Notes under the pieces: generated by a model | The model's database searches: none | What the model was told of the DNA's origin: nothing | What the model saw: the letters and a program-made list of their open reading frames with translations, nothing else | Assembly: GCA_903879805.1 (NCBI GenBank) | Contig: CAIRMX010000042.1 | Location: 1 to 63,581 of the forward strand | Length of the DNA stretch: 63,581 nt | Origin: an uncultured Alphaproteobacteria bacterium | GTDB taxonomy: Bacteria > Pseudomonadota > Alphaproteobacteria > Rickettsiales > UBA1997 | Reading direction: 5' to 3' | Program-made: the position numbers and the translations under genes | Shown here: in pieces, positions 1 to 63,581 of the stretch | Position numbering within the stretch: the first letter of the stretch is position 1 | Layout: each line of letters opens with the position of its first letter

Positions 1-84
1 CTCCTTGAAAAGGAGGGGAGTTGCTTCAAATCGAGCTCGGACAAAAGCCCCTCCTTTTCAAGGAGGGGTTGGGGGTGGTTATTC
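1..84. repeat. Two abutting terminal-repeat copies of the CCCCTCCTT/AAGGAGGGG hairpin element family. Positions 1-35 are right-end-like and cut by the window edge. Positions 36-84 are left-end-like.
   Basis: 1-35 resembles 51241-51273 and 47465-47497 (ctccttgaaaaggagggg ... atcgag). 36-84 resembles 51084-51130 (ctcg ... cccctccttttcaaggagg ... ttgggggtggttattc). Confidence 0.7.
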
Positions 85-104
85 ACGAATTCGATTTACA
101 CATC

Positions 105-905
105 TCACCCAAGAATCCCACCAAACTTAATCGGCGAAATTTTCTTGGCAAGGCCCGTGGCATCATCAATTTCAACGATTGTCGCGCACAATGTCGCCTC
201 CCCCTTCGCCGGTTCCATTTTGGAAAATTTACGTTTTTGCAAAAACATTTTCAGCGGCACATCTTGCTGCATGCCAATCACCGAATCATAATCACCGCAC
301 ATCCCCGCATCCGTTTGATAAGCCGTGCCACCTTTCATGACGTGACAATCGGCAGTTGGAATATGCGTGTGTGAACCAATGACGGCACTGACTCGTCCGT
401 CTAGAAATTTTCCCATCGCCATTTTTTCCGAAGTGGCCTCGGCGTGAAAATCGACAAAAATTGCATCCGCCTCAATGCCCAAACGATTACTTTTTAAAAT
501 CTCGTCAACCGCTTCAAATGGGCATGAAACGTGATATTTGGTAAATACTTGGCCGAGCAAGTGGATGGTTAAAACTTTTTTCTCGAAAGCGGTGTTTAAA
601 ATTCTAACGCCAACTCCGGGACAAGATTTAGGAAAATTTGCCGGACGTAAAAGACGTTTTGTGTCATTGATGAAGCTGGTGATTTCGTGCTGATCCCAAA
701 TGTGATCGCCGCCAGTTAAAATGTCGGCGCCACAATTGAGCAATTCTTGATGAGCGCTGCGATTAATGCCAAAGCCGCCGGAAGCGTTGTCGCAATTAAC
801 GATGGTGAAATCGATTTGGTTTTCGAGTTTAATTCTTTGCAGATTTTCTGTGACTATTTTGCGGCCCACTCGACCAACAATATCACCGCAAAATAGTAGT
901 TTCAT
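105..905 (-). CDS. ymdB: YmdB-like metallophosphoesterase (2',3'-cyclic-nucleotide phosphodiesterase family)
   Basis: 266-aa ORF with calcineurin-like phosphoesterase motifs: LFCGDIVGRVGR, NCDNASGG, GGDHIWD, DFHAEATSEK, GSHTHIPTAD. Confidence 0.85.
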   Translation of the reverse strand: MKLLFCGDIVGRVGRKIVTENLQRIKLENQIDFTIVNCDNASGGFGINRSAHQELLNCGADILTGGDHIWDQHEITSFINDTKRLLRPANFPKSCPGVGVRILNTAFEKKVLTIHLLGQVFTKYHVSCPFEAVDEILKSNRLGIEADAIFVDFHAEATSEKMAMGKFLDGRVSAVIGSHTHIPTADCHVMKGGTAYQTDAGMCGDYDSVIGMQQDVPLKMFLQKRKFSKMEPAKGEATLCATIVEIDDATGLAKKISPIKFGGILG

Positions 906-1930
906 TAGATTTGATTTGGCTTACTAACAGTTTTTAGATCTGACGCTGAAGCTGATGACGACCGATCTCCACCACCCTTATTCATACTATCACTGCTTTT
1001 TAATGTACTTAGAACATCATCCATCCCCTCTATTTGCCCAATCCTAGATTCCTTTTCAACCTCACCTTGAACAGTACTTATCTTATCTGACATGCCCTTA
1101 GTAGCTTCCTGCAAACTAGGATTTTCCTTACTAACCTCATCCAAAACTCCTTGGCAGTGCTTCATTAATTCTGGATCTTTGGTACCAGCAACTGCATCAA
1201 CCATTTTCTGCAAGGCACTTACTAATGGATTTTTTTCTTCTTCACCTTCATTGCCTTCCAAACCTTCTGGACCAGTAGATTTTGGCTTAGCCGGAGATTC
1301 TGCAACTTCGTCAACCTCCACTCCTGCTTTACCTTTATTTGCAGGATTTTTTTCATTTTGTTGTGAGCGACCTCTCATAAAATCTTGCACACCTTTCATC
1401 ACACCTTCTATCTGGCTCATCATTTCTGGAGAGAATTGCTGATCTGATGATTGTTGAGCTGATGAATTGCCACCAGATGTCACCTCAACTTCTCCTTTAG
1501 AATCTTCTTTCTTTCCCATTCCAAATAAATTTTTTAGAAAATCTATGAAGGTCGTCTTTTCTTTACCCTGTTCATTTTCCTGCTCTTCCCCTTCTTCACC
1601 CATACCGAGTTTTTTTCCCTTCTTCGGACCAGATTGACCACCCCCCATCTTACCGCTCAACATACTAGCAAAAGCGTTTGTGGCAGAAGCGATAGCTCTT
1701 AGAACAGCAGTTGCAACCTGCACAGCTGCTACAGCTAAATCAATTACAGCCCCGATTGGACCACCAATTTTGTCATTTTCCTTCTTTTTTTTCTCTTCTT
1801 CTGATTGCGAGGTTGATCCAGCACTAGTAGCTTTTCCATCTTCTTTTTCATTAAGGCCGTCCTGCGCTTTCTTTTTCTCTTCTTCAGATTCCACGACTGT
1901 ATTATTAGTTTTATTATCTACTGGTTTCAT
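905..1930 (-). CDS. Hypothetical low-complexity E/K/G/S-rich protein with one central hydrophobic Ala/Val segment
   Basis: 341-aa ORF with an ATG start. Its stop overlaps the ymdB ATG by 1 nt (TAATG). No recognisable domain. The hydrophobic stretch is IGGPIGAVIDLAVAAVQVATAVLRAIASATNAFASML. Confidence 0.6.
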   Translation of the reverse strand: MKPVDNKTNNTVVESEEEKKKAQDGLNEKEDGKATSAGSTSQSEEEKKKKENDKIGGPIGAVIDLAVAAVQVATAVLRAIASATNAFASMLSGKMGGGQSGPKKGKKLGMGEEGEEQENEQGKEKTTFIDFLKNLFGMGKKEDSKGEVEVTSGGNSSAQQSSDQQFSPEMMSQIEGVMKGVQDFMRGRSQQNEKNPANKGKAGVEVDEVAESPAKPKSTGPEGLEGNEGEEEKNPLVSALQKMVDAVAGTKDPELMKHCQGVLDEVSKENPSLQEATKGMSDKISTVQGEVEKESRIGQIEGMDDVLSTLKSSDSMNKGGGDRSSSASASDLKTVSKPNQI

Positions 1931-2101
1931 AACGTTTGAGTAGTTTAAAATTTATCAAAAATTGTAAGCGCGCAAAAAATATCGACCAAGCCTAACTGTC
2001 AAACAAATTCACATTTGCCAGCTTGAATTTAAGAAATGATTTTCAATCATTGGTAACTCCTTCCTCACACATTTTTTTCCAAAAAAATTTTACAAAAAAA
2101 C

Positions 2102-3508
2102 ATGGCTAAAACTCTCTACGACAAAATTTGGGATTCACATTTAGTTTACGATGATGGCTCTTCGAGCGCGATTTACGTTGATCGCCAGCTGATTCACGAA
2201 GTAACTTCTCCGCAAGCTTTTGAAGGTTTGCGCATGACTGGCAGAAAACCACGTCGCCCTGAAGCACATTTAGCTGTAGCCGATCACAATGTTCCAACCA
2301 CAACCGCTGATCGCGGCCACGGCACTAGCGGCATCAAAGACGCTACCTCACGCATTCAAGTTGAAACTCTCGAAAATAACTGCCGCGAATTCGGCATTAA
2401 ATATTTTGATTTAGACGACAAAAAACAGGGCGTGGTTCACATCGTGGGCCCCGAACAAGGTCTGACTCAACCCGGCATGGTGATTGTTTGCGGCGATAGC
2501 CACACTTCAACTCACGGCGCTTTCGGCGCACTAGCTTTTGGCATCGGAACTTCTGAAGTTGAACATGTTTTAGCAACCCAAACTTTGATCCAAAGCCCAG
2601 CGAAAAACTTTTTAGTAAAAGTTGACGGCAAGCTTGGCGCAGGCGTCACCGCAAAAGACATTACTCTTGCCGTAATCGGCAAAATCGGCACTGCTGGCGC
2701 AACTGGTTGCGTCATTGAATATGCTGGAGAAGCCATCAAATCACTTTCCATGGAAGGCCGCATGACCGTGTGCAACATGTCGATTGAAGCTGGTGCTCGC
2801 GCCGGCTTGATCGCGCCAGACGAAATCACTTACGCTTACTTAAAAGGTCGCCCAATGGCGCCAAAAGATTTCGACAAAGCGGTGAAATATTGGGAGTCTT
2901 TAACTTCTGACGCTGGTGCAAAATATGACAAAGAACTTCACTTAAACGCCGCCGACATCGCACCACAAGTTACTTGGGGAACCAGCCCAGAAGATGCTTT
3001 GCCAATCACTGACAAAGTTCCTTTCCCTGAAAGCTTCGCTGACCAAGGCAAGCAAGAAGCAGTAAAAAGATCGTTGGAATATATGGGTTTAATCGCAGGA
3101 ACTCCGCTTGAAGAAATTAGCATCGACAAAGTTTTCATCGGTTCATGCACTAACGGCCGCATCGAAGATTTCCGCGAAGCTGCAAAAATTTTAGACGGCA
3201 AAAAAATCGCCTCCAACATCAAGCTAGCAATGGTTGTACCGGGTTCTGGTTTGGTAAAAGAGCAAGCCGAAAAAGAAGGTTTGGATAAAATTTTCACCGC
3301 CTCCGGCTTTGAATGGCGCGAACCGGGATGCTCAATGTGTTTGGCGATGAATGCCGACAAATTGGAATTTGGCGAACGTTGCGCTTCAACTTCAAATCGT
3401 AACTTCGAAGGTCGCCAAGGTCGCGGTGGCAGAACTCACCTTTTGAGTCCAGCCATGGCTGCAGCTGCTGCAGTTGCCGGACATTTGGTTGACGTGCGTA
3501 AATTCTAA
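2102..3508 (+). CDS. leuC: 3-isopropylmalate dehydratase large subunit
   Basis: 468 aa. Aconitase-family motifs [44 protein letters not shown] and [12 protein letters not shown], colinear with LeuC over the full length. Confidence 0.95.
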
Positions 3509-3520
3509 TTAGAAAATGAG

Positions 3521-4855
3521 ATGCTTTTTTTCTTCCGCTCTAAGCAAGAGCCCACTTCTCGCACCTACGATGTTACAGGCTCTTCTGGATTTTCCGCGTT
3601 ACCTTTAAAAGCAAATCAAAAAATTTCCGACGATCAAGAATTTCAATGGACTGTCGGCCTTGTTAAAGATTTTGCAGCAATTTTTGCAGCGATGTTTCTT
3701 TCCGCAATTGGCTACGGAATTTTAATGGCGATGATTGCCCTCAAGCTTGAAGCCAATGTTAAAAATGAAATTTTAATGTCGATTTCTACCGCCACTCAAA
3801 TTGGCGCCGGCGTAATATTTTCACGCTTCTTACCCTCAATGGGGCGCAAGGCCGGAATGATTAACAGCATTTATTTTGGCTCAATTCTTTCAGCAGTTTG
3901 TTCGCTAGCGCTTTACTGGTATTTAGGATATTTCTTCTGGCTGGCGATGGTTTTTTGCATCGGAACTTCTTTCTTTATTTGCGGCGTTACTCGCGGCACC
4001 ATCATGATTGATCTTGCTCCCACTCACATTCGCGCCATGGTGATTTCTTTTGGCACCATGTTGGTGGCAATTGGCAATAGCTTGGGACCGGTCATTTTAA
4101 AAGTTTTTCAAACCTCTGACAGCTTCGCTTCTTTCGCACTTGCCAGCGGGTTTTTCTTGGCTTCAATTACCCCGCTAGAGCGACTTAGAAAAGTTGACGC
4201 GGCGGTTCGCGAAGAGAAATCAATTGGGGTTTGGCGCTACATTAAAAACTCACCAAAAATCATGCTCGCCGCTTTTTCAACCAGCTTTGCCATGTCATCC
4301 TCCAGCGCCTTTTTAATTATTTACGGCATTAAAATCGGCATGCCCAAAGATGAAGCTTCGCTGCTTTTATCGGTGCTGCTTTTTGGCACGGTTTTCTACA
4401 TCCCCGCCGGATATCTCGCCAATATTTTAAATCGCAGATTCATGATGATGAGCGCTACCGTTCTTTCTTTTTTCTGCGCTTTCGCTCTTTTCGCGGAGCA
4501 AGATTCTACTAAAATTCCCATCTTATTATTTTTGCTTTTCGGCTGCCTTGCCTGCGTAAAATTGCCTGCGGTTGTTTTGATTAATGAAAAATACAAACCC
4601 ACTCAACGTCTCGCCGTAAACAGCGCTTTTACTAGATTTAGTTTGATTGGAAATATCTGCGGCCTCTTCGCCACAGGCGCTTTAATGAAAACATTTGGAC
4701 CACAGGGATTGTGGATTTCAATAATGGCAATCTTGTCTTTCTTTCTGCTTTTCTGCTTCATCAATTACAGCAAAAAATTCCTCAAAAAAGAATTTAAACG
4801 CCAAGATTTTTCAATTTTTAACAAACACCAAAATGAGCAATTGTCAGACGTCTAA
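3521..4855 (+). CDS. MFS-type transporter
   Basis: 444 aa with about 12 hydrophobic segments in two halves separated by a charged loop (RLRKVDAAVREEKS). Substrate unknown. Confidence 0.7.
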   Translation: MLFFFRSKQEPTSRTYDVTGSSGFSALPLKANQKISDDQEFQWTVGLVKDFAAIFAAMFLSAIGYGILMAMIALKLEANVKNEILMSISTATQIGAGVIFSRFLPSMGRKAGMINSIYFGSILSAVCSLALYWYLGYFFWLAMVFCIGTSFFICGVTRGTIMIDLAPTHIRAMVISFGTMLVAIGNSLGPVILKVFQTSDSFASFALASGFFLASITPLERLRKVDAAVREEKSIGVWRYIKNSPKIMLAAFSTSFAMSSSSAFLIIYGIKIGMPKDEASLLLSVLLFGTVFYIPAGYLANILNRRFMMMSATVLSFFCAFALFAEQDSTKIPILLFLLFGCLACVKLPAVVLINEKYKPTQRLAVNSAFTRFSLIGNICGLFATGALMKTFGPQGLWISIMAILSFFLLFCFINYSKKFLKKEFKRQDFSIFNKHQNEQLSDV

Positions 4856-5687
4856 CTGCCCGATCCGCAAATTTTTAAAAAAACTTTTTCGCTGCAAAAG
4901 CGAACCGGTTGTCGCTTGTGTCAATTTGCACGGCGTCATCGGCAAAGATTCAAAATTGTCTTCCGGGTTAAATTTTGAAAATGTCGCGCCACTTTTAAAA
5001 CGCGCTTTTGAAATGAAAAAAGTTAAAGCCGTGGCACTTGCAGTTAATTCGCCCGGCGGATCACCGGTTCAATCCGAACTAATTTACAATTACGTTCGCG
5101 AACTTTCTGAAGAGAAAAAAATCCCAGTTTACACTTTCGCCCAAGATGTTGCGGCGTCCGGCGGATACTGGCTGCTTTTGAGTGGCGACGAAGTTTACGC
5201 CCATAATTCTTCAATTCTCGGCTCAATTGGCGTGATTTTTTCGGGCTTTGGTTTTGTTGATTTAATCAAAAAAATCGGCGTCGATCGCCGCGTTTACACG
5301 GAAGGAAAAAACAAAGCGATTCTTGATCCGTTTTTGCCAGAACAAGATGAAAATATTGAGATCTTAAAAGATTGTCAGCGCGACATTTTCGAAGGCTTCA
5401 AAGATTTGGTAAAATCAAGACGCCAAGGCAAATTAAAAGAGTTGGAAGAAAATTTATTTACCGGCGCTTTTTGGTCCGGCAAAAAATCTTTAGAGCTTGG
5501 ACTAATTGACGGCATTTGCGACATGCGTAGCAAACTCAAAGAAAAATTCGGCGCCAGAGTTGAATTAGTTCAAATCACGGCAAAAAAAGGTTTGCTAAAA
5601 AGTTTCTTCTCAGAAAAGTCAAATCTTGCCAACAGCTTACTTAATAAATTTGAAGAACGAATGAGTTTTGGCAAATTTGGACTCTAA
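4833..5687 (+). CDS. S49 family peptidase (SppA/SohB-like)
   Basis: 284 aa. Motifs VNSPGGSPVQSE and DVAASGGYWL are typical of the signal peptide peptidase A 36K type. The ATG overlaps the MFS gene 3' end. Confidence 0.8.
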   Translation: MSNCQTSNCPIRKFLKKLFRCKSEPVVACVNLHGVIGKDSKLSSGLNFENVAPLLKRAFEMKKVKAVALAVNSPGGSPVQSELIYNYVRELSEEKKIPVYTFAQDVAASGGYWLLLSGDEVYAHNSSILGSIGVIFSGFGFVDLIKKIGVDRRVYTEGKNKAILDPFLPEQDENIEILKDCQRDIFEGFKDLVKSRRQGKLKELEENLFTGAFWSGKKSLELGLIDGICDMRSKLKEKFGARVELVQITAKKGLLKSFFSEKSNLANSLLNKFEERMSFGKFGL

Positions 5688-5713
5688 TTTTTTTAACAAA
5701 AAACTTAAAATTT

Positions 5714-5953
5714 ATGGCACAAAATAATCCTTTTGAACAACAGCCAGCTAATCCAGTCATCGACATGGGAAAAATTTCTTCACAAACACCAAACTCCCCA
5801 GATTCACAAAAATTAGTAGGAACTATTGCAAAAGGTTTCTCCGAACCACTACTAAACTGTATGGGCAAGCCAGTTGAGTTTAGCCCATCATCCACAATCG
5901 ATCCATCTACCGTAATTCGAGTTTTACAAAACCTCCCAGAAAAAGGTAAATAA
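5714..5953 (+). CDS. Hypothetical small protein (79 aa)
   Basis: ATG ORF that fills an otherwise empty intergenic gap. No motif recognised. An imperfect hairpin follows it at about 5978-6008. Confidence 0.35.
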   Translation: MAQNNPFEQQPANPVIDMGKISSQTPNSPDSQKLVGTIAKGFSEPLLNCMGKPVEFSPSSTIDPSTVIRVLQNLPEKGK

Positions 5954-6038
5954 AAACACCCAAATCCCTCAATAAACTGGCTTTGCGGCCAAGTTTATTG
6001 CCCACAAAGCAGCAATCCAAATTTTTAACTTTTTAAAC

Positions 6039-7307
6039 ATGAACTTCTTCAAATCTTCCCTCGAAAATTCTGACTCTGCAATTTTCCACTCAATTCAAAA
6101 AGAAACTGACCGCCAAAAATATCAAATCGAATTGATCGCGTCAGAAAATATTGTGAGCAAAGCTGTGCTTGAAGCCCAAGGCTCAATTTTTACCAACAAA
6201 TACGCTGAAGGCTATCCGCAAAAACGCTACTACGGTGGCTGTGAATTTTCTGACGAAATTGAACAAGCCGCAATTGACCGTCTTTGCCAACTTTTTGGTG
6301 CAAAATTTGCTAACGTGCAACCGCACTCTGGCGCTTCTGCGAATTTAGCCGTTTACCTTGCAACCATTCAACCAGGCGACACCATCATGGGAATGTCTTT
6401 GGCAGCTGGTGGACACTTAACTCACGGCGCACAACGCACAATTTCAGGCATGTGGTTTAAATCAGTGCAATATGGAATTCGTTTAGATGACGGCTTGATC
6501 GATTACGATCAAATGGAAGCTTTGGCCCGCGAACATAAACCAAAATTAATTGTCGCTGGAATTTCTTCTTACCCACGCATCGTTGATTGGTCACGTTTTA
6601 GAAAAATAGCTGACGAAGTTGGCGCACTTTTGATGGTTGATATGGCGCACGTTGCGGGTCTTGTTGCCGCTGGCCTTTATCCATCACCAATTGGTGTTGC
6701 TGACATTGTAACTTCAACAACTCACAAAACTTTGCGCGGCCCTCGTGGTGGTGTGATTTTGACAAATAACGAAGAACTGGCGAAAAAAATTAATTCTGCA
6801 GCTTTCCCTGGTCTTCAAGGTGGGCCATTAATGCATGTAATCGCTGCTAAAGCGGTTGCGTTTGCCGAAGCTTTGCGTCCTGAATTTAAAACTTACGCCA
6901 AACAAATCGTCGCCAATGCCAAAGTTTTGTCAGAAGTTTTGATGAAACGCGGCCTAAAAATCACAACTGGTGGCACAGATTGCCACTTGATGGTTGTTGA
7001 TTTGACGCCACTTGAAACTTTAACCGGCAAAGAAGCTGAAAAAGTTTTGGAACGCGCCGGCCTAACCTGCAACAAGAATGCGATTCCAAATGATCCACGT
7101 TCACCTTTCGTAACTTCGGGTCTTCGTTTTGGCACAGCTGCAGGAACTACCCGCGGTTTTAAAGAGAAAGAGTTTGAAAGAATCGGCAACATGATTTGCG
7201 ATTGCCTCGAAGGCTTCGTGAAAAATGGCGAAGAAGGAAATCGCGATTTGGAAACGAAGATGAAGGCAGAAGTTGCAACCCTTTGCAAAGAATTCCCAAT
7301 CTACTAA
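6039..7307 (+). CDS. glyA: Serine hydroxymethyltransferase
   Basis: 422 aa. Motifs [24 protein letters not shown] and the PLP-lysine motif [14 protein letters not shown]. Confidence 0.97.
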
Positions 7308-7323
7308 ATTTGGCCTGCGGCAA

Positions 7324-7385
7324 CGCGCCACAAGGCGCGCGCCATGTTCGTGGGGAACCCCGGTCGTAACGACCTTAATTTTTTT
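7324..7385 (+). terminator. Putative glyA terminator region: a GC hairpin plus a short hairpin with a T-run
   Basis: cgcgcc-acaa-ggcgcg at 7324-7339, then ggtcg-taa-cgacc at 7362-7374 followed by ttaattttttt. The stems are short. Confidence 0.35.
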
Positions 7386-7394
7386 CAAAAAATA

Positions 7395-8066
7395 ATGTCT
7401 GATCCAATAAAGCTCATCACTTCAAAACTTTCACCTTACGGCCACCGCGTTGAGATGGTTTTGATCGAAAAAAATATCCCCTACGAAAAGCAAGACATCT
7501 CTCTGGCGACAAAGCCAGATTGGTTTGCAAAGGACGCGCCTTTGGGCAAAGTTCCCTTGCTTTACGTTGGCGATAAACCGCTTTTTGAATCAATCGCAAT
7601 TTGTGAATATTTGGAAGATGCTTTCCCAGAAAATCCTCTGCATCCAAAAGATGCTTTGATGAAAGGTTGGCATCGCGGTTGGATGGAATTTGCCAGCGGC
7701 ATCACCGCCGGAACTTTGGGCATGATTTTCGCTCAAAATCAGGAAGAATTTGATTTGAAAAAAGTTGAAATCGTCACGCGCCTTGCCGCCATCGACAAGC
7801 ATTTGAAATTCAGCCCTTATTTTGACGGCGAAAAATTCTCTCTAGTTGACGCCTGCATGGCTTCAGCCTTCAAACCGCTGACTTTCATCGACAATAAATT
7901 TACTTTGGAAATTTTTGATCTTTACAAAACCGCCGCAACTTACGTTGAAAGTGTAGTTGCACGCGGATCTTTGCACAAAGCACTTCCGGATGATTATGAA
8001 AGTTTATTCAAAGGCTTACTTGAAAGAAAAAAATCTCACCTGTTGACGATGAGCTTTAGCTTGTAG
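7395..8066 (+). CDS. Glutathione S-transferase family protein
   Basis: Thioredoxin-like N-terminal GST fold (SPYGHRVEMVLIEKNIPYE, LGKVPLL, ESIAICEYLED). The start is taken at the internal ATG (MSDPIKL); the ORF is open from 7344. Confidence 0.8.
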   Translation: MSDPIKLITSKLSPYGHRVEMVLIEKNIPYEKQDISLATKPDWFAKDAPLGKVPLLYVGDKPLFESIAICEYLEDAFPENPLHPKDALMKGWHRGWMEFASGITAGTLGMIFAQNQEEFDLKKVEIVTRLAAIDKHLKFSPYFDGEKFSLVDACMASAFKPLTFIDNKFTLEIFDLYKTAATYVESVVARGSLHKALPDDYESLFKGLLERKKSHLLTMSFSL

Positions 8067-8096
8067 ATAGTCTCTAGCAATCGCAGCAAAATATTT

Positions 8097-8137
8097 AAAC
8101 CCCGCGCGCTCAGGAAGTTCGCGGGGTTTCACTTTTT
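8097..8137 (+). terminator. Rho-independent terminator after the GST gene
   Basis: 10-bp stem aaaccccgcg / cgcggggttt (8097-8106 with 8120-8129), followed by cacttttt. Confidence 0.7.
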
Positions 8138-8150
8138 AAAAAATAAAAAC

Positions 8151-9341
8151 ATGAAAATCGCCAACACCAAATTAAAAATTAAACGCCACAACGAACTTAG
8201 AGTCGTCAAAGGCCATCCGTGGATTTTCTCCAACGAGATCGAAAATTTCCCTTCACTAAAAGGCCTCGAAAAAGGCTCAGTTGTTACAGTTCAAATCAAT
8301 AAAGATGACGATTTCGCTGTCGCTTATTTCAACTCACACAGCTTGATCGCAGCGCGCATTTTAACTTACGATTTAAGCCAAGAAATTGATGAGGCTTTTT
8401 TCATTGAAAGAATTTCTGACGCTCTTGCTTTGCGTGAAAAATTCTTCGACAAACCTTTTTACCGCTTAATTCACTCGGAAGCTGATTTTTTACCAGGCCT
8501 TGTGGTTGATCGCTTTGGCGATATTTTTTCTTGCCAAATTTCTACCGCCGGAATGGAAAAACTTTCTCCACTTTTAATCGCTGCACTCGAAAAACTTTTC
8601 CCAAAAGCTGCGATTTTTTTTAGAAATGATGTTGAAAGCAGAAAGTTTGAAGGCTTGGAACTCTTCAGCAAAACCATCAAAGGCGAAATTGCCGACTCAA
8701 TTGAAATTGAAGAAAATGGCTTGAAATTTGCGGTTGATGTCAAAGGCGGCCAAAAGACCGGCTGGTTTTTTGACCAAAGAGAAAATCGCAAATTTATCGG
8801 CACACTAGCCAAAGATTGCACCGTGCTTGACGCCTTTTGTTACCAAGGTGGATTCGGTATTAACGCTTTGAAAAATGGCGCTAAATCTGTGACTTTTATT
8901 GATTCATCGGAAGATGCTTTGGCACATTTAAAAACCAATTTGGCGCTCAATGATCTCGATCAGTATTCAGAAATTATTTGCGACAAAGTTTACGACATTT
9001 TGGAAAATCCACAATTTCAAGAAAGAGAATTTGACATCGTGCTGCTTGATCCGCCAGCTTTTGTAAAATCGAAAAAAGATTTTTTTGTTGGCTTAAAAGG
9101 TTACGAAAAATTGGTAAAACTTTCGGCAAAATTGGTAAAGAAAAATGGCATTTTGATGCTGACTTCATGCTCGCACAACGCGACTTTGAGTGATTTGTTA
9201 GCTGCTGCAAATGACGGATTCCGTAAGGCGAATCGCAAGGCAAAATTGATTCGCACGTCTGGCGCGGGGTTCGATCATCCGATTAATCCGGCTTTGAAGG
9301 AAAGTGAATATTTGAAATCGATTACGTTTTTGGTAGAATAG
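8151..9341 (+). CDS. rlmI: Class I SAM-dependent rRNA methyltransferase with PUA domain (RlmI-like, 23S m5C)
   Basis: 396 aa. N-terminal PUA-like region (VKGHPWIFSNEI), SAM motif VLDAFCYQGGFG, and motif IV IVLLDPPAF. Confidence 0.8.
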   Translation: MKIANTKLKIKRHNELRVVKGHPWIFSNEIENFPSLKGLEKGSVVTVQINKDDDFAVAYFNSHSLIAARILTYDLSQEIDEAFFIERISDALALREKFFDKPFYRLIHSEADFLPGLVVDRFGDIFSCQISTAGMEKLSPLLIAALEKLFPKAAIFFRNDVESRKFEGLELFSKTIKGEIADSIEIEENGLKFAVDVKGGQKTGWFFDQRENRKFIGTLAKDCTVLDAFCYQGGFGINALKNGAKSVTFIDSSEDALAHLKTNLALNDLDQYSEIICDKVYDILENPQFQEREFDIVLLDPPAFVKSKKDFFVGLKGYEKLVKLSAKLVKKNGILMLTSCSHNATLSDLLAAANDGFRKANRKAKLIRTSGAGFDHPINPALKESEYLKSITFLVE

Positions 9342-9380
9342 AAGAACTTTGTTTTAAAAAAACAAAATCTCCGAACTCCT

Positions 9381-12300
9381 TTGCTACAGCTAAGGAGTTC
9401 TTATCACTCAAAATTGTTCTTATATGCTAAAAAAAAGAACGGTTTCACGCTACTAGAGGCTGCTGTTGTTCTCGTGATAATAGGAGTAATCGCTGCCGGA
9501 GTCTTTGCCGGCACCAAGCTTGTAAAAAAATTTAAAATTGCTGCAGCGCAAAATCTAACCTTATCTTCACCAGTACATGGAATTACTGATTGGATATTAT
9601 GGTTAGAAAGTAGTATGGATCAGAGTTTCAACGAGTCAGAAAGTAATAACAGCTCTTCACTCACCGCTTGGTATGATTTAAAGAACAGTGCTGCCAAAAA
9701 TAATGCCATTCAATCCTCTTCGCCAAACAGTCCGATCTATTCCAACAGTATTAATTATATCCAAGCCGTAAAATTCGATGGTACTAACTCTTATCTAGAT
9801 GTTGACGGTTCAGGGCTAAATAATACCGACTACACAATCATCATTCTCGAACAAAGAGATAGCGATAAAAACGGCAATTATTTTATCGGCGACGTCTCCT
9901 CAGCCAACGATTCAATTACTAACCGTAATCTGACTTTGGGCTATAGCGCGGACGGCAATATTCGTCATTCACAATCTAGCGACAATGTCTATACCGCCGC
10001 AGTTTCTCCCTATTCAGACTCTTTGGAAAAACCAAGAATCTTCACTTTTACTCGCAACAAATTAACCGGAAAAAAAATCTATGTTAACGGCATACTTGCC
10101 GCAACCAGCTCTGACACCAACAACCTTTCCAACTTATCCTCTATTAAAATTGGCAAAGATTATAATGGCCAGATTGGTGAAATAGTAATGTTTGCCCGTA
10201 ACCTCGAAGATGAAGAAAGAAAATCGATTGAAGATTATTTAGGCAAAAAATGGAACAGCCCAATCCTAAGATCAGTAGCTGGCGGCTCTTGCACCAATGG
10301 CATGATTACTCTTACCGGATGCACCGCAACCTGCAGCATTCCAAGTGGCACCGCCGGAATATTATCTACTTCAGTTTCTGATGGATCAGGCTCTCTAACC
10401 TGCAATACTTCCAATCACTTTATCGGATCTCTTTCTTACACTTGCTCTAATAGTATACTAACCTTTAGCGGCGCCTCTTCATGTGCGTGCGACAGCGGTT
10501 ATTATTTGCAAAGTGGTAGCTGTGTGCCAAACACCTGCTCAGTTCCAACGACTACAGGAATATCTGCCACTTCTGTGGCTGATGGTTCGGGTTCTCTAAC
10601 CTGCGACACCTCAGCACATTTCACCGGATCACTTCCTTACACTTGCTCTAGTACTAATTTAACACTTACGGGTGCCTCATCTTGTGCATGTGCCTCAGGC
10701 TATTATTTACAAGGCAGTAGTTGCCTTCCAAATGGTTGCAGCGTTAGCATCACAGGTGCTAGCACTACGTCAGTCTCCCTAGCTTCTGGAACATTTAGTT
10801 GCGACCAATCCGGCTATTCAGGAACCATCACTTACACCTGTGGCTCTGGAACTTTTGATACACTTTATGCCTGCGCCAGCGGCAGCTCGACCCCGCAATG
10901 CAGCGGCGGCACGATTGATACCAGCACGGTAAGCGGATCCGTGATTCACAAATTTACATCTTCCGGCTCCCTAACCTGCTCTTCATCAAGATCAGCGCAA
11001 GTATTAGTAGTTGGTGGTGGCGCCTCTGGCGGTGCTGCAATAGCTCAAGGTGGCGGTGGTGGTGGTGGCGGTGGTGGCGTTGTTTATAGCTCATCTTATC
11101 CAGTTGGCACCTCAGCAATTTCAGTAACTGTTGGCGCCGGTGGTACTTCTGTGGCTACAAGAAGTAACGGAAATAACGGTGCTAATTCAGTATTTGGAAC
11201 CATGACTGCTCTTGGCGGTGGCTACGGAGGAACTTGGAATGGTTCCACCACCACAAATGGTAATACTGGCGGATCTGGTGGTGGCGGAGGTGGCGCGTTT
11301 GGCGCATCTGGTGGATCTACAACCCAAACTGCTCAAACTAATGGCACCAGCTTTTATGGTAGCGCCGGTGGAACACCTATCAGCTCCAATCCTTACAATG
11401 CTGCCGGTGGCGGTGGTGCGGGTGGCGCGGGTGGAAATTCCAACGCGACAAATGGTGGAATTGGAGGAAATGGTATCTCTCACTCAATTAGCGGAAATGC
11501 TGTAACTTACGCAGCTGGCGGCGGCGGAAGTGGTGGTAACAGCAACAGAGCTGGTGGCGCTGGTGGGTCTTCCGGCCTTGGTGGCGCGGGTGGTACTGCT
11601 TACAGCACATCGAATGCTGGTGGCACCGGATCTTCGGCTGGCGGCTCTGCCGGTAATGGTGGTGGCGGATCTAACAATAATTCTTCGGGTGCTGGAAGTA
11701 ACGGGATAGTAATCGTACGTTACATTGGCAGCTCAGTATCTTGTCCAAGTGGCTATTCATTATCTGGCTCAAATTGCATAAAATCATGCAACGTCTCAGT
11801 TGCGGGTGTCTCAACTTCATCCGTCACTGCGGGAAGCGGCTCTCTATCTTGCGATGCCGCAGGATATACTGGCTCGGTAAGCTATACCTGCCCTTCTTCA
11901 GGAACATTAAGCACCACCGGTTCATGCGCTTGCGCTACCGGATATACCGGCTCTAGCTGTAGTAGCTGTGCCAGCGGATATTCTATGGTCAGCGGCACCT
12001 GCCAAGTCAGCTGCTCTTCAGGATCTATAGTTGGTGTCAATACCACCACAGTCGCTGCTGGAACCGGTTCCTTGCCTTGCAACGCTACCAACTTCAACAG
12101 CGCAACTTCAATTAATTATTCATGCTCGGGCGGCAGTTTTTCTGTGACATCAGGCACCTGTAATAGCTGCGCTTCGGGATACACTTTTGCCTCAAATCAA
12201 TGCTACCAAAATTGCACTATTAGTGGCATTAACGGAATTACCGCAGGCACCCCAGTAAATCACGGCAGTACTTCAATTACCTGTAACGCTTCAGGATATG

Positions 12301-13175
12301 TCGGAACCGTCAATTATACCTGTAACAATGCTTCATTTGCCCAAACTAGTGGATCATGCACGCTTTCTCCAGCTTGCACCGGCGGCACTATCGATACCTC
12401 TTCGGTTCCGAGATCAACCATTCATAGATTTACCTCAGCTGGAACTTTGACTTGTACAGCCACAAAAACTGGTGTGCAAATTCTGGTTGTAGGTGGTGGC
12501 GGTGGCGGCGGTAGCCATAGCTCAACACTTGGTGGTGGTGGCGCTGGCGGCGGCGTTGTTTCTGTTGTAAGCGCCTCTTTAAATGCAGCATCTTATTCGA
12601 TCACTATTGGTAATGGCGGCAATGGCGGTGGCGGTGGCTGCGGTAGTGCTGGTGGAAGTGGTATTAATAGCACATTATCTGGCAGCGGCATGTCAATCAC
12701 TGCCTATGGTGGCGGTGGTGGCGGCGGATGTAATCAAGGCAATGGTTCTAATGGTGGCTCAGTTGGTGGACATTCTTGTAACTCAAGCGGAGGAAGCGCT
12801 TCACAAGGTGCTGCTAGCGGAACTGGCGGCTCAGTTACTCTTTACGGAAATATCAGCGCCTCAACTGCACTATGCTCTAGCGGCAATGGTACGGCTGGTG
12901 GTGGTGGCGCTGGCGGAGCAAGTTCTGGACCTTCCGGCAATACTGCAGGCGCCGGTGGCGCCGGATTAAGCAATTTAATCACCGGAATCTCTCAAGTTTA
13001 TGGCTCGGGTGGCGGTGGACAAGGCACTAGCGGGGCTGCGGGGGGCACGAATGCCGGAACGGGAAAAAGTGGAGGCGGCCGAACAGGAGGTGGAGCGGGT
13101 ACTGATAACTTTGGCGGCGGTGGCGGTGGCGGCGGTGGCGTGGGAGGCTCAGGCGTGGTAATTATTCGCTACTAA
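9381..13175 (+). CDS. Giant prepilin-leader protein, paralog 1: LamG domain, then two copies of a supermodule made of a four-Cys repeat array plus a glycine-rich domain
   Basis: 1264 aa. Class III signal KKKNG|FTLLEAAVVLVIIGVIAAGVFAG. LamG-like signature at about 9633-10266 (TAWYDL, VKFDGTNSYLDV, DYTIIILE, IYVNGIL, GQIGEIVMFARNLEDEERKSIEDYLGKKW). Gly-rich domains lie at about 10899-11722 and 12375-13172, each ending G(I/V)VI(V/I)RY. The start is uncertain: TTG at 9381 or TTG at 9414. AAGGAG lies at 9392-9397. Confidence 0.85.
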   Translation: MLQLRSSYHSKLFLYAKKKNGFTLLEAAVVLVIIGVIAAGVFAGTKLVKKFKIAAAQNLTLSSPVHGITDWILWLESSMDQSFNESESNNSSSLTAWYDLKNSAAKNNAIQSSSPNSPIYSNSINYIQAVKFDGTNSYLDVDGSGLNNTDYTIIILEQRDSDKNGNYFIGDVSSANDSITNRNLTLGYSADGNIRHSQSSDNVYTAAVSPYSDSLEKPRIFTFTRNKLTGKKIYVNGILAATSSDTNNLSNLSSIKIGKDYNGQIGEIVMFARNLEDEERKSIEDYLGKKWNSPILRSVAGGSCTNGMITLTGCTATCSIPSGTAGILSTSVSDGSGSLTCNTSNHFIGSLSYTCSNSILTFSGASSCACDSGYYLQSGSCVPNTCSVPTTTGISATSVADGSGSLTCDTSAHFTGSLPYTCSSTNLTLTGASSCACASGYYLQGSSCLPNGCSVSITGASTTSVSLASGTFSCDQSGYSGTITYTCGSGTFDTLYACASGSSTPQCSGGTIDTSTVSGSVIHKFTSSGSLTCSSSRSAQVLVVGGGASGGAAIAQGGGGGGGGGGVVYSSSYPVGTSAISVTVGAGGTSVATRSNGNNGANSVFGTMTALGGGYGGTWNGSTTTNGNTGGSGGGGGGAFGASGGSTTQTAQTNGTSFYGSAGGTPISSNPYNAAGGGGAGGAGGNSNATNGGIGGNGISHSISGNAVTYAAGGGGSGGNSNRAGGAGGSSGLGGAGGTAYSTSNAGGTGSSAGGSAGNGGGGSNNNSSGAGSNGIVIVRYIGSSVSCPSGYSLSGSNCIKSCNVSVAGVSTSSVTAGSGSLSCDAAGYTGSVSYTCPSSGTLSTTGSCACATGYTGSSCSSCASGYSMVSGTCQVSCSSGSIVGVNTTTVAAGTGSLPCNATNFNSATSINYSCSGGSFSVTSGTCNSCASGYTFASNQCYQNCTISGINGITAGTPVNHGSTSITCNASGYVGTVNYTCNNASFAQTSGSCTLSPACTGGTIDTSSVPRSTIHRFTSAGTLTCTATKTGVQILVVGGGGGGGSHSSTLGGGGAGGGVVSVVSASLNAASYSITIGNGGNGGGGGCGSAGGSGINSTLSGSGMSITAYGGGGGGGCNQGNGSNGGSVGGHSCNSSGGSASQGAASGTGGSVTLYGNISASTALCSSGNGTAGGGGAGGASSGPSGNTAGAGGAGLSNLITGISQVYGSGGGGQGTSGAAGGTNAGTGKSGGGRTGGGAGTDNFGGGGGGGGGVGGSGVVIIRY

Positions 13176-13197
13176 TTTTTAGGAATCGGTGTAATTA

Positions 13198-13229
13198 AAA
13201 AATGCTCTTAAGACATTGAGAGCATTTTT
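13198..13229 (+). terminator. Putative bidirectional hairpin between convergent paralog 1 and nadA
   Basis: aaaaatgctct (13198-13208) pairs with agagcattttt (13219-13229). A-run on the 5' side and T-run on the 3' side. The right arm lies inside the nadA 3' codons. The stem is AT-rich and therefore weak. Confidence 0.45.
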
Positions 13230-14164
13230 CGCAAAGGCGCTTCAGCTCTTATCCGCAAGCTTTCCTCCATTACCAACTCTCCACCACACCCAGATTTATC
13301 ACCATATTTCATCACCAAATAAAGCTTCTCCAACGTGTTCAACTCCATGTATGGACAAGTGTTGCACAATGTACATCCCGCCCGATCCACAAAGGGACAA
13401 TCGTAAAATTTACCAGTCGGATTCAAGCGCTTCATCTGATGGATAATATGCGGCTCCGTCAAAACGATGAATTCGCCACCTTGATTTTCTTCAGCAAATT
13501 GCAGCAAAGATGAAGTTGAGCCAATGTGATGTGCGTGTGCAAGCAAAGCTTCCGGGCATTCCGGATGCGCAATAACTTTAGCAGTTGGATGATTTACCAC
13601 CAACTTCACCAATTCTTTCTCACTAAATTGTTCGTGAACGATGCAACTGCCATTCCACAAAATCATTTTGCGACCAGTCTCTTTCATCAAATAGCGACCC
13701 AAATGTTGGTCGGGCGCAAAAATAATTTCCTGATCCGCCGGGATTTGCTCGATGATTTTTTTCGCGTTAGTTGAAGTAACAATAATATCCGACAAAGCCT
13801 TGATATCAGCGGAGCAATTGATGTAGGTCACGACAATTGCTTGTGGATGTTTTTTGCGAAATTCAGCAAATGGAATTGGCTGACAAGAATCTTCTAAACT
13901 GCATCCAGCTTTTAAATCTGGGATTAAAACTTTCTTTGAAGGCGACAGAATTTTTGCAACTTCGGCCATAAATTTCACACCGCAAAAAACGATTGTGTCA
14001 GCATCAGTTGACGCAGCCTTGCGCGAGAGATCAAGCGAGTCACCAACGAAATCTGCGATATCTTGGATTTCTCCATCCTGATAATAATGCGCCAAAATCA
14101 CGGCGTTTTGCTCGCGTTTCAAACGCAGGATTTCTTCTTCTAAATTTGTAGGTATTTCGTACAT
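13208..14164 (-). CDS. nadA: Quinolinate synthase
   Basis: 318 aa. NadA-type three-repeat layout with [39 protein letters not shown] and C-terminal Cys residues. Confidence 0.93.
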
Positions 14165-14176
14165 ACTTATTTTTAT

Positions 14177-15307
14177 TTAAAGGCCAACAATTCCAAAAAC
14201 TTCATTTCGGGTTTTCACAGCAATCTCACTAGCCTGATTTTTTCCATCATCCAAAACCTGACGGATGTAGCTCGGATCTTGCTTAAATCGCGCCAAATTT
14301 TCTTGAATCGGACGTAATTTTTCGATCAAACTTTCAGCTAAATCATTTTTAAATTTGCCGTTTCCTGCTGTTTCATATTCTTTAGCAATATCTTCTGGAA
14401 GCCTACCTGACGCCGCTGAAAAAATATTCAACAAATTGTAAATTTCCGGTCTCGCTTCATCAAAATTAATTGTGGCAAGCGAATCAGTTTTTGCCTTCTT
14501 AACTTTTTTCAAAATCACATCTGCTGAGTCTTCCAAATTGATGCGCGACAAATCTGATTCATCAGACTTACTCATTTTTTTAGCGCCATCTTGCAGCGAC
14601 ATAATACGCTTCACCGCCTTTAAAATCATAGGCTCAGGCAATTTAAAATATTCGGTGCTGTAGCGACGATTAAACGCGCCCGCAAGATCACGAGTTAATT
14701 CAAGATGTTGTTTTTGATCTTCGCCAACTGGCACTAAATCTGCCTTGTAAAGCAGAATGTCGGATGCCATTAGAACCGGGTAGGAGTAAAGCCCGAGGTT
14801 GGCTTTTTTAGAATCATGATAAAATAAAGACATTTGATCTCCTTCTGGATCTTCAGAATCCTCTAATATTTTTCTAAATACTTTTTCACTTTTTACTTCT
14901 CCTCCTCCATCCACAAGGAACGACGTGTATTCCTTTTGCTCTTCGTTCGTTAATACTTTTTCTTTAGGAGTAATTTTATCCTTAAACTGTGTCATCCGAT
15001 TCAACCATCCCATCGGCGTAATTGTTCCCAAAACCCACGCCAATTCTGCGTGCTGGGTCACTTCACTTTGCACAAAAATTGTCGATTTTTTTGGGTCTAA
15101 ACCGCAAGCCAGATAAACCGCCGTTGCGTCGATCACATTTTTTTGTAGCTCTTTTGGATCTTGCGGCAAAGTAATCGCGTGCAAATTCATCACGCCAAAA
15201 ATGCAGCGGTGCGTTGCTTGCAAGTCAATCCAGTTGGCGATTGAGCCGAGGTAATTTCCAAGATGTAAATTTCCTGTGGGCTGAATTCCTGAGAGAACTG
15301 TTTTCAT
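14177..15307 (-). CDS. trpS: Tryptophan--tRNA ligase with a lineage-specific insertion of about 49 aa
   Basis: 376 aa. HIGH-type motif GIQPTGNLHLGNYLG, YPVLMASDILLY, VPVGEDQKQHLELTRD and KMSKS (KKMSKSD). Extra residues lie between FKDK and NLGLYSYP (about 14810-14974). Confidence 0.93.
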   Translation of the reverse strand: MKTVLSGIQPTGNLHLGNYLGSIANWIDLQATHRCIFGVMNLHAITLPQDPKELQKNVIDATAVYLACGLDPKKSTIFVQSEVTQHAELAWVLGTITPMGWLNRMTQFKDKITPKEKVLTNEEQKEYTSFLVDGGGEVKSEKVFRKILEDSEDPEGDQMSLFYHDSKKANLGLYSYPVLMASDILLYKADLVPVGEDQKQHLELTRDLAGAFNRRYSTEYFKLPEPMILKAVKRIMSLQDGAKKMSKSDESDLSRINLEDSADVILKKVKKAKTDSLATINFDEARPEIYNLLNIFSAASGRLPEDIAKEYETAGNGKFKNDLAESLIEKLRPIQENLARFKQDPSYIRQVLDDGKNQASEIAVKTRNEVFGIVGL

Positions 15308-15346
15308 GAAATTGAGTTTAAGATTTTTTAATTTAAGCGCGTTGAC

Positions 15347-15442
15347 TGGACCCCGCAGTAAATGCGGGGTGACAAACTAAGGTGCGGAGTAAATCCCTCC
15401 TCGGTGTCACCCCGCATTTACTGCGGGGTCGAGTCAACGCGC
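15347..15442. repeat. Palindromic element, family 1 (RPE-like), architecture A
   Basis: gcgcgttgactggaccccgcagtaaatgcggggtgacaaac ... ctcggtgtcaccccgcatttactgcggggtcgagtcaacgcgc. It consists of two inverted copies of the module GGTGTCACCCCG-loop-CGGGGTCCAGTC. It lies between the divergent trpS and rnpB genes. Confidence 0.85.
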
Positions 15443-15515
15443 TCAGATTTTATTTATACTTTCTAGCAAATCTTAAATTGCTTTGAAAGGCGCGGCACCT
15501 TAATTTCGCGATCTT

Positions 15516-15916
15516 GTAAGGCAAGTGGATGGTCGCTGGTTTTAACTTGGTAACAAGTTTGAAAACTAGAGGAAAGTCCGGACTCTAGCGAGGAAAAATA
15601 TCAGTTAACGGCTGACCAGAATTTTGAATAAACTAGAAATTCTGAGGGAAAGTGTCACAGAGAATATACCGCTAAGCCTTCGGGCCAGTAAGGGTGAAAA
15701 CGCGAGGTAAAGGCTCACGCGCTTGCATGGTAACATGCATTTGGAAAAACCCTATTTAGAGCAAGACCAAATAGGAGTGGCAAGTTCTTCAATGAACAGA
15801 TGTCCTCGCCATCGTCACTCGGGTAGGTTGCTTGAGGTTAGCGGCGACGCTAATCCTAGATGAATGACTGTCGTTTGAGAAATCAGATACAAAATCCGGC
15901 TTATAGCTTGCCTTAC
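15516..15916 (+). ncRNA. rnpB: RNase P RNA, bacterial type A
   Basis: Universally conserved blocks in the correct order: GAGGAAAGUCCGG, ACAGAGA, GUAAGGGUGAAA, AGCAAGACCAAAUAGG, GGGUAGGUUGCUUGAG, CCUAGAUGAAUGACUGUC, ACAAAAUCCGGCUUAUAG. P1 pairing: gtaaggcaag (15516-15525) with cttgccttac (15907-15916). Ends are accurate to about +/-5 nt. Confidence 0.93.
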
Positions 15917-15938
15917 TTACAACTAAAAAATTTTACGC

Positions 15939-16730
15939 ATGCTTTCAACCAATCAAATCCGCACAAAATTTCTCGATTATTTCGCAGCCAATGGTCACGA
16001 GATTGTCGCATCTTCATCTTTAGTGCCGCATAACGACCCGACTTTGATGTTCACCAATGCGGGCATGAATCAGTTTAAAAATTATTTCACCGGCGTTGAA
16101 GTGCCAAAAGTTAAACGCGCCGTAACTTCACAAAAATGTGTACGCGCTGGTGGCAAACATAATGATCTCGACAATGTTGGTTTCACCGCTCGTCACCATA
16201 CTTTTTTTGAAATGTTGGGCAATTTTTCTTTCGGCGATTATTTCAAAGAAGAAGCCATTTTTTACGCTTGGAATTTTTTAACCAAAGAGCTCGAGATCAA
16301 CAAAGACAAGCTTTTGGTCACTGTTTATCACAATGATGACGTGGCTGCCGATTTCTGGAAAAAGATCGCCGGACTGCCCCAAGAAAAAATCATCCGCATC
16401 GCAACTGACGACAATTTTTGGTCAATGGGCGATGTAGGACCATGCGGCCCTTGCTCAGAAATTTTTTATGACCACGGCGATAAAATTTTCGGCGATGTGC
16501 CCGGTAGCAAAGACCAAGATGGCGATCGTTTTATTGAAATTTGGAATTTGGTTTTCATGCAATTTGAAAAACACAAAGATGGCAAAATGATCGAATTGCC
16601 AAAACCCTGCATCGACACCGGCATGGGTTTGGAGCGCTTAACATCTGTGTTGCAAGGAGTTCACGATAATTACGAAACTGATAGCTTCAGAAAGTTAATT
16701 TCTGAAATTCGTGCTTTGGGCGTTGCTTGA
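15939..16730 (+). CDS. alaS: Alanine--tRNA ligase, N-terminal catalytic-core fragment only (263 of about 880 aa). Either a split gene or a truncated remnant.
   Basis: Colinear with the AlaRS N-terminus: [74 protein letters not shown], and motif 3 DTGMGLERL. The ORF stops about 20 aa after motif 3. No continuation exists in any frame; the next 1.4 kb is a convergent ankyrin gene. Confidence 0.8.
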
Positions 16731-18161
16731 ACAACCCCTTCCACCAGCATTAAATGAAAATTGATTTAATCGAGATCCGTCTAATTTTCTGACAAAATTT
16801 GCCTCATCAACAGGAGTGCATTTAAAAACTGTCCCAGGAAGTACCCTCTGAGAATCTCTTGACGGCAGATCTTTTTCTCTTTGCTGCACCTGATCTCTAC
16901 CTTCAGAAGAAGCCGTAGGAATTCTCTCAATCATCTCTCTCAAACTTGGATTTGCAGTGATTACCGCATTTCTGGTATCTGGATTTGCCCGCTCTGACAA
17001 AATTGCCGTTAAAGAATTATTGCCACTCGCCGCCGCAATTTCCACGACCGTTCTAACGCCATCTTCTTTGTGATTAACATTAGCACCATAGCGCACCAAT
17101 AAAAGCGCCAGAGTTGCTTGTCCATTTTGCACAGCAGAAGTAAGCATTGAATCCAAACCTTTCTCGCTCAAAGAAATTCCTAAAATTTGCTCTAAGGCCG
17201 TTCTCTCTGTTGATCTATCTTGTTTTGGCGCTTGCGATTGCTCTTTTGCAGTTTCGACAATTTGGGTTTTTTCCTTTTCTGATTCTTGTGAAATCTTAGC
17301 CTGAGCTTGCTCAGCTTCCTTCTTTGCAGCTCGCTCTTTTTGATTTGCTGCAGCTTGTCTTCTCAAATTATCACGAATTTGCAACATGCCGATTTGGTGA
17401 AATTCTAACGCAATTCCTGCTTCGATAATTTGACTTTGCTCTCTGGCTTGGCGCTGCACTTCTTTCTCAGCTGCTTGCTCTTGTGCGTTTGGCTTAGAAT
17501 CGCCGCCACTTTGTTGTTCTTGTTTTTTTGTACCAATTTCTCGACCACCTCTTTCGCGGCCTCGACCACCTTCTTCTCTTTCTATTTCACTTTTTTTATT
17601 GCCCGCATCTTTGAAATCTTTTTTGGGAATATTAACTCCGGCTTCCACCAATTTTTCTAAATCTGCCGCTTTAGCCAAATCATTCTTTCCCGAAATCATC
17701 GTTGCAGCCACTGGGCTTAAGCCATTTTCACCCACCTCATTAAGCTTTTTTCCCAGATTATATTTGTCTAAAAAATCTGAAAATTCCTTCTTGGTTTTAT
17801 CTATCGGCTTGTTGGAAGCACATGAAATAATAAAAATTTCCTGCGCTAATTTTTCAACGCGCTGTTCTCTTGCTTTTCTTTCTTTGCGTTTTTTTTCCTC
17901 TTCTTCGCGCGTTCCTTCTGTGGTTGTTTCTTGTGCTTTTTCTTTAGTGACCTGCTCTTCCATTTGACGAAGTTCTTGCACATATTCCCGCGACTTTCTT
18001 GGCAACGCCTCCAATATTTGCACGACTTTTGGATTTGCTTCTTTTGGATTTGGCAAAACAAAATCAGCCGCCGAAAAACTCGCAGCAAAATCTTTTAAAT
18101 CTGTCAGATTTTGCGCAAATTCTAAATCTTCTTCCTGTGAAAATGGATTAGATTTTGTCAT
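16695..18161 (-). CDS. Ankyrin-repeat protein with long E/K/R/Q-rich charged regions
   Basis: 488 aa. ANK-like units [32 protein letters not shown] and [57 protein letters not shown]. The ATG overlaps the lysK 3' end by 14 nt. Confidence 0.75.
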
Positions 18162-19722
18162 TTATTAATTTGATAAAATTATCGATGCCAAAAAGCGCAA
18201 TGAACGAACCCATGCGCGGGCCTTGGTCTGAGCCAAGTAAGATTTGGTACAAAGCTAAAAACCAGTCGCGCATATTTTTTTCGTAGCCGTGATTTTTACC
18301 AACTTGGAAAACTAAATTTTGCAATAAAGCGCCGTCATTTTTTTGTTCGTCAGTGGCGTTTTCTATCACTTCAATTAGCTCGTGAAGCGCTGATTTTTCT
18401 GAATCGGTGGCGTGACGATATTTTTTATTTTTCTTAATGAAGTCGTCATAATAGTTAATCGCATTTGCCACCATTTTTGCCAAAAGCGGTGAATTTTCTT
18501 TTGAAAAACCATCCTGATATTTCGAAATAAAACCCCAAAGCACCGAGTCATTTTCAGGGTTGCAAGCGCTCGCCAAATTCAACAAAAGTGAATAAGTTAA
18601 ACTAAAATTAGTTGTTGGAACTTTTCCTGAGTGAATGTGGAAAGCAGGATTATCAAGCTGCGCCGCCTCTTCTTGTCCGGCGAAAGCTGCAGCAAAAGTT
18701 AAATATTCATCCATCGCTTTTGGGATCACGTCAAAATAAAGACGCTTTGCTGTCTTTGGTTTTTGATACATGAAAAGGCTCATCGATTCAGCTGGTGCAT
18801 ATTTTAACCAATCTTCAACCGAGATGCCGTTGCCTTTGGATTTAGAAATTTTTTCACCGGTGTCGCTTAAAAACATTTCGTAAGTGAAATTGACCGGAGG
18901 CACACCGCCCAAGATTTCACAAACTCTGCGGTAAATTCTTTCGTTAGGTTGGTGATCTTTTCCGTAAATTTCGTAATCAACTCCAAGTCCAAACCAGCGC
19001 GCACCGAAATCGATTTTCCACTGCAATTTGCAATTGCCGCCAGTTACAGGAATTTCTTTTTCAGCGCCATTTGCGTCTAAATAAATGACAGTTCCTTTGG
19101 CTTTGTTGATGCCTTTAACGCCTTTATCGATAACGATGCCAGATTCTGGATCAATTGGCATGAATGGGCTGTAAGTTTCTTGACGCTCGGCGCCAAGGCT
19201 TGGCAACATCAAATCCATCAACTCTTCATATTTTTCAAGCACACGCAACATTGTAGAATCAAAGGCGCCGGACTTATATTTTTCAGTGGCGCTGATGAAT
19301 TCGTAATCAAAACCAAATGAATCTAAAAAAGCGCGAAGACGCGAATTCATGTTGTGGCCGTAAGATTCGTGAGTGCCGAAAGGATCTGGCACCGAGGTAA
19401 GTGGACGACCCAAATTAGCGCGCACCATTTCTTGCTGCGGCACGTTTTCCGGCACTTTACGCAACCCATCAATATCGTCAGAAACACAAAACATGCGCGT
19501 TGGAATTTGCGGCGCGATGCAAGAAAAAGCGTAACGCACGAATGCAGTACGCACCACTTCACCAAAGGTGCCAATATGCGGCAATCCTGATGGGCCGTAG
19601 CCGGTTTCAAAAAGCACGTAGCCTTTTTCAGGAGTCTTGCCGCCAACTTTTTCTAAAATTCTGCGCGCCTCTTCGAAGGGCCAAGATTTGGATTCGATGT
19701 AAGATTTTTGTGAAATATTCAT
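18148..19722 (-). CDS. lysK: Lysine--tRNA ligase, class I
   Basis: 524 aa. Class I signature PSGLPHIGTFGE (HIGH-type) and KISKSKGNG (KMSKS-type). The length and layout fit class I LysRS rather than class II. Confidence 0.9.
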   Translation of the reverse strand: MNISQKSYIESKSWPFEEARRILEKVGGKTPEKGYVLFETGYGPSGLPHIGTFGEVVRTAFVRYAFSCIAPQIPTRMFCVSDDIDGLRKVPENVPQQEMVRANLGRPLTSVPDPFGTHESYGHNMNSRLRAFLDSFGFDYEFISATEKYKSGAFDSTMLRVLEKYEELMDLMLPSLGAERQETYSPFMPIDPESGIVIDKGVKGINKAKGTVIYLDANGAEKEIPVTGGNCKLQWKIDFGARWFGLGVDYEIYGKDHQPNERIYRRVCEILGGVPPVNFTYEMFLSDTGEKISKSKGNGISVEDWLKYAPAESMSLFMYQKPKTAKRLYFDVIPKAMDEYLTFAAAFAGQEEAAQLDNPAFHIHSGKVPTTNFSLTYSLLLNLASACNPENDSVLWGFISKYQDGFSKENSPLLAKMVANAINYYDDFIKKNKKYRHATDSEKSALHELIEVIENATDEQKNDGALLQNLVFQVGKNHGYEKNMRDWFLALYQILLGSDQGPRMGSFIALFGIDNFIKLINDKI

Positions 19723-19725
19723 AAT

Positions 19726-21039
19726 TTAATGTGTTTTTAAAAATTTAATTAGATCGGTTTTTTGCAATTTAAAATCATTTGCCGCCCAGAATTTTTTAGC
19801 CATTTCGATGGCCTTTCCAGCAGCTTGCCCCGTGAATCCAAGATTAATCACATCTTCACCACCTATTGGAAAATTTGGTAGGGAAAAGTTTTGCAAAAAT
19901 TTAATATTTTTTTTGGAGTTAGAATTTTTTTGTAGGTCGGAATTTTTGGCTAAAGAAAGTAAATACAAATCGAGTACAAGATCTTTGTCGGCAAAAGCTA
20001 ACAGTTGTTTGAGATCTCCCAGTCCCAACTCAAACCCACTGGACCCCGTCGTGAAGACGGGGTGACAAACTCTAGTTTGAGTTCCGTCTCGCCCCTCTCT
20101 CGGTGTCACCCCGTCTTCATGACGGGGTCCAGTCAACGCACTCAAAACATACAGAAAATATTTCTTTTCCAGATTTGTTGCGCAAATTTCTTGAGCAAAA
20201 ATTTTTAAATCGATTTCTTTTTGTAGAAATAATACCGCGATTTTTAGGTTTTGCGTGGCTAAAAATTCAAACTCTTTTTCTAAGTTATAAAGTCGCTCCA
20301 AAGCTTCAATATCAAGCTTTGAACTAAAAATTGAATCAGCAATTTTTTGCTCTTTAAGAACTTTTAAAACCGCGATTAAATTTTCTTTTTTCGCACTCAA
20401 AAGCATTTTTAAAACTTCAGCGCGCACTCTTTCTTTCGATAATTTTTTCAGGTTTTCTTTTTCGATCACGCAAGCATCTAAACCTTGCACATCAAGCTCT
20501 GCAGCATATTGGCAACTAAATCTGAAGAAGCGCAAAATGCGCAAATAATCTTCTTCGATTCTAGTTTTTGCCTCACCGATGAATCTAACTTTTTGCTTTT
20601 GAATATCAGAAATTCCATCGAAGTAGTCGCTCACCAAGCCAGCCGAATCAAGGTAAAGCGCGTTAATTGTAAAATCGCGCCTCTGTGCATCTAAAAAATA
20701 ATCACTGACAAATTCTGGCTCACAATGACGCCCATCAGTTTTGTCATCTTTGCGCAAAGTAGTAATTTCAAAATTCTTGCCAGCAACCACCGCCGTGATC
20801 GTGCCAAATTTGACGCCGGTTGGAATCGCCTTAATTTTATTTTTATTAATAATTTTGATGATTTCGTCAGGCAAATATTTTGTGCAAAAATCAAAATCAT
20901 GAACTTCTTTTTGCAACAATAAGTCGCGGACCGCACCGCCAACAATGCGGATTTCTTCACCGAAAATTTGGAAAAGAGTTTTTACTTCTGGGGAAAATTT
21001 TTTGATTAACTCTGGATGCGAGAAGGTTTTTGGCTGCAC
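19726..21039 (-). CDS. cca: CCA tRNA nucleotidyltransferase / poly(A) polymerase family protein carrying an in-frame palindromic element
   Basis: 437 aa with a GTG start. Motifs IVGGAVRDLLL, DFDF and RRDFTINALY. Residues LTGPRHEDGVTPREGRDGTQTRVCHPVFTTGSSG are encoded by the repeat at 20038-20143. Confidence 0.85.
   Translation of the reverse strand: MQPKTFSHPELIKKFSPEVKTLFQIFGEEIRIVGGAVRDLLLQKEVHDFDFCTKYLPDEIIKIINKNKIKAIPTGVKFGTITAVVAGKNFEITTLRKDDKTDGRHCEPEFVSDYFLDAQRRDFTINALYLDSAGLVSDYFDGISDIQKQKVRFIGEAKTRIEEDYLRILRFFRFSCQYAAELDVQGLDACVIEKENLKKLSKERVRAEVLKMLLSAKKENLIAVLKVLKEQKIADSIFSSKLDIEALERLYNLEKEFEFLATQNLKIAVLFLQKEIDLKIFAQEICATNLEKKYFLYVLSALTGPRHEDGVTPREGRDGTQTRVCHPVFTTGSSGFELGLGDLKQLLAFADKDLVLDLYLLSLAKNSDLQKNSNSKKNIKFLQNFSLPNFPIGGEDVINLGFTGQAAGKAIEMAKKFWAANDFKLQKTDLIKFLKTH
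20038..20143. repeat. Palindromic element, family 1, architecture A, inserted in frame in cca
   Basis: actggaccccgtcgtgaagacggggtgacaaac ... ctcggtgtcaccccgtcttcatgacggggtccagtcaacgcactc. The layout is the same as 15347-15442. The reading frame is maintained through the element. Confidence 0.85.
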
Positions 21040-21852
21040 TAGATTACCGTCAAAAACAAACCCAACTCGTCAGCTTTTCTAATCACCTCAGCCTTATCTA
21101 AAACCAACGTAGAGTTAGCTTGAATCGCAATGCCACCAATTCCCGAGGCAAATGCGTTTTTAATCGTTTCAACACCAATCGTTGGCATATCTGCTTTCAT
21201 GCTTTGTTTGGCTTTTTTCATTTTCAACAACACCGCATCTTTTTTGTAATCAACTTTCAAAGTGGCACATCTTTTAATCATCTCGTCAGTGCCTTCCAGC
21301 GCTTCCACCGCAATGATTTGCTTTTGTGCAATTACTAAAGATTGCCCAACATCAAAATTAGAAAATGACTTAATCGCCTTCACACCAAGCGCAATATCTT
21401 CGAGATTTTCTTTACTTGGCTGATGGCGGGTAAGCGTTGATTTTGCTGAGATCACACAATCTAACAACTCATCAATTCGCAAAATTTTTAAACCTTCTTT
21501 TTCAAAAAATTTAATCACTGCACGTAAAACCGCGTCATCTCCCAAAATTTTATTAGCTAAAATTTTAGCCAGCAAAACCGCGCCACGCTTATCTACTTTT
21601 AGTGACGAAAAATTTGGTTTAGTAACGCCACCAATAAAAACTAAATTCTTAATTTCATTTTGATGAATCGCTGCCAAGAATTTTTCAACCTCGCCATAGC
21701 CCACAGTTATTGGGTTAAAAGCCGAGTAATCAATTTCATAAACCTCACCTTCCAGCAAAAATACTAAAAATTTGCGACCTTTTTTTTGGCAATCTTCAAT
21801 CAACATTTTTGGCAAAGATCCGCGTCCGGCGAAAATTGCAAGTGAACCCAAA

Positions 21853-21863
<11 letters not shown>
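21039..21863 (-). CDS. lpxI: UDP-2,3-diacylglucosamine pyrophosphatase LpxI (DUF1009 family)
   Basis: 274 aa. Motifs LAIFAGRGSLP, FIGGVTKP, DVGQSLVIAQKQIIAVEALEGTDEMI and GIGGIAI. The stop overlaps the cca start. Confidence 0.8.
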
Positions 21864-24344
<2,481 letters not shown>

Positions 24345-24345
<1 letters not shown>

Positions 24346-26117
24346 TAGTATTTTCTGATTTGAAAGTTGAGATTGAGTTCGGGGGTTTCTGATAGGCTTC
24401 TTACAGGCTTGGTTGAAAATTCCAGATTAGTTTCTGCTAAGCCAGACATTTTTACGAGGCTGTGGGCGCAAAAATTTTCATCGTCACGCTTTTCAAAGTC
24501 GGAGCGATAATGCGCCCCGCGGCTTTCGCGACGATTTAGCGCTGAAAAATTGGCAGCAAGTGAGTTTAAAAATAAATTCTTCAACTCGAAATAAGCGATG
24601 AGTTCTTCGTTCCAGAGCAGAGTTTTGCTGGTAATTTTGTAGTTTTTGAAAATTGCAAAAAGTTGCAAAGTTTTTTGCAAACCTTCTCTCAACAATTCTT
24701 CTGTGCGAAATACTCCGAGATTTTTTTCGTTATTTTCTTGGAGTTGGCGTTTGATTTGAGATAGACTCACGTCTGAATTCGCGCCAAAAATCTCTTTTAA
24801 TTTTTCAATCTTTCCTGCGGCAATTTTCTCCGCCAAACCTTTCGATTTTTCAGAAATTTTCTGCGCCGCTTTTTCACCAGCGATTTTTCCAAACACGATC
24901 AAATCAAGCAGAGAATTACACCCCAAACGATTCGCCCCATGCACTGAAACACAGGCCGTTTCACCAATTGCCATTAATCCCAAAACTTCTTTTTCGCCAT
25001 CAAGCACCATGCAATCCAAATTTGTTGGGATGCCGCCCATGGTGTAATGAGCAGAAGGCGCTACGGGAATTAAATCTTTTTTTACATCCAAACGGGCAAA
25101 GTTTTTTACTAATTCAACGACACCGGGAAGCTTATTTTTCAGCACTTCGTCATCAATGTGGCGCAAATCTAAATTGAGAAAATTTTTGTTTTTTCCGGCC
25201 CCGCGACCATCGTGAATTTCGGCTGCCATTGCTTGCGAAATCACGTCGCGCGACGCCAATTCCATCATTTTCGGCGCGTAATTTTCCATGAAACGCTTGC
25301 CTTCCGAGTTAAGCAAATAGCCGCCCTCGCCGCGCGCCGCTTCGGTGATTAAAAAGCCATTACCATGAATTCCGGTTGGATGAAATTGCACAAATTCCAT
25401 ATCTTGCAGCGCCAGACCTTCTTCAAAAACTAAAGCCGATCCGTCGCCACTACAAATCAATGATGAGGTGGTGTTGTGATAAATTTGGCTGTAGCCGCCA
25501 GTTGCTAAAATGATGATTTTGCTTTCGAAAATTACTAACTCGCCAGAATTTAAATCAATCGCCAAACAGCCGTGGCATTGGCTTGATCCTTCCATCAAAA
25601 GATCACTAACAAAAAATTCTGAGAAAAATTTAACGCCACTTTTTAGCGCTTGTTCGTAAAGCGTGTGCAAAATTGTGTGGCCGGTTTTGTCTTTAGAATA
25701 GCAAGCGCGGTAAGCCAAATCGCCTTGTCCGAAATTAGTGGTTTGAGCACCGTAAGCGCGTTGGGCAATTTTGCCATTTTGGTCGCGCGAAAAAACCACG
25801 CCCATTCTTTCAAGCGCCAGAATTGCTGGTTCGGCTTCACGGCAAAGCAATTCAACCGCATCGGTATCGGCCAAATAATCGGCACCTTTTAGCGTGTCGT
25901 AAGCGTGCCATTTCCAATTGTCATTTTGAACATTGCTTAGCGCCGCATTGATTCCGCCTTTGGCTGCAACCGTGTGACTATTGGTTGGAATAACTTTGCT
26001 AATCACCGCAATATTTTTGGCGCCAGAATTAATCGCCGAAATCGCCGCCATTAATCCAGCGCCGCCCGAGCCAATAATAACAATGTCGAATTGATGTTTT
26101 GAGGTTTTAAAATCCAC
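24345..26117 (-). CDS. sdhA: Succinate dehydrogenase / fumarate reductase flavoprotein subunit
   Basis: 590 aa with a GTG start. Motifs [25 protein letters not shown] (covalent-FAD His), [14 protein letters not shown] and RGAHYRSDF. No sdhB, sdhC or sdhD is adjacent. Confidence 0.88.
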
Positions 26118-26195
26118 TTAGGAAAAATTAGGAATTAAGAATTAGGATTTCACAGTTTAGAGTTTTTTCATCGATAATTCAAACACTCTTTTACT

Positions 26196-26945
26196 TTGAT
26201 CAAAATCATTTTCTGCGCTTTAGACGAAGCGCAAAATTTAAAAAAATTACTGGTTAATCTTAGTCACGAAATGCAAATTTCGCATCCCGACTTTGAAATA
26301 ATCGCCTGCCTTGATGGCAGCAAAGACGACTCTTTCGAGCTGCTTTCGGCTTTTGCTAAATTTCATCCGGTTAAAATTTTACCACTTAAAAATGAAAGAG
26401 GTTTGGGTCTAGCTTTTAAAAGACTTTTTTTAGATGTGATCGAAAATTCTGCTGATGATGATTTAATAATTTCTCTTGATGCCGACAATACTCACAATCC
26501 GGAACAGATTTCGGAGATGATCGAGCATTTTCAAAAAAATAATCTCGATTTACTTGTGGCGTCGCGCTTTTGCAGCAAAAGCACCATGAATGATTTTCCG
26601 CTGCGACGCAAATTAATCAGCAAATCAATTTCTATTTTGCTGCAGAATTTATTTTCAGTGCGGAAAATTTCTGGCGAAAAATTGCAAGATTTCACCAGCG
26701 GTTACCGCGTTTACAAAGCAGAAAAATTAAAAAAACTTTTTGCCCAGCAACAAAATCAATTCATCACCGAGCCAGAATTTACTTATACTTGCGAGCTTTT
26801 GATTAAATTAGCGCGCATCAATTGTCGCACTGATGAAATCGCCATTTCTTATGACTACGGAAAAAAAATTGGTGCCAGCAAATTACGCCTCATGCGAAAT
26901 TTTTGGCGACTAATTATTCTACTAGGAAAGTTGATGAAGAGATAA
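26196..26945 (+). CDS. Glycosyltransferase family 2 (polyprenol-phosphate sugar transferase-like)
   Basis: 249 aa with a TTG start. GT-A fold markers CLDGSKDDS and SLDADNTH (DxD). Confidence 0.7.
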   Translation: MIKIIFCALDEAQNLKKLLVNLSHEMQISHPDFEIIACLDGSKDDSFELLSAFAKFHPVKILPLKNERGLGLAFKRLFLDVIENSADDDLIISLDADNTHNPEQISEMIEHFQKNNLDLLVASRFCSKSTMNDFPLRRKLISKSISILLQNLFSVRKISGEKLQDFTSGYRVYKAEKLKKLFAQQQNQFITEPEFTYTCELLIKLARINCRTDEIAISYDYGKKIGASKLRLMRNFWRLIILLGKLMKR

Positions 26946-27023
26946 AATCTTGCCAAAATATTTTGCCTTACGTTAAATCCCTATCCATTACACCTCACAT
27001 TCAACTTTAACTTCCCCCAAAAA

Positions 27024-28304
27024 ATGATACAAAAAAGAAGAGTTGTCGTCACCGGCATTGGTGCTGTGACGCCTTTATCAGCAACTGCTGAAGGCACTTG
27101 GAAAAAACTCATTAATGGCGAGTCAGGAATTGGCAAAATCAGCCTTTTCGACACTACTGATTGCCCGTGCAAAATTGCCGGCGAAGTAAAATATGGCGCT
27201 GAAGGCGACACTAATCCTGATCTTTTTTACCTCGACAATTTCGTTGACCAAAAAGAACAAAGAAAAATGGATCGCTTTATCCATTTCGCAGTTGCTGCCG
27301 CAGATCAAGCAGTTGCTGATTCTGGCTGGATTGCCGAAACTGACGAACAAAAATATCGCACTGGAATCATGATGGGTTCTGGTATTGGCGGACTTCCAGC
27401 CATCGAAAAAACTACTATTCACATGAAAGAAAGAGGTGTGAAAAAAATCACGCCATTCTTCATTCCTTCAAGTTTGATCAATTTAGCTTCCGGACAAATT
27501 TCAATTAAACATGGCTACATGGGACCAAACCATGCCGTGGTTACCGCTTGTGCTTCAGGAACTCACGCCATTGGCGATTCTGCTCGCATGATTGAATATG
27601 GTGACGTTGACGTAATGATCGCCGGTGGCGCTGAATCAGCAATTTGCGAAGTTGGCGTTGGTGGGTTTGCGGCACTACGCGCACTTTCAACTGCTTTCAA
27701 TGATAATCCTACTGCCGGATCTCGCCCTTGGGATAAAGCCCGCGATGGTTTCGTAATGGGTGAAGGCGCTGGTGTTGTGGTTTTGGAAGAATATGAACAT
27801 GCCAAAAAACGCGGCGCTAAAATTTACGCTGAAGTTGTCGGCTACGGAATGTCGGGTGACGCTTATCACATCACGGCTCCCGAAAGCACCGGACGTGGTT
27901 CAACTTACGCTATGAAATTGGCTTTGAAACATGCGGGAATGAACCCTGAAGATATCGACTACATCAATGCTCACGGCACTTCAACACCACTTGGTGATGA
28001 AATTGAAGTGAACTCAGTTAAGAAAATTTTTGGCGATCACTCTTACAAACTTTCAATGTCTTCAACCAAATCAGCAACTGGTCACCTTCTTGGTGCGGCT
28101 GGTGCGATTGAAGCGATTTTCTCTATTTTGGCAATGCGCGACAATGTCGCTCCTCCAACCTTAAATTTGGAAGATCCATCTGAGGGCTGCGACATTGATT
28201 TAGTCGCAAAACATGCCAAGCAAAGAAAGATTGATGCTATCATGTCTAACTCCTTTGGCTTTGGTGGAACCAACGCTTGTCTAGTTTTAAAACGTCCTTC
28301 ATAG
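27024..28304 (+). CDS. fabF: 3-oxoacyl-ACP synthase II
   Basis: 426 aa. Active-site motif VVTACASGTHAIG, plus NAHGTSTPLGD, SSTKSATGHLLGAAG and NSFGFGGTN. Confidence 0.96.
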   Translation: MIQKRRVVVTGIGAVTPLSATAEGTWKKLINGESGIGKISLFDTTDCPCKIAGEVKYGAEGDTNPDLFYLDNFVDQKEQRKMDRFIHFAVAAADQAVADSGWIAETDEQKYRTGIMMGSGIGGLPAIEKTTIHMKERGVKKITPFFIPSSLINLASGQISIKHGYMGPNHAVVTACASGTHAIGDSARMIEYGDVDVMIAGGAESAICEVGVGGFAALRALSTAFNDNPTAGSRPWDKARDGFVMGEGAGVVVLEEYEHAKKRGAKIYAEVVGYGMSGDAYHITAPESTGRGSTYAMKLALKHAGMNPEDIDYINAHGTSTPLGDEIEVNSVKKIFGDHSYKLSMSSTKSATGHLLGAAGAIEAIFSILAMRDNVAPPTLNLEDPSEGCDIDLVAKHAKQRKIDAIMSNSFGFGGTNACLVLKRPS

Positions 28305-28305
28305 C

Positions 28306-29361
28306 ATGAAAAAAAGACTCTTCACCATCTGCGCCGGTTTCTCTGCTGTAGTTTTTTGTTATCTGCTTTTGCTGCTTAGCGTAATTATGTATTTTAACGC
28401 GCCGAACAGCTATCATCGCGATGATAAAAGATTCATCATTGAAAGCGGCATGACGCTACGTGAAGTTGTTGAAAAACTACATAACGACAAAATCGTTAAA
28501 AACCCGACTGCCTTTCTTTACATTGCTCAGCTAATTAAAGGCCTAGATCCAAAAGTTCGTTACGGCGAATATTTCTTCGAAAAAAACATCTCTTACTACA
28601 AAATCCTCCACAAGATGACGAAAGGTAATATCTTCTTTCGTAAAGTTACCGTGGCTGAAGGTCTTTCCAGCAACAGCGCTCTTTATGCTATCGATCACGC
28701 TAATGGTTTGATCGGACAACTTCCTGAGCGCATTAAAGAAGGCACTCTTCTTCCCGAAACTTATTTCTACTCTTACAACGACACCAAGATCGGCGTCGTT
28801 AAACGCATGCAAGACGCCATGCAAAGAGCAATAAACGAACTTTGGGAAAAGCGCGATTTAACAATTCCGGTTAAAAGCAAAGAAGAAGCTTTGATTCTTG
28901 CCTCAATCGTTGAAAAAGAAACCGGCATCGAATCAGAAAGACCAAAAGTCGCTTCCGTATTCATCAACCGCTTGCGCAAAAACATGAAGTTGCAATCAGA
29001 TCCAACCACCATTTATTCCTTTACCTTTGGCGATAAATCTTTGGAAAGACCAATTAAAACTAGCGACCTCCAAAATAACTCACCTTTCAACACCTACCAC
29101 ATTTTCGGCTTGCCACCTGCCCCAATTTGCAATCCCGGACTTGCCTCAATCAAAGCCGTTTTGAATCCGATTCAAACTGATTTCATCTTCTTCGTGGCCA
29201 GCGGTAGAGGCGATCACGCTTTCTCTGCAACCCTACAAGAGCACAATGCCAATGTCGCAAGATATCGCAGCATCATGCAAAGCAGAGAACAAAAAGCTCC
29301 GGCTGCAGAAGGCGCTGCAGCTCCTGCAGCACAACCAAGTGAAGCTGCTCCAGCCAATTAA
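28306..29361 (+). CDS. mltG: Endolytic murein transglycosylase MltG (YceG-like)
   Basis: 351 aa. N-terminal TM helix, LILASIVEKETG (catalytic Glu region), SPFNTYHIFGLPPAPICNPG. The tail is Ala/Pro-rich. Confidence 0.88.
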   Translation: MKKRLFTICAGFSAVVFCYLLLLLSVIMYFNAPNSYHRDDKRFIIESGMTLREVVEKLHNDKIVKNPTAFLYIAQLIKGLDPKVRYGEYFFEKNISYYKILHKMTKGNIFFRKVTVAEGLSSNSALYAIDHANGLIGQLPERIKEGTLLPETYFYSYNDTKIGVVKRMQDAMQRAINELWEKRDLTIPVKSKEEALILASIVEKETGIESERPKVASVFINRLRKNMKLQSDPTTIYSFTFGDKSLERPIKTSDLQNNSPFNTYHIFGLPPAPICNPGLASIKAVLNPIQTDFIFFVASGRGDHAFSATLQEHNANVARYRSIMQSREQKAPAAEGAAAPAAQPSEAAPAN

Positions 29362-29372
29362 TTAACTCCCCC

Positions 29373-29463
29373 TCTGGTGTGTCACTCCGTCGAATGACGG
29401 GGTCCACAGTGCCACAAACTCAGTAACGAAATGGACCTCGTCATTCGACGGGGTGACACCGAG
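29373..29463. repeat. Palindromic element, family 1, architecture B
   Basis: ctggtgtgtcactccgtcgaatgacggggtccac ... tggacctcgtcattcgacggggtgacaccgag. The same modules as in architecture A are present, but with the opposite relative orientation. It lies between the mltG stop and the addA start. Confidence 0.8.
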
Positions 29464-29516
29464 AATGAAAAGTGACATTGGAGTTTGCGAGAAAAGAACA
29501 AACATCTCAAAAACTC

Positions 29517-32500
29517 ATGAATAACCTCAACCTCTCCCAAACAGTTCAGCTTCAACAAAGCGCCTCTGACCCTAAAAATTCAGCTTGGGTTTTCGCGTCC
29601 GCAGGCTCCGGCAAAACTAAAATTCTCACCGATCGCGTTTTAAGACTTCTGCTTGATGACATTTCTCCGAGCAAAATTCTCTGCCTCACCTTCACCAAAG
29701 TCGCCGCCGCCGAAATGCAGCATCGTATAAATTCTGAATTGGCGAAATGGATTTTGTGCAGTGACGAAGAATTAGTAAAAAAACTCAGCGATTTAAGCGG
29801 CAAAAATCCAACCCAAATTGACCTGAAAAAAGCGCGAACTTTATTCGTCAAAATCCTCGATGAAGAAGCTAAAATCAAAGTTCAAACCATTCACTCTTTC
29901 TGCCAGACTTTAATCAAAATTTTTCCATTTGAAGCCAAGGTAAAACCAACTTTTGAAGTGTTGGAAGAAAATCAGGAAAAACTGTTACTCAAACAGGCGC
30001 AAAAAGAAGTTTTGAAAAAAGCGCTGACCAATCTTGAGCTGAAAAACTTAGTCCAAAAAACTAACGCCAAACTTCACGAAGAAAGCTTTACTGGCCTTGT
30101 TGCGAACCTTTTAAACAAAAAAGAACAACTCAACTCTTTGAAGGAAAATTTCTTCGGAATTGAGAATGTGATTGCGGAAATTTTTAAGAATTTTTCGGTG
30201 TCAAAAAATCAAGCTGATGCAGAAATTTTTGCTGATTTTTTAATCCAAATTAATCGCGCCGAAAATTTTGCTCTAGCCTCTCGCTTAGAAGCAGGAAGCT
30301 CCTCAAAAAATGCGGAAACTGCCACCAAGATCAGAATTTTTTTAGATGATCCAGTTTTAGAAAATTTCGAAACTTACAAATTAGCTTTTTTCACCAAAGA
30401 GAATGAGCCACGTAAAATTTACGGCGAACCAGCAAAAGATCAGATAAATCTTAGCTTCATGACCGACTCTCAAAAAATTATTTTGGATTTTTTGGACAAA
30501 TTAAACTCACTAAAAATTGCCAACGACACCGCCCTGCTTCTACGTTTTGTCGATCACATTTTAGAAAATTACTCGCAGCTAAAAAAACAAAATTCCGTTT
30601 TGGATTACAACGACCTAATCGTTGAAACCAATAGGCTCTTAGCTAATGCCGATTTTTCCAATTGGGTAAAATTAAAAATGGATGGTACTTTCGACCACGT
30701 TTTAATCGATGAATCACAGGATACTAACCACCAGCAATGGAATATTATTAAAGCGCTGAGCGAAGATTTTTTTGTGGGAGAAAGTTCGGCCAATAAAAAT
30801 CGCAGCATTTTTATTGTTGGTGATGAGAAACAGTCGATCTACAGTTTTCAAGGCGCTGAGCCCAATATTAGTGCGGAAATTTTTGAGTTTTTTGCGAGCA
30901 AACTTGGCGGCAATCTAAAAAAAATTGAGCTAAATAATTCTTTCCGCTCTGGCGCAAAAGTTTTGCAAGCAGTTGACCAAGTTTTCTCTGATCCAAAAAG
31001 AAAACACGCCATTAGCAAAGTATCGGAATTTTCCGAGCACAAACCAATCCGCGACGCCATTGGCAAGGTTGAAATCTGGCCGCAAATCCAAAATGAAAAA
31101 GAAGAGAAAAAAGAAAAAAGCTACGAGTGGCAAATTGATTTTACTGCCAAAAAAATTCCGCAAGAAGAAGAGATTTTGGCCGAGATTATTGCGCGAAAAA
31201 TTAAGTCACGAGTCGAGCTAAAAGAGCTAAACTACGGCGATTTCATGATTCTATTGCGCAATCGTACCAATGGTTTTGACCGCGCCTTAACTAAATTTTT
31301 TCACCAATATCAAATTCCTTTCACTTCCGTTAGTCGCGTGAAATTTAGCGAAAGCCTGTTGATTCAGGATCTGCTTAGCGCTGCTAAATTTGTCACTTTG
31401 CCACAAGATGATTTAAATTTGGCCTGCCTTTTGAAGTCACCGATTTTTGAAATGTCGGAAGAAAATTTACTAGAAATCTGCCTGAAAAAAAATGCCGATG
31501 AAAGCACTATTTATCAGGTTTTAGAGCATTTGCCAAAATTTTCTGAAGTTAAGAAAAATCTCGAAGAATTAATCACCAAATCGCAAAACCTCACCTGCTT
31601 TGAGTTTTTTTATTTTCTGCTTCACGAAAAAAATCATCAGCAAAATTTCATCGCGCATTTTGGGCCCGAAAGCGTGGAAATGCTGGATAAATTTACTTTA
31701 AGCGCCTTCGATTTTTCGCAGAATTTCTCTCCAAATTTGCAAAAGTTTTTAGAATTTATTGAAAGACTCGATCCGAGAATTTCATTGGCGTCAGAAGAAG
31801 ATAACCGCGTTCGAATCAGCACCATTCACTCAGCAAAAGGTCTGCAAGCCCGCGCCGTAATGGTTCCCGACTGTGCTTATAATTTTAATCAATTGCTTAG
31901 CGCTAAAGAGGAAATTTCTTGGGTGGAATTTGGTGGCGATAAATTTCCACTTTGGTGCCGAAAAAAAGATGATGAAAACCGCTACTTAAAAAAGCATCGC
32001 GCCGAAAAATTAATTGAAGCGAAAGAAGAATATTTACGCTTGCTTTACGTAGCAATGACGCGCGCTGAGGATGAGTTATATGTTGGAGGATTTGGTAATT
32101 CTTCAGATCCAGAATCTTGGTATGAGGTGGTGAAGAATTCGGTTACTTGTGGAGAAGTTGTGACGAAGGAAAAGTTTTTTGAACCGATCACTCTCACCCC
32201 AAATGTCATGCTGGGATTGTCGAATGGTGATTCAAGCCCGTGTCCAGAATCACCATTCGATAGGCTCAGGGTGACATCTAGTGGGGTTACGAAATCAACC
32301 CAAAACCAAATCAACCACTCCCAAATCAAAGGCCGACTCGTTCACAAAATTTTCGAAATCATCGGCAAAAATTTCAGCGCCGACAAAAATTGGCTGCTGC
32401 AATTAGCTGAAAAAATTATTCAAAAAGAAGAGTTTTTAGACGAGAAAGAAAAAAATAAAATACAGCACGAGATCTCTGAATTCATGGCTAGCGATCAATT

Positions 32501-32777
32501 TGAAAAACTTTTTTCAGGCAAAGTGAAATGCGAAATTGAACTTGCCGGAGAAGTCGAAAATAAAAAAATTCTCGGACGAATTGATCTGCTAGTTGAACGA
32601 GAAAATGAAATTTTAATCATCGATTACAAATCGGATGAAGCCTTGCCAAAAACAACTCCGCAGCATTATTTAAAGCAGCTAGAAACTTATGCAAAACTAG
32701 TAAGAAATCTTCACCCCAACCTGCCAATTAAAACCGGAATTTTTTGGACAGGATTTTTGAAATTAGAAATTTTTTAG
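29517..32777 (+). CDS. addA: Double-strand break repair helicase-nuclease AddA (UvrD-like helicase plus PD-(D/E)xK nuclease) carrying an in-frame palindromic element
   Basis: Walker A ASAGSGKT, IDESQDTN, VGDEKQSIYSFQGA, TIHSAKGLQ, YVAMTRA and C-terminal nuclease motif LIIDYKSDE. The start is ATG at 29517, with GTG at 29472 as an alternative. No addB is adjacent. Confidence 0.85.
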   Translation: MNNLNLSQTVQLQQSASDPKNSAWVFASAGSGKTKILTDRVLRLLLDDISPSKILCLTFTKVAAAEMQHRINSELAKWILCSDEELVKKLSDLSGKNPTQIDLKKARTLFVKILDEEAKIKVQTIHSFCQTLIKIFPFEAKVKPTFEVLEENQEKLLLKQAQKEVLKKALTNLELKNLVQKTNAKLHEESFTGLVANLLNKKEQLNSLKENFFGIENVIAEIFKNFSVSKNQADAEIFADFLIQINRAENFALASRLEAGSSSKNAETATKIRIFLDDPVLENFETYKLAFFTKENEPRKIYGEPAKDQINLSFMTDSQKIILDFLDKLNSLKIANDTALLLRFVDHILENYSQLKKQNSVLDYNDLIVETNRLLANADFSNWVKLKMDGTFDHVLIDESQDTNHQQWNIIKALSEDFFVGESSANKNRSIFIVGDEKQSIYSFQGAEPNISAEIFEFFASKLGGNLKKIELNNSFRSGAKVLQAVDQVFSDPKRKHAISKVSEFSEHKPIRDAIGKVEIWPQIQNEKEEKKEKSYEWQIDFTAKKIPQEEEILAEIIARKIKSRVELKELNYGDFMILLRNRTNGFDRALTKFFHQYQIPFTSVSRVKFSESLLIQDLLSAAKFVTLPQDDLNLACLLKSPIFEMSEENLLEICLKKNADESTIYQVLEHLPKFSEVKKNLEELITKSQNLTCFEFFYFLLHEKNHQQNFIAHFGPESVEMLDKFTLSAFDFSQNFSPNLQKFLEFIERLDPRISLASEEDNRVRISTIHSAKGLQARAVMVPDCAYNFNQLLSAKEEISWVEFGGDKFPLWCRKKDDENRYLKKHRAEKLIEAKEEYLRLLYVAMTRAEDELYVGGFGNSSDPESWYEVVKNSVTCGEVVTKEKFFEPITLTPNVMLGLSNGDSSPCPESPFDRLRVTSSGVTKSTQNQINHSQIKGRLVHKIFEIIGKNFSADKNWLLQLAEKIIQKEEFLDEKEKNKIQHEISEFMASDQFEKLFSGKVKCEIELAGEVENKKILGRIDLLVERENEILIIDYKSDEALPKTTPQHYLKQLETYAKLVRNLHPNLPIKTGIFWTGFLKLEIF
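32196..32287. repeat. Palindromic element, family 2, in frame inside addA
   Basis: accccaaatgtcatgctgggattgtcgaatggtgattc-aagcccgtgtcca-gaatcaccattcgataggctcagggtgacatctagtggggt. The central stem is a perfect 14 bp, and the arms match over about 38 nt. It encodes PNVMLGLSNGDSSPCPESPFDRLRVTSSG. Confidence 0.75.
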
Positions 32778-32788
32778 AATTTGATTTT

Positions 32789-33457
32789 ATGCCAATCAAA
32801 ACCAACAAACAAATTAGTAAAATTCGCACCAATCTTCCCAAAATTATCCCTCAATCTAAAACCAGACTTCTGCAACAATTTTTAGATGAGGGTGAGCATG
32901 AAGTTGAAGAAATTGAGATAACATTAAAACCTCACAATCCCTATGAATATGGTAGTATAGGCTTCCATGCTGCATTCTCCATCCCAGAGCAAAGTTTAGA
33001 ATCTCTATCCACCTCTTTTGGATCTAAAATTTCGAAAAAAGATATTAGGAGAATTTTTGCAGAGATTGTAGCAATTATGCAAAACCCAGAATCCGTTGCC
33101 AGACATTTAAAATCTTTGGATGATGCAATTGGAACAACAATTGCACCTCTTGAATATGGCGAAGCAGATTTGCCACAATATTTGATTCCCGCTCGCGGAT
33201 ATTTTATTGCCGGCCCTCCTCCAGAAAATTATCAACCGCGCAATCAAGGTCGATCTTTAGATCAAGAATTATTGAAGCGAGAAATGGCTCATGGCATTAA
33301 TATGGAAGGTTTTACACCAAAATTCGTCGGTCTGATCAACCGCAACAAAGCTAATAAATTTGTAACAGACGGACATCTTTTTTCAGAAGATGCGCAAGTG
33401 CAAAATTTACTAACTTCACTCCAAATATTCTCACAGATTACATCACGAAGTTATTAG
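32789..33457 (+). CDS. Hypothetical protein, possibly the 5' part of a disrupted larger gene
   Basis: 222 aa from the ATG at 32789. No recognised motif. The next ORF continues in another frame with a 44-nt overlap. Confidence 0.5.
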   Translation: MPIKTNKQISKIRTNLPKIIPQSKTRLLQQFLDEGEHEVEEIEITLKPHNPYEYGSIGFHAAFSIPEQSLESLSTSFGSKISKKDIRRIFAEIVAIMQNPESVARHLKSLDDAIGTTIAPLEYGEADLPQYLIPARGYFIAGPPPENYQPRNQGRSLDQELLKREMAHGINMEGFTPKFVGLINRNKANKFVTDGHLFSEDAQVQNLLTSLQIFSQITSRSY

Positions 33458-33509
33458 AAATGCCGTAGAAGCAGGAGAGATAGATTTATCAATTGGCGAT
33501 AACAAAACA

Positions 33510-33728
33510 TTGAGCCAGAGAGAATTATTAATACTACTAACAACCTCCACCACGAGCAGATACAGTCTCTGGGATCGCTTGATTGACTCTCTAGACGATA
33601 GTTTAATTCCAACTAGGTCAGAAACATCTACGGAAGATCCTTTTAGCACTCACGAAAAATCATATTCTGTCGAAAATTTTTCATATAGCAGCAGATCTCC
33701 TTTTACTATTAACTCTCTAATCACTTGA
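33510..33728 (+). CDS. Hypothetical ORF fragment (frame open from 33414)
   Basis: Same strand as its neighbours and the same frame as 33741-34454, from which it is separated by a single TGA at 33726-33728. It has no ATG. Confidence 0.3.
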   Translation: MSQRELLILLTTSTTSRYSLWDRLIDSLDDSLIPTRSETSTEDPFSTHEKSYSVENFSYSSRSPFTINSLIT

Positions 33729-33740
33729 TTCGGCGTAGAT

Positions 33741-34454
33741 TTGGGTGTACCAAATTTACAGCATTATCTTCTCAATAGTCATTGGAAGGAAGCGGCTCAA
33801 ATGGTGGAAAAAGCAAGAGAGATAATTAAAGAAGATAGAGGCGCGGCAGCAAATGCGAGTAAGTTTGATCCAGTTGAGGCTTTGATTAATTTTCAGATCA
33901 CACCTTATTCAAAACTTGCGGGACAAATTTATAATGAAAGCGGTAACGAACTTAGAAAATTAAGAAACAAACTTTTGCCAACAACCTTCCAAACAGAAAC
34001 CCCAACAATTGCTACCGACTTTTCTAGCCTCTACACTAGCTGCATGAAATCGCTCGCAACCATTGGATATATCGGTCCTGGATTTGTTGGGCCATCACCC
34101 CTAACCACCTCTCCGCAGCAAGCAGAAAAATCAACAAAATATCAACCATATCAACAAGAGACTCCTGCTAGTCAAATTGTTGTGCCTGCATTGTTACAAG
34201 CTATTTTGCCATCATTACCAAAATCTTCAGATAGCATTGATAAAGGAATCAAAAAGAAAACTTCGGAGCCAAAGCCATTAGGCCGAACTCATGAATCTAT
34301 GGATGCTTATGCCGCAGAAAAATTCAAAACTGCTAAAGAGCAGCAACCAAAACCTCAACCAACAAAATTCAGTCTTCGTAGCTTATATCAAAGACCTCGA
34401 ATTTCGCCTACAACTCCAATCGTAACATCTCTTCAAAGCTTGGACGACGTCTAA
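33741..34454 (+). CDS. Hypothetical protein, possibly the 3' part of a disrupted larger gene
   Basis: 237 aa with a TTG start. The C-terminal half is Pro/Ser/Thr/Gln-rich. No recognised motif. Confidence 0.45.
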   Translation: MGVPNLQHYLLNSHWKEAAQMVEKAREIIKEDRGAAANASKFDPVEALINFQITPYSKLAGQIYNESGNELRKLRNKLLPTTFQTETPTIATDFSSLYTSCMKSLATIGYIGPGFVGPSPLTTSPQQAEKSTKYQPYQQETPASQIVVPALLQAILPSLPKSSDSIDKGIKKKTSEPKPLGRTHESMDAYAAEKFKTAKEQQPKPQPTKFSLRSLYQRPRISPTTPIVTSLQSLDDV

Positions 34455-35667
34455 TCACACTAAATTTATCACCATCAACCAAAACTTCCGGAATCATCGG
34501 GCGGCAATTATACTCGTTTGACATTGACGAGCCGTAAGCACCCGCCGAGCAAAATGCCAGCAAATCTTCCGACTGTGGATAAATCATGGCGCGATTTGCG
34601 GCTAAAATATCGGTGCTTTCGCACACCGGACCCGCAAGGTCGTAAGCCATTTCGACACCATATTTTTTCGCAACTGGCATGACTTCGTGGTAAGATCCGT
34701 AAAGTCCTGGACGCATCAAATCATTCATCGCGGCGTCAATTATCACAAAATTTTTCACGTCAGTTTCTTTCAAAAACAGAACTTTGGTAATCAACAAACC
34801 TGCGCTGCCAACCATTGCTCTGCCTGGCGCGATGGTCACGCTAACGTCCAAACCTTCAATCACGTCTTTGATTAATTTGGCGTAATCATTGAGCAAAAGT
34901 GTGTTTTCGTTTTTGTATAAAATTCCAATGCCACCGCCGAAATCCAAAGCGGAAATTTTGTGACCATTTTTTTTGAGAGTTAGGCAAAGATCACGCAATT
35001 TTGTAAAAGCCAATTTGAATGGTTCCAGCGTAGTAATTTGCGAACCGATATGCATCGCGATACCATGAATTTCAAGGCTTGGCAGCTTTGACACCAAAGC
35101 GTAAATCGCCTCAGCTTTTTCAATATCCACACCAAATTTGTCGCCTTTGCGGCCAGTGGAAATTTTGTCGTGAGTTTTAGCGTCAACATTGGGATTTACG
35201 CGCAAGCTGAATTTGGCTTTTTTGCCGAGCTTTCCTGCAACTTCATTGAGCAAAAATATTTCGGCTTCTGATTCCACCGAAAATTCTTCAACACCATTTT
35301 TTAAAGCGAATTCCATTTCTTCGCGGGTTTTGCCTACCCCAGCAAAAACGATTTTTTTCGGATCAACTTTTGCTTTAAGTCCACGAAAAACCTCACCAGC
35401 TGAAACCGCGTCAATTCCGGCTCCAAGCTTGCTCAAAACTTCAACTAAGTGAATATTGAAATTGGCTTTAATGGCGTAGCAAATTTTGTAATTGGCAATT
35501 CCTGCATGCGCAAATGCATCGACAAAAGATTGAAAATTCTCAACTAAAGATTTTTTGGAATAGCAATAAAATGGCGTTCCCACCGATGCGGCGATGTCCT
35601 TAATTGCAACATTCTCCACAAAAAGTTGATCGTGGTTTTTTTGATTTTTGTAAGAGAGATGTTTCAT
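34408..35667 (-). CDS. lysA: Diaminopimelate decarboxylase
   Basis: 419 aa. PLP-lysine motif CYAIKAN, plus HIGSQ, DFGGGIG, CESTD and SAGAYG. Confidence 0.95.
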   Translation of the reverse strand: MKHLSYKNQKNHDQLFVENVAIKDIAASVGTPFYCYSKKSLVENFQSFVDAFAHAGIANYKICYAIKANFNIHLVEVLSKLGAGIDAVSAGEVFRGLKAKVDPKKIVFAGVGKTREEMEFALKNGVEEFSVESEAEIFLLNEVAGKLGKKAKFSLRVNPNVDAKTHDKISTGRKGDKFGVDIEKAEAIYALVSKLPSLEIHGIAMHIGSQITTLEPFKLAFTKLRDLCLTLKKNGHKISALDFGGGIGILYKNENTLLLNDYAKLIKDVIEGLDVSVTIAPGRAMVGSAGLLITKVLFLKETDVKNFVIIDAAMNDLMRPGLYGSYHEVMPVAKKYGVEMAYDLAGPVCESTDILAANRAMIYPQSEDLLAFCSAGAYGSSMSNEYNCRPMIPEVLVDGDKFSVIRRRPSFEEMLRLEL

Positions 35668-35698
35668 TTTTTAATATTTAATTAGCTTTTAACCCAAA

Positions 35699-38005
35699 CT
35701 AGTAACGCACTATTACGACACCACTTCCACCTTTAGAGCCCGCAATATCCTGACTTGGCGCACCGCCACCGCCAGCACCAAGGCCGTCAGTTCCAGCCAC
35801 ACCGACATTGCCGCCACCTCCCAAACCGCCAGTGCCGTTGCTGCCGCCTGAGTTATAATAACTAGAAGCTCCACCACCGCCATAATAAGTAGCCGTTCCG
35901 GTTATGCTATTTTGTATGCCGACTCCACCATTGCCACCCTTAGTACTTGAACCATTTTGTCCGGCACCTCCAGCACCGCCGCCGCCACCACCACCATAGT
36001 TAGGAGCAGATGAAGAATTGTTTCCTCCGGCATATCCTTGACCACTAGTTGCAGTACCACCGTTTTTCGAAGACCCAGAAATTCCTCCCCCACCGCCAGA
36101 GCCTCCTGAAGGTGCCGGAGTAGTATCTGCCTGACGAGCACCACCACCGCCACCGCCAATTGCTGTCAAAGATGAAGAAAATAAAGAATTTTCGCCATTG
36201 CTTCCCACCAAATTTGGAAAAGATCCACCCGTTGAAGCACTGCCATTTCCACCCGAGCCCACCGTGACTGTAATAGGAGCAGTAACCGAAAAAGAGCTGT
36301 TATAAATAACTCCACCTGCTCCTCCGCCAGATCCTCCAGCACCCCCAGCTCCTCCGCTACCGCCGCCACCACCAGCAACCACTAACACTTGCACTGACTT
36401 TGTGGCAGGACAGGTGAAGGTATAAGTTCCAACCGTCATAAATTTAAAAATCGTAGATCCCGGCACTGACGTTGTATCAGCGCTTGGGGCACCAGTACCA
36501 CTGACTGAACAAGAACCTCCCAAAACACATGTGGAACCGGATAAACTATATCCCGAAGCGCAAGCACAAGTTCCAACCGAAGATAAAGTTCCATTATTGC
36601 AGCTGTAAGTAACATCTGCAGTTCCGCTAAAATTAGTGCCGTTACAGATAAAACTTCCACTAGCCTGATGTGCAACTGTAGTAGGAGTAGAAACTCCCGT
36701 AACTGCTGTAGTAGAGCAAGATGATCCCAAAACGCACGAACCACCTGATTCAACATATCCGCCCGCCGTGTTGCAAGCGCACGCTCCGCCGTAGCTCGCA
36801 GTACCATTGCTGCAACTGTATGAAACTGTCCCTGTGTAACCCGTAACATTGCAAGTCATGCTGCCAGTAGCGCCACTGGCAACTGAGCTAGTATTTGTCG
36901 ATCCAGTCAAACTAAGTGTGCATGGAATAGTCGGAGTGCAGCTTCCGCTAACACTCGCTGTGCCGCTGATACAAGTGTAACTAACAGATCCCGAATAGTT
37001 GGTCTGGTTACAAGCAATTGAGGTTGAAGATGAAGTGGCGGCAACTGTAGCGCTAATCCCAGCTTGGCTGATGGAACAAGTCGCAGAAGCTAAATCGCAT
37101 CCAGAATCAGTAATTGTATATCCAACACATGAGCCGCTTGGTGCTGAAGCTCTGTTGATTGAACGAGTCCATTTCTTACCAGCGTAATCTTCAATTGGTT
37201 GTCTTTCTTCGGGCTTTAAAGCGCGGGCGTAAATCGCGATTTCTCCGATTTCTCCGGTGTAGCCTTTGCCAATTGCAAGTGAAGTAATGCCAGAAAGGTG
37301 AGCGGTTTTAGTCGCATCCTGCGCGGCTAAAATACCGTTGATGTAAGTTGAATTTCCCGCTGTTGAGCTGTGAACAAATGTGAATTGACGTGGCTTATCG
37401 GTTGAAGATGCGTAAGAGCTAACCGATGCACCAGTGGCGTAAGATTGATTTCCTTGAGCGTGAATCACTGTTGAGTCTGAACCGTAACCTAAAGCTAAGC
37501 TAGTATTGGGACTTCCTGAAGTTTCTCCGATAAAATAATTGTTACTGGCAGAGCTTTGTCTCTTCTCCAGAACCATGATTGTGTAGTCGGTGCCGTTTAA
37601 AAACGAAGCATCCGAGATTTGCAAATAGTTCGCCGTACTTCCGTCAAACTTAATCGCGTGAACGTGATTGATGGTGTTTGCGTAAGTTGGACCGGTTCCC
37701 ACCGCAACCACTAAAGGTTTAGCAGCATTGCTACTTTGATCATACCAAGCAGTTACTGCGGCACCATCACTTGCTTGCGAGCTGTCGATACTGGCACTTA
37801 AGCTAGTTTCTAGCCACAGCATATTATCTTTGATTCCGGGAACTGGCGAAGAGCGAGCTAGAGATTCTGCGGCGGCTAAACGTGATTTTGCAATTATACG
37901 AGTTCCGATGAAGGTTCCCGAAATCATAATGCCGATGATTAAGATAATTACCGAGAGTTCGATGAGGGTGAAGGCACGCGACTTATAATGTTTTTTATAC
38001 TTCAT
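35699..38005 (-). CDS. Giant prepilin-leader protein, paralog 2: LamG, four-Cys repeats and one glycine-rich domain
   Basis: 768 aa. Leader MKYKKHYKSRA|FTLIELSVIILIIGIMISG. LamG at about 37159-37768 (TAWYDQ, IKFDGSTANYLQI, DYTIMVLEKRQ, GKGYTGEIGEIAIYARALKPEERQPIEDYAGKKW). Cys repeats at about 36506-37132. Gly-rich domain at about 35702-36505, ending GSGVVIVRY. Confidence 0.85.
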   Translation of the reverse strand: MKYKKHYKSRAFTLIELSVIILIIGIMISGTFIGTRIIAKSRLAAAESLARSSPVPGIKDNMLWLETSLSASIDSSQASDGAAVTAWYDQSSNAAKPLVVAVGTGPTYANTINHVHAIKFDGSTANYLQISDASFLNGTDYTIMVLEKRQSSASNNYFIGETSGSPNTSLALGYGSDSTVIHAQGNQSYATGASVSSYASSTDKPRQFTFVHSSTAGNSTYINGILAAQDATKTAHLSGITSLAIGKGYTGEIGEIAIYARALKPEERQPIEDYAGKKWTRSINRASAPSGSCVGYTITDSGCDLASATCSISQAGISATVAATSSSTSIACNQTNYSGSVSYTCISGTASVSGSCTPTIPCTLSLTGSTNTSSVASGATGSMTCNVTGYTGTVSYSCSNGTASYGGACACNTAGGYVESGGSCVLGSSCSTTAVTGVSTPTTVAHQASGSFICNGTNFSGTADVTYSCNNGTLSSVGTCACASGYSLSGSTCVLGGSCSVSGTGAPSADTTSVPGSTIFKFMTVGTYTFTCPATKSVQVLVVAGGGGGSGGAGGAGGSGGGAGGVIYNSSFSVTAPITVTVGSGGNGSASTGGSFPNLVGSNGENSLFSSSLTAIGGGGGGARQADTTPAPSGGSGGGGGISGSSKNGGTATSGQGYAGGNNSSSAPNYGGGGGGGAGGAGQNGSSTKGGNGGVGIQNSITGTATYYGGGGASSYYNSGGSNGTGGLGGGGNVGVAGTDGLGAGGGGAPSQDIAGSKGGSGVVIVRY

Positions 38006-38044
38006 TAACCTGCTCCCATAAAAATATTAAAATCTTGCAATCAA

Positions 38045-39697
38045 CTACTCTTCGTAAGTTGAATACATGTAAGAAGTCACCGAATCAAACTCTGCCGCGC
38101 AAGAATCTACGCGTTTGTAAGATGGATTAATCCCAAGACCACAGCGCAATTCGCGCACTTCTTTTTCAGTAAGACCGCTTAATTTTGCTAAGCGTTTGTC
38201 AGCAAAACCCATGCGTTTTAGATCAAAAAATTCTTGGCGATTTTTTGGCAAACCTTCTTTGCGCAATTTTGCTTCAACTGAAATCACTGCAAAAATTTGC
38301 TCTAAAAACCATGGGTCGTAGAAAGTGATTTGATTGATTTCTTCGCAAGAAATTCCTTCGCGCATCGCTTGTGCAATCAACAGAATTCTATTTGGAGCAG
38401 CTAATTTTAATTTTTCTTTGATGATTTTTAGGCGCGTGTCGGCGTCTTCGGCGGCGATTATCACCTCATCTAATCCACTCAAATTGCCTTCCAGCGAACG
38501 CAGAGCTTTTTGGAAACTTTCAATGAATGAACGGCCGATTCCCATAACTTCGCCAACTGATTTCATTGAGCTGGAAAGCAAGTTGTCGCTGCCTTTGAAT
38601 TTTTCAAAAGTGAATTTTGGGATTTTGGTAATTACGTAATCAATGGTTGGTTCAAACGAGGCCGGAGTTGCGCCGCCAGTGATGTCATTTTTGATTTCAT
38701 CTAGCGTGTAGCCAACTGCCAATTTCGCCGCAACTTTGGCGATTGGAAAGCCCGTTGCTTTTGAGGCAAGCGCTGAAGATCTAGAAACACGTGGGTTCAT
38801 CTCGATCACCGTCATGCGCCCATCTGCAGGGTTCACCGCAAATTGCACGTTTGAGCCACCAGTTTCAACACCGATTTCGCGCAGCACCGCAATTGATGCA
38901 TTACGCATGCGCTGATATTCTTTGTCAGTCAAAGTTAAAGCCGGTGCAACCGTGATTGAGTCGCCGGTATGCACACCCATCGGGTCAACATTTTCGATTG
39001 AGCAAATGATAATCGTGTTGTCGTTTTTGTCGCGCACCACTTCCATTTCATATTCTTTCCAACCGATAATTGATTCATCAATTAGCACTTCGTGAGTTGG
39101 TGAAATAGTTAGGCCATATTCGATAATATTTTGATATTCTTCTTTGGTGTAAGCAACACCGCCACCAGCGCCACCCATGGTGAAAGACGGTCTAATAATT
39201 GCAGGCAAACCAATATCTTCAAACACTGCCCAAGCTTCTTCCATATTGTGTACAATGGCGTTTTTCGGGGTTTCAAGACCGATTTTATCCATAGCTTTTT
39301 GGAAAAGAGCGCGATCTTCAGCTTTGTTAATTGCATCAATTGAAGCGCCGATCAGCTCTACGCCGTATTTGGCGAGAATTCCTTTTTTTGCTAAATCGAT
39401 GGCGCAGTTCAAAGCGGTTTGTCCGCCAACAGTTGGCAAGATCGCATCTGGTTTTTCTTTTTTGATAATTTCTTCAACAATTTCAGCGTTGATTGGCTCA
39501 ATGTATGTACGATCGGCAATGTCTGGATCAGTCATAATCGTCGCCGGATTTGAGTTGATCAAAATGACGCGATAACCCTCTTCTCTAAGCGCTTTGCAGG
39601 CTTGGGTTCCGGAATAATCAAACTCGCAAGCTTGTCCGATAACGATTGGTCCAGCCCCGATGATGAGGATGGACTTAATGTCTGTTCTTTTTGGCAT
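38045..39697 (-). CDS. carB: Carbamoyl-phosphate synthase large subunit, N-terminal half only (first ATP-grasp plus oligomerisation domain)
   Basis: Motifs [40 protein letters not shown] and [22 protein letters not shown]. The ORF ends at ...[22 protein letters not shown], which is the point where the second homologous half begins in full-length CarB. Only 39 bp separate it from the next gene. The start is taken at MPKRTD (39697); the ORF is open to 39742. Confidence 0.85.
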
Positions 39698-39788
39698 GGG
39701 ATTTTTTAAAGAGAAAAAGGATGTGAAAATTTTCAGGCGCATTTAAAAAGCGCAGGTCGCAAAAGTCAATCAATCGAGTTCCTAAATA

Positions 39789-40271
39789 ATGAGCAAAAAA
39801 CCAAAAGCCTTAAATTACAAAAAAGCCCTGTCCCGCCTGATGGCAGTGCAGATTTTTTACCAATATGATTTTTTTAATCGCGAAAGAAAATTGGAAGAAA
39901 TCAAAGAAGAATTAATCGAAAATTATTTGCTCGATCCCGAGCTTGAAACCTCGTCTTTCCGCAAAGAAATTGATGAGAGTTTTTTAAATAATTTAATTTT
40001 GGGCCTGTCGCTTGATGGCGAAAAACTTGACGCCGAGATTACAGAATTTCTAAAAGGCGATTGGAGTTTAGATAAGCTCGAAGACGTCTCACTACAGATT
40101 CTGCGCCTTGCGATATTTGAGTTAAAATTTCTGCCAGCGATTCCAGCGAAAGTTGTGGTTGGCGAATATGTTGATATTGCGGCGAGCTTTTTTGATAAAA
40201 AGCGTCTGACTTTTATTAATGCTACACTTGATGCTTTGGCGAAAAAATTTCGCGCAGCTGAATTCATTTAA
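39789..40271 (+). CDS. nusB: Transcription antitermination factor NusB
   Basis: 160 aa. NusB-like helical pattern: RLMAVQIFYQ, ILRLAIFEL, VVVGEYVDIA and FINATLD. Confidence 0.85.
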   Translation: MSKKPKALNYKKALSRLMAVQIFYQYDFFNRERKLEEIKEELIENYLLDPELETSSFRKEIDESFLNNLILGLSLDGEKLDAEITEFLKGDWSLDKLEDVSLQILRLAIFELKFLPAIPAKVVVGEYVDIAASFFDKKRLTFINATLDALAKKFRAAEFI

Positions 40272-40283
40272 AATAACAAAATC

Positions 40284-40862
40284 ATGACCAAGAAAATCCT
40301 TCTAGCAAAAGTCAATTCAGTCTTTGGAATCAAAGGCGAAGTTAAGATCATCGTCTATTCTGACAACCCGCATAAAATCGAAGAATATTCGCTTTTTGAT
40401 GCCAACGAAAATCCAGTTAAAATCAAAATCACCAACAAAAATAAAACAGTAATCGGTACCAGCTCCGGCAATCCGATTCTAATCGCAAAAATCGATGGCG
40501 TTAACGACCGCAACGCCGCAGAACTTTTGCGCGGACAAGAATTTTTCGTCTCTCGCGAAGAATTTGAAGATCTAAATGAAAACGAATTTTACTACGCCGA
40601 CTTGATTGGTATGGATGTAATTGACATGGCGTCAAAAAAAATTGGCAAAGTTTTAAACGTTCTAGACTTGGGCGCGGGCGGGATTATCGAAATTGAATTC
40701 ACCAAAACCGACGTCAAAACCGGCCTTGGAAAAATCGATAATTTTTCTTTTAAAAATGAGTTTTTTCCGGAAGTAAATTTGAAAGAAAATTTTATTCGTT
40801 TTGACGCACCAGAAGTTGTTGAGGATCTTGAATCCAAAAAACAAAATCAAAACTCTATCTAG
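40284..40862 (+). CDS. rimM: 16S rRNA processing protein RimM
   Basis: 192 aa. N-terminal LAKVNSVFGIKGEVKI, an EFYYADLIGM motif, and a PRC-barrel C-terminal part. Confidence 0.85.
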   Translation: MTKKILLAKVNSVFGIKGEVKIIVYSDNPHKIEEYSLFDANENPVKIKITNKNKTVIGTSSGNPILIAKIDGVNDRNAAELLRGQEFFVSREEFEDLNENEFYYADLIGMDVIDMASKKIGKVLNVLDLGAGGIIEIEFTKTDVKTGLGKIDNFSFKNEFFPEVNLKENFIRFDAPEVVEDLESKKQNQNSI

Positions 40863-41109
40863 AGCCAGAACGTTTAGCCGCCTCAATTTTTTGCTTTTTA
40901 ACAAGCTCACGAATGCTATCTAAAGATTCTCTGATCATTCTGTGCTTGTGAACTTCACCTGTAACCGCAGCTACGCTATCATTGTCTTCATCTTTAGCGC
41001 CATCTTGAACTTTCATGCTTTCATTTTCTTCTTTTGCTCTTTTTGCTTTATAATATCTCTGCGTTTCTACAAAACTAACTGCGTGCAAAGGATTAAATGA
41101 TTTTTTCAT
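40855..41109 (-). CDS. Hypothetical small charged protein (84 aa)
   Basis: ATG ORF convergent with rimM. No motif recognised. Confidence 0.4.
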   Translation of the reverse strand: MKKSFNPLHAVSFVETQRYYKAKRAKEENESMKVQDGAKDEDNDSVAAVTGEVHKHRMIRESLDSIRELVKKQKIEAAKRSGSR

Positions 41110-41237
41110 ATGTTATCTGGACTTTGATTGCTTGCTTAAGCAGAAAATTGGCAAGCTCTAAATAGCTTTCAGAAAAGCAATATTAAATAAACCTGCGCTA
41201 CTTAGTTTAGTTAAATAAAAACAACCCAGAGTATTTT

Positions 41238-41948
41238 TTAACAAATTTTATGCTTGAGCTTAGCATCCCACAATTTCCACTGCGGAAAAAAATGATCCAT
41301 CAGCGCGTAGAATTTTTTATTGTGACCGCGCTCAAAAAGATGAGTCATTTCGTGAACTACAATAAATTCTAAACATTCAATCGGCTTTTTCGCCAATTCA
41401 AGACTAAGCCAGATACGGCGAGCTCTCACGTTGCAAGTTCCCCAACGCGTGGTCATTTTTTTGATGCGAAATTCGGCAACTTTTTTGCCCATTTTTTCTT
41501 CATATTTTGTGGCAAGAGCGGGAATTTTTTCTGTTAAATTGACGCGGTAAAAATCATCTAAAATTTTTTTACGCTGCAAAATGGTTGTGGTTTTTTTGGC
41601 GCGCAGTTCAAGAAAATTCTCATCAATTACAACCGAGTTCGACTTGCTGTTTTCAACTACTCGCAGCTCAAATTTTTCACCAAATAAATCGTGAATTTCA
41701 CCAGAAATAAATTTTGGCGGCGCGATTATTTTGCGCGCACGAACTTCAATTTGTTTAGCGCGAATCCAATCAAGACGCTGCGTTACAAACTTTTTAATCT
41801 GCACCAAACTAAGGCGCACTGGCGCTGAAACCCTCACCTCACCTAATGGCGGCGAAATTCTTAAATGCAAATTTCTGATTCTTTTTTGCAGCAGCAGAAT
41901 CGAAATCCCTTCGATTTCGATTTGTTTTTCTGTGATGGGTTTTTTCAC
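41238..41948 (-). CDS. YgjP-like (DUF45/M48 superfamily) metal-dependent hydrolase
   Basis: 236 aa with a GTG start. Motifs RWGTCN and HExxH (VVHEMTHL) in the arrangement typical of YgjP. Confidence 0.8.
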   Translation of the reverse strand: MKKPITEKQIEIEGISILLLQKRIRNLHLRISPPLGEVRVSAPVRLSLVQIKKFVTQRLDWIRAKQIEVRARKIIAPPKFISGEIHDLFGEKFELRVVENSKSNSVVIDENFLELRAKKTTTILQRKKILDDFYRVNLTEKIPALATKYEEKMGKKVAEFRIKKMTTRWGTCNVRARRIWLSLELAKKPIECLEFIVVHEMTHLFERGHNKKFYALMDHFFPQWKLWDAKLKHKIC

Positions 41949-42048
41949 TTTTGAACTAAATAAGTTAGAATTTTAGGGGAAGAATGAACATGCAGACGGA
42001 GTTACAAACTCCCTCTGGCGCTGGGGTACGCGGGTTGCGATCGTGTTT

Positions 42049-44811
42049 CTAAGATCTTGGGTAGAGAATAATCACAACCCCACTACCTCCATTGCCACCT
42101 ATTATTGAAGTGGTGTCTGTGCTATATCCAGCAGCTCCGCCTCCACCGCCAGTATTTGCTAAGCCATTGCCTGCTTTTACTGATGTTGAAGTTCCGTTTC
42201 CGCCTCCGCCACTTGAGGCAGTTCCGCCGCTTCCGCTTCCATTTCTTACGCCGCCACCACCGCCACTCGCAAACCAGCCACTATTGCCAACGGAAGTTCC
42301 AAATGTTGAGCTGTAATTAACTCCCGATCCCCCATTGCCACCAACTGTACTTGAAGCATTAGCACCAACAGATCCGGCGCCGCCACCGCCGCCAGCTAGG
42401 TAACTTCCGTCGCTGTAACCATTTCCACCATTATTGCCTTGACCAGAGGTGCCTGTTCCAACTACAGAACTGCCAGTGTTTTGTTCAGCGGCTCTACCGC
42501 CACCTGATCCGCCATTTTTATTGCCTGAAGGTGTAGCTCCGCCGTGATAGCCACCTCCACCCCCACCAACTGCTGTTAGTTTTTGCGTTACTGTATTAAC
42601 ATCAAATACTGAATTAGTTCCCACTTTTCCATCTTGTCCAGAGGTATTCCATCCACTTCCACCAGCGCCACCAGATCCCACTGTTATTGAATAGCTAGAA
42701 GCACTTAAAGCGTAACTTGATTGATATATTAATCCTCCAGCTCCACCGCCTCCGCCTATTACGCCACCACCACCGCCACCGCCAGCTACAACAAGAATCT
42801 TAGCGGTTTTAGTTGTGGTACAAGTTAAAGTTCCTGACGAGGTGAATTGGTGCAGAGTGTAAGTAGTTCCTGATATTGTTGGAGTAGTAATTGTTCCTCC
42901 GGTACAATCGACTCCTGCAGTAGCTGCAACCGCCGAACTAGTATTCGAAGAAACCGCTGAAGAAGTTCCGCCAGAACCCGTCGCCGTAACTTTACAAAGT
43001 AGAGTGCGCCCAACGTCTCCTGAAACCGGAGCGTAACTCGAAGAAGTAGCTCCAGAAATCGCCGCCGGAGTGCCATCCGCCCGCCACCATTGGTAAGTGT
43101 AGCTCGATGGCGAACCTGACCAAGTTCCAGTAGTTACCGTAACTGCAGTGCCAACTACTGGAGAAGTCGAAGAAAGCGCCGGAGCAACACTGTTAGTTGG
43201 AGGATTTGTAACCGCCGACGTCGCATTGGAGGAGGCTGGGGATGTTGAAGTTCCACCCGCGTTAGTTGCAGAAACTTTACAAATCAGCGTGTGTCCTGCG
43301 TCCCCCGAAACCGGAGTGTAACTTGAAGAAGTAGCTCCAGAAATCGCCGCAGGAGTACCATCCGACCACCACCAAGCGTAAGTGTAACTAGTTGGAGTTG
43401 GCGACCAAGTTCCAGTACTTGAAACGCTAATCGCAGTACCAACCGCAGCAGAGCTGGCAGATAGTGTAGGCGCAACGCTGTTAGTTGGAGCTGAGAGAGT
43501 GCAAGTTCCAGTAATCGTCGCAGATCCACTTGTTGTGCAAGTGTAAGACGGAGCTGGTGAGGTGCTTGCCGTGTAATTTGTTGCGCAAGGAGAAGAAAGT
43601 GCTGTCGCGCTTGCCGCATAAGCAAGACCGGCTTGGTCGTTAAAGCCAGTAACGCTGGTGATTGTGCAAGTAGTAGCCGTGCAAGCACTTGGAGAGGCAT
43701 GTAGATCCCCGCCATAACAGTTGTAAGCAATCGTACCAGAATATCCCAGCGAAGTGTTACAGGCTAGGTTTCCCGTTGCTCCGTCAACCACTGAGCTTGG
43801 TGTTGAAACTCCAGTCACGCTCACAGTGCAAGAATTGTCACATCCACTGCTTGCAGAATCGGTAACAGTTCCGTTGAGGCAGCTTGGGTTGGCGCTAGTG
43901 TCGCTACTACTTTCTCCAGTGATTCCACTACTGCTGACAACACTGCGATTAAGTTTTCTGGTCCATTTCTTCCCGATGTAATCTTCAATTACTTTTCTGT
44001 CGGGGATGGGAAGAGCTTTGGTAAAAATTGCAATCTCACCGATTTCTCCAGTGTAGCCTTTGCCAATTGCCAGAGTTGTTACTCCAGAAAGTAGTGCGGT
44101 TTTACTAGTATCTTGTGCAGCTAAAGTTCCGTTAATGTAAGTCTTCTGACCTTCAGTTGAGCTTTGAGTGAAGACAAAGAGTCTTGGAGTTTCGGTTGAG
44201 TTAGCGTAAGCGCTTACCTTCGGAGTTACGGTGTAATTTGTAGAATTGTGACTGTGCGCAATGACCCCGTCACTGGCGTAACCAATGGCTAGTTTGTCGT
44301 CGACAACATCACTGGTGTCAGTGGTGCTTAAAAAATTTCCAGCATTTGCCGCCTGTCTTTTTTCTAGAACCACAATCGTGTAATCAGTTCCGTTTAAGAA
44401 GCTGGCATCAGCGATTTTTAAATAGTTGGCAGTGCTTCCGGAGAATTTTACCGCATGAACGTAGTTGATTGTGTTGGCGTAAGTTGGGCCGGTTCCAACT
44501 TTGGTGATTGATGATTTATCTCCCGCAACTTTCTGGTCAGTCCAAGTGCTAATGGCAGAAGTGTCATTACTTTCTGAATCTAAGAAGCTGTCTTCCAAGC
44601 TACTTTCTAGCCAAAGAGCGTTACTACTTATTCCAGAGATTGGAGAGGATTTGGTTAGATTTTGTGCGGCTTGGATGCGGAATTTTTTGACTAGGGAAAT
44701 ACCAGCGAATACTCCGGCGATTAGGATGCCGATGATGATAAGGACGACTGAAACTTCGACGAGGGAGAAAGCTCGATGGCGAGGATTTAAAGGCTTTTGA
44801 GATTTTAACAT
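42049..44811 (-). CDS. Giant prepilin-leader protein, paralog 3: LamG, Cys repeats, two 96-aa Ig-like tandem repeats and one glycine-rich domain
   Basis: 920 aa. Leader MLKSQKPLNPRHRA|FSLVEVSVVLIIIGILIAG. LamG at about 43957-44559, very similar to paralog 2 (TGPTYANTINYVHAVKFSGSTANYLKI, DYTIVVLEKRQ, GKGYTGEIGEIAIF). Gly-rich domain at about 42052-42906 (HQFTSSGTLTC...KILVVAGGGGGGG...GGSGVVIILY). Confidence 0.85.
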   Translation of the reverse strand: MLKSQKPLNPRHRAFSLVEVSVVLIIIGILIAGVFAGISLVKKFRIQAAQNLTKSSPISGISSNALWLESSLEDSFLDSESNDTSAISTWTDQKVAGDKSSITKVGTGPTYANTINYVHAVKFSGSTANYLKIADASFLNGTDYTIVVLEKRQAANAGNFLSTTDTSDVVDDKLAIGYASDGVIAHSHNSTNYTVTPKVSAYANSTETPRLFVFTQSSTEGQKTYINGTLAAQDTSKTALLSGVTTLAIGKGYTGEIGEIAIFTKALPIPDRKVIEDYIGKKWTRKLNRSVVSSSGITGESSSDTSANPSCLNGTVTDSASSGCDNSCTVSVTGVSTPSSVVDGATGNLACNTSLGYSGTIAYNCYGGDLHASPSACTATTCTITSVTGFNDQAGLAYAASATALSSPCATNYTASTSPAPSYTCTTSGSATITGTCTLSAPTNSVAPTLSASSAAVGTAISVSSTGTWSPTPTSYTYAWWWSDGTPAAISGATSSSYTPVSGDAGHTLICKVSATNAGGTSTSPASSNATSAVTNPPTNSVAPALSSTSPVVGTAVTVTTGTWSGSPSSYTYQWWRADGTPAAISGATSSSYAPVSGDVGRTLLCKVTATGSGGTSSAVSSNTSSAVAATAGVDCTGGTITTPTISGTTYTLHQFTSSGTLTCTTTKTAKILVVAGGGGGGGVIGGGGGAGGLIYQSSYALSASSYSITVGSGGAGGSGWNTSGQDGKVGTNSVFDVNTVTQKLTAVGGGGGGYHGGATPSGNKNGGSGGGRAAEQNTGSSVVGTGTSGQGNNGGNGYSDGSYLAGGGGGAGSVGANASSTVGGNGGSGVNYSSTFGTSVGNSGWFASGGGGGVRNGSGSGGTASSGGGGNGTSTSVKAGNGLANTGGGGGAAGYSTDTTSIIGGNGGSGVVIILYPRS
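42922..43488 (-). repeat. Tandem 288-bp (96-aa) coding repeat, two copies, inside paralog 3
   Basis: Copy 1: PTNSVAPTLSASSAAVGTAISVSSTGTWSPTPTSYTYAWWWSDGTPAAISGATSSSYTPVSGDAGHTLICKVSATNAGGTS. Copy 2: PTNSVAPALSSTSPVVGTAVTVTTGTWSGSPSSYTYQWWRADGTPAAISGATSSSYAPVSGDVGRTLLCKVTATGSGGTS. Confidence 0.85.
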
Positions 44812-45224
44812 GCTTAGGTCAAAAAAATTTTGGGAAGATTTGGGGACAAAATTTCAACTTGATCTGGCCCGTCAAGATATACTTCTCTCGCATCTCAAAA
44901 ATAGATTTTCAAAGTTGTAGGTAGCTTTTAGAAATCACCACTATCTAATGCGCGCACCTTGCGATAAATTCCAAGGTGACCGAAGTGTCGATTGTAGCGC
45001 AACACCAAATCTAACCACAGATTTGGTCAAGCTTGAAGACTCCCGCACCAACCCTTGGTACGGCCAGCTTTCGCGGGGACTCTCCCGCATCATCAAATCA
45101 ATAGCTAAGTTCCCTTTAGATTTTCAGATTTGAGAATAGTTGTTTTTTCTTTTACCTATCTTTGTCACTTACCGCAATTTTTTTGCGGCAATCCGGTTTT
45201 TTTCAAACATCAAATTTTTTGATA

Positions 45225-47267
45225 ATGCCATCTTTTTCTAAACTTAATCTAAATCCTAAAATTCTTTCAGCTCTTGAAAGCAAAGGATACAACATCCCAA
45301 CCCCAATCCAGTTCCAAGCTATTCCACCTTTACTTGAAGGTCGTGACATTTTGGGCATCGCTCAAACCGGAACCGGAAAAACCGCCGCCTTCTCTTTGCC
45401 AATCATTCACAATCTGGTAAAAAGTGACGTCACCGTAAAAAGCGGCAGCGTGCGTACTTTAATCTTAACTCCAACTCGCGAACTGGCTTCACAAATTGCC
45501 GACAATATTGAGCTTTACGGCAAAGACCTTGGTCTTCGTCACGCTGTAGTTTTCGGCGGCGTTTCTGAACGTCCGCAAATTGCTTCAATGCAGCGCGGTG
45601 TTGATATTCTAATCGCAACACCGGGACGTCTTCTTGACCTAATGAATCAAGGTCACGTTCGCTACGCCCAACTAGAAATTCTAGTTTTGGACGAAGCTGA
45701 TCGCATGCTCGACATGGGTTTCATCAATGATGTTAAAAAAATCATCGCCAAACTTCCTGAAAAAAGACAAACTTTGTTCTTCTCTGCAACCATGCCCGAA
45801 ACCATTGCAGATCTAGCTAATTCAATTTTGAACAACCCAGTTCTTGTTGAAATCACGCCGCAATCAACAACTGTTGAACGCATCGAGCAAAAATTAAATT
45901 TCGTTGAAAAAGGTAACAAACTTTTGCTTTTGAAACGCATCTTGAAACAAGAAGACGCTACCAGCGTTTTGGTTTTCTCTAAAACTAAACATGGCGCTAA
46001 CCGCGTTGTTGAGTTTTTGGAAAAAAACTTAATTTCAGTTGCCGCAATTCACGGCAATAAATCACAAGGTGCCCGTGAAAAAGCTTTAAACAATTTTCGC
46101 GAAGGCAAAGTACAAGTTTTGATCGCAACCGATATCGCAGCACGCGGCATCGATGTTCCGGCAATCTCACACGTAATTAATTACGACATTCCAATGGATC
46201 CTGAAAGCTACGTTCACCGCATCGGCCGCACGGCTCGCGCTGGCAGACAAGGTATTGCGATTTCTTTCTGCGATCCTTCTGAACGCAAACTTTTGCAAGC
46301 TGTTGAAAAAACCATCCGCTTCAAAATTCCAGTTGATGACACTCACCCATTCCATGGTGTGGCTGCAGCTCCTGTAACTAGAAGTTCGGAAGATGATGAC
46401 AGAAGAGAAAAACCAGCTCGTCGTCCATCAAGCGGCAGACAATACGGCCATTCAGTGAACAAAGATCGCAAAATCGCAGCAGCTTCTTCATCTTCAGAAA
46501 GAAGAAGTTCAGCTCCTAGAGACGATCGCAGAGAAGGCGGCAGAGACGACAGAAATTCAGCGCCTAGAGGCGAAAGAAGTTCAGCACCTAGAGGTGAAAG
46601 AAGCTCAGCTCCTCGTGGTGAGCGAAGAGAAGGTTTTGGTGGCGGACGCGACGATAGACGCGGCGCCCCTGCAAGACGCTCAGAATCTCGCCCAGTGGTT
46701 GACCCAAGCAAAAGCGGTTTACTTGATTTCATCGGCTTCGGCAAAAAGAAATCTTACTCTTCACAAACCGGCGGCATGAGAGTTGGCAGAGATGGCAATT
46801 CATCTTTCCGTCCTGAAAACAGAGACAGAAGAAGTGCTGGTGGCGATGACAAAAAAGCTTTCGGTTTTGGCAGCTGGTTCAAAAAACCATCTGATTCAAG
46901 ATCTGACTCTAGATCAGAACCAAGAGATGATTCATTCGGCAACCGTGAAAGACCAGCTGGCGGCGCTTCACGCGGCGGCAGATCTGGCGCTCCTCGCGAA
47001 AGAAGAGAAGGCTCTTCATTTGGCGGCGGCGAAAGATCTTTCGGCGGCGGTGAAAGAAGATCTGGCTCCTCTTTTGGTGGTGGAGAAAGAAGATCATCTA
47101 GCTCATCATTTGGTGGCGGCGAAAGACGCTCATTTGGCGCTGGCGGCGGTGATAGAAGATCATCTGGTTCGTCATTTGGCGGCGGCGAAAGAAAACCTTA
47201 CACCGAAGGCGCTCCAAGAAGATCAACTGGAACTAGAGCTCCAAGCCCTAAAAAGCGCTGGCAGTAG
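45225..47267 (+). CDS. rhlE: DEAD-box ATP-dependent RNA helicase (RhlE-like) with a 300-aa R/G/S/D-rich repeat tail
   Basis: Q-motif PTPIQ, then AQTGTGKT, PTRELA, DEAD, SAT and HRIGRTARAG. The tail contains SAPRGER x3 and SFGGGER(R) x5-6. The start is taken at MPSFSKL; the ORF is open from 45162. Confidence 0.9.
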   Translation: MPSFSKLNLNPKILSALESKGYNIPTPIQFQAIPPLLEGRDILGIAQTGTGKTAAFSLPIIHNLVKSDVTVKSGSVRTLILTPTRELASQIADNIELYGKDLGLRHAVVFGGVSERPQIASMQRGVDILIATPGRLLDLMNQGHVRYAQLEILVLDEADRMLDMGFINDVKKIIAKLPEKRQTLFFSATMPETIADLANSILNNPVLVEITPQSTTVERIEQKLNFVEKGNKLLLLKRILKQEDATSVLVFSKTKHGANRVVEFLEKNLISVAAIHGNKSQGAREKALNNFREGKVQVLIATDIAARGIDVPAISHVINYDIPMDPESYVHRIGRTARAGRQGIAISFCDPSERKLLQAVEKTIRFKIPVDDTHPFHGVAAAPVTRSSEDDDRREKPARRPSSGRQYGHSVNKDRKIAAASSSSERRSSAPRDDRREGGRDDRNSAPRGERSSAPRGERSSAPRGERREGFGGGRDDRRGAPARRSESRPVVDPSKSGLLDFIGFGKKKSYSSQTGGMRVGRDGNSSFRPENRDRRSAGGDDKKAFGFGSWFKKPSDSRSDSRSEPRDDSFGNRERPAGGASRGGRSGAPRERREGSSFGGGERSFGGGERRSGSSFGGGERRSSSSSFGGGERRSFGAGGGDRRSSGSSFGGGERKPYTEGAPRRSTGTRAPSPKKRWQ

Positions 47268-47298
47268 TTTTAGACTTCTAAAGTTTTGACTAAAAAAA

Positions 47299-47330
47299 GG
47301 GATGCTAATGAAAATTAGCATCCCTTTTTT
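47299..47330 (+). terminator. Rho-independent, probably bidirectional terminator between the convergent helicase genes
   Basis: gggatgctaat-gaaa-attagcatccc is an 11-bp stem, flanked by aaaaaaa on the 5' side and tttttt on the 3' side. Confidence 0.8.
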
Positions 47331-47461
47331 GTTGTTTGAAAAAACCTCGATCCTACAGCCACGGTCACTGCCTCAGCGGCAGCTCCCTACTTTTTTTACT
47401 AGAGTCAATGAAATCAGGCTTCTGCAAGGCTAGAAATGTCGAAATTTCAAAAAGAAGTGTT

Positions 47462-47497
47462 GCTCCCCTCCTTGAAAAGGAGAGGCTTTAGATCGAG
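47462..47497. repeat. Solo right-end copy of the CCCCTCCTT/AAGGAGGGG hairpin element family
   Basis: gctcccctccttgaaaaggagaggctttagatcgag matches 51237-51273. It lies 6 nt downstream of the stop of the minus-strand helicase gene. Confidence 0.7.
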
Positions 47498-47503
47498 AAT
47501 TTT

Positions 47504-49063
47504 TTAGTCCTTCTTTCCCGAAGAAAGTTTTCTGCTACCAGTTCTGTCAATTGGCTTGTCGCTTGGCGCGCGTACCGGTCTTTCTCTTTTTGGTTCATTT
47601 CTTTCTTCTCTTGGCTCTCTTCTAGTGTCTCTCGAGTCGCCTCTTTCAGCGCGTGGATTTCTCTCGCCTCTAGAATCATTTCTTCTTGGCGCCGGTTTTT
47701 TGGCGTCAGTTCTTTTTGGATCAACTCTTCTTTCTGGATGCTTTGCTACAGGTTTTTTTACTGAAAATAAACCCATTACAAAACCGAAAATTCCGGTTTT
47801 TTTCTTAGGCTTTGGAGCAACTTTTGGCGCGTGATGTGACTTATGTTCAACTTTTTTTTGCATTGGTTTGTGATTATTTAAATTAATTTTTTCTTCTCTT
47901 TTTTCGTGACGTACCGGTGCTGATTTTTTGCCGCTGTAAGGATGCGAATCATCAACCGGAATTTTGTAGTTAATCGCTTTTTCAACAGCGCGTAAAAGCG
48001 TGTCGTCATGCGGGTCGCCGAAAGAAATCGCTACGCCTTGTCTGCCAGCGCGAGCCGTGCGGCCAATTCTGTGAACGTAACTTTCAGGATCTGATGGAAT
48101 GTCGTAATTAATCACGTGCGAGATCGCTGGAATGTCGATGCCGCGCGCTGCTACGTCAGTTGCCACCAAAACCTGAATTTTGCCTTCACGAAATTTATTT
48201 AAAGATTTTTCGCGTTGTTCTTGATCTTTGTCGCCATGAATTGCCGCAACAGAAATGCGGTTTCTTAGCAAATAATCTTCAATGTCATCTGCGCCATGTT
48301 TGGTGCGTGAAAAAATAATCACGCTAGTGGCATTTTCTTGTTTTAAAATGTGTCTAAGTAGCGCCAGCTTGTCGTGTTTTTCGACAAAATAAATTTTCTG
48401 ATCAATGCGCTCAACCGTTGTCGATTGTGGCGTCACTTCAATGCGAATTGGATTTGTTAAAATCGAATCAGCCAATTCAGAAATCGCTTTTGGCATGGTT
48501 GCTGAGAAGAAAAGCGTTTGTCTTTTTGAGGTAATTTTGGCGATTACTTTTTTGATGTCGTTGACAAAACCCATGTCGAGCATGCGATCTGCCTCGTCCA
48601 AAACCAAAACTTCCACTTGCATGAAACGGATGTGACCTTGGTTGGTGAGGTCAAGAAGGCGTCCCGGAGTTGCGATTAAAATATCAACACCACGCTGCAA
48701 TTGCGTGATTTGTGCACGATCAGAAACACCGCCGTAAACCAAAGCGTAGCGCAGGTTTAGGTCTTTGCCGTAAGCATCAATATTTTCAGCAATTTGCGAA
48801 GCGAGTTCGCGAGTTGGAGTTAAAATCAAAGCACGCACACAACCGCTTTTTGCCGAGATGCCGCTTTTGGCAAGATTGTGCAAAATCGGCAAAGCGAAGG
48901 CTGCAGTTTTACCGGTTCCGGTTTGGGCAATGCCTAAAATATCTTTGCCCTCAAGAAGTGGTGGAATGGCTTGGAGCTGGATGGGAGTTGGAGTAACGTA
49001 GCCTTTCTTTTCAAGAGCAGCGAGGATTTTTGGGTTAAGGTGTAGGTTAGTAAAAGATGTCAT
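47504..49063 (-). CDS. rhlE: DEAD-box ATP-dependent RNA helicase (RhlE-like), paralog 2, with a lysine/arginine-rich tail
   Basis: 519 aa. The motif set matches 45225-47267, and the core is roughly three-quarters identical by eye. The tail (about 47504-47935) is unrelated and K/R/E/P-rich. Confidence 0.9.
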   Translation of the reverse strand: MTSFTNLHLNPKILAALEKKGYVTPTPIQLQAIPPLLEGKDILGIAQTGTGKTAAFALPILHNLAKSGISAKSGCVRALILTPTRELASQIAENIDAYGKDLNLRYALVYGGVSDRAQITQLQRGVDILIATPGRLLDLTNQGHIRFMQVEVLVLDEADRMLDMGFVNDIKKVIAKITSKRQTLFFSATMPKAISELADSILTNPIRIEVTPQSTTVERIDQKIYFVEKHDKLALLRHILKQENATSVIIFSRTKHGADDIEDYLLRNRISVAAIHGDKDQEQREKSLNKFREGKIQVLVATDVAARGIDIPAISHVINYDIPSDPESYVHRIGRTARAGRQGVAISFGDPHDDTLLRAVEKAINYKIPVDDSHPYSGKKSAPVRHEKREEKINLNNHKPMQKKVEHKSHHAPKVAPKPKKKTGIFGFVMGLFSVKKPVAKHPERRVDPKRTDAKKPAPRRNDSRGERNPRAERGDSRDTRREPREERNEPKRERPVRAPSDKPIDRTGSRKLSSGKKD

Positions 49064-49087
49064 TTGGAAAAAAATAGAATGGAAAAT

Positions 49088-49801
49088 TTAGTACTTTTGT
49101 TTGAGGAATTTTTCAAAAAGATCAGGACGATTTTTTTTAGTGATTTCAATGGCTTGTTCCTTACGCCATTCATTAATTTTTTTGTGATGTCCTGAAGTTA
49201 AAACTTCTGGAATCACTCGACCGCGCCATTCATGAGGGCGCGTGAAATGTGGGTATTCTAGCAAATTTTCAAATTCTGAATTGTCCTTTGAACCGAAAGA
49301 TTCTTCTGCCAAAGATTCATCAGCGCCGAGCACGCCTTCCACATTTCGCAGAACTGTATCTACCACAATGAAAGCTGCAAGCTCGCCGCCACTTAAAATG
49401 TAATCGCCAATTGAAATTTCTTCGATTGCGAGTTCGTCAAGCACGCGTTGATCCAGTCCCTCGTAGCGTCCGCATAAAAGTAAAATTTCTTTTTCCGCAG
49501 CTAATTCACGTGCTTTTTTTTGCGTGAGAGTTTTGCCGCGCGGTGAAAGGTGAATTATTTTTGTTGATGAGTGTGAGTTTTTTTCAATTGCATCAGCAAC
49601 AACATCCGCCTTTAAAACCATGCCAGCGCCACCTCCGTAAGGTGTGTCATCAACAGTTCCGCGTTCGTCTTTGGCGTAACTACGAATATTGATCGCTTCA
49701 ATTGACCAGAGATTTTTGGCCAGAGCCGAGCCAGTTACAGAAGCTGCGAGCGGTCCGGGGAAAAGTTCGGGAAATAGAGTTAGGATTTTGAAATTGATCA
49801 T
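49088..49801 (-). CDS. trmD: tRNA (guanine37-N1)-methyltransferase
   Basis: 237 aa. Motifs ILTLFPELFPGPL, DDTPYGGGAGMVL, CGRYEGLDQRV, SIGDYILSGGE. Confidence 0.95.
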   Translation of the reverse strand: MINFKILTLFPELFPGPLAASVTGSALAKNLWSIEAINIRSYAKDERGTVDDTPYGGGAGMVLKADVVADAIEKNSHSSTKIIHLSPRGKTLTQKKARELAAEKEILLLCGRYEGLDQRVLDELAIEEISIGDYILSGGELAAFIVVDTVLRNVEGVLGADESLAEESFGSKDNSEFENLLEYPHFTRPHEWRGRVIPEVLTSGHHKKINEWRKEQAIEITKKNRPDLFEKFLKQKY

Positions 49802-49810
49802 TTTTAAAAA

Positions 49811-50989
49811 TTAAAAAACCTTCTTCAACGCCGCCACCGCTTTCTTCATGTCATCTTCATCACGAATCAAAGAGAATCTGGCAAACCCTTCTCCATTAGC
49901 GCCAAAGCTGCTTCCGGGAGACATTACAACGCCGGTTTCAGCAATCATTTTTTGACAAAATTCAAAAGAAGTAAGATGCGCAAATTGCTTTGGCAGCTTA
50001 GTCCACAAGAACATGCTGGCTTTTGGTTTTTCGATTTTCCAACCAAGTTCTTTGTCTAAAAGTTCAACCAAAAATTCGCCGCGCGCTTTGTATTTTTGAC
50101 GTAAGCCCGCCAAATATTCGTCACTCTTTTCACTCAAAGCATCAACTGCCACCATTTGCAGCGGGTTGAACGAACCGTAGTCGAGATAAGATTTTATTTT
50201 GTAAAGTGCGCCAACCAAAGTTGGATTGCCAACTGCAAAACCAACGCGACATCCAGCCATGGAATAGCTTTTTGAAACCGATGAAAACTCAATGGCAATG
50301 TCTTTAGCACCTTTAACTTCTAAGATCGAATGAGGCTTGTCGGCTTCATTAAAATAAAGTTCGCAGTAAGCGATGTCAGAAATGATGTAGATTTTATGCT
50401 TGATGCAAAAGGCAACTAACTCTTCGTAAAAATCCAAACCAACAATTTCAGTGGTTGGGTTGCAGGGGTAACTAACAATCACAGCGAGCGGCTTTTCTTC
50501 TACGGCCTCAATATATTTTTTAAACTCACGCAAAAAATCCGCACCGCTAATTGCTGGCAAATGGATGATGTTACTTTTCGAAAGCGTGAAGGCAAAAGTG
50601 TGAATCGGATAAGCCGGAGACGGCACGATCATGTAATTTTCGGGGCTAGAAATTGCTGAAGCCAAACTTGCGATACCTTCTTTCGCGCCAATAGTAACAA
50701 GGGCTTCTGAATTGTAATCTAGCTCAACATTAAAGCGCCGCGCGTAATATTCGCAAATCGCTTTTTTCAAAACATCAATGCCACCAGTCACCGAATAACC
50801 AAAAAGTTTTGGGTCGCGCGACAACTCCGCCAAACGATCCATCACAAATTGTGGTGGCGGCGAATCAGGAGTTCCCATGCCAAAATCAATAATTTCAACA
50901 CCTTTTGCAGCCGCTTCGGTTTTAAGTTTATACATTGCAGCAAAAATGTAGGGCGGGAGTTTTTCGGTGAGATAGAATTCTTTTTGCAT
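49811..50989 (-). CDS. PLP-dependent aminotransferase, class I/II (LL-diaminopimelate or alanine aminotransferase-like)
   Basis: 392 aa. Motifs GMGTPDSPPP, PSPAYPIH, NPTT and the PLP-lysine motif SVSKSYSMAGCRVGF. Confidence 0.8.
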   Translation of the reverse strand: MQKEFYLTEKLPPYIFAAMYKLKTEAAAKGVEIIDFGMGTPDSPPPQFVMDRLAELSRDPKLFGYSVTGGIDVLKKAICEYYARRFNVELDYNSEALVTIGAKEGIASLASAISSPENYMIVPSPAYPIHTFAFTLSKSNIIHLPAISGADFLREFKKYIEAVEEKPLAVIVSYPCNPTTEIVGLDFYEELVAFCIKHKIYIISDIAYCELYFNEADKPHSILEVKGAKDIAIEFSSVSKSYSMAGCRVGFAVGNPTLVGALYKIKSYLDYGSFNPLQMVAVDALSEKSDEYLAGLRQKYKARGEFLVELLDKELGWKIEKPKASMFLWTKLPKQFAHLTSFEFCQKMIAETGVVMSPGSSFGANGEGFARFSLIRDEDDMKKAVAALKKVF

Positions 50990-51083
50990 TATTTTTGAAG
51001 AGCTGAGGATTGAGAAATTTGAAGACTTAGCAAATTCTTTGGTTCGCGATTTAAATGCAATCTCGTCTGTGATTTTTTTAGAA

Positions 51084-51273
51084 CTCGATTTCTCCCCTCC
51101 TTTTCAAGGAGGGTTTGGGGGTGGTTATTCCAAGAATTCAGATTTGTTATTTTTTGAAAAATTTACAAAAGCCCAAACACCATTTACACGAAAAACATCC
51201 TACCTCGAATCAACATCTTACCCGCGAATAACCACCCCAACCCCTCCTTGAAAAGGAGGGGCTTTAGATCGAG
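51084..51273. mobile_element. MITE-like non-autonomous element: about 47-nt terminal inverted repeats, each holding a CCCCTCCTT/AAGGAGGGG hairpin, and no coding capacity
   Basis: The left TIR at 51084-51130 (ctcgatttctcccctccttttcaaggagggtttgggggtggttattc) is the reverse complement of the right TIR at 51226-51273 (gaataaccaccccaacccctccttgaaaaggaggggctttagatcgag). The 95-nt core is AT-rich. Partial copies lie at 1-84 and 47462-47497. Confidence 0.75.
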
Positions 51274-51387
51274 AACTATTTCAAAAACTTTTTTCAAGAT
51301 ATCGCCAGTTTTGGATTGCGCTGCGTTTTACCCGCTTTAATTTGCACCGCTCCAATTTTCTTCTTCCAAATCAAATCAATCAAAACC

Positions 51388-52587
51388 GTGACCAAAGTAA
51401 TCCTCCTCGAAAATATCAGCGAAGCATCTCTAGCCTCTTTCAAAAAATACGGCATTGAAGACATACAAATTCTTAAAACCAGCATTGAAGATGCACCAAG
51501 CGAAGTGTTTGAAGCCAATATTTTAGGCATTAGATCGCGCAGCAAATTGACCAAAGAAATTTTGTCAAAATTCAAAAACCTTTCTTGCATCGGATGCTTT
51601 TGCATTGGCACCGACCAAGTTGATTTAACCGCAGCAAAAAAACTCGGCATTCCGGTTTTTAACGCACCATTTTCAAACACCAGATCAGTTGCCGAATTAG
51701 TGATTGGCGAAATTATTTCGCTTTATCGCCGCTTGCAGGTTGTAAATATTGAAATGCATAAAGGCATTTGGAGCAAGAACGCTTCTGGCTGCAACGAAAT
51801 CAAAAACAAAACTTTAGGAATTATCGGCTACGGCAATATCGGCGCGCAAGTTGGCATTATTGCTGAGTCTTTGGGCATGAATGTGGTTTATCACGACATT
51901 GAAAATAAATTGCCTTTTGGCTCAAACCACCAAGTTAATTCTTTAGACGATTTGCTGAAAATTTCTGACGTAATCACAGTTCACGTTCCACAAGATAAAA
52001 GCACTGACAACATCATCAACAAAGCCTCAATTTCTAAAATGAAAAAAGGCGTTTTTGTAATTAACAACTCGCGCGGCAATGTTGTCGATATTGACGCTCT
52101 TGCAGAAGCGCTTGAATCTAAACATGTTGCAGGGGCGGCAATCGACGTTTTCCCGATTGAACCTGCCAGCAACAATGAAGAATTCATTTCTCCTCTACGC
52201 AAATTCGACAATGTTTTGCTAACTCCCCACATCGGCGGCAGCACACAAGAAGCGCAGGAAAATATCGCCGTTGAAGTGTCCAACAAACTGGCGCAAAACC
52301 ATCTGATCGGCTCAACGGCAATGGCGGTGAACTTTCCAAACTTGTCGCTACAAAGACCGAAAGAAGGCTGCATCAGAATCACTCACGCCCACACCAACAC
52401 TCCCGGTATGCTTCAAGCCATCAACCAAGAAATCAGCAAATATAACCTAAACATTCAGTCACAAATTCTTTCAACCGACTCTGAAATTGGTTACGTGGTT
52501 TTGGACGTTGAAGCCAAAGAAATTCCAAGCGCCTTAAAAGAAGGAATCAAATCAATCGCCGGAACTGTTGCGGTGACAATTTCTTAA
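51388..52587 (+). CDS. serA: D-3-phosphoglycerate dehydrogenase (E. coli-type, with a C-terminal ACT domain)
   Basis: Colinear with E. coli SerA: IGCFCIGTDQVDL, GIPVFNAPFSNTRSVAELV, LGIIGYGNIGAQ, YHDIENKLP, LLTPHIGGSTQEAQENI and GYVVLDVEA. The start is proposed at GTG 51388; the ORF is open from TTG 51316. Confidence 0.92.
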   Translation: MTKVILLENISEASLASFKKYGIEDIQILKTSIEDAPSEVFEANILGIRSRSKLTKEILSKFKNLSCIGCFCIGTDQVDLTAAKKLGIPVFNAPFSNTRSVAELVIGEIISLYRRLQVVNIEMHKGIWSKNASGCNEIKNKTLGIIGYGNIGAQVGIIAESLGMNVVYHDIENKLPFGSNHQVNSLDDLLKISDVITVHVPQDKSTDNIINKASISKMKKGVFVINNSRGNVVDIDALAEALESKHVAGAAIDVFPIEPASNNEEFISPLRKFDNVLLTPHIGGSTQEAQENIAVEVSNKLAQNHLIGSTAMAVNFPNLSLQRPKEGCIRITHAHTNTPGMLQAINQEISKYNLNIQSQILSTDSEIGYVVLDVEAKEIPSALKEGIKSIAGTVAVTIS

Positions 52588-52591
52588 ATTT

Positions 52592-53740
52592 ATGCAGCCA
52601 ACGCAAAAACCAAATTCCAACAAATTCAGCAGCGGCCCTTGTGCCAAAAGGCCAAACTGGAATGCTGAATTCTTAAACAAGACCGAACTTTTGGGCAGAT
52701 CGCACCGCTCAAAAGAAGTTTTGAAGGTAATTAACGAAGTAAATGCTCTCAGCCTAGAACTTCTCAACGTTCCCAAAGACTACAAAATCGCGATAATTGC
52801 CGCATCCGACACCGGCGCTTTTGAAGCAGCGATGTGGAATATGTTGGGAGAACGACCAGTTGACGTAATTTATTTTGAGGCTTTCGGCGCCGAGTGGTAC
52901 AAAGCAATCACCGAGCAATTACGCTTGCCCGATGTGCGCAAATTTTCGGCTGAGTTTGGAAAAGTTCCCGAAATTTCTGCGCTTGATTTTGATCGCGACG
53001 TCGTCTTCACGCTCAACGGAACCACGTCTGGCGTGTGTTTTAACGATCTCGATTTTATTCCATCAAACAGATCCGGCCTAACTTTTTGCGACGCCACTTC
53101 CGCTGCTTTTTCAATGCCAATCGATTTTTCTAAACTCGATGTCACAACTTATTCTTGGCAAAAATCTTTGGGCGGCGAAGCGCAGCACGGCGTTTTAATT
53201 TTAAGCCCGCGCGCTGTTGAACGCATTGAAAGCTACACGCCAACTTGGCCACTGCCAAAAATTTACCAGCTCAAGAAAAAAGGCGTTTTCAGCTCTGCCG
53301 TTTTCGAAGGAGCGGTTATTAACACCACTTCAACAATCTGCATTTTAGATGCGCTAGACACGCTTTCTTGGATCAAACAAAGCGGCGGCATTGAAGCGAT
53401 GTATAATCGCGTAAATAGAAACTTCGCAGCAGTTTCTGATTTCTTAAAAAATTCCGAAAATTTTGAAAATCTTTGCGCTGATGAAAAATTTCAGTCGCGC
53501 ACTTCGGTGTGTTTTAGACCAAAGCAAAAATGGTTTAAAGACTTGCCCGACGCCGACCAACGCAAATTTGTCGACCAAGTCGCAAAAATTTTACAAGACG
53601 AAAAAGTTGCCTTCGACATCAAAGGCTACAACACCGCCCCCGCCTCTTTCCGCATCTGGTGCGGCTTGACGGTTGATGCCAGCGACGTCAAAATTCTGTG
53701 CGAGTGGTTTGAATATGCTTACCAAATGGCGCGCGCATGA
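52592..53740 (+). CDS. serC: Phosphoserine aminotransferase
   Basis: 382 aa. N-terminal FSSGPCAKRP, a WQKSLGGE lysine region, and a layout like the roughly 380-aa SerC class. It sits between serA and serB. Confidence 0.85.
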   Translation: MQPTQKPNSNKFSSGPCAKRPNWNAEFLNKTELLGRSHRSKEVLKVINEVNALSLELLNVPKDYKIAIIAASDTGAFEAAMWNMLGERPVDVIYFEAFGAEWYKAITEQLRLPDVRKFSAEFGKVPEISALDFDRDVVFTLNGTTSGVCFNDLDFIPSNRSGLTFCDATSAAFSMPIDFSKLDVTTYSWQKSLGGEAQHGVLILSPRAVERIESYTPTWPLPKIYQLKKKGVFSSAVFEGAVINTTSTICILDALDTLSWIKQSGGIEAMYNRVNRNFAAVSDFLKNSENFENLCADEKFQSRTSVCFRPKQKWFKDLPDADQRKFVDQVAKILQDEKVAFDIKGYNTAPASFRIWCGLTVDASDVKILCEWFEYAYQMARA

Positions 53741-54387
53741 AAAATAAATGCGCCATTTTTGATTTTGATTCAACGCTGGTTTCAATCGAAACGCTTGATT
53801 TTCTAATCGCCAAAACCAGCAAAGATCAGAAAGAAGAGATCGAAAAAATCACCCAAGCAGCGATGGGCGGCAAGATGACTTTTGCCGATTCTCTGCGCCT
53901 GCGCTTTGCTCACATCAAACTTACAAAATCTGAAATCGAAGAGCTCAAATCGGAAATTTGTACATACATCACCAATGGTTTTGTTACAGGGTTAAATCAG
54001 TTAAAACCTGATTTTGATTTCTACATTATTTCCGGCGGCTTCCTTGAAATTATTTATCCAGCAGCTGACGCACTTGGCATCTCACGCCAAAATTGCTTTG
54101 CCAATAATTTTGTTTTTGACGGCGAAAAAGTTGTTGGTTTTGAAGAGCACAACATCTTGGCGCAAAATGGCGGCAAACCAAAAATCGTGGCGCAAATTTT
54201 GGCTAAAAAATCTTACGATAAAATTTTCATGGTGGGCGATGGATACACTGATTTAGAGGTGGCAAAGGCCAATTCAAAAGTAACTTTCTGCGGCTTTGGT
54301 GAACATGCCGCGCGCGATGTAGTAATCAAAGAAGCGGAAAATTTCTTCTACAGCACCCACGATTTAATCTCTTTTTTGGCTCGATGA
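53737..54387 (+). CDS. serB: Phosphoserine phosphatase (HAD superfamily)
   Basis: 216 aa. HAD motif I FDFDSTL and motif IV GDGYTDLE. ATGA overlaps at both ends link it to serC and to the downstream gene. Confidence 0.8.
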   Translation: MKNKCAIFDFDSTLVSIETLDFLIAKTSKDQKEEIEKITQAAMGGKMTFADSLRLRFAHIKLTKSEIEELKSEICTYITNGFVTGLNQLKPDFDFYIISGGFLEIIYPAADALGISRQNCFANNFVFDGEKVVGFEEHNILAQNGGKPKIVAQILAKKSYDKIFMVGDGYTDLEVAKANSKVTFCGFGEHAARDVVIKEAENFFYSTHDLISFLAR

Positions 54388-57224
54388 ATTTAAATCACGT
54401 TTTTCTCTCAGAGCTCAAAAATAGCGACTTTGCGGGAGATATCGCCACGCAAAAATCGGTTTCAGTGATTTACGCAACCGACAATAGCATCTACGAAATT
54501 GAGCCTGACGGCGTGATTTTTCCACGCAGCCAAAATGATGTTGAGCTGATTTTCAAACTGCTAAATCAGAAAAAATTTCACCAAATAAAAATCACCGCTA
54601 GGGGCGGCGGCACCAGCACCAACGGTCAGTCAATCAATCACGGGTTGATTCTCGACTATTCGCGCTACATGAATCGCATCATCAAAATTGATGAAAAAAA
54701 CCTCTGCGCTGAAGTTGAACCGGGTGTAATTTTGGATGTGCTAAATTCTGAACTCGAAAAATTTAATCTTTATTTCCCACCCAATATTTCGCCAAGCAAT
54801 CGCGCCACAATCGGCGGCATGGTAAATACCGATGCTTGCGGCAAAGGCTCCTGCACTCACGGCAGAACTTCTGACAATATTTTAGATTTGTCGCTGCATG
54901 TGCTTGGCGAAGAAAATGTCATTTCAAGCAAAGCTGGTTCACAAAATTTAAATAAAAACTTAAGCGAAATTTTGGCGCGTGCTCGCAACCTTTATTCTTC
55001 AAAACATCTAGCGCGCACCACCACTGGCTACAATATCGAGAAGTCTTTTGCTGATGAAAATCTTGATTTGAATTATTTGATTTCAGGCTCCGAAGGCACG
55101 CTGGCTTTGGTTAGCAAAATTACCGTGAAATTAAAAAAACTGCCGGCAAAAAAACGCGTGCTTTTGCTGCGTTATCAAAATTTTGATGCCGCCCTAAAAG
55201 ATGCGCAAAATGCCATCGCGCTAAATCCATCAGCAATTGAAACCATTGACGAAAATGTTATTCGTCTGGCACGACGCGACATTATCTGGCAAGATGTTGG
55301 GCATTTGGTTGGCGACGGCCACGACACTTCAATTAATATTTTAGAATTTGCTTACGACAATTTAGCTGAATTTGAAAAGCATGAAGAAGAGCTAAAACAG
55401 CGGCTTTCCAAGGAAAATTATCTATTCGAAAATCACTTCATCATCAACGACAAAAGCGAAATCGCTAATATTTGGAATCTGCGCAAACAAGGCGTTGGCC
55501 TGCTTGGCGCCATGAAAGGCAAAAAGCGCCCGATTCCTTTTGTTGAAGACACCATCGTGCCCCCTCAGGAGCTCGCCTCTTACATTTCATCTTTTCGCGA
55601 AATCTTAAAAAAATACGGCGTCACTTACGGCATGTTTGGTCACGTTGATGCGGGCTGTTTGCATGTGCGACCTGCCCTGAACATGCGCCAAGAAACAGAT
55701 CGCGAATTAATCCGCAAAATTTCTGATGAAGTTTGTGAACTGCTTTTGAAACATCGAGGCATCATTTGGGGCGAACATGGCAAAGGCTTTAGAAGCGAAT
55801 ATAGCGAGAAGTTTTTGGGTGCAGATGTGGTACAAATTTTCAAAGAAATCAAAAAAACTTTTGACCCGCACGATCAACTAAATTGCGGCAAAATTGCCAG
55901 CAGCAAGCAAGCAATTACCGAGCTCGATCAAGTGACCATGCGCGGCGAATTTGACGAAAATATTGCCGCCCAAATTCACGATGAGTTTGAAAATATTTTA
56001 AGCTGCAACGGCAATGCTTTGTGCTTCAATTTGGATAATTCTTTAGCGATGTGTCCATCTTACAAAGCAACTCTTGACCGCCGCTTTTCGCCAAAAGGAC
56101 GCGCCATGCTTTTTAAAGAATGGGTGCGGCAAAATTCTGATTTGCCTTCAATTAGAAAAAATATTTCTGGGAAATTTTTTAAGAATTTTTCCGCGAAAGT
56201 TTCGAACTTTTTTAGCAAAAATTTTGAGTCAGAAATTTACGAATCTTTTTCTAAATGTTTGGGCTGCAAGGCATGCAATACTCAATGCCCCATCAAGGTT
56301 AGTATTCCTGATGCCAAGGCTTATTTTCTGTCACTTTATTTCACCAAAAATTTCCGCAAAGCCCAAGATTATTTAATTGGAAATATCGAAAAATTATTGC
56401 TCATTTTCGGCAGGTTTCCCCGCATTTTTAATTTTGTAACGCAAAAGCGCGTAACCAAATTTCTCGCCCGCAAAATTTTTGGCGTGACTGATATTTTGCC
56501 GATTTCGTCTGCCCAATGCACTTCGCACAACAATAAAAATGGCGCTAAAATTTACATTTTACGCGACGCTTACAGCAATTATTTTCACGGCTTAGAATTA
56601 CAAAATGCTTTTGAGCTTTTGACCAAACTTGGCTTCAACGTAGAATTTACCACAATTTTCGAAAACGGCAAAGCCTTGCACGCCAAGGGTTTTTTGAATC
56701 AATTTAGAAAAGTTGTCGCAAAAAATATTTCTTACTTAAGCAGCTTAAATGGCACACTAATTAGCATTGATCCAAGCGTGGCGCTTTCTTACCGCGATGA
56801 ATATCCACGCTTCTTCGATCAAAAAATTGAAGTGCTTTATTTAGCCGAATTTTTGCAAAAAATCGAGATCAAAAAAACTTCAACAAGCAGCAAAAAACAT
56901 CACCTGATTTTGCACTGCTCCGAGCAAACAAATATTAGCAGAGTTATTGAAACTTGGCGTGAAATTTTTGAAAAATTTGGCATCAAACTAAACATCATCA
57001 AAACTGGCTGCTGCGGCATGAGTGGCAGCTTTGGCATGGAAGAACAAAACTTCGCTGATTCGAAAATTATTTTTGAAAATAATTGGCAAGAGTTGCTAAT
57101 TAAATTGGGGCAAGATCAAGAAAATATCATCATGGTCAGCGGTTCATCTTGTAAGTCGCAGGTTGAACGTTTTTTGGAAGTAAAAATCAGCAATCCTTTT
57201 GCGGTGCTCAACCAACAAATCTAG
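54384..57224 (+). CDS. FAD-linked oxidase fused to Fe-S and CCG (cysteine-rich) domains (YdiJ-like). Candidate D-2-hydroxyglutarate or D-lactate-type dehydrogenase.
   Basis: 946 aa. N-terminal FAD_binding_4-like region (ITARGGGTSTNGQS), VAO-type C-terminal part (GHVDAGCLHVRP, GEHGKG), ferredoxin-type CLGCKACNTQCP, and C-terminal CCG motif TGCCGMSGSFG. Confidence 0.8.
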   Translation: MNLNHVFLSELKNSDFAGDIATQKSVSVIYATDNSIYEIEPDGVIFPRSQNDVELIFKLLNQKKFHQIKITARGGGTSTNGQSINHGLILDYSRYMNRIIKIDEKNLCAEVEPGVILDVLNSELEKFNLYFPPNISPSNRATIGGMVNTDACGKGSCTHGRTSDNILDLSLHVLGEENVISSKAGSQNLNKNLSEILARARNLYSSKHLARTTTGYNIEKSFADENLDLNYLISGSEGTLALVSKITVKLKKLPAKKRVLLLRYQNFDAALKDAQNAIALNPSAIETIDENVIRLARRDIIWQDVGHLVGDGHDTSINILEFAYDNLAEFEKHEEELKQRLSKENYLFENHFIINDKSEIANIWNLRKQGVGLLGAMKGKKRPIPFVEDTIVPPQELASYISSFREILKKYGVTYGMFGHVDAGCLHVRPALNMRQETDRELIRKISDEVCELLLKHRGIIWGEHGKGFRSEYSEKFLGADVVQIFKEIKKTFDPHDQLNCGKIASSKQAITELDQVTMRGEFDENIAAQIHDEFENILSCNGNALCFNLDNSLAMCPSYKATLDRRFSPKGRAMLFKEWVRQNSDLPSIRKNISGKFFKNFSAKVSNFFSKNFESEIYESFSKCLGCKACNTQCPIKVSIPDAKAYFLSLYFTKNFRKAQDYLIGNIEKLLLIFGRFPRIFNFVTQKRVTKFLARKIFGVTDILPISSAQCTSHNNKNGAKIYILRDAYSNYFHGLELQNAFELLTKLGFNVEFTTIFENGKALHAKGFLNQFRKVVAKNISYLSSLNGTLISIDPSVALSYRDEYPRFFDQKIEVLYLAEFLQKIEIKKTSTSSKKHHLILHCSEQTNISRVIETWREIFEKFGIKLNIIKTGCCGMSGSFGMEEQNFADSKIIFENNWQELLIKLGQDQENIIMVSGSSCKSQVERFLEVKISNPFAVLNQQI

Positions 57225-57230
57225 AAAATT

Positions 57231-57267
57231 CCCAAGTCGCGCTTCGACAGTCTCAGCATGACTTGGG
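57231..57267. terminator. Hairpin between convergent genes. Possibly a terminator, and possibly a half-copy of palindromic family 2.
   Basis: cccaagtc (57231-57238) pairs with gacttggg (57260-57267). The loop, gcgcttcgacagtctcagcat, shares the ttcga...ctcag..tgac pattern with 32255-32275. There is no T-run. Confidence 0.35.
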
Positions 57268-57274
57268 ATGGCAG

Positions 57275-59071
57275 TTATTTCTCTAACAAATCCCGCGCCT
57301 TCTTACTCAAATCAACATTCAACTCTTTCAACTGTCTTTCTGAAACATTCGCTGGCGCATTCATCATCAAATCTTGCGCTTTGCCGTTCATTGGGAAAGG
57401 AATTACTTCACGAATATTTGGTTCGTCGGCAAGCAACATGATAATACGATCAATTCCCGGAGCCAAGCCGCCGTGCGGTGGAGCGCCGAATTTGAAAGCG
57501 TTTAGCATTGCGCCAAATTGATCTTCAACCACTTCGCGGCCATATCCGGCAAGTTCGAAAGCGCGATACATGATTTCTGGTTTGTGGTTTCTGATGGCTC
57601 CCGAAGAAAGTTCCACACCGTTACAAACGATGTCATATTGGAAAGCGTTGATCGTAGTTGGATCTTGTGAATTCAGGGCTTCAAGACCACCTTGTGGCAT
57701 TGAGAAAGGGTTGTGAGAAAACTCAACTTTGCCAGTTTCTTCGTTTAGTTCATACATTGGGAAATCGACGATCCAGCAGAATTTGTAAATTGATTCATCG
57801 ATTAATTTCAAATCGTTGCCCAGTTTTATTCTTACGACACCTGCGATTTTCGCCGCTTCAGTTTTTTTGCCGCAAGAGAAAAATACCGCGTCACCATTTT
57901 CAAGGCCGGCAGTTTTTTTCAATTCAGCCAATTTTTCAGCGGTTAAAAATTTCGCAATCGGGCCTTTCGCTTCACCATTTTCATCAAAAATAATGTAAGC
58001 CAAACCTTTGGCGCCATTTTGTTGCGCGTGCTCGATCATTTTGTCAAAAAACGAACGCGGTTGCGCGGCGCATTTTGGTGCAGGAATTGCGCGAATTGTC
58101 GCGCCCTGCTCTATTTGCTTGGCAAAAATTGAAAATTCTGAACCGCGGAAAATTTCGGTCGCGTCAGAAATCAAAATCGGATTTCTCAAATCAGGCTTGT
58201 CGATGCCGTATTTAAGCATGGCGTCTTCATATTTGATGTGCACGAAATCTTCGTCAGAAGTTTTTTTAACGCCGTATTTTTTGAAGATGTTTTTCAAAAC
58301 TGGCTCAATCGCACCAAAGACATCTTCTTGAGTGACAAAAGACATTTCCATGTCGAGCTGGTAAAATTCAGGAGCGCGATCTGCGCGCAAATCTTCATCG
58401 CGAAAACATGGTGCGATTTGGAAATAGCGGTTGAAACCAGACACCATCAAAAGCTGTTTGAACTGCTGTGGCGCTTGCGGAAGCGCGTAGAATTTTCCTG
58501 GGTGCAAACGCGCCGGAACCAAATAATCACGCGCACCTTCTGGAGATGACGCAGTTAAAATTGGCGTTTGAATTTCTAAAAATCCTTGCGCGGTCATTTC
58601 AGCGCGGATGCTTGAAATCACTTGCGAGCGCAGCACAATATTTTTGTGAGTTTTTTCGCGACGCAAGTCGAGGAAGCGATATTTTAAACGTAATTCTTCT
58701 GGGTAATTTTCGTTTTCAGCGTTGATTTGGAAAGGGATTTGCTCGGCGAGAGATTCAACGATTAGCTCGTTAATTTTGATTTCGATTTCACCGGTTTTGA
58801 TATTTGTATTTACCACTTCTGCGGCGCGCGCCACCACTTCACCCACAATAGTAATTACTGATTCCAGTTTTATTGAAGCGATTTGATCGAGATTTAGCGC
58901 TGAATTTTGTTGATCGATGACAATTTGTGTCAGACCAAAATGGTCACGCAAATCGATAAAAATCAAACTGCCGTGATCGCGTTTTGAGTGAACCCAGCCG
59001 GAAAGTTTTGCGGTTTGTCCGACGTTAGATTTGTTAAGCTCAGAGCAATTGTGCGTGCGATATTTATGCAT
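57275..59071 (-). CDS. aspS: Aspartate--tRNA ligase
   Basis: Class II motifs [11 protein letters not shown] and GGLAPGIDR, and an OB-fold N-terminus ([19 protein letters not shown]). The start is taken at ATG 59071 (MHKYRTH); the ORF is open to TTG 59083. Confidence 0.95.
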
Positions 59072-59081
59072 AAATAAAAAC

Positions 59082-59110
59082 AAAAAAATCGGATGAGATT
59101 TTCATCCGAT
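59082..59110 (-). terminator. Hairpin plus U-run 11 nt upstream of the aspS start. Either a terminator or attenuator of the virB3 transcript, or 5'-UTR structure.
   Basis: On the minus strand: atcggatg-aaaatct-catccgat followed by tttttt. The stem is only 8 bp, and no room is left for an aspS promoter downstream of it. Confidence 0.3.
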
Positions 59111-59156
59111 GGGAAATTAAATTAGTTCAACTCAACACCTACGAACTTGTCACAAC

Positions 59157-59261
59157 CTCGGTGTCACCCCGTCTTTACGACGGGGTCCAGTCTTAAAAGC
59201 ACAAACGTTAAGTTCAGAGTTTGGAGACTGGACCCCGCAGTAAATGCGGGGTGACACCGAG
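59157..59261. repeat. Palindromic element, family 1, architecture B
   Basis: ctcggtgtcaccccgtctttacgacggggtccagtc ... gactggaccccgcagtaaatgcggggtgacaccgag. It lies 22 nt downstream of the virB3 stop. Confidence 0.85.
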
Positions 59262-59282
59262 TTAGTGATGGGTAACCTTTAC

Positions 59283-59579
59283 TTAGTAAACATCGTACGA
59301 ATTCGTGCCACCATGATAATACCGATTACGGCACACACTGCATTTAGAAGTCTTCGCCAAAAAAAGCTCAATCGCTCTTGGCTCTTTCAAACAAATAAAC
59401 CAGCCGATCATGTGCAAACCCGGAAGCAAGATTAAGAGGTAGAAAAATTTACTGGTAATAACGAAAGCAAGTAGCGACACGATACCGTTCAAAGCCGCGA
59501 AGTTGTAGCTTACGCCCAAGATCATCGACGGTCTGGTTAAACCCAAAAATAGCGGATCGGTACCTATTACACCGGACAT
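59283..59579 (-). CDS. virB3: Type IV secretion system protein VirB3
   Basis: 99 aa from ATG 59579. VirB3/TrbD-like pattern DPLFLGLTRPSMILGVSYNFAALNGIVSLLAFVI, then a second hydrophobic helix LLILLPGLHMIGWFICLKEPRAIELFL. The size is typical of the family. Confidence 0.75.
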   Translation of the reverse strand: MSGVIGTDPLFLGLTRPSMILGVSYNFAALNGIVSLLAFVITSKFFYLLILLPGLHMIGWFICLKEPRAIELFLAKTSKCSVCRNRYYHGGTNSYDVY

Positions 59580-59678
59580 AATTTTTACGAGTTTTTTAAA
59601 GAGGAAATAATTGACAAAGAGGCGAGCCCGCATAAAACGCGCGACCTTCGAAAAAGTCAAATTCTTCCTTCATTTTAA

Positions 59679-60893
<1,215 letters not shown>

Positions 60894-60906
60894 AATTCTT
60901 AAAAAA

Positions 60907-60938
60907 TTGAATTCCTGTCAATCATGGCAGGAATTCAA
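60907..60938 (+). terminator. Hairpin downstream of the aminotransferase gene
   Basis: ttgaattcctg (60907-60917) pairs with caggaattcaa (60928-60938), an 11-bp stem. There is no clear T-run. Confidence 0.4.
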
Positions 60939-60952
60939 AACAATCCCTCCAC

Positions 60953-61741
60953 ATGCTTCTCACCTTCGACATCGGCAATACCAATATCGTCATCGGAATT
61001 TTTGAAAATAATAAATTAATCAAAAAATGGCGCTTGCCTAGCAACACCAAAAAATCGGCTGACGACTACGCGGTTGATATTATCGAACTCTGCCTCACTG
61101 AAAGAATCGACTGCCTAAAAATTTCTGGCGCCATCATCGGATCAGTGGTTCCAACTCTTACCGGCCTTATTTGCGAATCGATTAAAAAATTCACCAGCGA
61201 AACTTTCACCGGAAAAATTCTCGTCATCGGACAAGACAATGTCGATTTGAACATCGACCTCAAAGTGAAAAATAAAAACGAAGTTGGTCACGATCGCATC
61301 ATTAATTCGATCGCCGGATTTAAAAAATTTGGCGGCAATTTAATTATCATTGATTTCGGCACCGCAACCACTTTTGATGTGGTTGGAAAAAGCGGCGAAT
61401 ATTTGGGCGGCGTTATTGCTCCCGGCATCAATCTTTCTCTCAAAGCTCTGCACGACATGACGGCGCAATTGCCGAAAATTTCAGTTAAAGCGCAAAAAAA
61501 CGTAATCGGCAAAACCACTATTGAAGCAATGAATTCAGGTGCGTTCTTTGGTTATATTTCGCTGATTGAAGGCATGATTGTAAAAATCGAAAAAGAACTT
61601 GGACATAAAACCACCCGCATAATCACGGGCGGACTTGCTGAACTTTTCAAAGATGCTTTAAAAAACGAAGTCGAGTATTACGAGCCCGACCTTACGCTAG
61701 ACGGACTTCGGATTGTTTATGAAAATAATTCGAAAATTTAA
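60953..61741 (+). CDS. coaX: Type III pantothenate kinase
   Basis: 262 aa. Motifs LTFDIGNTNIVIG, GHDRIIN and IIDFGTATTFD. Confidence 0.92.
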   Translation: MLLTFDIGNTNIVIGIFENNKLIKKWRLPSNTKKSADDYAVDIIELCLTERIDCLKISGAIIGSVVPTLTGLICESIKKFTSETFTGKILVIGQDNVDLNIDLKVKNKNEVGHDRIINSIAGFKKFGGNLIIIDFGTATTFDVVGKSGEYLGGVIAPGINLSLKALHDMTAQLPKISVKAQKNVIGKTTIEAMNSGAFFGYISLIEGMIVKIEKELGHKTTRIITGGLAELFKDALKNEVEYYEPDLTLDGLRIVYENNSKI

Positions 61742-61766
61742 ATCTTAATTATCAAAAACTCCTCAC

Positions 61767-63512
61767 ATGGATCTTAACTTAAAAAAACACCAGAGCGACC
61801 TACTATTCTTGCCTTTGGGCGGCGCTAACGAAATTGGGATGAATCTCAATTTATACCATCTTGACGGCAAATGGATTATGATCGATTGCGGCATGGGGTT
61901 TGCTTACGACGTACCCGGCGTTGACATGATTACAGCTGACATTTCTTTCATTAAAGCCAATCGCAAAAACTTACTTGGAATTGTGATTACTCACATTCAC
62001 GAAGATCACTTAGGCGCGGTGCAATATTTGTGGAGAGATCTTGAAGTTCCGGTTTACGCCACCGAATTTGCAGCGAATTTTTTGCGCACTAAATTGCAAG
62101 AATTCAAACTCGAAAAAGAAGTACCAATCCACGTCATTGACGGCTCACGCGACTTAAACCTTGGGCCCTTCAAACTCGAATTTATCGGCCTCACCCACTC
62201 AGTTCCTGAGATGAAAGCGGTGATGGTTAAAACCCACAAAGGTAATATTCTTCACACCGGCGACTGGAAATTCGATCCAGATCCTGTAGTTGGCGACATT
62301 TCAGAAAAAGAAAGAATCAAAGCTTATGGAGATCGCGGTGAAATTTTAGCCGTGATCTGCGACTCAACCAACGCACTATCTGAGGGACACTCACGCTCGG
62401 AAGGTGAACTTTACGATTCACTAAAAAGTTTAATCGAAGGCCGCAAAGGTTTGGTTGGCGTAACCACTTTCGCCTCGAATTTGGCACGCGTCCACACCAT
62501 TTGCAGAATCGCTCGCGACGTGGGCAGAAAAGTTGTTTTAGCTGGATTTTCTTTGCACCGCCTTCACGAAGTCGGCAAAAAAAGTGGTTATTTCGCAGAA
62601 AATTTTGAATTCATTTCTGATCGCGAAATGAAATTTTATGCCAAAAGCGAAATCTTAGTTATTTCAACCGGATGCCAGGGTGAGCCCAACGCCGGCACGC
62701 GTAAAATCGCAACCGACATGCATCCAACCATTCGTTTTACCAAAGGTGATTTGATGATTTTTTCATCAAAAATTATCCCAGGAAATGAGAAAAAAATCTT
62801 CGAACTTTTTGATGAATTAGCCAAAAAACAAATCGACGTTTTGACTGAAAAAGATCACTTCGTTCACGTTTCTGGACATCCTTCGCAAGAAGAGTTGTAC
62901 GAAATGTATGCTCTTGCCCAACCAAAAATTGCCATTCCGGTTCACGGCGAATTTTTGCACACCAAAACTCACTGCGAAATCGCCAGAGATTGCAACGTGC
63001 CTCGCGTAATCCAAATTGAAAATGGCGCTGCCGTTAGATTTGACGCGGAAAATCACATGAATTCCGAAATCGTCGGCAAAGTAAAAGTGGGTTACATCGG
63101 CGTTGATGGAAAGCAGCTTTTAGATTTGAAAAGTGAAGTTTTAAGAGAGCGCAAAAAACTACAATTTGCCGGCATCGTGACGATTTCTTTGACAGTTAAT
63201 GACTCGTTGGTTCTTTCGTCAAAACCACGCATCATTTCTGTTGGCGCTTACGATTTGAAAAATGATCGCCAAGCCGCAGAGATGTTGCAAAATGAAATTC
63301 AGTTTATTCTCAGAAATAAAGCGCGCGAATTGCAGTTAAATGAAGGTTTCGGACTTAAATTTATGAAGAGCAAAAAAAGCCGCAAAAAATTGCAAGAAAC
63401 TAAAGTGATGGCCGAAATCGAAAAAACTTTGCGCAATAAAATGCTAAAAGTTTTCGAAGATTTGATGGGCAAAAGACCAGCTTTGGAAATCGCGATTCAT
63501 TTGGTTGGTTAA
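61767..63512 (+). CDS. rnj: Ribonuclease J (metallo-beta-lactamase / beta-CASP family)
   Basis: 581 aa. Motifs ITHIHEDHLGAV (HxHxDH), GDWKFD and HVSGHPSQEEL, with a beta-CASP layout. Confidence 0.88.
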   Translation: MDLNLKKHQSDLLFLPLGGANEIGMNLNLYHLDGKWIMIDCGMGFAYDVPGVDMITADISFIKANRKNLLGIVITHIHEDHLGAVQYLWRDLEVPVYATEFAANFLRTKLQEFKLEKEVPIHVIDGSRDLNLGPFKLEFIGLTHSVPEMKAVMVKTHKGNILHTGDWKFDPDPVVGDISEKERIKAYGDRGEILAVICDSTNALSEGHSRSEGELYDSLKSLIEGRKGLVGVTTFASNLARVHTICRIARDVGRKVVLAGFSLHRLHEVGKKSGYFAENFEFISDREMKFYAKSEILVISTGCQGEPNAGTRKIATDMHPTIRFTKGDLMIFSSKIIPGNEKKIFELFDELAKKQIDVLTEKDHFVHVSGHPSQEELYEMYALAQPKIAIPVHGEFLHTKTHCEIARDCNVPRVIQIENGAAVRFDAENHMNSEIVGKVKVGYIGVDGKQLLDLKSEVLRERKKLQFAGIVTISLTVNDSLVLSSKPRIISVGAYDLKNDRQAAEMLQNEIQFILRNKARELQLNEGFGLKFMKSKKSRKKLQETKVMAEIEKTLRNKMLKVFEDLMGKRPALEIAIHLVG

Positions 63513-63540
63513 CAAAAAAGTAATTTAAAGAACAAAAAAG

Positions 63541-63581
63541 TCATAGGTCCCTGAGCAAAGCGTAAGCGTCGTCGAAGGGCC
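63541..63581. repeat. Possible partial palindromic family 2 copy, cut by the window end
   Basis: The reverse complement, ggcccttcgacgacgcttacgctttgctcagggacc, shares the cttcga...ctcagg..ac pattern with 32255-32275 and 57243-57262. The similarity is weak. Confidence 0.25.

Follow-up and report, generated by a model that had tools for sequence, protein, structure and literature searches.

A predicted pilus-displayed adhesin with a pilin-style anchor, a lectin-like domain and phage-type glycine-rich tips from an uncultured freshwater alphaproteobacterium

Protein A, a large, disulfide-rich, predicted surface protein of an uncultured freshwater alphaproteobacterium, is probably a pilus-displayed adhesin of a new kind, in which a pilin-style anchor is joined to a lectin-like domain and phage-type tips. 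Its parts follow in the order class III signal, one long helix, LamG/ConA-like sandwich and two tandem supermodules, each of three small Cys-rich beta-modules and one Gly_rich_2 domain (Table 1); the sandwich takes the position of the pilin head, and a stalk of disulfide-rich beta-modules lies beyond it. Such features lie far outside what chance would give, with HMM E-values as low as 1e-30, confident AlphaFold models (pLDDT about 83) and conserved homologs. The closest described kind is, on the best reading, the 'modular pilin', as in S. sanguinis PilC; a probability of about 0.55 is given to protein A being a modular type IV pilin-like adhesin that would be cleaved, incorporated into a filament and bind a ligand.

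Table 1: Positions of protein A, its modules and its paralogs in the window (the whole stretch analysed, 63,581 nucleotides); a slash marks the predicted cleavage site.
Feature	Position (nt)	Strand	Extent	Basis
Promoter-like TTGAAA-16 nt-TAGAAT (TG-extended), just 5' of the protein A frame	9312–9339	+		consensus match only
Protein A reading frame (coordinates including stop)	9381–13175	+	1264 aa	
Class III (prepilin-type) signal and alpha-1 helix	9381–9572	+		N_methyl, TIGR02532, single TM-like window
LamG/concanavalin A-like beta-sandwich	9576–10271	+	about aa 66–297	Laminin_G_3, Foldseek
Cys-rich array 1, 18 Cys	10290–10898	+	aa 304–506	unit comparison, model
Gly-rich (TG-type) domain 1	10899–11723	+	aa 507–781	Gly_rich_2 (PF21722), phrog_2295, alignment A3
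Cys-rich array 2, 20 Cys	11742–12374	+	aa 788–998	unit comparison, EGF_laminin, model
Gly-rich (TG-type) domain 2	12375–13172	+	aa 999–1264	Gly_rich_2, Foldseek, BFVD
Paralog B: SRA/FTLIE signal, LamG, three Cys units, one Gly domain	35699–38005	-	768 aa	HMM, model
Paralog C: HRA/FSLVE signal, LamG, two Cys units, two Ig-like repeats, one Gly domain	42049–44811	-	920 aa	HMM

Reading frame, N-terminal signal and helix

The coordinates of the protein A frame were exact in the original prediction, and the exact sequence is present in NCBI/ENA (69.6-kb contig). The start is ambiguous between TTG 9381 and the in-frame TTG 9414; the latter gives the leader MFLYAKKKNG and has AGGAG upstream at 9394–9398. 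Promoter-like sites in the protein A region, counted by consensus matching, were not above chance.

The proposed class III, prepilin-type N-terminus, KKKNG/FTLLEAAVVLVIIGVIAAGVFAG (motif KKKNG/FTLLE), scored above threshold with both N_methyl (Pfam; 27.5 bits, cut-off 21.2) and TIGR02532 (20.6 bits, cut-off 16.3). Predicted cleavage at G21/F22 (nt 9441–9446) ends the leader and puts E26 at +5; the stretch beyond is hydrophobic, and the helix extends as far as a conserved SSP motif (aa 62–64). This is the sole TM-like segment of protein A and the Cys count is even in every module, which fits an exported, disulfide-bonded protein. By the accepted rule the leader ends in Gly or Ala (PMC10191384); among 100 family representatives with a detectable signal, residue -1 was Ala in 87, Gly in 12 and Ser in 1 (Ala, not Gly, in most members, paralogs B and C included), and Phe stood at +1 in 97. 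Glu +5 was invariant wherever the N-terminus was present, and Gly14 was strictly conserved, like Phe +1, Glu +5 and the small residue at -1. Public cluster members bear the automatic annotation 'prepilin-type N-terminal cleavage/methylation domain-containing protein'.

In the model of paralog B (helix at 14–51) the helix passes straight into LamG, without a canonical pilin head; this counts against a pilin-like adhesin and favours a possible, clearly less probable reading, a membrane-anchored ectoprotein whose pilin-derived N-terminus, cleaved or not, would serve only as signal-anchor without pilus polymerisation, with LamG, stalk and TG domains held at the inner membrane and extending across the periplasm, or with the protein reaching the surface by another route. 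The strict Phe +1, Glu +5, Gly14 and small -1 residue across representatives of hundreds of clusters are hard to explain for a mere anchor, and Glu5 within a TM helix is specifically a feature of filament assembly (PMC10191384).

The best-named NCBIfam matches at this N-terminus, both weak, were the N-termini of GspH and GspG; together with the retention of Glu5, unlike in capping GspK/PilK-type subunits (PMC10191384), they speak for protein A in a pseudopilus of the type II secretion kind or another non-T4aP type IV filament (MSHA- or Com-like), unlike a classical retractile pilus, where it would be a component or substrate-like tip, a short surface-exposed cap for adhesion or substrate capture. 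This is unlikely: the matches cover a generic 25-residue motif only and lie far under the equivalog cut-offs (19.5 vs 80; 15.4 vs 88.85).

LamG-like, Cys-rich and glycine-rich modules

LamG/ConA-like sandwich: Laminin_G_3 on the N-region alone gave 33.4 bits (cut-off 27.6); LamG was not reported when the whole of protein A was scanned by HMM. Foldseek matches, TeNT Hc-N (8e-7), AbnA domain 4 (TMt 0.68) and a trans-sialidase lectin domain, agree with the LamG/concanavalin-like signature noted originally. Conserved motifs are LWLES, TxWYD, LNNTDYT, GxIGEI and EDYLGKKW, with a helix at the C-terminal side; invariant columns are seen in alignment A1.

Cys-rich arrays: the repeated four-Cys units are present, three per supermodule, and measure 54–75 aa, not the about 50 aa first given; the four-Cys core is spaced about 22/13/12, and a CxC...C hairpin usually comes after it. 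Array 1 consists of a short N-terminal Cys pair and three units (318–385, 386–452, 453–506), with the core in every unit and the hairpin in the first two; the DNA of units 1 and 2 repeats with a period of 201 nt and 72% identity, and the array was modelled as small beta modules (pLDDT about 80). Array 2 (units 803–877, 878–944, 945–998; model mc6a2dc9f67d4, pLDDT 70–90) has laminin-EGF-like CxC segments, EGF_laminin scoring 21.3 bits vs a cut-off of 21. Fold matches of the Cys modules were to CCP/sushi and weak. The supermodule does occur twice, the second copy ending at 13172 as predicted and the first at nt 11723, not 11722; since the copies are only 44% identical, the duplication is old.

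Gly-rich domains, of the TNF-like plus polyglycine ('TG') type: TG domain 1 runs from CSGGTIDTS...IHKFTSSG...QVLVVGGG to GIVIVRY (Gly 32%, 11 glycine-rich motifs), TG domain 2 from CTGGTIDTS...IHRFTSAG...QILVVGGGG to GVVIIRY (Gly 36%, 13 motifs, four extra Cys); the glycines are conserved and the loops between motifs vary, and Pam3 gp24 likewise has conserved glycines and variable loops (PMC9608196). Gly_rich_2 (PF21722) scored 107.7 bits on protein A in two stretches; phrog_2295 matched at 2e-63; Foldseek comparison of TG domain 2 gave the Bxb1 tail tip (9d93_Qb, 4.7e-5), the Pam3 fibre (7ypx_A) and ALK/LTK; BFVD, a set of predicted viral structures, gave 188 matches, down to 4e-16. Receptor-binding tips of phage fibres and the ALK/LTK ligand-binding domain are homologs of the Gly domain, whose original placing among phage tail-fibre domains was strongly confirmed. 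Viral loci L009 and L010 support the kinship of the TG domain with viral proteins.

A gene of prophage or viral origin, i.e., a tail-fibre or receptor-binding gene lodged in the chromosome, or a phage-receptor decoy, in place of a cellular adhesin, is nevertheless very improbable. It would agree with the phrog_2295 alignment, which runs from LamG through the Gly domain, with the great frequency of the Gly domain in viral proteins (BFVD) and with viral contig L009, whose LamG + Gly-domain protein has a C-terminal LamG resembling that of the family; however, the neighbours of the three copies in the window and of all homologs examined are housekeeping genes, phage genes being absent nearby; a tblastn search of 50,697 phage genomes gave no match; the class III signal, which phage fibres are not known to carry, is the most conserved part of the family; and the paired-Cys, disulfide-rich build fits an exported cellular protein.

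Paralogs, gene neighbourhood and filament machinery

Paralog B is identical to the public protein P0019 (full-length model, pLDDT 83); its N_methyl score, 20.1, is just below the Pfam cut-off of 21.2, a point against the pilin-like adhesin. The Ig-like repeats of paralog C are of SCAB-Ig/AIR9 type, with a match to phrog_26223, and the protein is found verbatim in public data. Of protein A as founding member of a three-paralog family, the three paralogs in the window stand, and the founding role in a three-gene family does not: at 50% identity the N-terminal module family falls into at least 284 clusters with E<=1e-30, and into 1862 with E<=1e-10. Its signature is A/FSLIE with LWLESS, TxWYDQS, LNNTDYT and EDYLGKKW. 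Members keep a constant N-terminal module and exchange their distal ones, which are of adhesion or lectin types (Gly_rich_2, DUF285, SUEL_Lectin, PAN, PKD); one member carries ALK_LTK_GRD (9e-21), and complete minimal members are helix + LamG only. In the species-representative genome collection scanned, the family is restricted to uncultured freshwater Alphaproteobacteria (Rickettsiales-labelled MAGs). Large paralogs number three to five or more per genome, which is unusual for minor pilins; it counts against the pilin-like adhesin and suits the ectoprotein.

The absence of pilB, pilC, pilD, pilQ and gsp genes from the window, as first noted, was upheld by a survey of its ORFs of >=150 aa and by tblastn with E. 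coli Gsp/Hof proteins; small pilin genes were likewise not found there. Family genes at the loci examined are always solitary among housekeeping genes, never in a pilus operon. Both observations count against the pilin-like adhesin and favour the ectoprotein. Related genomes, as distinct from the organism's own, retain PilB-like and PilD-like genes, which speaks for the pilin-like adhesin and against the ectoprotein and bears on the search for a peptidase and assembly genes proposed earlier: in locus L006 a family member has a PilB/GspE-type ATPase (T2SSE, 413 bits) at a distance of 7 kb, in locus L015 the closest homolog of protein A has a PilD-like protein (A24_N_bact, 75 bits) at 8 kb, and a further PilD-like copy shares a 316-kb contig with family member P0005. 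The PilD-like protein is conserved across the lineage (67–97% identity); it has no recognisable Peptidase_A24 domain and matches GspO weakly by hhalign (E 0.087), so its peptidase activity is an assumption, again to the detriment of the pilin-like adhesin and in favour of the ectoprotein. The L006 ATPase, 42% identical to E. coli GspE vs 37% to HofB and with an MshEN/T2SSE_N domain, leans towards a pseudopilus; against it, an ATPase gene standing singly between housekeeping genes resembles the dispersed arrangement that is typical of T4aP (PMC10191384), and no gsp operon was seen at any locus examined. T4P genes have been reported from basal aquatic Rickettsiales (PMC9352585; bioRxiv 10.1101/2023.01.31.526412).

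LpxI is encoded in the window, which indicates an LPS-containing diderm, and a periplasmic location of lectin and TG modules makes little sense in such a cell; lectin- or adhesin-type distal modules are normally surface-exposed, and TG domains bind receptors in phages (PMC9608196), further points against the ectoprotein.

Proposed mechanism and comparison with known systems

As a modular type IV pilin-like adhesin, protein A would enter the inner membrane by its hydrophobic helix, the basic leader staying on the cytoplasmic side; the conserved PilD-like peptidase of the lineage would remove the leader (G/F in protein A, A/F in most relatives). Through its Glu5-bearing helix the subunit would then dock into a type IV filament, either a pilus or a short pseudopilus, powered by a PilB/GspE-type ATPase. 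The filament may carry the bulky ectodomain across the outer membrane for display, most likely at or near its tip, where LamG (by glycan binding) and the variable TG loops could bind surface receptors of particles, prey or eukaryotic partners; paralogs may supply different specificities.

Modular pilins are a described kind, N_methyl + PF13385 being among the 15 commonest architectures (PMC8179133). The original remark that no characterised example was known holds for the whole architecture, for which no characterised family was found in the literature; it needs qualifying for N_methyl + LamG, a recognised and frequent 'modular pilin' architecture (PMC8179133). Streptococcus sanguinis PilC, built of a short pilin moiety, an Ig-like module and a ConA-like lectin, is tip-located and glycan-binding (PMC9934059); PilB is a pilin with vWA (PMC8179133, PMC9934059). 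Shared with these are the class III signal with Glu5, a reduced pilin moiety, the ConA/LamG-type lectin fold and the grafting of adhesion-related non-pilus domains. Unlike in PilC, LamG of protein A directly follows the helix, a residual pilin beta-sheet not being seen in the model, and the family adds Cys-rich CCP/EGF-like stalks and one or two phage-type TG domains; unlike monoderm S. sanguinis, the host is a diderm alphaproteobacterium and Ala predominates at -1; unlike the pil operon, the family genes are dispersed and multi-copy.

Phage tip proteins are encoded by phage genomes, have N-termini for baseplate or fibre attachment and are often trimeric and chaperone-dependent. [quoted passage not shown] They share with the TG domains of protein A the fold (Foldseek E 4.7e-5 to 4.5e-3, TMt about 0.5, 22% identity), Gly_rich_2, a conserved Gly scaffold with variable loops and a C-terminal or distal position, with 11–13 glycine-rich motifs in protein A vs 12 in Pam3; in protein A, unlike in phage tips, the domain is part of a cellular protein with a pilin signal, in tandem, after disulfide-rich modules. 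The TG supradomain of ALK/LTK (PF12810; 7lir, 7nx1) likewise has a TNF-like beta core with polyglycine helices, adjoining EGF-like Cys-rich modules and a ligand-binding role (predicted in protein A); the fold match is weaker (E about 0.02, partial, 120–160 columns), and ALK/LTK are metazoan receptor kinases, whereas protein A has no cytoplasmic signalling domain. Bacterial proteins with a prepilin signal and LamG (InterPro IPR012902 + PF13385), mostly uncharacterised and similar to the family in architecture, have the same N-terminal plan and automatic annotation; the protein A family differs from them in having its own signature and its own distal modules.

Layout, signal and domains of protein A

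Protein A (1264 aa; 20.6% Gly, 17.6% Ser, 10% Thr and 3.6% Cys, i.e., 46 Cys) is annotated from a TTG at 9381; an in-frame TTG at 9414, with AGGAG at 9394–9398 upstream, gives the shorter leader MFLYAKKKNG. One TM-like segment was found, and the number of Cys per module was even (18, 2, 20 and 6).

Positions of protein A, its modules, its paralogs and other ORFs discussed (nucleotides of the window; residues of A)
Feature	Residues of A	Nucleotides	Strand	Remark
Protein A		9381–13175	+	ORF under study
Predicted cleavage site	between G21 and F22
Helix, end	62–64			to SSP
LamG	about 66–297
Cys array 1	304–506
Gly domain 1	507–781	10899–11723	+
Linker	between Gly domain 1 and Cys array 2			IGSSVS
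Cys array 2	788–998
Gly domain 2	999–1264	12375–13172	+
Paralog B		35699–38005	-	768 aa; plan common with A
Paralog C		42049–44811	-	920 aa; plan of A and two extra Ig-like repeats
alaS ORF		15939–16730	+	263 aa
ORF adjoining alaS		16695–18161	-	488 aa
Class I lysyl-tRNA synthetase		18148–19722	-	tRNA-synt_1f
LpxI		21039–21863	-
CarB-like ORF		38045–39742	-	565 aa

The two supermodules of A, each a Cys-rich array of three units followed by a Gly-rich domain, were 44% identical to each other; of the ends originally predicted for them, 13172 was borne out and 11722 was not, the first supermodule ending at nt 11723. Pairwise identity of the four Gly domains of the window was 47–52%; by these values the internal duplication of A dates back as far as the paralogs do. 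That the duplication arose as an assembly chimera was rejected, the second supermodule being only 44–52% identical to every other copy; two Gly domains also occur in other family members, and two public contigs, the longer of 69,617 bp, carry the exact 1264-aa protein. Two ORFs of equal length (237 aa) at 32744 and 33741 were checked as possible paralogs and were unrelated.

Class III leaders are short, hydrophilic and basic and end in Gly or Ala (PMC10191384); Phe or another hydrophobic residue is expected at +1, Glu at +5, and some 20 hydrophobic residues in alpha-1N. The junctions read ...AKKKNG↓F in A, ...KSRA↓F in B and ...RHRA↓F in C, and the cleavage site of A is followed by the hydrophobic stretch FTLLEAAVVLVIIGVIAAGVFAG (alpha-1N, mean Kyte–Doolittle hydropathy 2.7 over 19 aa), modelled as a helix in B. 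The signal families IPR012902, PF07963 and TIGR02532 were tested; A scored 27.5 bits with N_methyl (cut-off 21.2) and 20.6 with TIGR02532 (cut-off 16.3), as the original prediction of a prepilin-type N-terminus required, C scored 25.7 with N_methyl, and B (20.1) lay just under the cut-off. Among 100 family representatives with a detectable signal, residue -1 was Ala (87), Gly (12) or Ser (1), residue +1 was Phe in 97, and Glu at +5 was invariant. With N_methyl, Laminin_G_3 and two Gly_rich_2 stretches, A has the composition by which modular pilins are recognised, the IPR012902 motif combined with at least one domain foreign to type IV filaments (PMC8179133).

A sequence search of the PDB returned noise only (E>0.4). 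Two AlphaFold2 models were used, of full-length B (28 sequences) and of residues 788–1264 of A (pLDDT 82, pTM 0.65). The model of B (mean pLDDT 83) consists of a single helix (14–51) leading directly into a beta-sandwich (61–260), a C-terminal helix (265–278), small beta modules (297–498) and a domain (500–768) of pLDDT >90 that is mostly neither helix nor strand. The globular pilin head, alpha-1C on a four-strand antiparallel sheet, was not found: the model of B has no separate pilin sheet, and no pilin structure was among the Foldseek PDB matches of its full length. The principal rival to a pilin-like reading is a membrane anchor that does not polymerise; against it speak the strictly conserved Phe1, Glu5 and Gly14 and the surface type of the distal modules.

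Laminin_G_3 was not reported when the whole of A was scanned; with the N-terminal 259 aa scanned alone it scored 33.4 bits (B 35.5; cut-off 27.6), and Foldseek agreed with the LamG signature noticed earlier. The region thus has both a profile match in the LamG/ConA superfamily (PF13385) and the jelly-roll fold, carbohydrate binding being predicted. ConA/LamG-type domains dominated the PDB matches of full-length B (tetanus toxin Hc-N, TeNT, 8e-7; botulinum toxin Hc-N; AbnA domain 4, TMt 0.68; trans-sialidase lectin domain), with the cyanopodophage Pan3 tailspike at rank 11.

The Cys units, three per supermodule, have a four-Cys core (spacing about 22/13/12), after which a CxC...C hairpin comes in most cases; the four-Cys repeat was correctly recognised from the sequence, its length of about 50 aa was not, the units measuring 54–75 aa. 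Units 1 and 2 of A were 72% identical in DNA with a period of 201 nt. The spacing resembles CCP, and the Foldseek matches to CCP/sushi were weak (Crry, E 0.4; CR1 CCP15–17, E 1.2). EGF_laminin scored 21.3 on array 2 of A (cut-off 21), and Pfam gave nothing significant on array 1. The disulfide pattern has four Cys in CCP modules and six in EGF-like ones; the units are assigned to neither family.

Gly_rich_2 (PF21722; cut-off 24.3), the Pfam family of the TNF-like plus polyglycine (TG) fold, scored 107.7 bits in A (two stretches), 92.3 in B and 65.0 in C. Each Gly domain contains 11–13 glycine-rich (GRM-like) motifs and 32–36% Gly; 42 of the 61 invariant columns are Gly, and the non-Gly positions are 39% identical. 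The fold is defined by beta strands around a lattice of extended glycine-rich segments (about 10–14 GRMs), and the modelled domain conforms to it (pLDDT >90 over most of its length; largely non-alpha and non-beta by DSSP). With LamG removed, the best PDB matches by Foldseek were the tail-tip chains Qb/Qa of mycobacteriophage Bxb1 (E 4.7e-5, TMt 0.51, 22% identity), the fibre of cyanophage Pam3, the TG domain of LTK and the GRD of an invertebrate ALK. Pam3 gp24 carries 12 glycine-rich motifs in a lattice, its variable distal loops have been proposed as receptor binders, and it resembles S16 gp38 and ALK (PMC9608196). An ALK-like receptor function of A was rejected: the short leader is the sole cytoplasmic part, with no domain beyond it.

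Family distribution and viral relatives

A word-indexed search gave 38 homologs at 35–60% identity, none with a name. B was identical to the public protein P0019, for which the contig look-up had nothing on record; A and C also occur verbatim in public data, and IMG names cluster members [quoted passage not shown]. Every species-representative genome with relatives belonged to the uncultured freshwater Alphaproteobacteria or was a "Rickettsiales bacterium" MAG, and one MAG carries at least 5 copies. An exhaustive search, for which the first 300 aa of B served as query, returned 284 representatives at E<=1e-30, a number that rose to 1862 at E<=1e-10 and to 3998 at E<=1e-3; of the three-paralog family first proposed, the three copies in the window stand, and the small family founded by A gives way to this much larger one. 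A Pfam census of 59 members counted N_methyl in 30, Laminin_G_3 in 26, Gly_rich_2 in 19, DUF285 in 8, and ALK_LTK_GRD, SUEL_Lectin, PAN_1 and PKD in 1 each. Several members have only 280–300 aa and end 2–6 residues past the LamG helix, as complete genes within contigs. From the census and these minimal members, signal, helix and LamG are therefore the constant part of the family, and adhesion- or lectin-type modules the variable part. Its size and its swappable distal modules would make the family a natural library of binding specificities.

A second, different glycine-rich domain, terminal or added, was seen in some members (10004–12664 of the related bacterial locus L006; P0014, P0024); it opens ...YVVLTSG/IYLTSGTTWTVPAG...IGGGGGG and closes ...G(A/I)VVIKF(F/W), distinct from ...VLVVGGGG / GIVIVRY. 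Downstream of the family gene in L006, a fragment of a Cys unit was observed together with two LamG-type ORFs that lack a signal (13275–13646, 13876–14619 and 16439–17023, +). The two ORFs carry the family motifs TWYDQSGN and GYIGEIIIFERALKDDDRKIVERYLGEKW; all three elements are possibly relics of genes or spare modules of a cassette-like kind. The closest homologs of A lie in L013, L015 (GCA_013572995.1, JACCDX01...), L016 (GCA_013565615.1) and L017 (GCA_013565735.1), with contig numbering >1 million; these assemblies are probably bulk metagenome or eukaryote-host ones.

The original assignment of the Gly domain to the phage tail-fibre type was upheld by the Bxb1 and Pam3 fold matches and by viral proteins. 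Viral predicted structures (BFVD) gave 188 matches at E<=1e-3 and 30–38% identity, including cyanophages (S-TIM4, 4e-16), a pelagiphage, Halorubrum phage HF2, and Micromonas and Bathycoccus viruses. The phage family phrog_2295 (function unknown) matched A at 2e-63 and aligned with residues 84–768 of B, from LamG through the Gly domain. A 592-aa fibre-like protein of one viral contig (L010) ends in the same Gly domain; a 1037-aa protein of another (L009, IMGVR_UViG_3300042892_004242; 5583–8696) combines two LamG modules with a Gly_rich_2-type domain and has at its C-terminus a further LamG with the bacterial family's own motifs. Virus L009 and bacterium have both modules in common, in different order, and the neighbouring viral ORF (8714–10957, 747 aa) also contains LamG.

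No full-length relative of B was found by tblastn in 50,697 phage genomes, where the BLAST low-complexity filter probably hid the Gly domain; cultured phages are therefore regarded as without a close full-length relative. A scan of viral contigs with alignment A1 used LamG-derived patterns only and returned one locus, and one with the Gly-domain alignment A3 returned >600 stretches, of which only one was confirmed by tblastn; neither provides a usable census. Phage tail fibres are phage- or prophage-encoded and have an N-terminal virion-attachment domain; A does not fit this definition, its distal domains alone being common to viral proteins.

Genomic surroundings and assembly genes

Besides the three paralogs, the ORFs of the window of >=150 aa were housekeeping genes (among them LeuC, SHMT, GST, RlmI-like, NadA, TrpRS, class I LysRS, LpxI, Obg, SdhA, FabF, AddA, LysA, CarB-N, NusB, RimM, TrmD, SerA/C/B-like, AspRS, CoaX and RNase J) or had no confident Pfam family (four). 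A prophage origin was rejected on these housekeeping surroundings throughout and on the class III signal at the N-terminus of A. Class I LysRS and LpxI are consistent with an LPS-bearing alphaproteobacterium; taken with genes for the biosynthesis of Ser, Leu, Lys and NAD, they give the window the look of a metabolically competent genome, not a reduced one. The alaS ORF ends early, at 263 aa, and matches only positions 1–256 of the 552-position class II AlaRS core profile, with no continuation in any + frame. The product of the adjoining ORF is rich in charged residues, and one segment of it resembles ankyrin (Ank_2, E 0.005). Possible readings are a broken or split alaS, the insertion of an effector gene of eukaryotic type, and an artificial join made during assembly. 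The CarB-like ORF holds only the N-terminal half of the large chain (CPSase_L D1-D2-D3) and is flanked by paralog B and nusB, so that carB appears split or truncated here.

A class III signal was found in no other ORF of the window. No ATPase, platform or secretin gene was present in its 63 kb, and tblastn with E. coli GspC-O, HofB/C and PpdD returned nothing; the original observation that pil and gsp genes are absent was thus reproduced by ORFs of >=150 aa and tblastn alike. Family genes were always solitary amid housekeeping genes in the loci examined. In the Rickettsiales MAG locus L006, a 567-aa PilB/GspE-type ATPase (42% identity to GspE; T2SSE 413 bits; MshEN domain) lies 7 kb downstream of a family member. 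Type IV pili have been reported in basal aquatic Rickettsiales (PMC9352585; bioRxiv 10.1101/2023.01.31.526412).

In L015 and L016, the gene of P0001, the homolog closest to A, is preceded at a distance of 8 kb by that of a 252-aa PilD-like protein (L015, 1311–2069, +), which is highly conserved throughout the lineage. A complete A24_N_bact domain (75 bits; cut-off 23) with a CxxC...CxxC motif of methyltransferase type was identified in this protein, and its 351 homologs at 67–97% identity (P0202–P0321 among them), in Rickettsiales and Alphaproteobacteria MAGs, are named prepilin peptidase or A24 family peptidase by the sources; one copy shares a 316-kb contig with family member P0005. The C-terminal half was not recognised by Pfam as Peptidase_A24. 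An invariant Asp is present in both TDFTHKxFP and FDYTK, the first motif aligning weakly with the catalytic-Asp motif of E. coli GspO; with GspO, the L015 protein gave no match by phmmer and blastp and a weak one by hhalign (E 0.087). The L015 protein is possibly a prepilin peptidase of diverged sequence, suited to substrates that have Ala at -1.

A giant ORF (L015, 18510–22142, -; 3085-aa product running off the locus, no Pfam match) lies 6 kb from the family member. In L014 (1–595 and 7730–8551), type I-F CRISPR genes (Csy3, Csy4) were seen at the edge of the locus, and a DsbA-family oxidoreductase is encoded 1.5 kb upstream of family member P0018; the latter may be relevant to Cys-rich folding or a coincidence.

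Interpretation and relation to known systems

The best-supported reading of protein A is a modular type IV pilin-like adhesin, built on the observed domain composition, folds, family distribution and signal conservation. A PilD-like enzyme would cleave the leader, the helix with Glu5 would dock into a filament, A would be exported through the outer membrane, and LamG and the TG loops would bind ligands. These steps are predicted from what is established for class III signals (PMC10191384), for modular pilins (PMC8179133) and for Streptococcus sanguinis PilC, a glycan-binding protein of the pilus tip in which a short pilin moiety is joined to a ConA-like lectin (PMC9934059). Prepilin peptidases, besides removing the leader, often methylate the new N-terminus. 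The pilin-adhesin reading is weakest in the missing canonical pilin head, the unrecognised peptidase domain and the dispersed multi-copy genes.

A wider reading is held to be unlikely when all its parts are taken jointly: helix and LamG would form a type IV filament subunit of a new class, with the LamG sandwich in place of the pilin head; processing between Ala and Phe would fall to a prepilin peptidase specific to the lineage, its catalytic half too diverged for Pfam to recognise; the complete minimal members (about 280–300 aa) could be filament-building or core subunits; the long paralogs would be interchangeable tip adhesins, their TG domains exchanged with phages and algal viruses; and free-living or episymbiotic Rickettsiales-like bacteria would attach by them to eukaryotic or algal partners.

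A full-text literature search found no description of pilin-signal proteins with TG domains or CCP/EGF-like stalks, and nothing relevant was found for PF21722 or Gly_rich_2 and pilin with a polyglycine or glycine-rich domain; that the architecture might belong to an already characterised family, which the original prediction had allowed for, thus found no support there. The PilD-like enzyme, with its unrecognisable peptidase half, and a substrate family in which Ala predominates at -1 make a testable case of protease–substrate co-evolution. The family would be a handle on how basal Rickettsiales-like bacteria contact their partners, bearing on the origin of host association in the order.

The combination of N_methyl with LamG is a known, frequent and largely uncharacterised architecture, and the TG fold is already known in phages and in ALK/LTK; new is the variation of a modular pilin within a large lineage-specific family, not a three-gene curiosity. 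Display of these proteins on type IV filaments would extend the modular pilin principle to a diderm, uncultured and possibly host-interacting alphaproteobacterial lineage; it would also show that a lectin fold can replace the pilin head outright, and that cells and viruses have in common a polyglycine receptor-binding module that is also found in metazoan ALK/LTK.

Follow-up and report, generated by a model that had tools for sequence, protein, structure and literature searches.

Hairpin modules in the window

The stretch of DNA analysed here over its whole length of 63.6 kb (the window) contains four short palindromic elements, copies 1 to 4, whose positions and surrounding genes are given in Table 1. 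LpxI, class I LysRS, and VirB3 are encoded in the neighbourhood, the G+C content of the host is 42.6%, and the nearest named relative of the gene that carries copy 2 is labelled Rickettsiales bacterium. The covariance model R1, built on the hairpin module and run on the whole window, detected exactly eight modules arranged in four inverted pairs, two for each orientation. The E-values of the eight modules ranged from 1e-13 to 1.5e-7, and the runner-up matches (E >= 0.13) were the opposite-strand reading of the same eight hairpins. A 33-nt module pattern with up to three mismatches gave six matches in the window, compared with 0.00 in 100 dinucleotide-preserving shuffles; a chance origin of the modules, for which the expectation is 0, is excluded. 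The preliminary description had located the four composite elements to within a few bases of these positions (20038-20146 for copy 2 with its flank). It had also proposed a degenerate remnant at 41992-42025, a region in which R1 returned nothing even at E <= 10 and which is only loosely similar to the copy 1 spacer.

Table 1. Positions of the palindromic elements, their module cores, and the gene carrying copy 2
Feature	Position	Strand	Description
Copy 1	15332..15447	.	TT dimer, CCA tails outside; 30-nt spacer 15375-15404; between divergent trpS (14177-15307, -) and RNase P RNA gene (15517-15919, +)
Copy 1, left-arm module core	15347..15374	-	TGTC-ACCCCGCA-TTTAC-TGCGGGGT-CCA
Copy 1, right-arm module core	15405..15432	+	Tail CGA, not CCA
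Gene carrying copy 2	19726..21039	-	CCA tRNA nucleotidyltransferase / poly(A) polymerase family (PF01743), 437 aa
Copy 2	20038..20133	.	TT dimer, 96 nt, in frame in the CCA-adding enzyme gene; module flank GTCAACGCACTCA runs on to 20146
Copy 2, left-arm module core	20040..20067	-	TGTC-ACCCCGTC-TTCAC-GACGGGGT-CCA
Copy 2, right-arm module core	20104..20131	+	
Copy 3	29370..29466	.	HH dimer; 25-nt spacer, 4-nt loops; between mltG/yceG stop codon (29361) and addA-like helicase-nuclease gene (29472-32777)
Copy 3, left-arm module core	29380..29406	+	TGTC-ACTCCGTC-GAAT-GACGGGGT-CCA; one U-G pair
Copy 3, right-arm module core	29432..29458	-	One mismatched pair
Copy 4	59154..59264	.	HH heterodimer; 39-nt spacer; left arm GTC stem variant, right arm GCA variant; between virB3 stop codon (59283, -) and intrinsic terminator 59110-59088 (-), upstream of aspS
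Copy 4, left-arm module core	59162..59189	+	TGTC-ACCCCGTC-TTTAC-GACGGGGT-CCA
Copy 4, right-arm module core	59229..59256	-	

The modules share the layout TGTC / ACCCCGYM / 4-5 nt loop / KRCGGGGT / CCA. The tag TGTC was invariant in all eight and did not pair with the 3' flank. The G+C-rich stem of 8 bp had 98% of its cells paired, compared with 33-50% when the partner was slid; pair 1 was A-U and pair 2 was C-G in every module, and pairs 7 and 8 were U-A/C-G in five modules and C-G/A-U in three. The loop was 5 nt long except in the two modules of copy 3, where it was 4 nt, and the unpaired tail was CCA in seven of the eight modules (CGA in the other). Sequence conservation extended beyond this unit to CTCGG on the 5' side of the tag and GTCAACGCRCTCA on the 3' side of the tail, and these longer flanks result in extended outer inverted repeats in both kinds of dimer. 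The module had been described correctly overall, and the co-variation of its inner stem is real; the inner arms of copies 1 and 2, however, read TTTGTCAC and not GGTGTCAC, the modules of copy 3 are more degenerate (CACTCCG, GAGGTCCAT) with their shorter loops, and one tail deviates as stated above.

All eight modules occurred in dimers with spacers of 25-39 nt, giving composites of 95-120 nt with arms of 30-45 nt that were 84-97% complementary. The two opposite architectures reported previously were both recovered from the one module: in copies 1 and 2 (architecture A) the ends reading ...GGTCCAGTC face outward and the tags lie inside, as in TT dimers, whereas in copies 3 and 4 (architecture B) the ends reading CTCGGTGTCAC face outward and the TGTC tags lie outside, as in HH dimers. 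Either kind can fold as a single long hairpin or as two small ones. For copy 1, with arms of 45 nt that were 93% complementary, the single-stranded DNA hairpin had a predicted energy of -55 kcal/mol (z -14.8). The right arm of copy 4 and the left arm of copy 1 were 100% identical over 31 nt.

Insertion in the CCA-adding enzyme gene

Copy 2 contributes 32 stop-free codons to its host gene, corresponding to residues 303-334 and the peptide TGPRHEDGVTPREGRDGTQTRVCHPVFTTGSS, and orthologues without the insert are 390-410 aa long. In the AlphaFold2 model, residues 301-340 had pLDDT values of 48-59 and the flanking helices, 289-303 and 340-349, were well modelled. The dimer was missing in nine of 20 orthologues, and filled and empty orthologues were intermingled on the tree. 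At this site, the relative L122 retained a remnant left by an 84-bp deletion. Across the orthologues, the variable segment was either empty or occupied by other palindromic repeat families or by CGTC dimers that differed in stem and spacer, and it is a recurrent landing or tolerance site. The 32 extra residues of the CCA-adding enzyme should be annotated as a repeat-derived insertion and not as a new domain. A literature search with repeat-encoded peptides (PAFAGMT, PAKAGIQ, and others) found no paper.

Turnover among relatives

Occupancy was compared at sites 1, 2, and 3 and in the trpS-nadA spacer, using syntenic relatives with 97%, 92%, and 77% nucleotide identity. The site orthologous to that of copy 1 was empty in L122 and L124. 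The spacer orthologous to that of copy 3 was 36 nt long and had no dimer in L122 and L123, the latter being 96.8% identical in DNA. Conversely, the spacer between trpS and nadA, which is 12 nt long in the window, was occupied by an HH dimer in L124. Since genomes that are 97% identical in DNA differ in which sites are filled, the repeats turn over quickly in this lineage. Their mobility is suggested by this pattern of presence and absence in sequenced relatives and not by an observed insertion event, and some of the differences are accounted for by the loss of pre-existing palindromes, as with the deletion remnant in L122.

Occurrence in other genomes

The preliminary description had called the family specific to its lineage and had proposed a wider scan for further copies. 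When the module pattern was scanned against 185,579 species-representative genomes, at least 120 loci with the same tag-hairpin-tail module were obtained, mostly in Alphaproteobacteria but in other phyla too. Three features that the search pattern did not require recurred in the 145 matches listed: a CCA-type tail (CA after GGGGTC) in 95 (66%, against 6% expected), two or more extra complementary stem pairs in 137 (94%), and a loop of 4-5 nt in 118 (81%). Among the matches listed, the unit was found singly, as direct pairs, and in both inverted orientations, and many genomes had both HH and TT dimers. A locus of Rickettsia asembonensis had modules of this type arranged as an HH dimer, and a unit of it, TGTCACCCCGTGGTCAAACCACGGGGTCCA, fits the search pattern. 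A metagenome scan with a stricter pattern gave 32 loci, all from G+C-rich or unrelated lineages and all typical CGTC HH heterodimers; none of the 32 came from the lineage of the window.

Relation to the CGTC-tagged REPs and other palindromic repeats

Repeats of this kind were defined by Di Nocera, De Gregorio and Rocco (2013, BMC Genomics 14:522, PMC3733652), who describe REPs with an unpaired CGTC tag (variants TGTC and CCTC) directly 5' of a stem of 8-9 bp, in which complementary A/T at positions 1 and 2 is almost invariable; the loop has 4-5 nt, and the unpaired 3' tail is short, with the consensus CCA. According to the same authors, these REPs occur mainly in Alphaproteobacteria, are unevenly spread among related genomes, and form HH, TT, or HT homo- or heterodimers with spacers of 20-100 bp, HH being predominant and TT rare. 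Intragenic copies are in frame and encode 20-30 aa; in R. conorii, CGTC-1 corresponds to RPE-6 and CGTC-4 to RPE-4. Neither an association with a transposase nor a RAYT is known for them in that account (PMC3733652).

The elements in the window agree with this definition in the TGTC variant of the tag, the 8-bp stem opening with A-T, the loop of 4-5 nt, the CCA tail, the alphaproteobacterial host, the HH and TT homo- and heterodimers with spacers of 25-39 nt, the in-frame intragenic dimer of about 30 aa, and the lack of a flanking transposase. They differ in that stem pair 2 is C-G, not A-T or T-A, that TT is as frequent as HH (two of each, in a set of only four elements), that the units have longer conserved flanks, and that the host belongs to an uncultured Rickettsiales-like MAG lineage outside the coverage of the paper. 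The assignment of the modules to CGTC-1 to CGTC-4 is approximate. Because the module matches a published and widely dispersed definition, the family is not lineage-specific, and the two architectures are not new, since they correspond to the HH and TT dimers known from REPs. The four elements most probably represent dimers of a CGTC-tagged (here TGTC) REP, that is, non-coding, non-autonomous, essentially selfish repeats that are quickly gained, lost, and replaced, and we put the probability of this reading at roughly 0.8. They are ordinary members of a class that is already described and very widespread, and their architectures were known as well.

The elements had been regarded as an analogue of the Rickettsia palindromic elements. 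The behaviour agrees: they are short, palindromic, and dispersed, close relatives differ in whether a given site is occupied, and one of the elements lies in frame in a gene, where copy 2 adds 32 aa. The resemblance goes further than analogy, as the module fits the superfamily that includes RPE-4 and RPE-6 of R. conorii. Both share the tag-hairpin-CCA unit and have dimers in frame within housekeeping genes. The encoded peptides are, for example, VIPWLDHGIQ and VIPAKAGI in RPE-4/RPE-6, with CHPVFTTGS and GPRHEDGVT as the counterparts in the window. The RPE-4-type unit has a stem of 9 bp (…CCGTGG/CCACGG…), unlike the 8-bp stem in the window, and usually starts with AT. The similarity is modest, R1 scoring 22-26 bits on the Rickettsia locus compared with 39-64 bits for the copies in the window. 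RPE names apply to the genus Rickettsia only and the present host is not Rickettsia, so the elements do not belong to any named RPE family. The dimers are also distinct from the classical long RPE-1 (~150 bp). The insertion of RPE-like palindromes in frame is not limited to Rickettsia but occurs in uncultured relatives too.

The elements also resemble the GTAG REPs, BIMEs, and REPINs of E. coli and Pseudomonas, which likewise consist of short hairpins next to an unpaired tag that does not vary, occur singly or as inverted dimers of either orientation, can fold as dimers into one long hairpin, and are distributed unevenly and variably among strains. The tag is TGTC/CGTC instead of GTAG, the tail differs, and the window and 124 loci yielded no RAYT; the working principle common to both groups is likely that a single-stranded hairpin is recognised along with its tag.

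Alternative explanations

The hairpins might instead serve mainly as functional RNA or DNA structures, such as stabilisers of mRNA 3' ends, RNase targets, attenuators, or protein-binding sites, which we consider improbable. In its favour, pairing in the stem has survived two double compensatory changes and one G-U pair; across hundreds of genomes the flanks stay constant and the stems vary; and virB3 has copy 4 in its 3' untranslated region, before the intrinsic terminator. Many REPs are argued by Di Nocera et al. (PMC3733652) to be transcribed and to have a possible role in tuning the expression of nearby genes. A common function is difficult to reconcile with contexts as inconsistent as a divergent promoter region, two co-directional spacers, and a coding region, or with sites that are empty in relatives at 92-97% DNA identity with their flanking genes intact. 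Since the arms of a dimer are reverse complements, a signal at the transcript level would be strand-symmetric, which also argues against this explanation. No Rfam family corresponded to the hairpins: at the gathering threshold, RNase P RNA was the only match in the window, and the E-value mode added only sub-threshold, generic long-hairpin models of eukaryotic miRNA precursors. The tRNA/tmRNA scan found nothing. Selection for RNA or DNA structure, as proposed in the preliminary description, is a possible reading: maintenance of the hairpin is clear, but with two stem variants, selection on a transcript is indistinguishable from a need of the copying machinery, and the co-variation in the window, which comprises these two variants only, may stem from a single event. 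Secondary exaptation of individual copies is possible.

The composites could also be MITEs, namely deleted derivatives of DDE-type insertion sequences in which the arms act as terminal inverted repeats and which move by cut-and-paste with target-site duplication. Their size, their long and largely complementary terminal arms, the folding of the whole composite into a single long hairpin, and their polymorphism among relatives would all suit such an element. Fixed ends would not, however, be expected of an element that also occurs as single units, as direct pairs, and as inverted pairs of either orientation, and the 'terminal' sequence is not the same in architectures A and B. Comparison of filled and empty sites in the CCA-adding enzyme gene revealed no target-site duplication at copy 2. 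Transposase domains were absent from the unannotated ORFs of the window, and no transposase was present in the window or adjoining the modules in 124 loci; a BLAST search of copy 4 in distant mode against 72,556 plasmids gave no match. Composite transposons were considered at L069 and L118 and rejected, the segments bracketed by modules there containing the housekeeping genes glmS, anmK, and tyrS and not transposases. No parent insertion sequence was found in these searches that would make the copies fragments of a known IS terminal repeat, and we regard a MITE origin as very improbable.

That the elements are bidirectional intrinsic transcription terminators, as G+C-rich hairpins located between genes might be, is scarcely credible, given that no T-run follows any module, that the terminator scan was negative at copies 1, 3, and 4, that a separate canonical terminator adjoins copy 4, and that copy 1 lies between divergent genes and copy 2 in an ORF that needs read-through. 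Two other candidates were discarded: a CRISPR array, because regular spacing is lacking, and attC or Xer-type recombination sites, the core-site consensus sequences of which do not fit the module flanks.

Possible mode of copying and use in annotation

By analogy with the action of RAYT on GTAG REPs, new copies of the CGTC-type dimers may arise from single-stranded DNA hairpins by means of a trans-acting enzyme that would recognise the tag and the tail together with the shape of the hairpin. Such an enzyme would account for constant flanks accompanied by co-varying stems, and for the absence of target-site duplication. On the REP reading, the elements persist at places where they cause little harm: spacers between genes, 3' untranslated regions, and, when the reading frame is kept, surface loops of proteins that tolerate them. 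A phmmer search with E. coli RayT against the 4,036 ORFs of 90 aa or more in the window and the 124 loci had no match at E <= 10, and Alphaproteobacteria have few or no Y1 transposases, which counts against a RAYT-like route.

The differences between 97%-identical genomes and the identical 31-nt arms at distant loci suggest active copying; on these grounds, copying of the TGTC/CCA REPs might still be going on in this lineage, by a hairpin-specific enzyme other than RAYT, although we think this unlikely. If it were true, the putative enzyme would use the invariant single-stranded tag and the CCA tail as recognition or cleavage signals, and comparative genomics of near-identical MAG sets could find the mobilising function of the CGTC superfamily, including RPE-4 and RPE-6. 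Given the quick turnover, the lineage is a reasonable place in which to seek the activity that moves CGTC repeats. More speculatively, and from its shape alone, the unit '7-8 bp stem + N + CCA' may be a mimic of a tRNA acceptor minihelix on which tRNA-processing enzymes act at the RNA level.

The main use of the present results is in annotation, where the four elements can be masked or labelled as CGTC-type REP dimers.

Four dimeric palindromes in the window

The arms of the four palindromic composites (copies 1 to 4) were returned by the repeat finder as families D15 and D17, and reading of the four sites bore out the preliminary description, which had claimed four full copies. A 33-nt module pattern with up to 3 mismatches gave 6 matches in the window versus 0.00 in 100 dinucleotide-preserving shuffles. 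R1, a covariance model of the module made from alignment A2 of the 8 arms, was used to score all window positions. It found exactly the 8 arms (E = 1e-13 to 1.5e-7), the next-best matches (E >= 0.13) being the same hairpins on the opposite strand; all modules in the window therefore belong to the four composites, and none stands alone. The degenerate remnant proposed at 41992-42025 was undetected by R1 even at E <= 10 and showed by eye only a loose likeness to the copy 1 spacer. The observation of palindromic elements is correct and well above chance.

Coordinates of the palindromic elements and other features in the window
Feature	Position	Strand	Remark
Copy 1 (architecture A)	15332-15447		I6, 15330-15374 / 15405-15449, 93% complementary
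Copy 2 (architecture A)	20038-20133 (flank to 20146)		I19, 20038-20067 / 20104-20133, 97% complementary
Copy 3 (architecture B)	29370-29466		
Copy 4 (architecture B)	59154-59264		I7, 59150-59198 / 59220-59268, 84% complementary
RNase P RNA	15517-15919	+	Rfam RF00010, class A bacterial, full length, 258 bits
Stretch of trpS	14795-14973	-	unalignable between genomes
Intrinsic terminator	59110-59088	-	canonical
virB3	59283-59579	-	stands alone (type IV secretion)
Second palindromic family	1-84, 47465-47501, 51086-51130, 51223-51284		about six copies in the window
Genes around a second-family inverted pair	49811-50989; 51316-52587	-; +	
DEAD-box helicase genes	45162-47267; 47504-49063	+; -	1,139-nt inverted repeat, 76% complementary
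Tandem 52-nt repeats	46985-47192		
Large paralogous proteins	9381-13175; 35699-38005; 42049-44811	+; -; -	PF21722

The layout of all 8 aligned arms was TGTC / A CCCC G Y M / loop / K R C GGGG T / CCA, with the tail being CCA in 7/8 arms and CGA in 1/8. In the 8-bp stem, 98% of cells were paired versus 33-50% when the 3' partner was slid by 1-3 columns, and the first pair was A-U in 8/8 arms. Six arms had 5-nt loops, and the two arms of copy 3 had 4-nt loops. Co-variation of the inner stem, also claimed previously, was confirmed: the two innermost pairs were U-A/C-G in 5 arms and C-G/A-U in 3, which are two double compensatory differences. The outer inverted repeats extend past the hairpin in both kinds of composite because flanks are shared, namely CTCGG ahead of the tag in most arms and GTCAACGCRCTCA 3' of the tail in the architecture A copies. 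The tags lie inside and the tails outside in copies 1 and 2, whereas the tags lie outside in copies 3 and 4; copy 4 is a heterodimer with a GTC stem in one arm and a GCA stem in the other. As single-stranded DNA, each composite folded into one long hairpin (-31 to -55 kcal/mol; z-scores against shuffles of -7 to -15), and identity between distant copies reached 31 nt.

The second, unrelated palindromic family has the hairpin CCCCTCCTT-(TTCA/GAAA)-AGGAGGGG with shared flanks TCGAG... and ...TTGGGGGTGGTTATTC, and two of its copies form an inverted pair between genes. Most 'direct repeat families' of the repeat scan were GGT/GGC-rich coding repeats of three large paralogous proteins, whose N-terminal methylation motif is type IV pilin-like and whose C-terminal domain (PF21722) is glycine-rich. 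The two convergent helicase genes are paralogous, and the C-terminal SFGGGER-type repeat tail of the plus-strand helicase corresponds to the tandem 52-nt repeats.

Relationship to CGTC-tagged REPs and distribution of the module

Two superfamilies of prokaryotic repetitive extragenic palindromes (REPs), one tagged with GTAG and the other with CGTC, have been distinguished (Di Nocera, De Gregorio, and Rocco, BMC Genomics 2013, PMC3733652). According to that paper, CGTC repeats have 4-5 nt loops and a 3-nt tail, mostly CCA, are found mostly in alpha-Proteobacteria, in all orders, and form homo- or heterodimers with 20-100 bp spacers, among which HH dimers (tags outside) are predominant, TT dimers (tags inside) rare, and HT dimers negligible. 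Intragenic copies are in frame, and dimers encode 20-30 amino acids. The paper also equates CGTC-1 and CGTC-4 of R. conorii with the Rickettsia palindromic elements RPE-6 and RPE-4, respectively, and its supplementary table contains R. conorii peptides such as VIPAKAGI, HSRFRGND, and VIPWLDHGIQ (PMC3733652). Back-translation of these peptides gave the same tag-stem-loop-stem-CCA design.

The window module agrees with the CGTC-tagged REPs in tag, stem length, first pair, loop, and tail, but differs in its second stem pair, which is C-G. The two opposite architectures noted in the preliminary description are real in the window, but their novelty was not supported, as B is the HH dimer and A the TT dimer described in 2013. 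On the basis of this agreement and these dimer types, the elements were therefore assigned to the CGTC-tagged REP superfamily as new members. The RPE comparison was apt. The window elements are related to RPE-4 and RPE-6 and work likewise, but strictly the term RPE applies only within the genus Rickettsia and does not cover them. The elements belong to a kind described in 2013, and what is mildly new is the host lineage and the equal number of TT and HH dimers.

The pattern TGTCACCCCG-N7-11-CGGGGTC was scanned over 185,579 species-representative genomes and occurred at at least 120 loci, a number that alone proves nothing, since rough arithmetic (17-base pattern, five gap lengths, about 600 Gb) predicts a few hundred chance matches. 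Three features that the pattern did not demand were frequent among the matches listed: CA after GGGGTC (95/145; 6% expected), at least two further complementary pairs lengthening the stem (137/145), and a 4-5 nt loop (118/145). Most loci among the matches listed were from Alphaproteobacteria (Rickettsiales MAGs, Tepidicaulis, Parvibaculum, Devosia, Sphingomonas, and low-G+C MAGs), and Fibrobacter, Treponema, Burkholderiales, and others were also present. Inverted module pairs in both orientations, 55-90 nt apart, were common among them, and direct pairs occurred too. Rickettsia asembonensis carried the HH dimer TGTCATCCCGCGATCAAGTCGCGGGATCCA + TGTCACCCCGTGGTCAAACCACGGGGTCCA, and a stricter pattern gave 32 loci in JGI metagenomes, typical HH heterodimers of other lineages. 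The proposed lineage specificity was not supported.

Genomic settings and occupancy in related genomes

Copy 1 separates the divergent trpS gene from that of RNase P RNA, 70 nt upstream of the latter, and so occupies the expected promoter region of rnpB and trpS. Copy 3 is flanked by the stop codon of mltG and by an addA-like helicase-nuclease gene, and copy 4 follows the virB3 stop codon and precedes the intrinsic terminator upstream of aspS. Scattered vir genes are typical of Rickettsiales. Copy 2 lies within the 437-codon gene of the CCA-adding enzyme (PF01743), in frame and stop-free, encoding TGPRHEDGVTPREGRDGTQTRVCHPVFTTGSS. Only zero to two of six frames per composite were stop-free, so the composites are not generally coding. 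No T-run was found 3' of any module and the terminator scan rejected the modules, which excludes terminators; Rfam yielded only sub-threshold generic hairpin matches.

Three syntenic loci with DNA identities to the window of 96.8% (L123), 92.1% (L122), and 77.4% (L124) were compared. At site 1, L122 and L124 have a short trpS-rnpB spacer with no element, whereas an independent metagenome contig (L001) carries copy 1 unchanged. The window TrpRS, at 376 aa, is longer than that of L122 (340 aa) or L124 (366 aa); its additional residues (about 36, around ...NEEQKEYTSFLVDGGGEVKSEKVFRKILEDSEDPEGDQ...) correspond to the unalignable trpS stretch, in which no R1 module was found. The mltG-addA spacer (site 3) is just 36 nt in L122 and L123. 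At this site, L122 has no element and L124 has other sequence; in L123 (1640-1696, orthologue of window 29362-29471), the place of the 97-nt HH dimer is taken by TGTCACCCTGAGCCTGTCGAAGGGTGACA, a small hairpin unrelated to it. The window retains GTGACATTGGAG, the 3' part of this hairpin, right after the copy 3 dimer, and at this position one kind of repeat appears to have been exchanged for another. Conversely, the trpS-nadA interval holds an HH dimer in L124 and is 12 nt in the window. Orthologous-site occupancy varies between genomes 92-97% identical, and repeat turnover at 97% genome identity is mildly new.

A primary role as regulatory RNA is disfavoured because the settings are inconsistent, one being a coding region, and the same sites lack elements in near-identical genomes; co-option may still have occurred at single copies, for instance copy 4, which lies in a 3' untranslated region.

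Insertion in the CCA-adding enzyme

The host gene of copy 2 has close orthologues. The dimer is present with three substitutions in L123 and with a 13-nt spacer in L159; the L124 version has a GCA-type stem in each arm, and its 93-nt spacer includes additional GGGGTGAC fragments. L122 has lost 84 bp by an in-frame deletion and retains GTTGAC|GGGGCCCAGTGGG, which is the 3' half of the right-arm stem. L158 (protein P0003) has no trace of the dimer (GCTGTG-AACGAA-GTTGAG versus GCGTTG-[96 nt]-GGGTTTGAG in the window), and this comparison revealed no target-site duplication. Among 20 aligned orthologues, the position was occupied by a CGTC-type TT dimer in six, by the remnant in one, and by other inserts in four, and was empty in nine. 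Two of the other inserts (P0011 and P0014) were palindromic repeats of the 'PSPLVGEGWGEG' type, possibly related to the second family of the window. That different palindromic repeats have repeatedly occupied one segment of this enzyme is mildly new.

Filled and empty orthologues were intermixed on a neighbour-joining protein tree with the insert columns left out; therefore, several gains, losses, or replacements are needed, the tree being unbootstrapped and only indicative. The stems also differ between orthologues (GTC versus GCA on both arms), a change for which replacement or conversion from another genomic copy would be a simpler explanation than eight point substitutions. AlphaFold2 modelled the window's enzyme with a mean pLDDT of 85; the single extended low-confidence stretch, residues 301-340 (pLDDT 48-59), falls where the insert is and separates helices 289-303 and 340-349. 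A dimer can be accommodated in frame within a tolerant part of an essential enzyme.

Possible mode of dispersal

The elements are unlikely to be a DDE-type MITE because their ends vary, units occur singly and as direct pairs too, the copy 2 site lacks a duplication, and the window and 124 loci yielded no parent element. The units in the window are dispersed and change in stem sequence while keeping the hairpin shape; constant single-stranded flanks with a variable stem would suit the needs of a structure-specific single-stranded DNA enzyme. Examples are TnpA of IS200/IS605 and, for GTAG REPs, RAYT; their chemistry leaves no target duplication, and the copy 2 site would fit chemistry of this type. 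A phmmer search with E. coli RayT gave no match in 4,036 ORFs of the window and 124 loci, and no transposase domain was found in the window's unannotated ORFs. These results agree with the literature: Y1 transposases are few in Alphaproteobacteria, and the 2013 paper reports no transposase gene association and no known dedicated transposase for CGTC repeats (PMC3733652).

The module-bracketed segments in two other loci (L069 and L118) contained housekeeping genes. In L118 (5029-6414, uncultured Rickettsiales MAG), modules flank an anmK-tyrS segment, and a stretch of the TyrRS gene, …DLIAGSSEKATLDAAVKPQHDS…, resembles another in-frame palindromic-repeat insertion.

Follow-up and report, generated by a model that had tools for sequence, protein, structure and literature searches.

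An in-frame palindromic repeat of CGTC-type REP architecture in the cca gene of an uncultured alphaproteobacterium

The gene for a class II tRNA CCA-adding enzyme (cca) of an uncultured alphaproteobacterium carries a near-perfect palindrome of 32 codons, which we read as a non-autonomous dimer of CGTC-type REPs. It was very probably inserted in frame into a functional gene, between two helices of the C-terminal region, and is probably carried there as a passenger. The window, by which we mean the whole stretch of DNA that was analysed, is 63,581 nucleotides long. An initial annotation had described a palindromic family element that lies wholly within cca and leaves the frame open. This is borne out by the intact 437-aa ORF, whose product contains the peptide reported then exactly (...YFLYVLSALTGPRHEDGVTPREGRDGTQTRVCHPVFTTGSSGFELGLGDLKQLL...), and by two intergenic copies of the element elsewhere in the window.

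We propose that a palindromic repeat entered cca in its single open frame, with a length divisible by three, and that the insertion point was a loop between two alpha-helices in the C-terminal helical region of the CCA-adding enzyme. Selection on cca would have retained only readable insertions at tolerant positions. The 32 extra residues would be translated and tolerated as a solvent-exposed loop, and the copy might since have persisted as a nearly neutral passenger, with selection purging only frame-breaking variants. The insertion is probably older than the split of the window lineage from the orthologues P0001 and P0002, the latter of which would since have lost 84 nt in frame and kept 13 nt. 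Both the translation of the insert and the activity of the enzyme are what we infer from sequence.

The palindrome and its reading frame

The following features of the window are referred to throughout (coordinates are counted from its first letter).

19726..21039, minus strand: cca, intact class II tRNA CCA-adding enzyme gene, 437 aa, which hosts the element
20038..20133, minus strand: core element, assigned as a head-to-head homodimer of CGTC-type REP hairpins, 96 nt, T303-S334
20104..20133, plus strand: REP unit toward the 5' end of the coding strand, encoding TGPRHEDGVT; on the plus strand TGTC (head), ACCCCGTC (stem), TTCAT (loop), GACGGGGT (stem), CCA (tail), GT
20068..20103: spacer of 36 nt between both REP heads, encoding PREGRDGTQTRV
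20038..20067, plus strand: REP unit toward the 3' end of the coding strand, encoding CHPVFTTGSS; on the plus strand AC, TGG (tail), ACCCCGTC, GTGAA, GACGGGGT, GACA (head)
20134..20146: possible outer extension CAACGCACTCAAA, matching the outer arm of the 15.3-kb copy
15330..15449: intergenic copy (the 15.3-kb copy), head-to-head homodimer of the GCA-GTAAA-TGC stem subtype, flanked by the start of trpS and by the RNase P RNA gene
59150..59268: intergenic copy, tail-to-tail heterodimer uniting both stem subtypes, upstream of aspS

The palindrome (20038-20133) lies wholly within the cca ORF. Its two arms, 20038-20067 and 20104-20133, are 30 nt each and 97% complementary, with 36 nt between them. 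The in-frame product is TGPRHEDGVT...CHPVFTTGSS, and HEDGVTPR, DGTQTR and VCHPVFTTGSSGFELGLGDLK are among the peptides that the insert encodes. Of the extent originally given to the element (20038-20143, about 34 residues), the start coincides with that of the core, but the core ends at 20133 and amounts to 32 residues; the extra ~10 nt, CAACGCACTC, may or may not belong to the element. The outer extension at 20134..20146 is uncertain in the same way and could be part of the element or native codons (VLSAL), and GTTTTG is also present there in the empty-site orthologue P0007. We treat the boundaries as uncertain by about 10 nt per side. The ends of the spacer (AACT..., ...CTCTCGG) are similar to the spacer ends in the 15.3-kb copy.

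Folded as RNA, the palindrome reaches -66.6 kcal/mol compared to -39.7 ± 3.5 kcal/mol for shuffled sequences (z = -7.6), and none of 200 shuffles was as stable. No intrinsic terminator or terminator-like site was found within cca. A search of Rfam with the element returned nothing at the gathering threshold and, below it, chance matches to eukaryotic miRNA hairpin models. At the cca copy we see no target-site duplication: its flanks (...AAACCC/ACTGG ... CCAGT/CAACGC..., with slashes at the element's edges) are not direct repeats. Those of the 15.3-kb copy are not direct repeats either; there, they extend the palindrome.

On each strand, one of the three frames through the element is free of stop codons. 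Since the element is a palindrome, its open frame reads TGPR...TGSS in either orientation. With one frame in three open and a length that is a multiple of three, about 1/9 of random insertions would be readable. The insert lengths found in carriers, 96, 72 (P0004) and 135 nt (P0005), are all multiples of three. An intein requires more than 100 residues as well as splice-junction residues. We reject intein, intron and bypass on sequence grounds: the insert comprises 32 codons, holds no stop or frameshift, and is in frame in all carriers.

The repeat family and its relation to known systems

CGTC REPs were described by Di Nocera, De Gregorio and Rocco (2013, BMC Genomics 14:522; PMC3733652). Their CGTC head, often TGTC or CCTC, is unpaired at the hairpin end, and is followed by an 8-9-bp stem with A-T as its first pair, a 4-5-nt loop, and an unpaired 3-nt CCA tail. 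They are found predominantly in Alphaproteobacteria, and most form head-to-head dimers whose spacers measure 20-100 bp; no associated or dedicated transposase has been described for them (PMC3733652). We assign the cca element to this type as a head-to-head dimer, with the same unit architecture, dimer orientation, spacer range and alphaproteobacterial hosts as in that study. Its head is TGTC at 20104-20107, with the complement GACA at 20064-20067, and high-GC relatives show CGTC. The stem (ACCCCGTC / GACGGGGT) has 8 bp with A-T first, and the loops, GTGAA and TTCAT, have 5 nt. The tail is found at 20128-20130 (...GACGGGGT-CCA-GT) and as TGG at 20040-20042, and it is present in nearly all of the copies listed. 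The element is multi-copy, its hosts are alphaproteobacterial, and the cca copy is head-to-head with a 36-nt spacer. Judged on stem and loop length alone, the cca unit would be CGTC-2-like.

Against an expectation of 0.00, the window contains the arm motif GGACCCCGTCGTGAAGACGGGGTGACA three times, and the family is represented there by 3 loci with 6 units in 63.6 kb. The copy at 15330..15449 is missing from a relative, L001. The REP dimer upstream of rnpB is contained in a block of about 160 nt, in place of which L001 has 11 nt, and the adjoining RNase P RNA gene is almost identical. Turnover of REP sites is thus seen between close relatives.

In a scan of contigs from one genome per species, at least 114 stretches contained the arm motif. 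Among the matches listed, the sources are mostly alphaproteobacterial MAGs, several of them labelled Rickettsiales, together with Tepidicaulis, Parvibaculum and Sphingomonas. Both of the stem positions that were free in the search pattern remain paired in 182 of 186 units among the matches listed, through at least 9 pair combinations. The variety of pairs indicates that conservation acts on the hairpin itself.

A second in-frame case was found in an 852-aa ORF of L024 (TGPRHEDGVTPSESS...TTGSM), which encodes the same TGPRHEDGVTP peptide. Other candidates were rejected. In the high-GC L010, L069, L073 and L087, the long ORFs across REP dimers are rich in arginine and represent junk frames instead of genes, and the L007 element precedes the likely start codon of a nuoN-like gene. 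A word-index search for other proteins with the insert peptide gave no candidates. Using the 32-residue insert as query, HMMER found one match, P0121, among 1.84 billion representatives (50%-identity clusters, on which such a search has little power); this match proved to be an artefactual ORF that runs through tandemly arrayed copies of another repeat.

In-frame CGTC REP dimers that add 20-30 residues are known from many genes and species, including tRNA synthetases and truB, and different REPs have been found at about the same recB site in two Xanthomonas species (PMC3733652). A text search of the supplements of that study did not find cca among the target genes. The hosts here are uncultured freshwater or host-associated MAGs labelled Rickettsiales, unlike the hosts covered there, nor did that study describe a clade in which a single loop is repeatedly occupied by REPs of several families, as we report below (PMC3733652).

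Further analogues are the RPEs of Rickettsia, RPE-1 to RPE-10 (Ogata et al. 2000 Science 290:347; 2002 Genome Res 12:808), which like the cca element are palindromic repeats lying in frame in genes, and two of which, RPE-4 and RPE-6, are CGTC REPs (PMC3733652). RPEs occur in housekeeping genes, encode a family-specific peptide, and were judged compatible with protein fold and function. The cca element likewise lies in frame, in a gene that appears functional and at a position compatible with the fold. RPE-1 measures ~150 bp compared to 96 bp for the cca core, and the cca element differs from the RPEs in sequence family and in host (here ~42% GC). Neither the insert peptide with its flanks nor its P0005 variant matched an RPE model or any other NCBIfam/Pfam model at E up to 10. 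Judged on these protein models, the cca element is placed outside the named RPE families, within the same superfamily and as an instance of the same phenomenon. The initial annotation had proposed that what is known from Rickettsia also occurs in this lineage, and our results support this. The precedent that it cited was too narrow: in-frame insertions are indeed known from Rickettsia, but the superfamily had already been catalogued in frame outside that genus (PMC3733652).

REPIN-RAYT systems (Bertels and Rainey; e.g. PMC8049555; bioRxiv 10.1101/2021.07.10.451892) likewise consist of inverted REP pairs that can fold as one long hairpin. REPINs, like the CGTC REPs here, form populations within a lineage, with sites gained and lost between close relatives. 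However, the REPINs described are of the GTAG type, extragenic, and dependent on a single-copy RAYT transposase of the IS200/IS605 Y1 type, whose gene has REPs on its flanks, whereas CGTC REPs have no associated transposase gene. For a MITE, a target-site duplication flanking the TIRs would be expected, and this is absent at both the cca and the 15.3-kb copies.

The host gene and its orthologues

The cca product contains a PF01743 PolyA_pol head domain (E = 1.1e-30, 107 bits), and among solved structures the human mitochondrial CCA-adding enzyme 4x4w is its closest match in sequence (E = 3e-53). Its AlphaFold2 model has a mean pLDDT of 86.5 and a pTM of 0.80. Foldseek matched this model to 4x4w, 8cbm, 1miv and 5hc9 with a probability of 1.00, and TM scores of 0.68-0.78 were obtained for 4x4w, 8cbm and 1miv. 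The catalytic-domain motifs GG.VRD, DxD and RRDFT.NA are invariant in the alignment of cca homologues. The product thus shows the head domain and the helical neck, body and tail expected of a class II enzyme. NCBIfam scores of the product fall under the equivalog cut-offs, and the enzyme probably adds CCA and does not act as an A-adding enzyme or poly(A) polymerase. In L001, L002, L118, L119 and L123, cca is likewise flanked by lpxI and by lysK (class I LysRS), in the order lpxI-cca-lysK; the short contigs L120-L122 stop at or within a flanking gene.

Outside the insert, dN/dS of cca is 0.12-0.20 (~0.15) in 7 of 7 pairwise comparisons, the closest pair having a dS of 0.16, and this part of the gene is under purifying selection. 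A tblastn search found no second cca within the 63.6-kb window. A pseudogene with an intact second cca elsewhere had been named as an outcome that would overturn the first description, and for the 63.6 kb covered both results speak against it. That description had also called the gene essential. This label goes too far, because both tRNA genes inspected in related MAGs encode their own 3' CCA: a tRNA-Cys in L026, and a tRNA-Thr in L020, which belongs to the MAG that also supplied the orthologue P0002. The window itself contains no tRNA genes.

We aligned the window protein with its best 120 homologues (121 sequences, most of them 395-410 aa). Compared to its orthologues, the window protein has an extra segment of 32 residues; it has 437 aa, and the nearest orthologues without the insert have 406 and 409 aa. 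Inserts of at least 8 residues at the position of the element were found in 13 of the 120 homologues. The relatives most informative about the history of the site are the following.

P0001, 95% identity to the window protein: insert identical except for 2 of 96 nt; same insert in the independent assembly L002
P0002, 91% identity to the window protein: remnant TTGAC/GGGGCCCAGT/GGG, the final 13 nt of the element
P0003, 80% identity to the window protein: empty site
P0007, 73% identity to the window protein: empty site

In L001 the element is reduced to GACGGGGCCCAGT by an in-frame deletion of 84 nt. An alignment-based scan of distant metagenome homologues (80 loci, mostly 30-55% identity) found an insert at this loop in 0 of 79, and a metagenome scan with the single cca protein gave no matches. 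The segment is thus an insertion relative to most relatives, as first proposed, with 13 of 120 homologues carrying an insert, P0003 and P0007 empty, and none among the 79 distant sequences. A homologous segment in orthologues from unrelated bacteria would have contradicted that proposal. No such segment was seen in unrelated bacteria, but close relatives do carry related or different REP dimers at this position, so the claim holds in a qualified form.

In the AlphaFold2 model, residues 306-335 have a pLDDT below 50 and form the sole long stretch of such low confidence, between the confident helices 289-303 and 340-349. The insert is thus predicted to be a disordered excursion, compatible with the surface loop that the initial annotation had expected.

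Loop occupancy, alternative readings and implications

Inserts of at least 8 residues are distributed unevenly over the alignment, and REP dimers of several kinds are found at the loop of the cca element.

Alignment position 303 (loop of the cca element): inserts in 14 of 121 sequences, the window included
Alignment position 277 (loop before helix 278-284): inserts in 6 of 121
Alignment position 273: inserts in 2 of 121
Alignment position 41: insert in 1 of 121
Alignment position 336: insert in 1 of 121
CCCCG-stem family (family A) at the cca loop: window, P0001, P0004, P0005, P0008, P0010, P0030
ATCCTGAAA-stem dimer at the cca loop: P0006
CCCTCTCCC-stem large palindrome at the cca loop, -139.6 kcal/mol: P0011, P0014

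At least three different CGTC-type REP dimers are present at the loop, and further, unrelated inserts were found there in P0009 and P0025, as well as a tandem repeat in P0104. The IPAFAGMT-type inserts at position 277 look like CGTC-1-type REPs, by their resemblance to peptides of R. conorii (PMC3733652).

In a bootstrapped neighbour-joining tree of a single gene, cca, the eight closest sequences form one clade with 94% bootstrap, and its nodes have 94-100% support save for one internal node with 69%. The topology is ((P0004, P0005), (P0007, (P0006, (P0003, (P0002, (P0001, window)))))), along which the states of the site are, in this order, family A, family A, empty, other REP, empty, remnant, family A and family A. 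The insert boundaries are identical in the window, P0004 and P0005 (GCG YTR / AMTGGA ... TCYAGY / GGG YTT GAG). The sisters P0004 and P0005 share 86% nucleotide identity outside the insert and have spacers of 12 and 75 nt, respectively. Between them, the inner stem and loop have been exchanged in both arms together (GTC-GTGAA-GGC vs GCA-ACAAG-TGC), and it is unlikely that this concerted swap arose by point mutation.

This pattern suggests that the cca loop may be a hot spot of recurrent REP insertion or turnover. It can also be read as an old insertion that some lineages later lost and others converted, with copies from elsewhere in the genome as donors. A more specific alternative is site-directed turnover, in which a resident REP or the local sequence serves as a landing pad, and REP dimers repeatedly insert or replace one another at the exact codon. 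The concentration of inserts at position 303 (14 of 121 sequences vs 6, 2, 1 and 1 elsewhere), the three or more CGTC-type dimers at the loop, the concerted exchange between sisters that share boundaries, and the patchiness of the insert over a well-supported clade topology all argue for such targeting. However, a filter for permissive loops combined with an ancient insertion, loss and gene conversion would give the same pattern without targeting, and the inserts at 277, 273 and 41 indicate that other loops have been struck too. In addition, the tree is built from a single gene by neighbour-joining, and CGTC REPs have no known transposase (PMC3733652). We therefore consider a landing pad rather unlikely; if true, it would point to an active hairpin-guided machinery of mobilisation or conversion for CGTC REPs. 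An extended form of this idea, in which CGTC REP dimers are still mobile in the clade and home to existing REP sites, with the cca loop as a fixed 'dock' for the types seen in the window, P0005, P0006 and P0011, seems unlikely to us. If true, site-specific turnover guided by hairpins would be documented here for the first time in a REP superfamily for which no transposase is known, and inside a protein-coding gene.

The insert is more conserved than would be expected of a neutral passenger, and this raises the question of co-option, either through the mRNA, whose structure might offer an RNase III or pausing site for adjusting cca expression, or through the peptide, as a functional loop in tRNA binding. 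Between the window and P0001, the 96-nt insert contains 2 substitutions where the synonymous rate predicts 13.9 (Poisson P ~1e-4), so that it appears to evolve about 7 times more slowly than synonymous sites. The hairpin is very stable (-66.6 kcal/mol), and the arms of the window and P0004 are ~92% identical even though the genes share 73.5% nucleotide identity with dS >1. However, arm sequences are as conserved in intergenic copies of many genomes as they are in cca, and we therefore assign their conservation to constraint on, or homogenisation of, the REP hairpin and not to the function of cca. Both of the differences between the window and P0001 inserts are non-synonymous. The spacer varies freely in length (12, 36 and 75 nt) and in sequence, those of the window and P0004 (36 vs 12 nt) being unrelated. 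Finally, P0003 and P0007 lack the insert and P0002 has lost most of it in frame, with selection on cca unchanged. Taken against these observations, co-option is very unlikely.

That cca is a decaying pseudogene or an assembly artefact with an accidentally open frame is scarcely credible: although one frame in three is readable by chance and the CCA-encoding tRNA genes of related MAGs could make cca dispensable, dN/dS is 0.12-0.20 in 7 comparisons including the closest pair, all catalytic-domain motifs are invariant, an independent assembly carries the same insert, L001 has lost exactly 84 nt without a shift of frame, and the inserts of P0004 (72 nt) and P0005 (135 nt) are multiples of three as well.

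Insertions of this kind are already known (Ogata et al. 2000, 2002; Di Nocera et al. 2013), and the in-frame passenger dimer that we favour leaves the established picture unchanged. The case adds a conserved tRNA-maturation enzyme from an uncultured alphaproteobacterial lineage to the catalogue of in-frame REP insertions. It also provides a natural series, from the full insert through the 72-nt and 135-nt forms and the 13-nt remnant to the empty site, with which the tolerance of this loop of the CCA-adding enzyme could be probed. If the case opens new ground at all, it would be through the several REP families that have occupied this one loop in different relatives and through the arms swapped in concert, which could help to address whether orphan REPs remain mobile and how their sites are chosen.

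The rnpB region and its REP-containing block

The apparently long trpS-alaS spacer is mostly taken up by an RNase P RNA gene, which is followed by a short alanyl-tRNA synthetase (AlaRS)-like open reading frame:

15517-15919, + strand: bacterial class A RNase P RNA gene (RF00010, 258 bits)
15939-16730, + strand: AlaRS-like ORF, N-terminal part only (PF01411)

The RNase P RNA gene is near-identical to the corresponding stretch of L001, the locus of a close relative. Upstream of it, comparison with L001 (11290-11800) places the intergenic REP dimer inside a block of about 160 nt (window ~15317-15477), where L001 has 11 nt. Judged from this comparison, the block is a presence/absence polymorphism between the two. 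It is edged by 10-nt inverted repeats (TTTAAGATTT / AAATCTTAAA), and the polymorphism suggests that more than the REP dimer may move as a unit.

The AlaRS-like ORF (261-263 aa) covers only the N-terminal part of alanyl-tRNA synthetase, and its convergent neighbour is an unannotated gene of 450-560 aa. Its length is kept across four genomes, namely the window, L001, L002 (an independent assembly) and the relative L119, with these counterparts:

L001, 10511-11302
L002, 10351-11142
L119, 12324-13109

It looks like a conserved truncated AlaRS-like gene rather than a recent pseudogene.

In-frame inserts in cca homologues and beyond

A second palindromic repeat family (CCCCTCCTTTTCAAGGAGGGGTTGGGGGTGG) is present in the window:

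25-87
47465-47501
51094-51130
51235-51284

It is resembled by a CCCTCTCCC-stem palindrome lying in frame in the cca homologues P0011 and P0014 (L123), at the same loop that the REP dimer occupies in the window. Other homologues carry a tandem LSKEDRRSS repeat (three copies, in frame) at this loop (P0104), palindrome-encoded SCHSREGGNP...WIPAFAGMT inserts about 25 residues upstream of it (P0080, P0086, P0090 and P0096), or a 41-residue in-frame insert immediately C-terminal to the GG.VRD motif (P0060). The inserts of these orthologues are all in frame and differ from that of the window. A REP of the cca element's family is also found in frame in an ORF of another alphaproteobacterial MAG:

L024, 1217-3772, - strand: 852-aa ORF

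The REP peptide, TGPRHEDGVTPSESSTTSDNLSLSPRRTTGSM, sits in a lysine-rich linker of this ORF, and many membrane segments are predicted in the C-terminal half.

Larger repeats in the window

10-13.2 kb, 35.8-36.4 kb and 42.2-43.5 kb, both strands: glycine-rich (GGT/GGC) repeat-containing coding regions
45210-46348 and 47940-49078: inverted repeat, 1139 nt, 76% complementary

Some segments of the glycine-rich regions are paralogous to one another; examples are the pairs 37231-37424 / 44025-44218 and 12428-12511 / 42764-42847. The inverted repeat presumably represents two diverged paralogous genes in opposite orientation, and the region between its arms contains SFGGGER-type tandem repeats (~46985-47192).

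Relatives and the need for CCA addition

The closest insert-carrying relatives are L118 (GCA_020047435.1) and L119 (GCA_013558295.1). Their very high contig numbers (e.g. JACCDN010506454) suggest bacterial sequences within eukaryotic genome assemblies, i.e. host-associated relatives. Two related MAGs contain tRNA genes with an encoded 3' CCA:

L020, 1872-1946, - strand: tRNA-Thr
L026, 2983-3057, - strand: tRNA-Cys

Because the CCA is encoded in these genes, the CCA-adding enzyme of this clade may have a repair role and may not be strictly essential.
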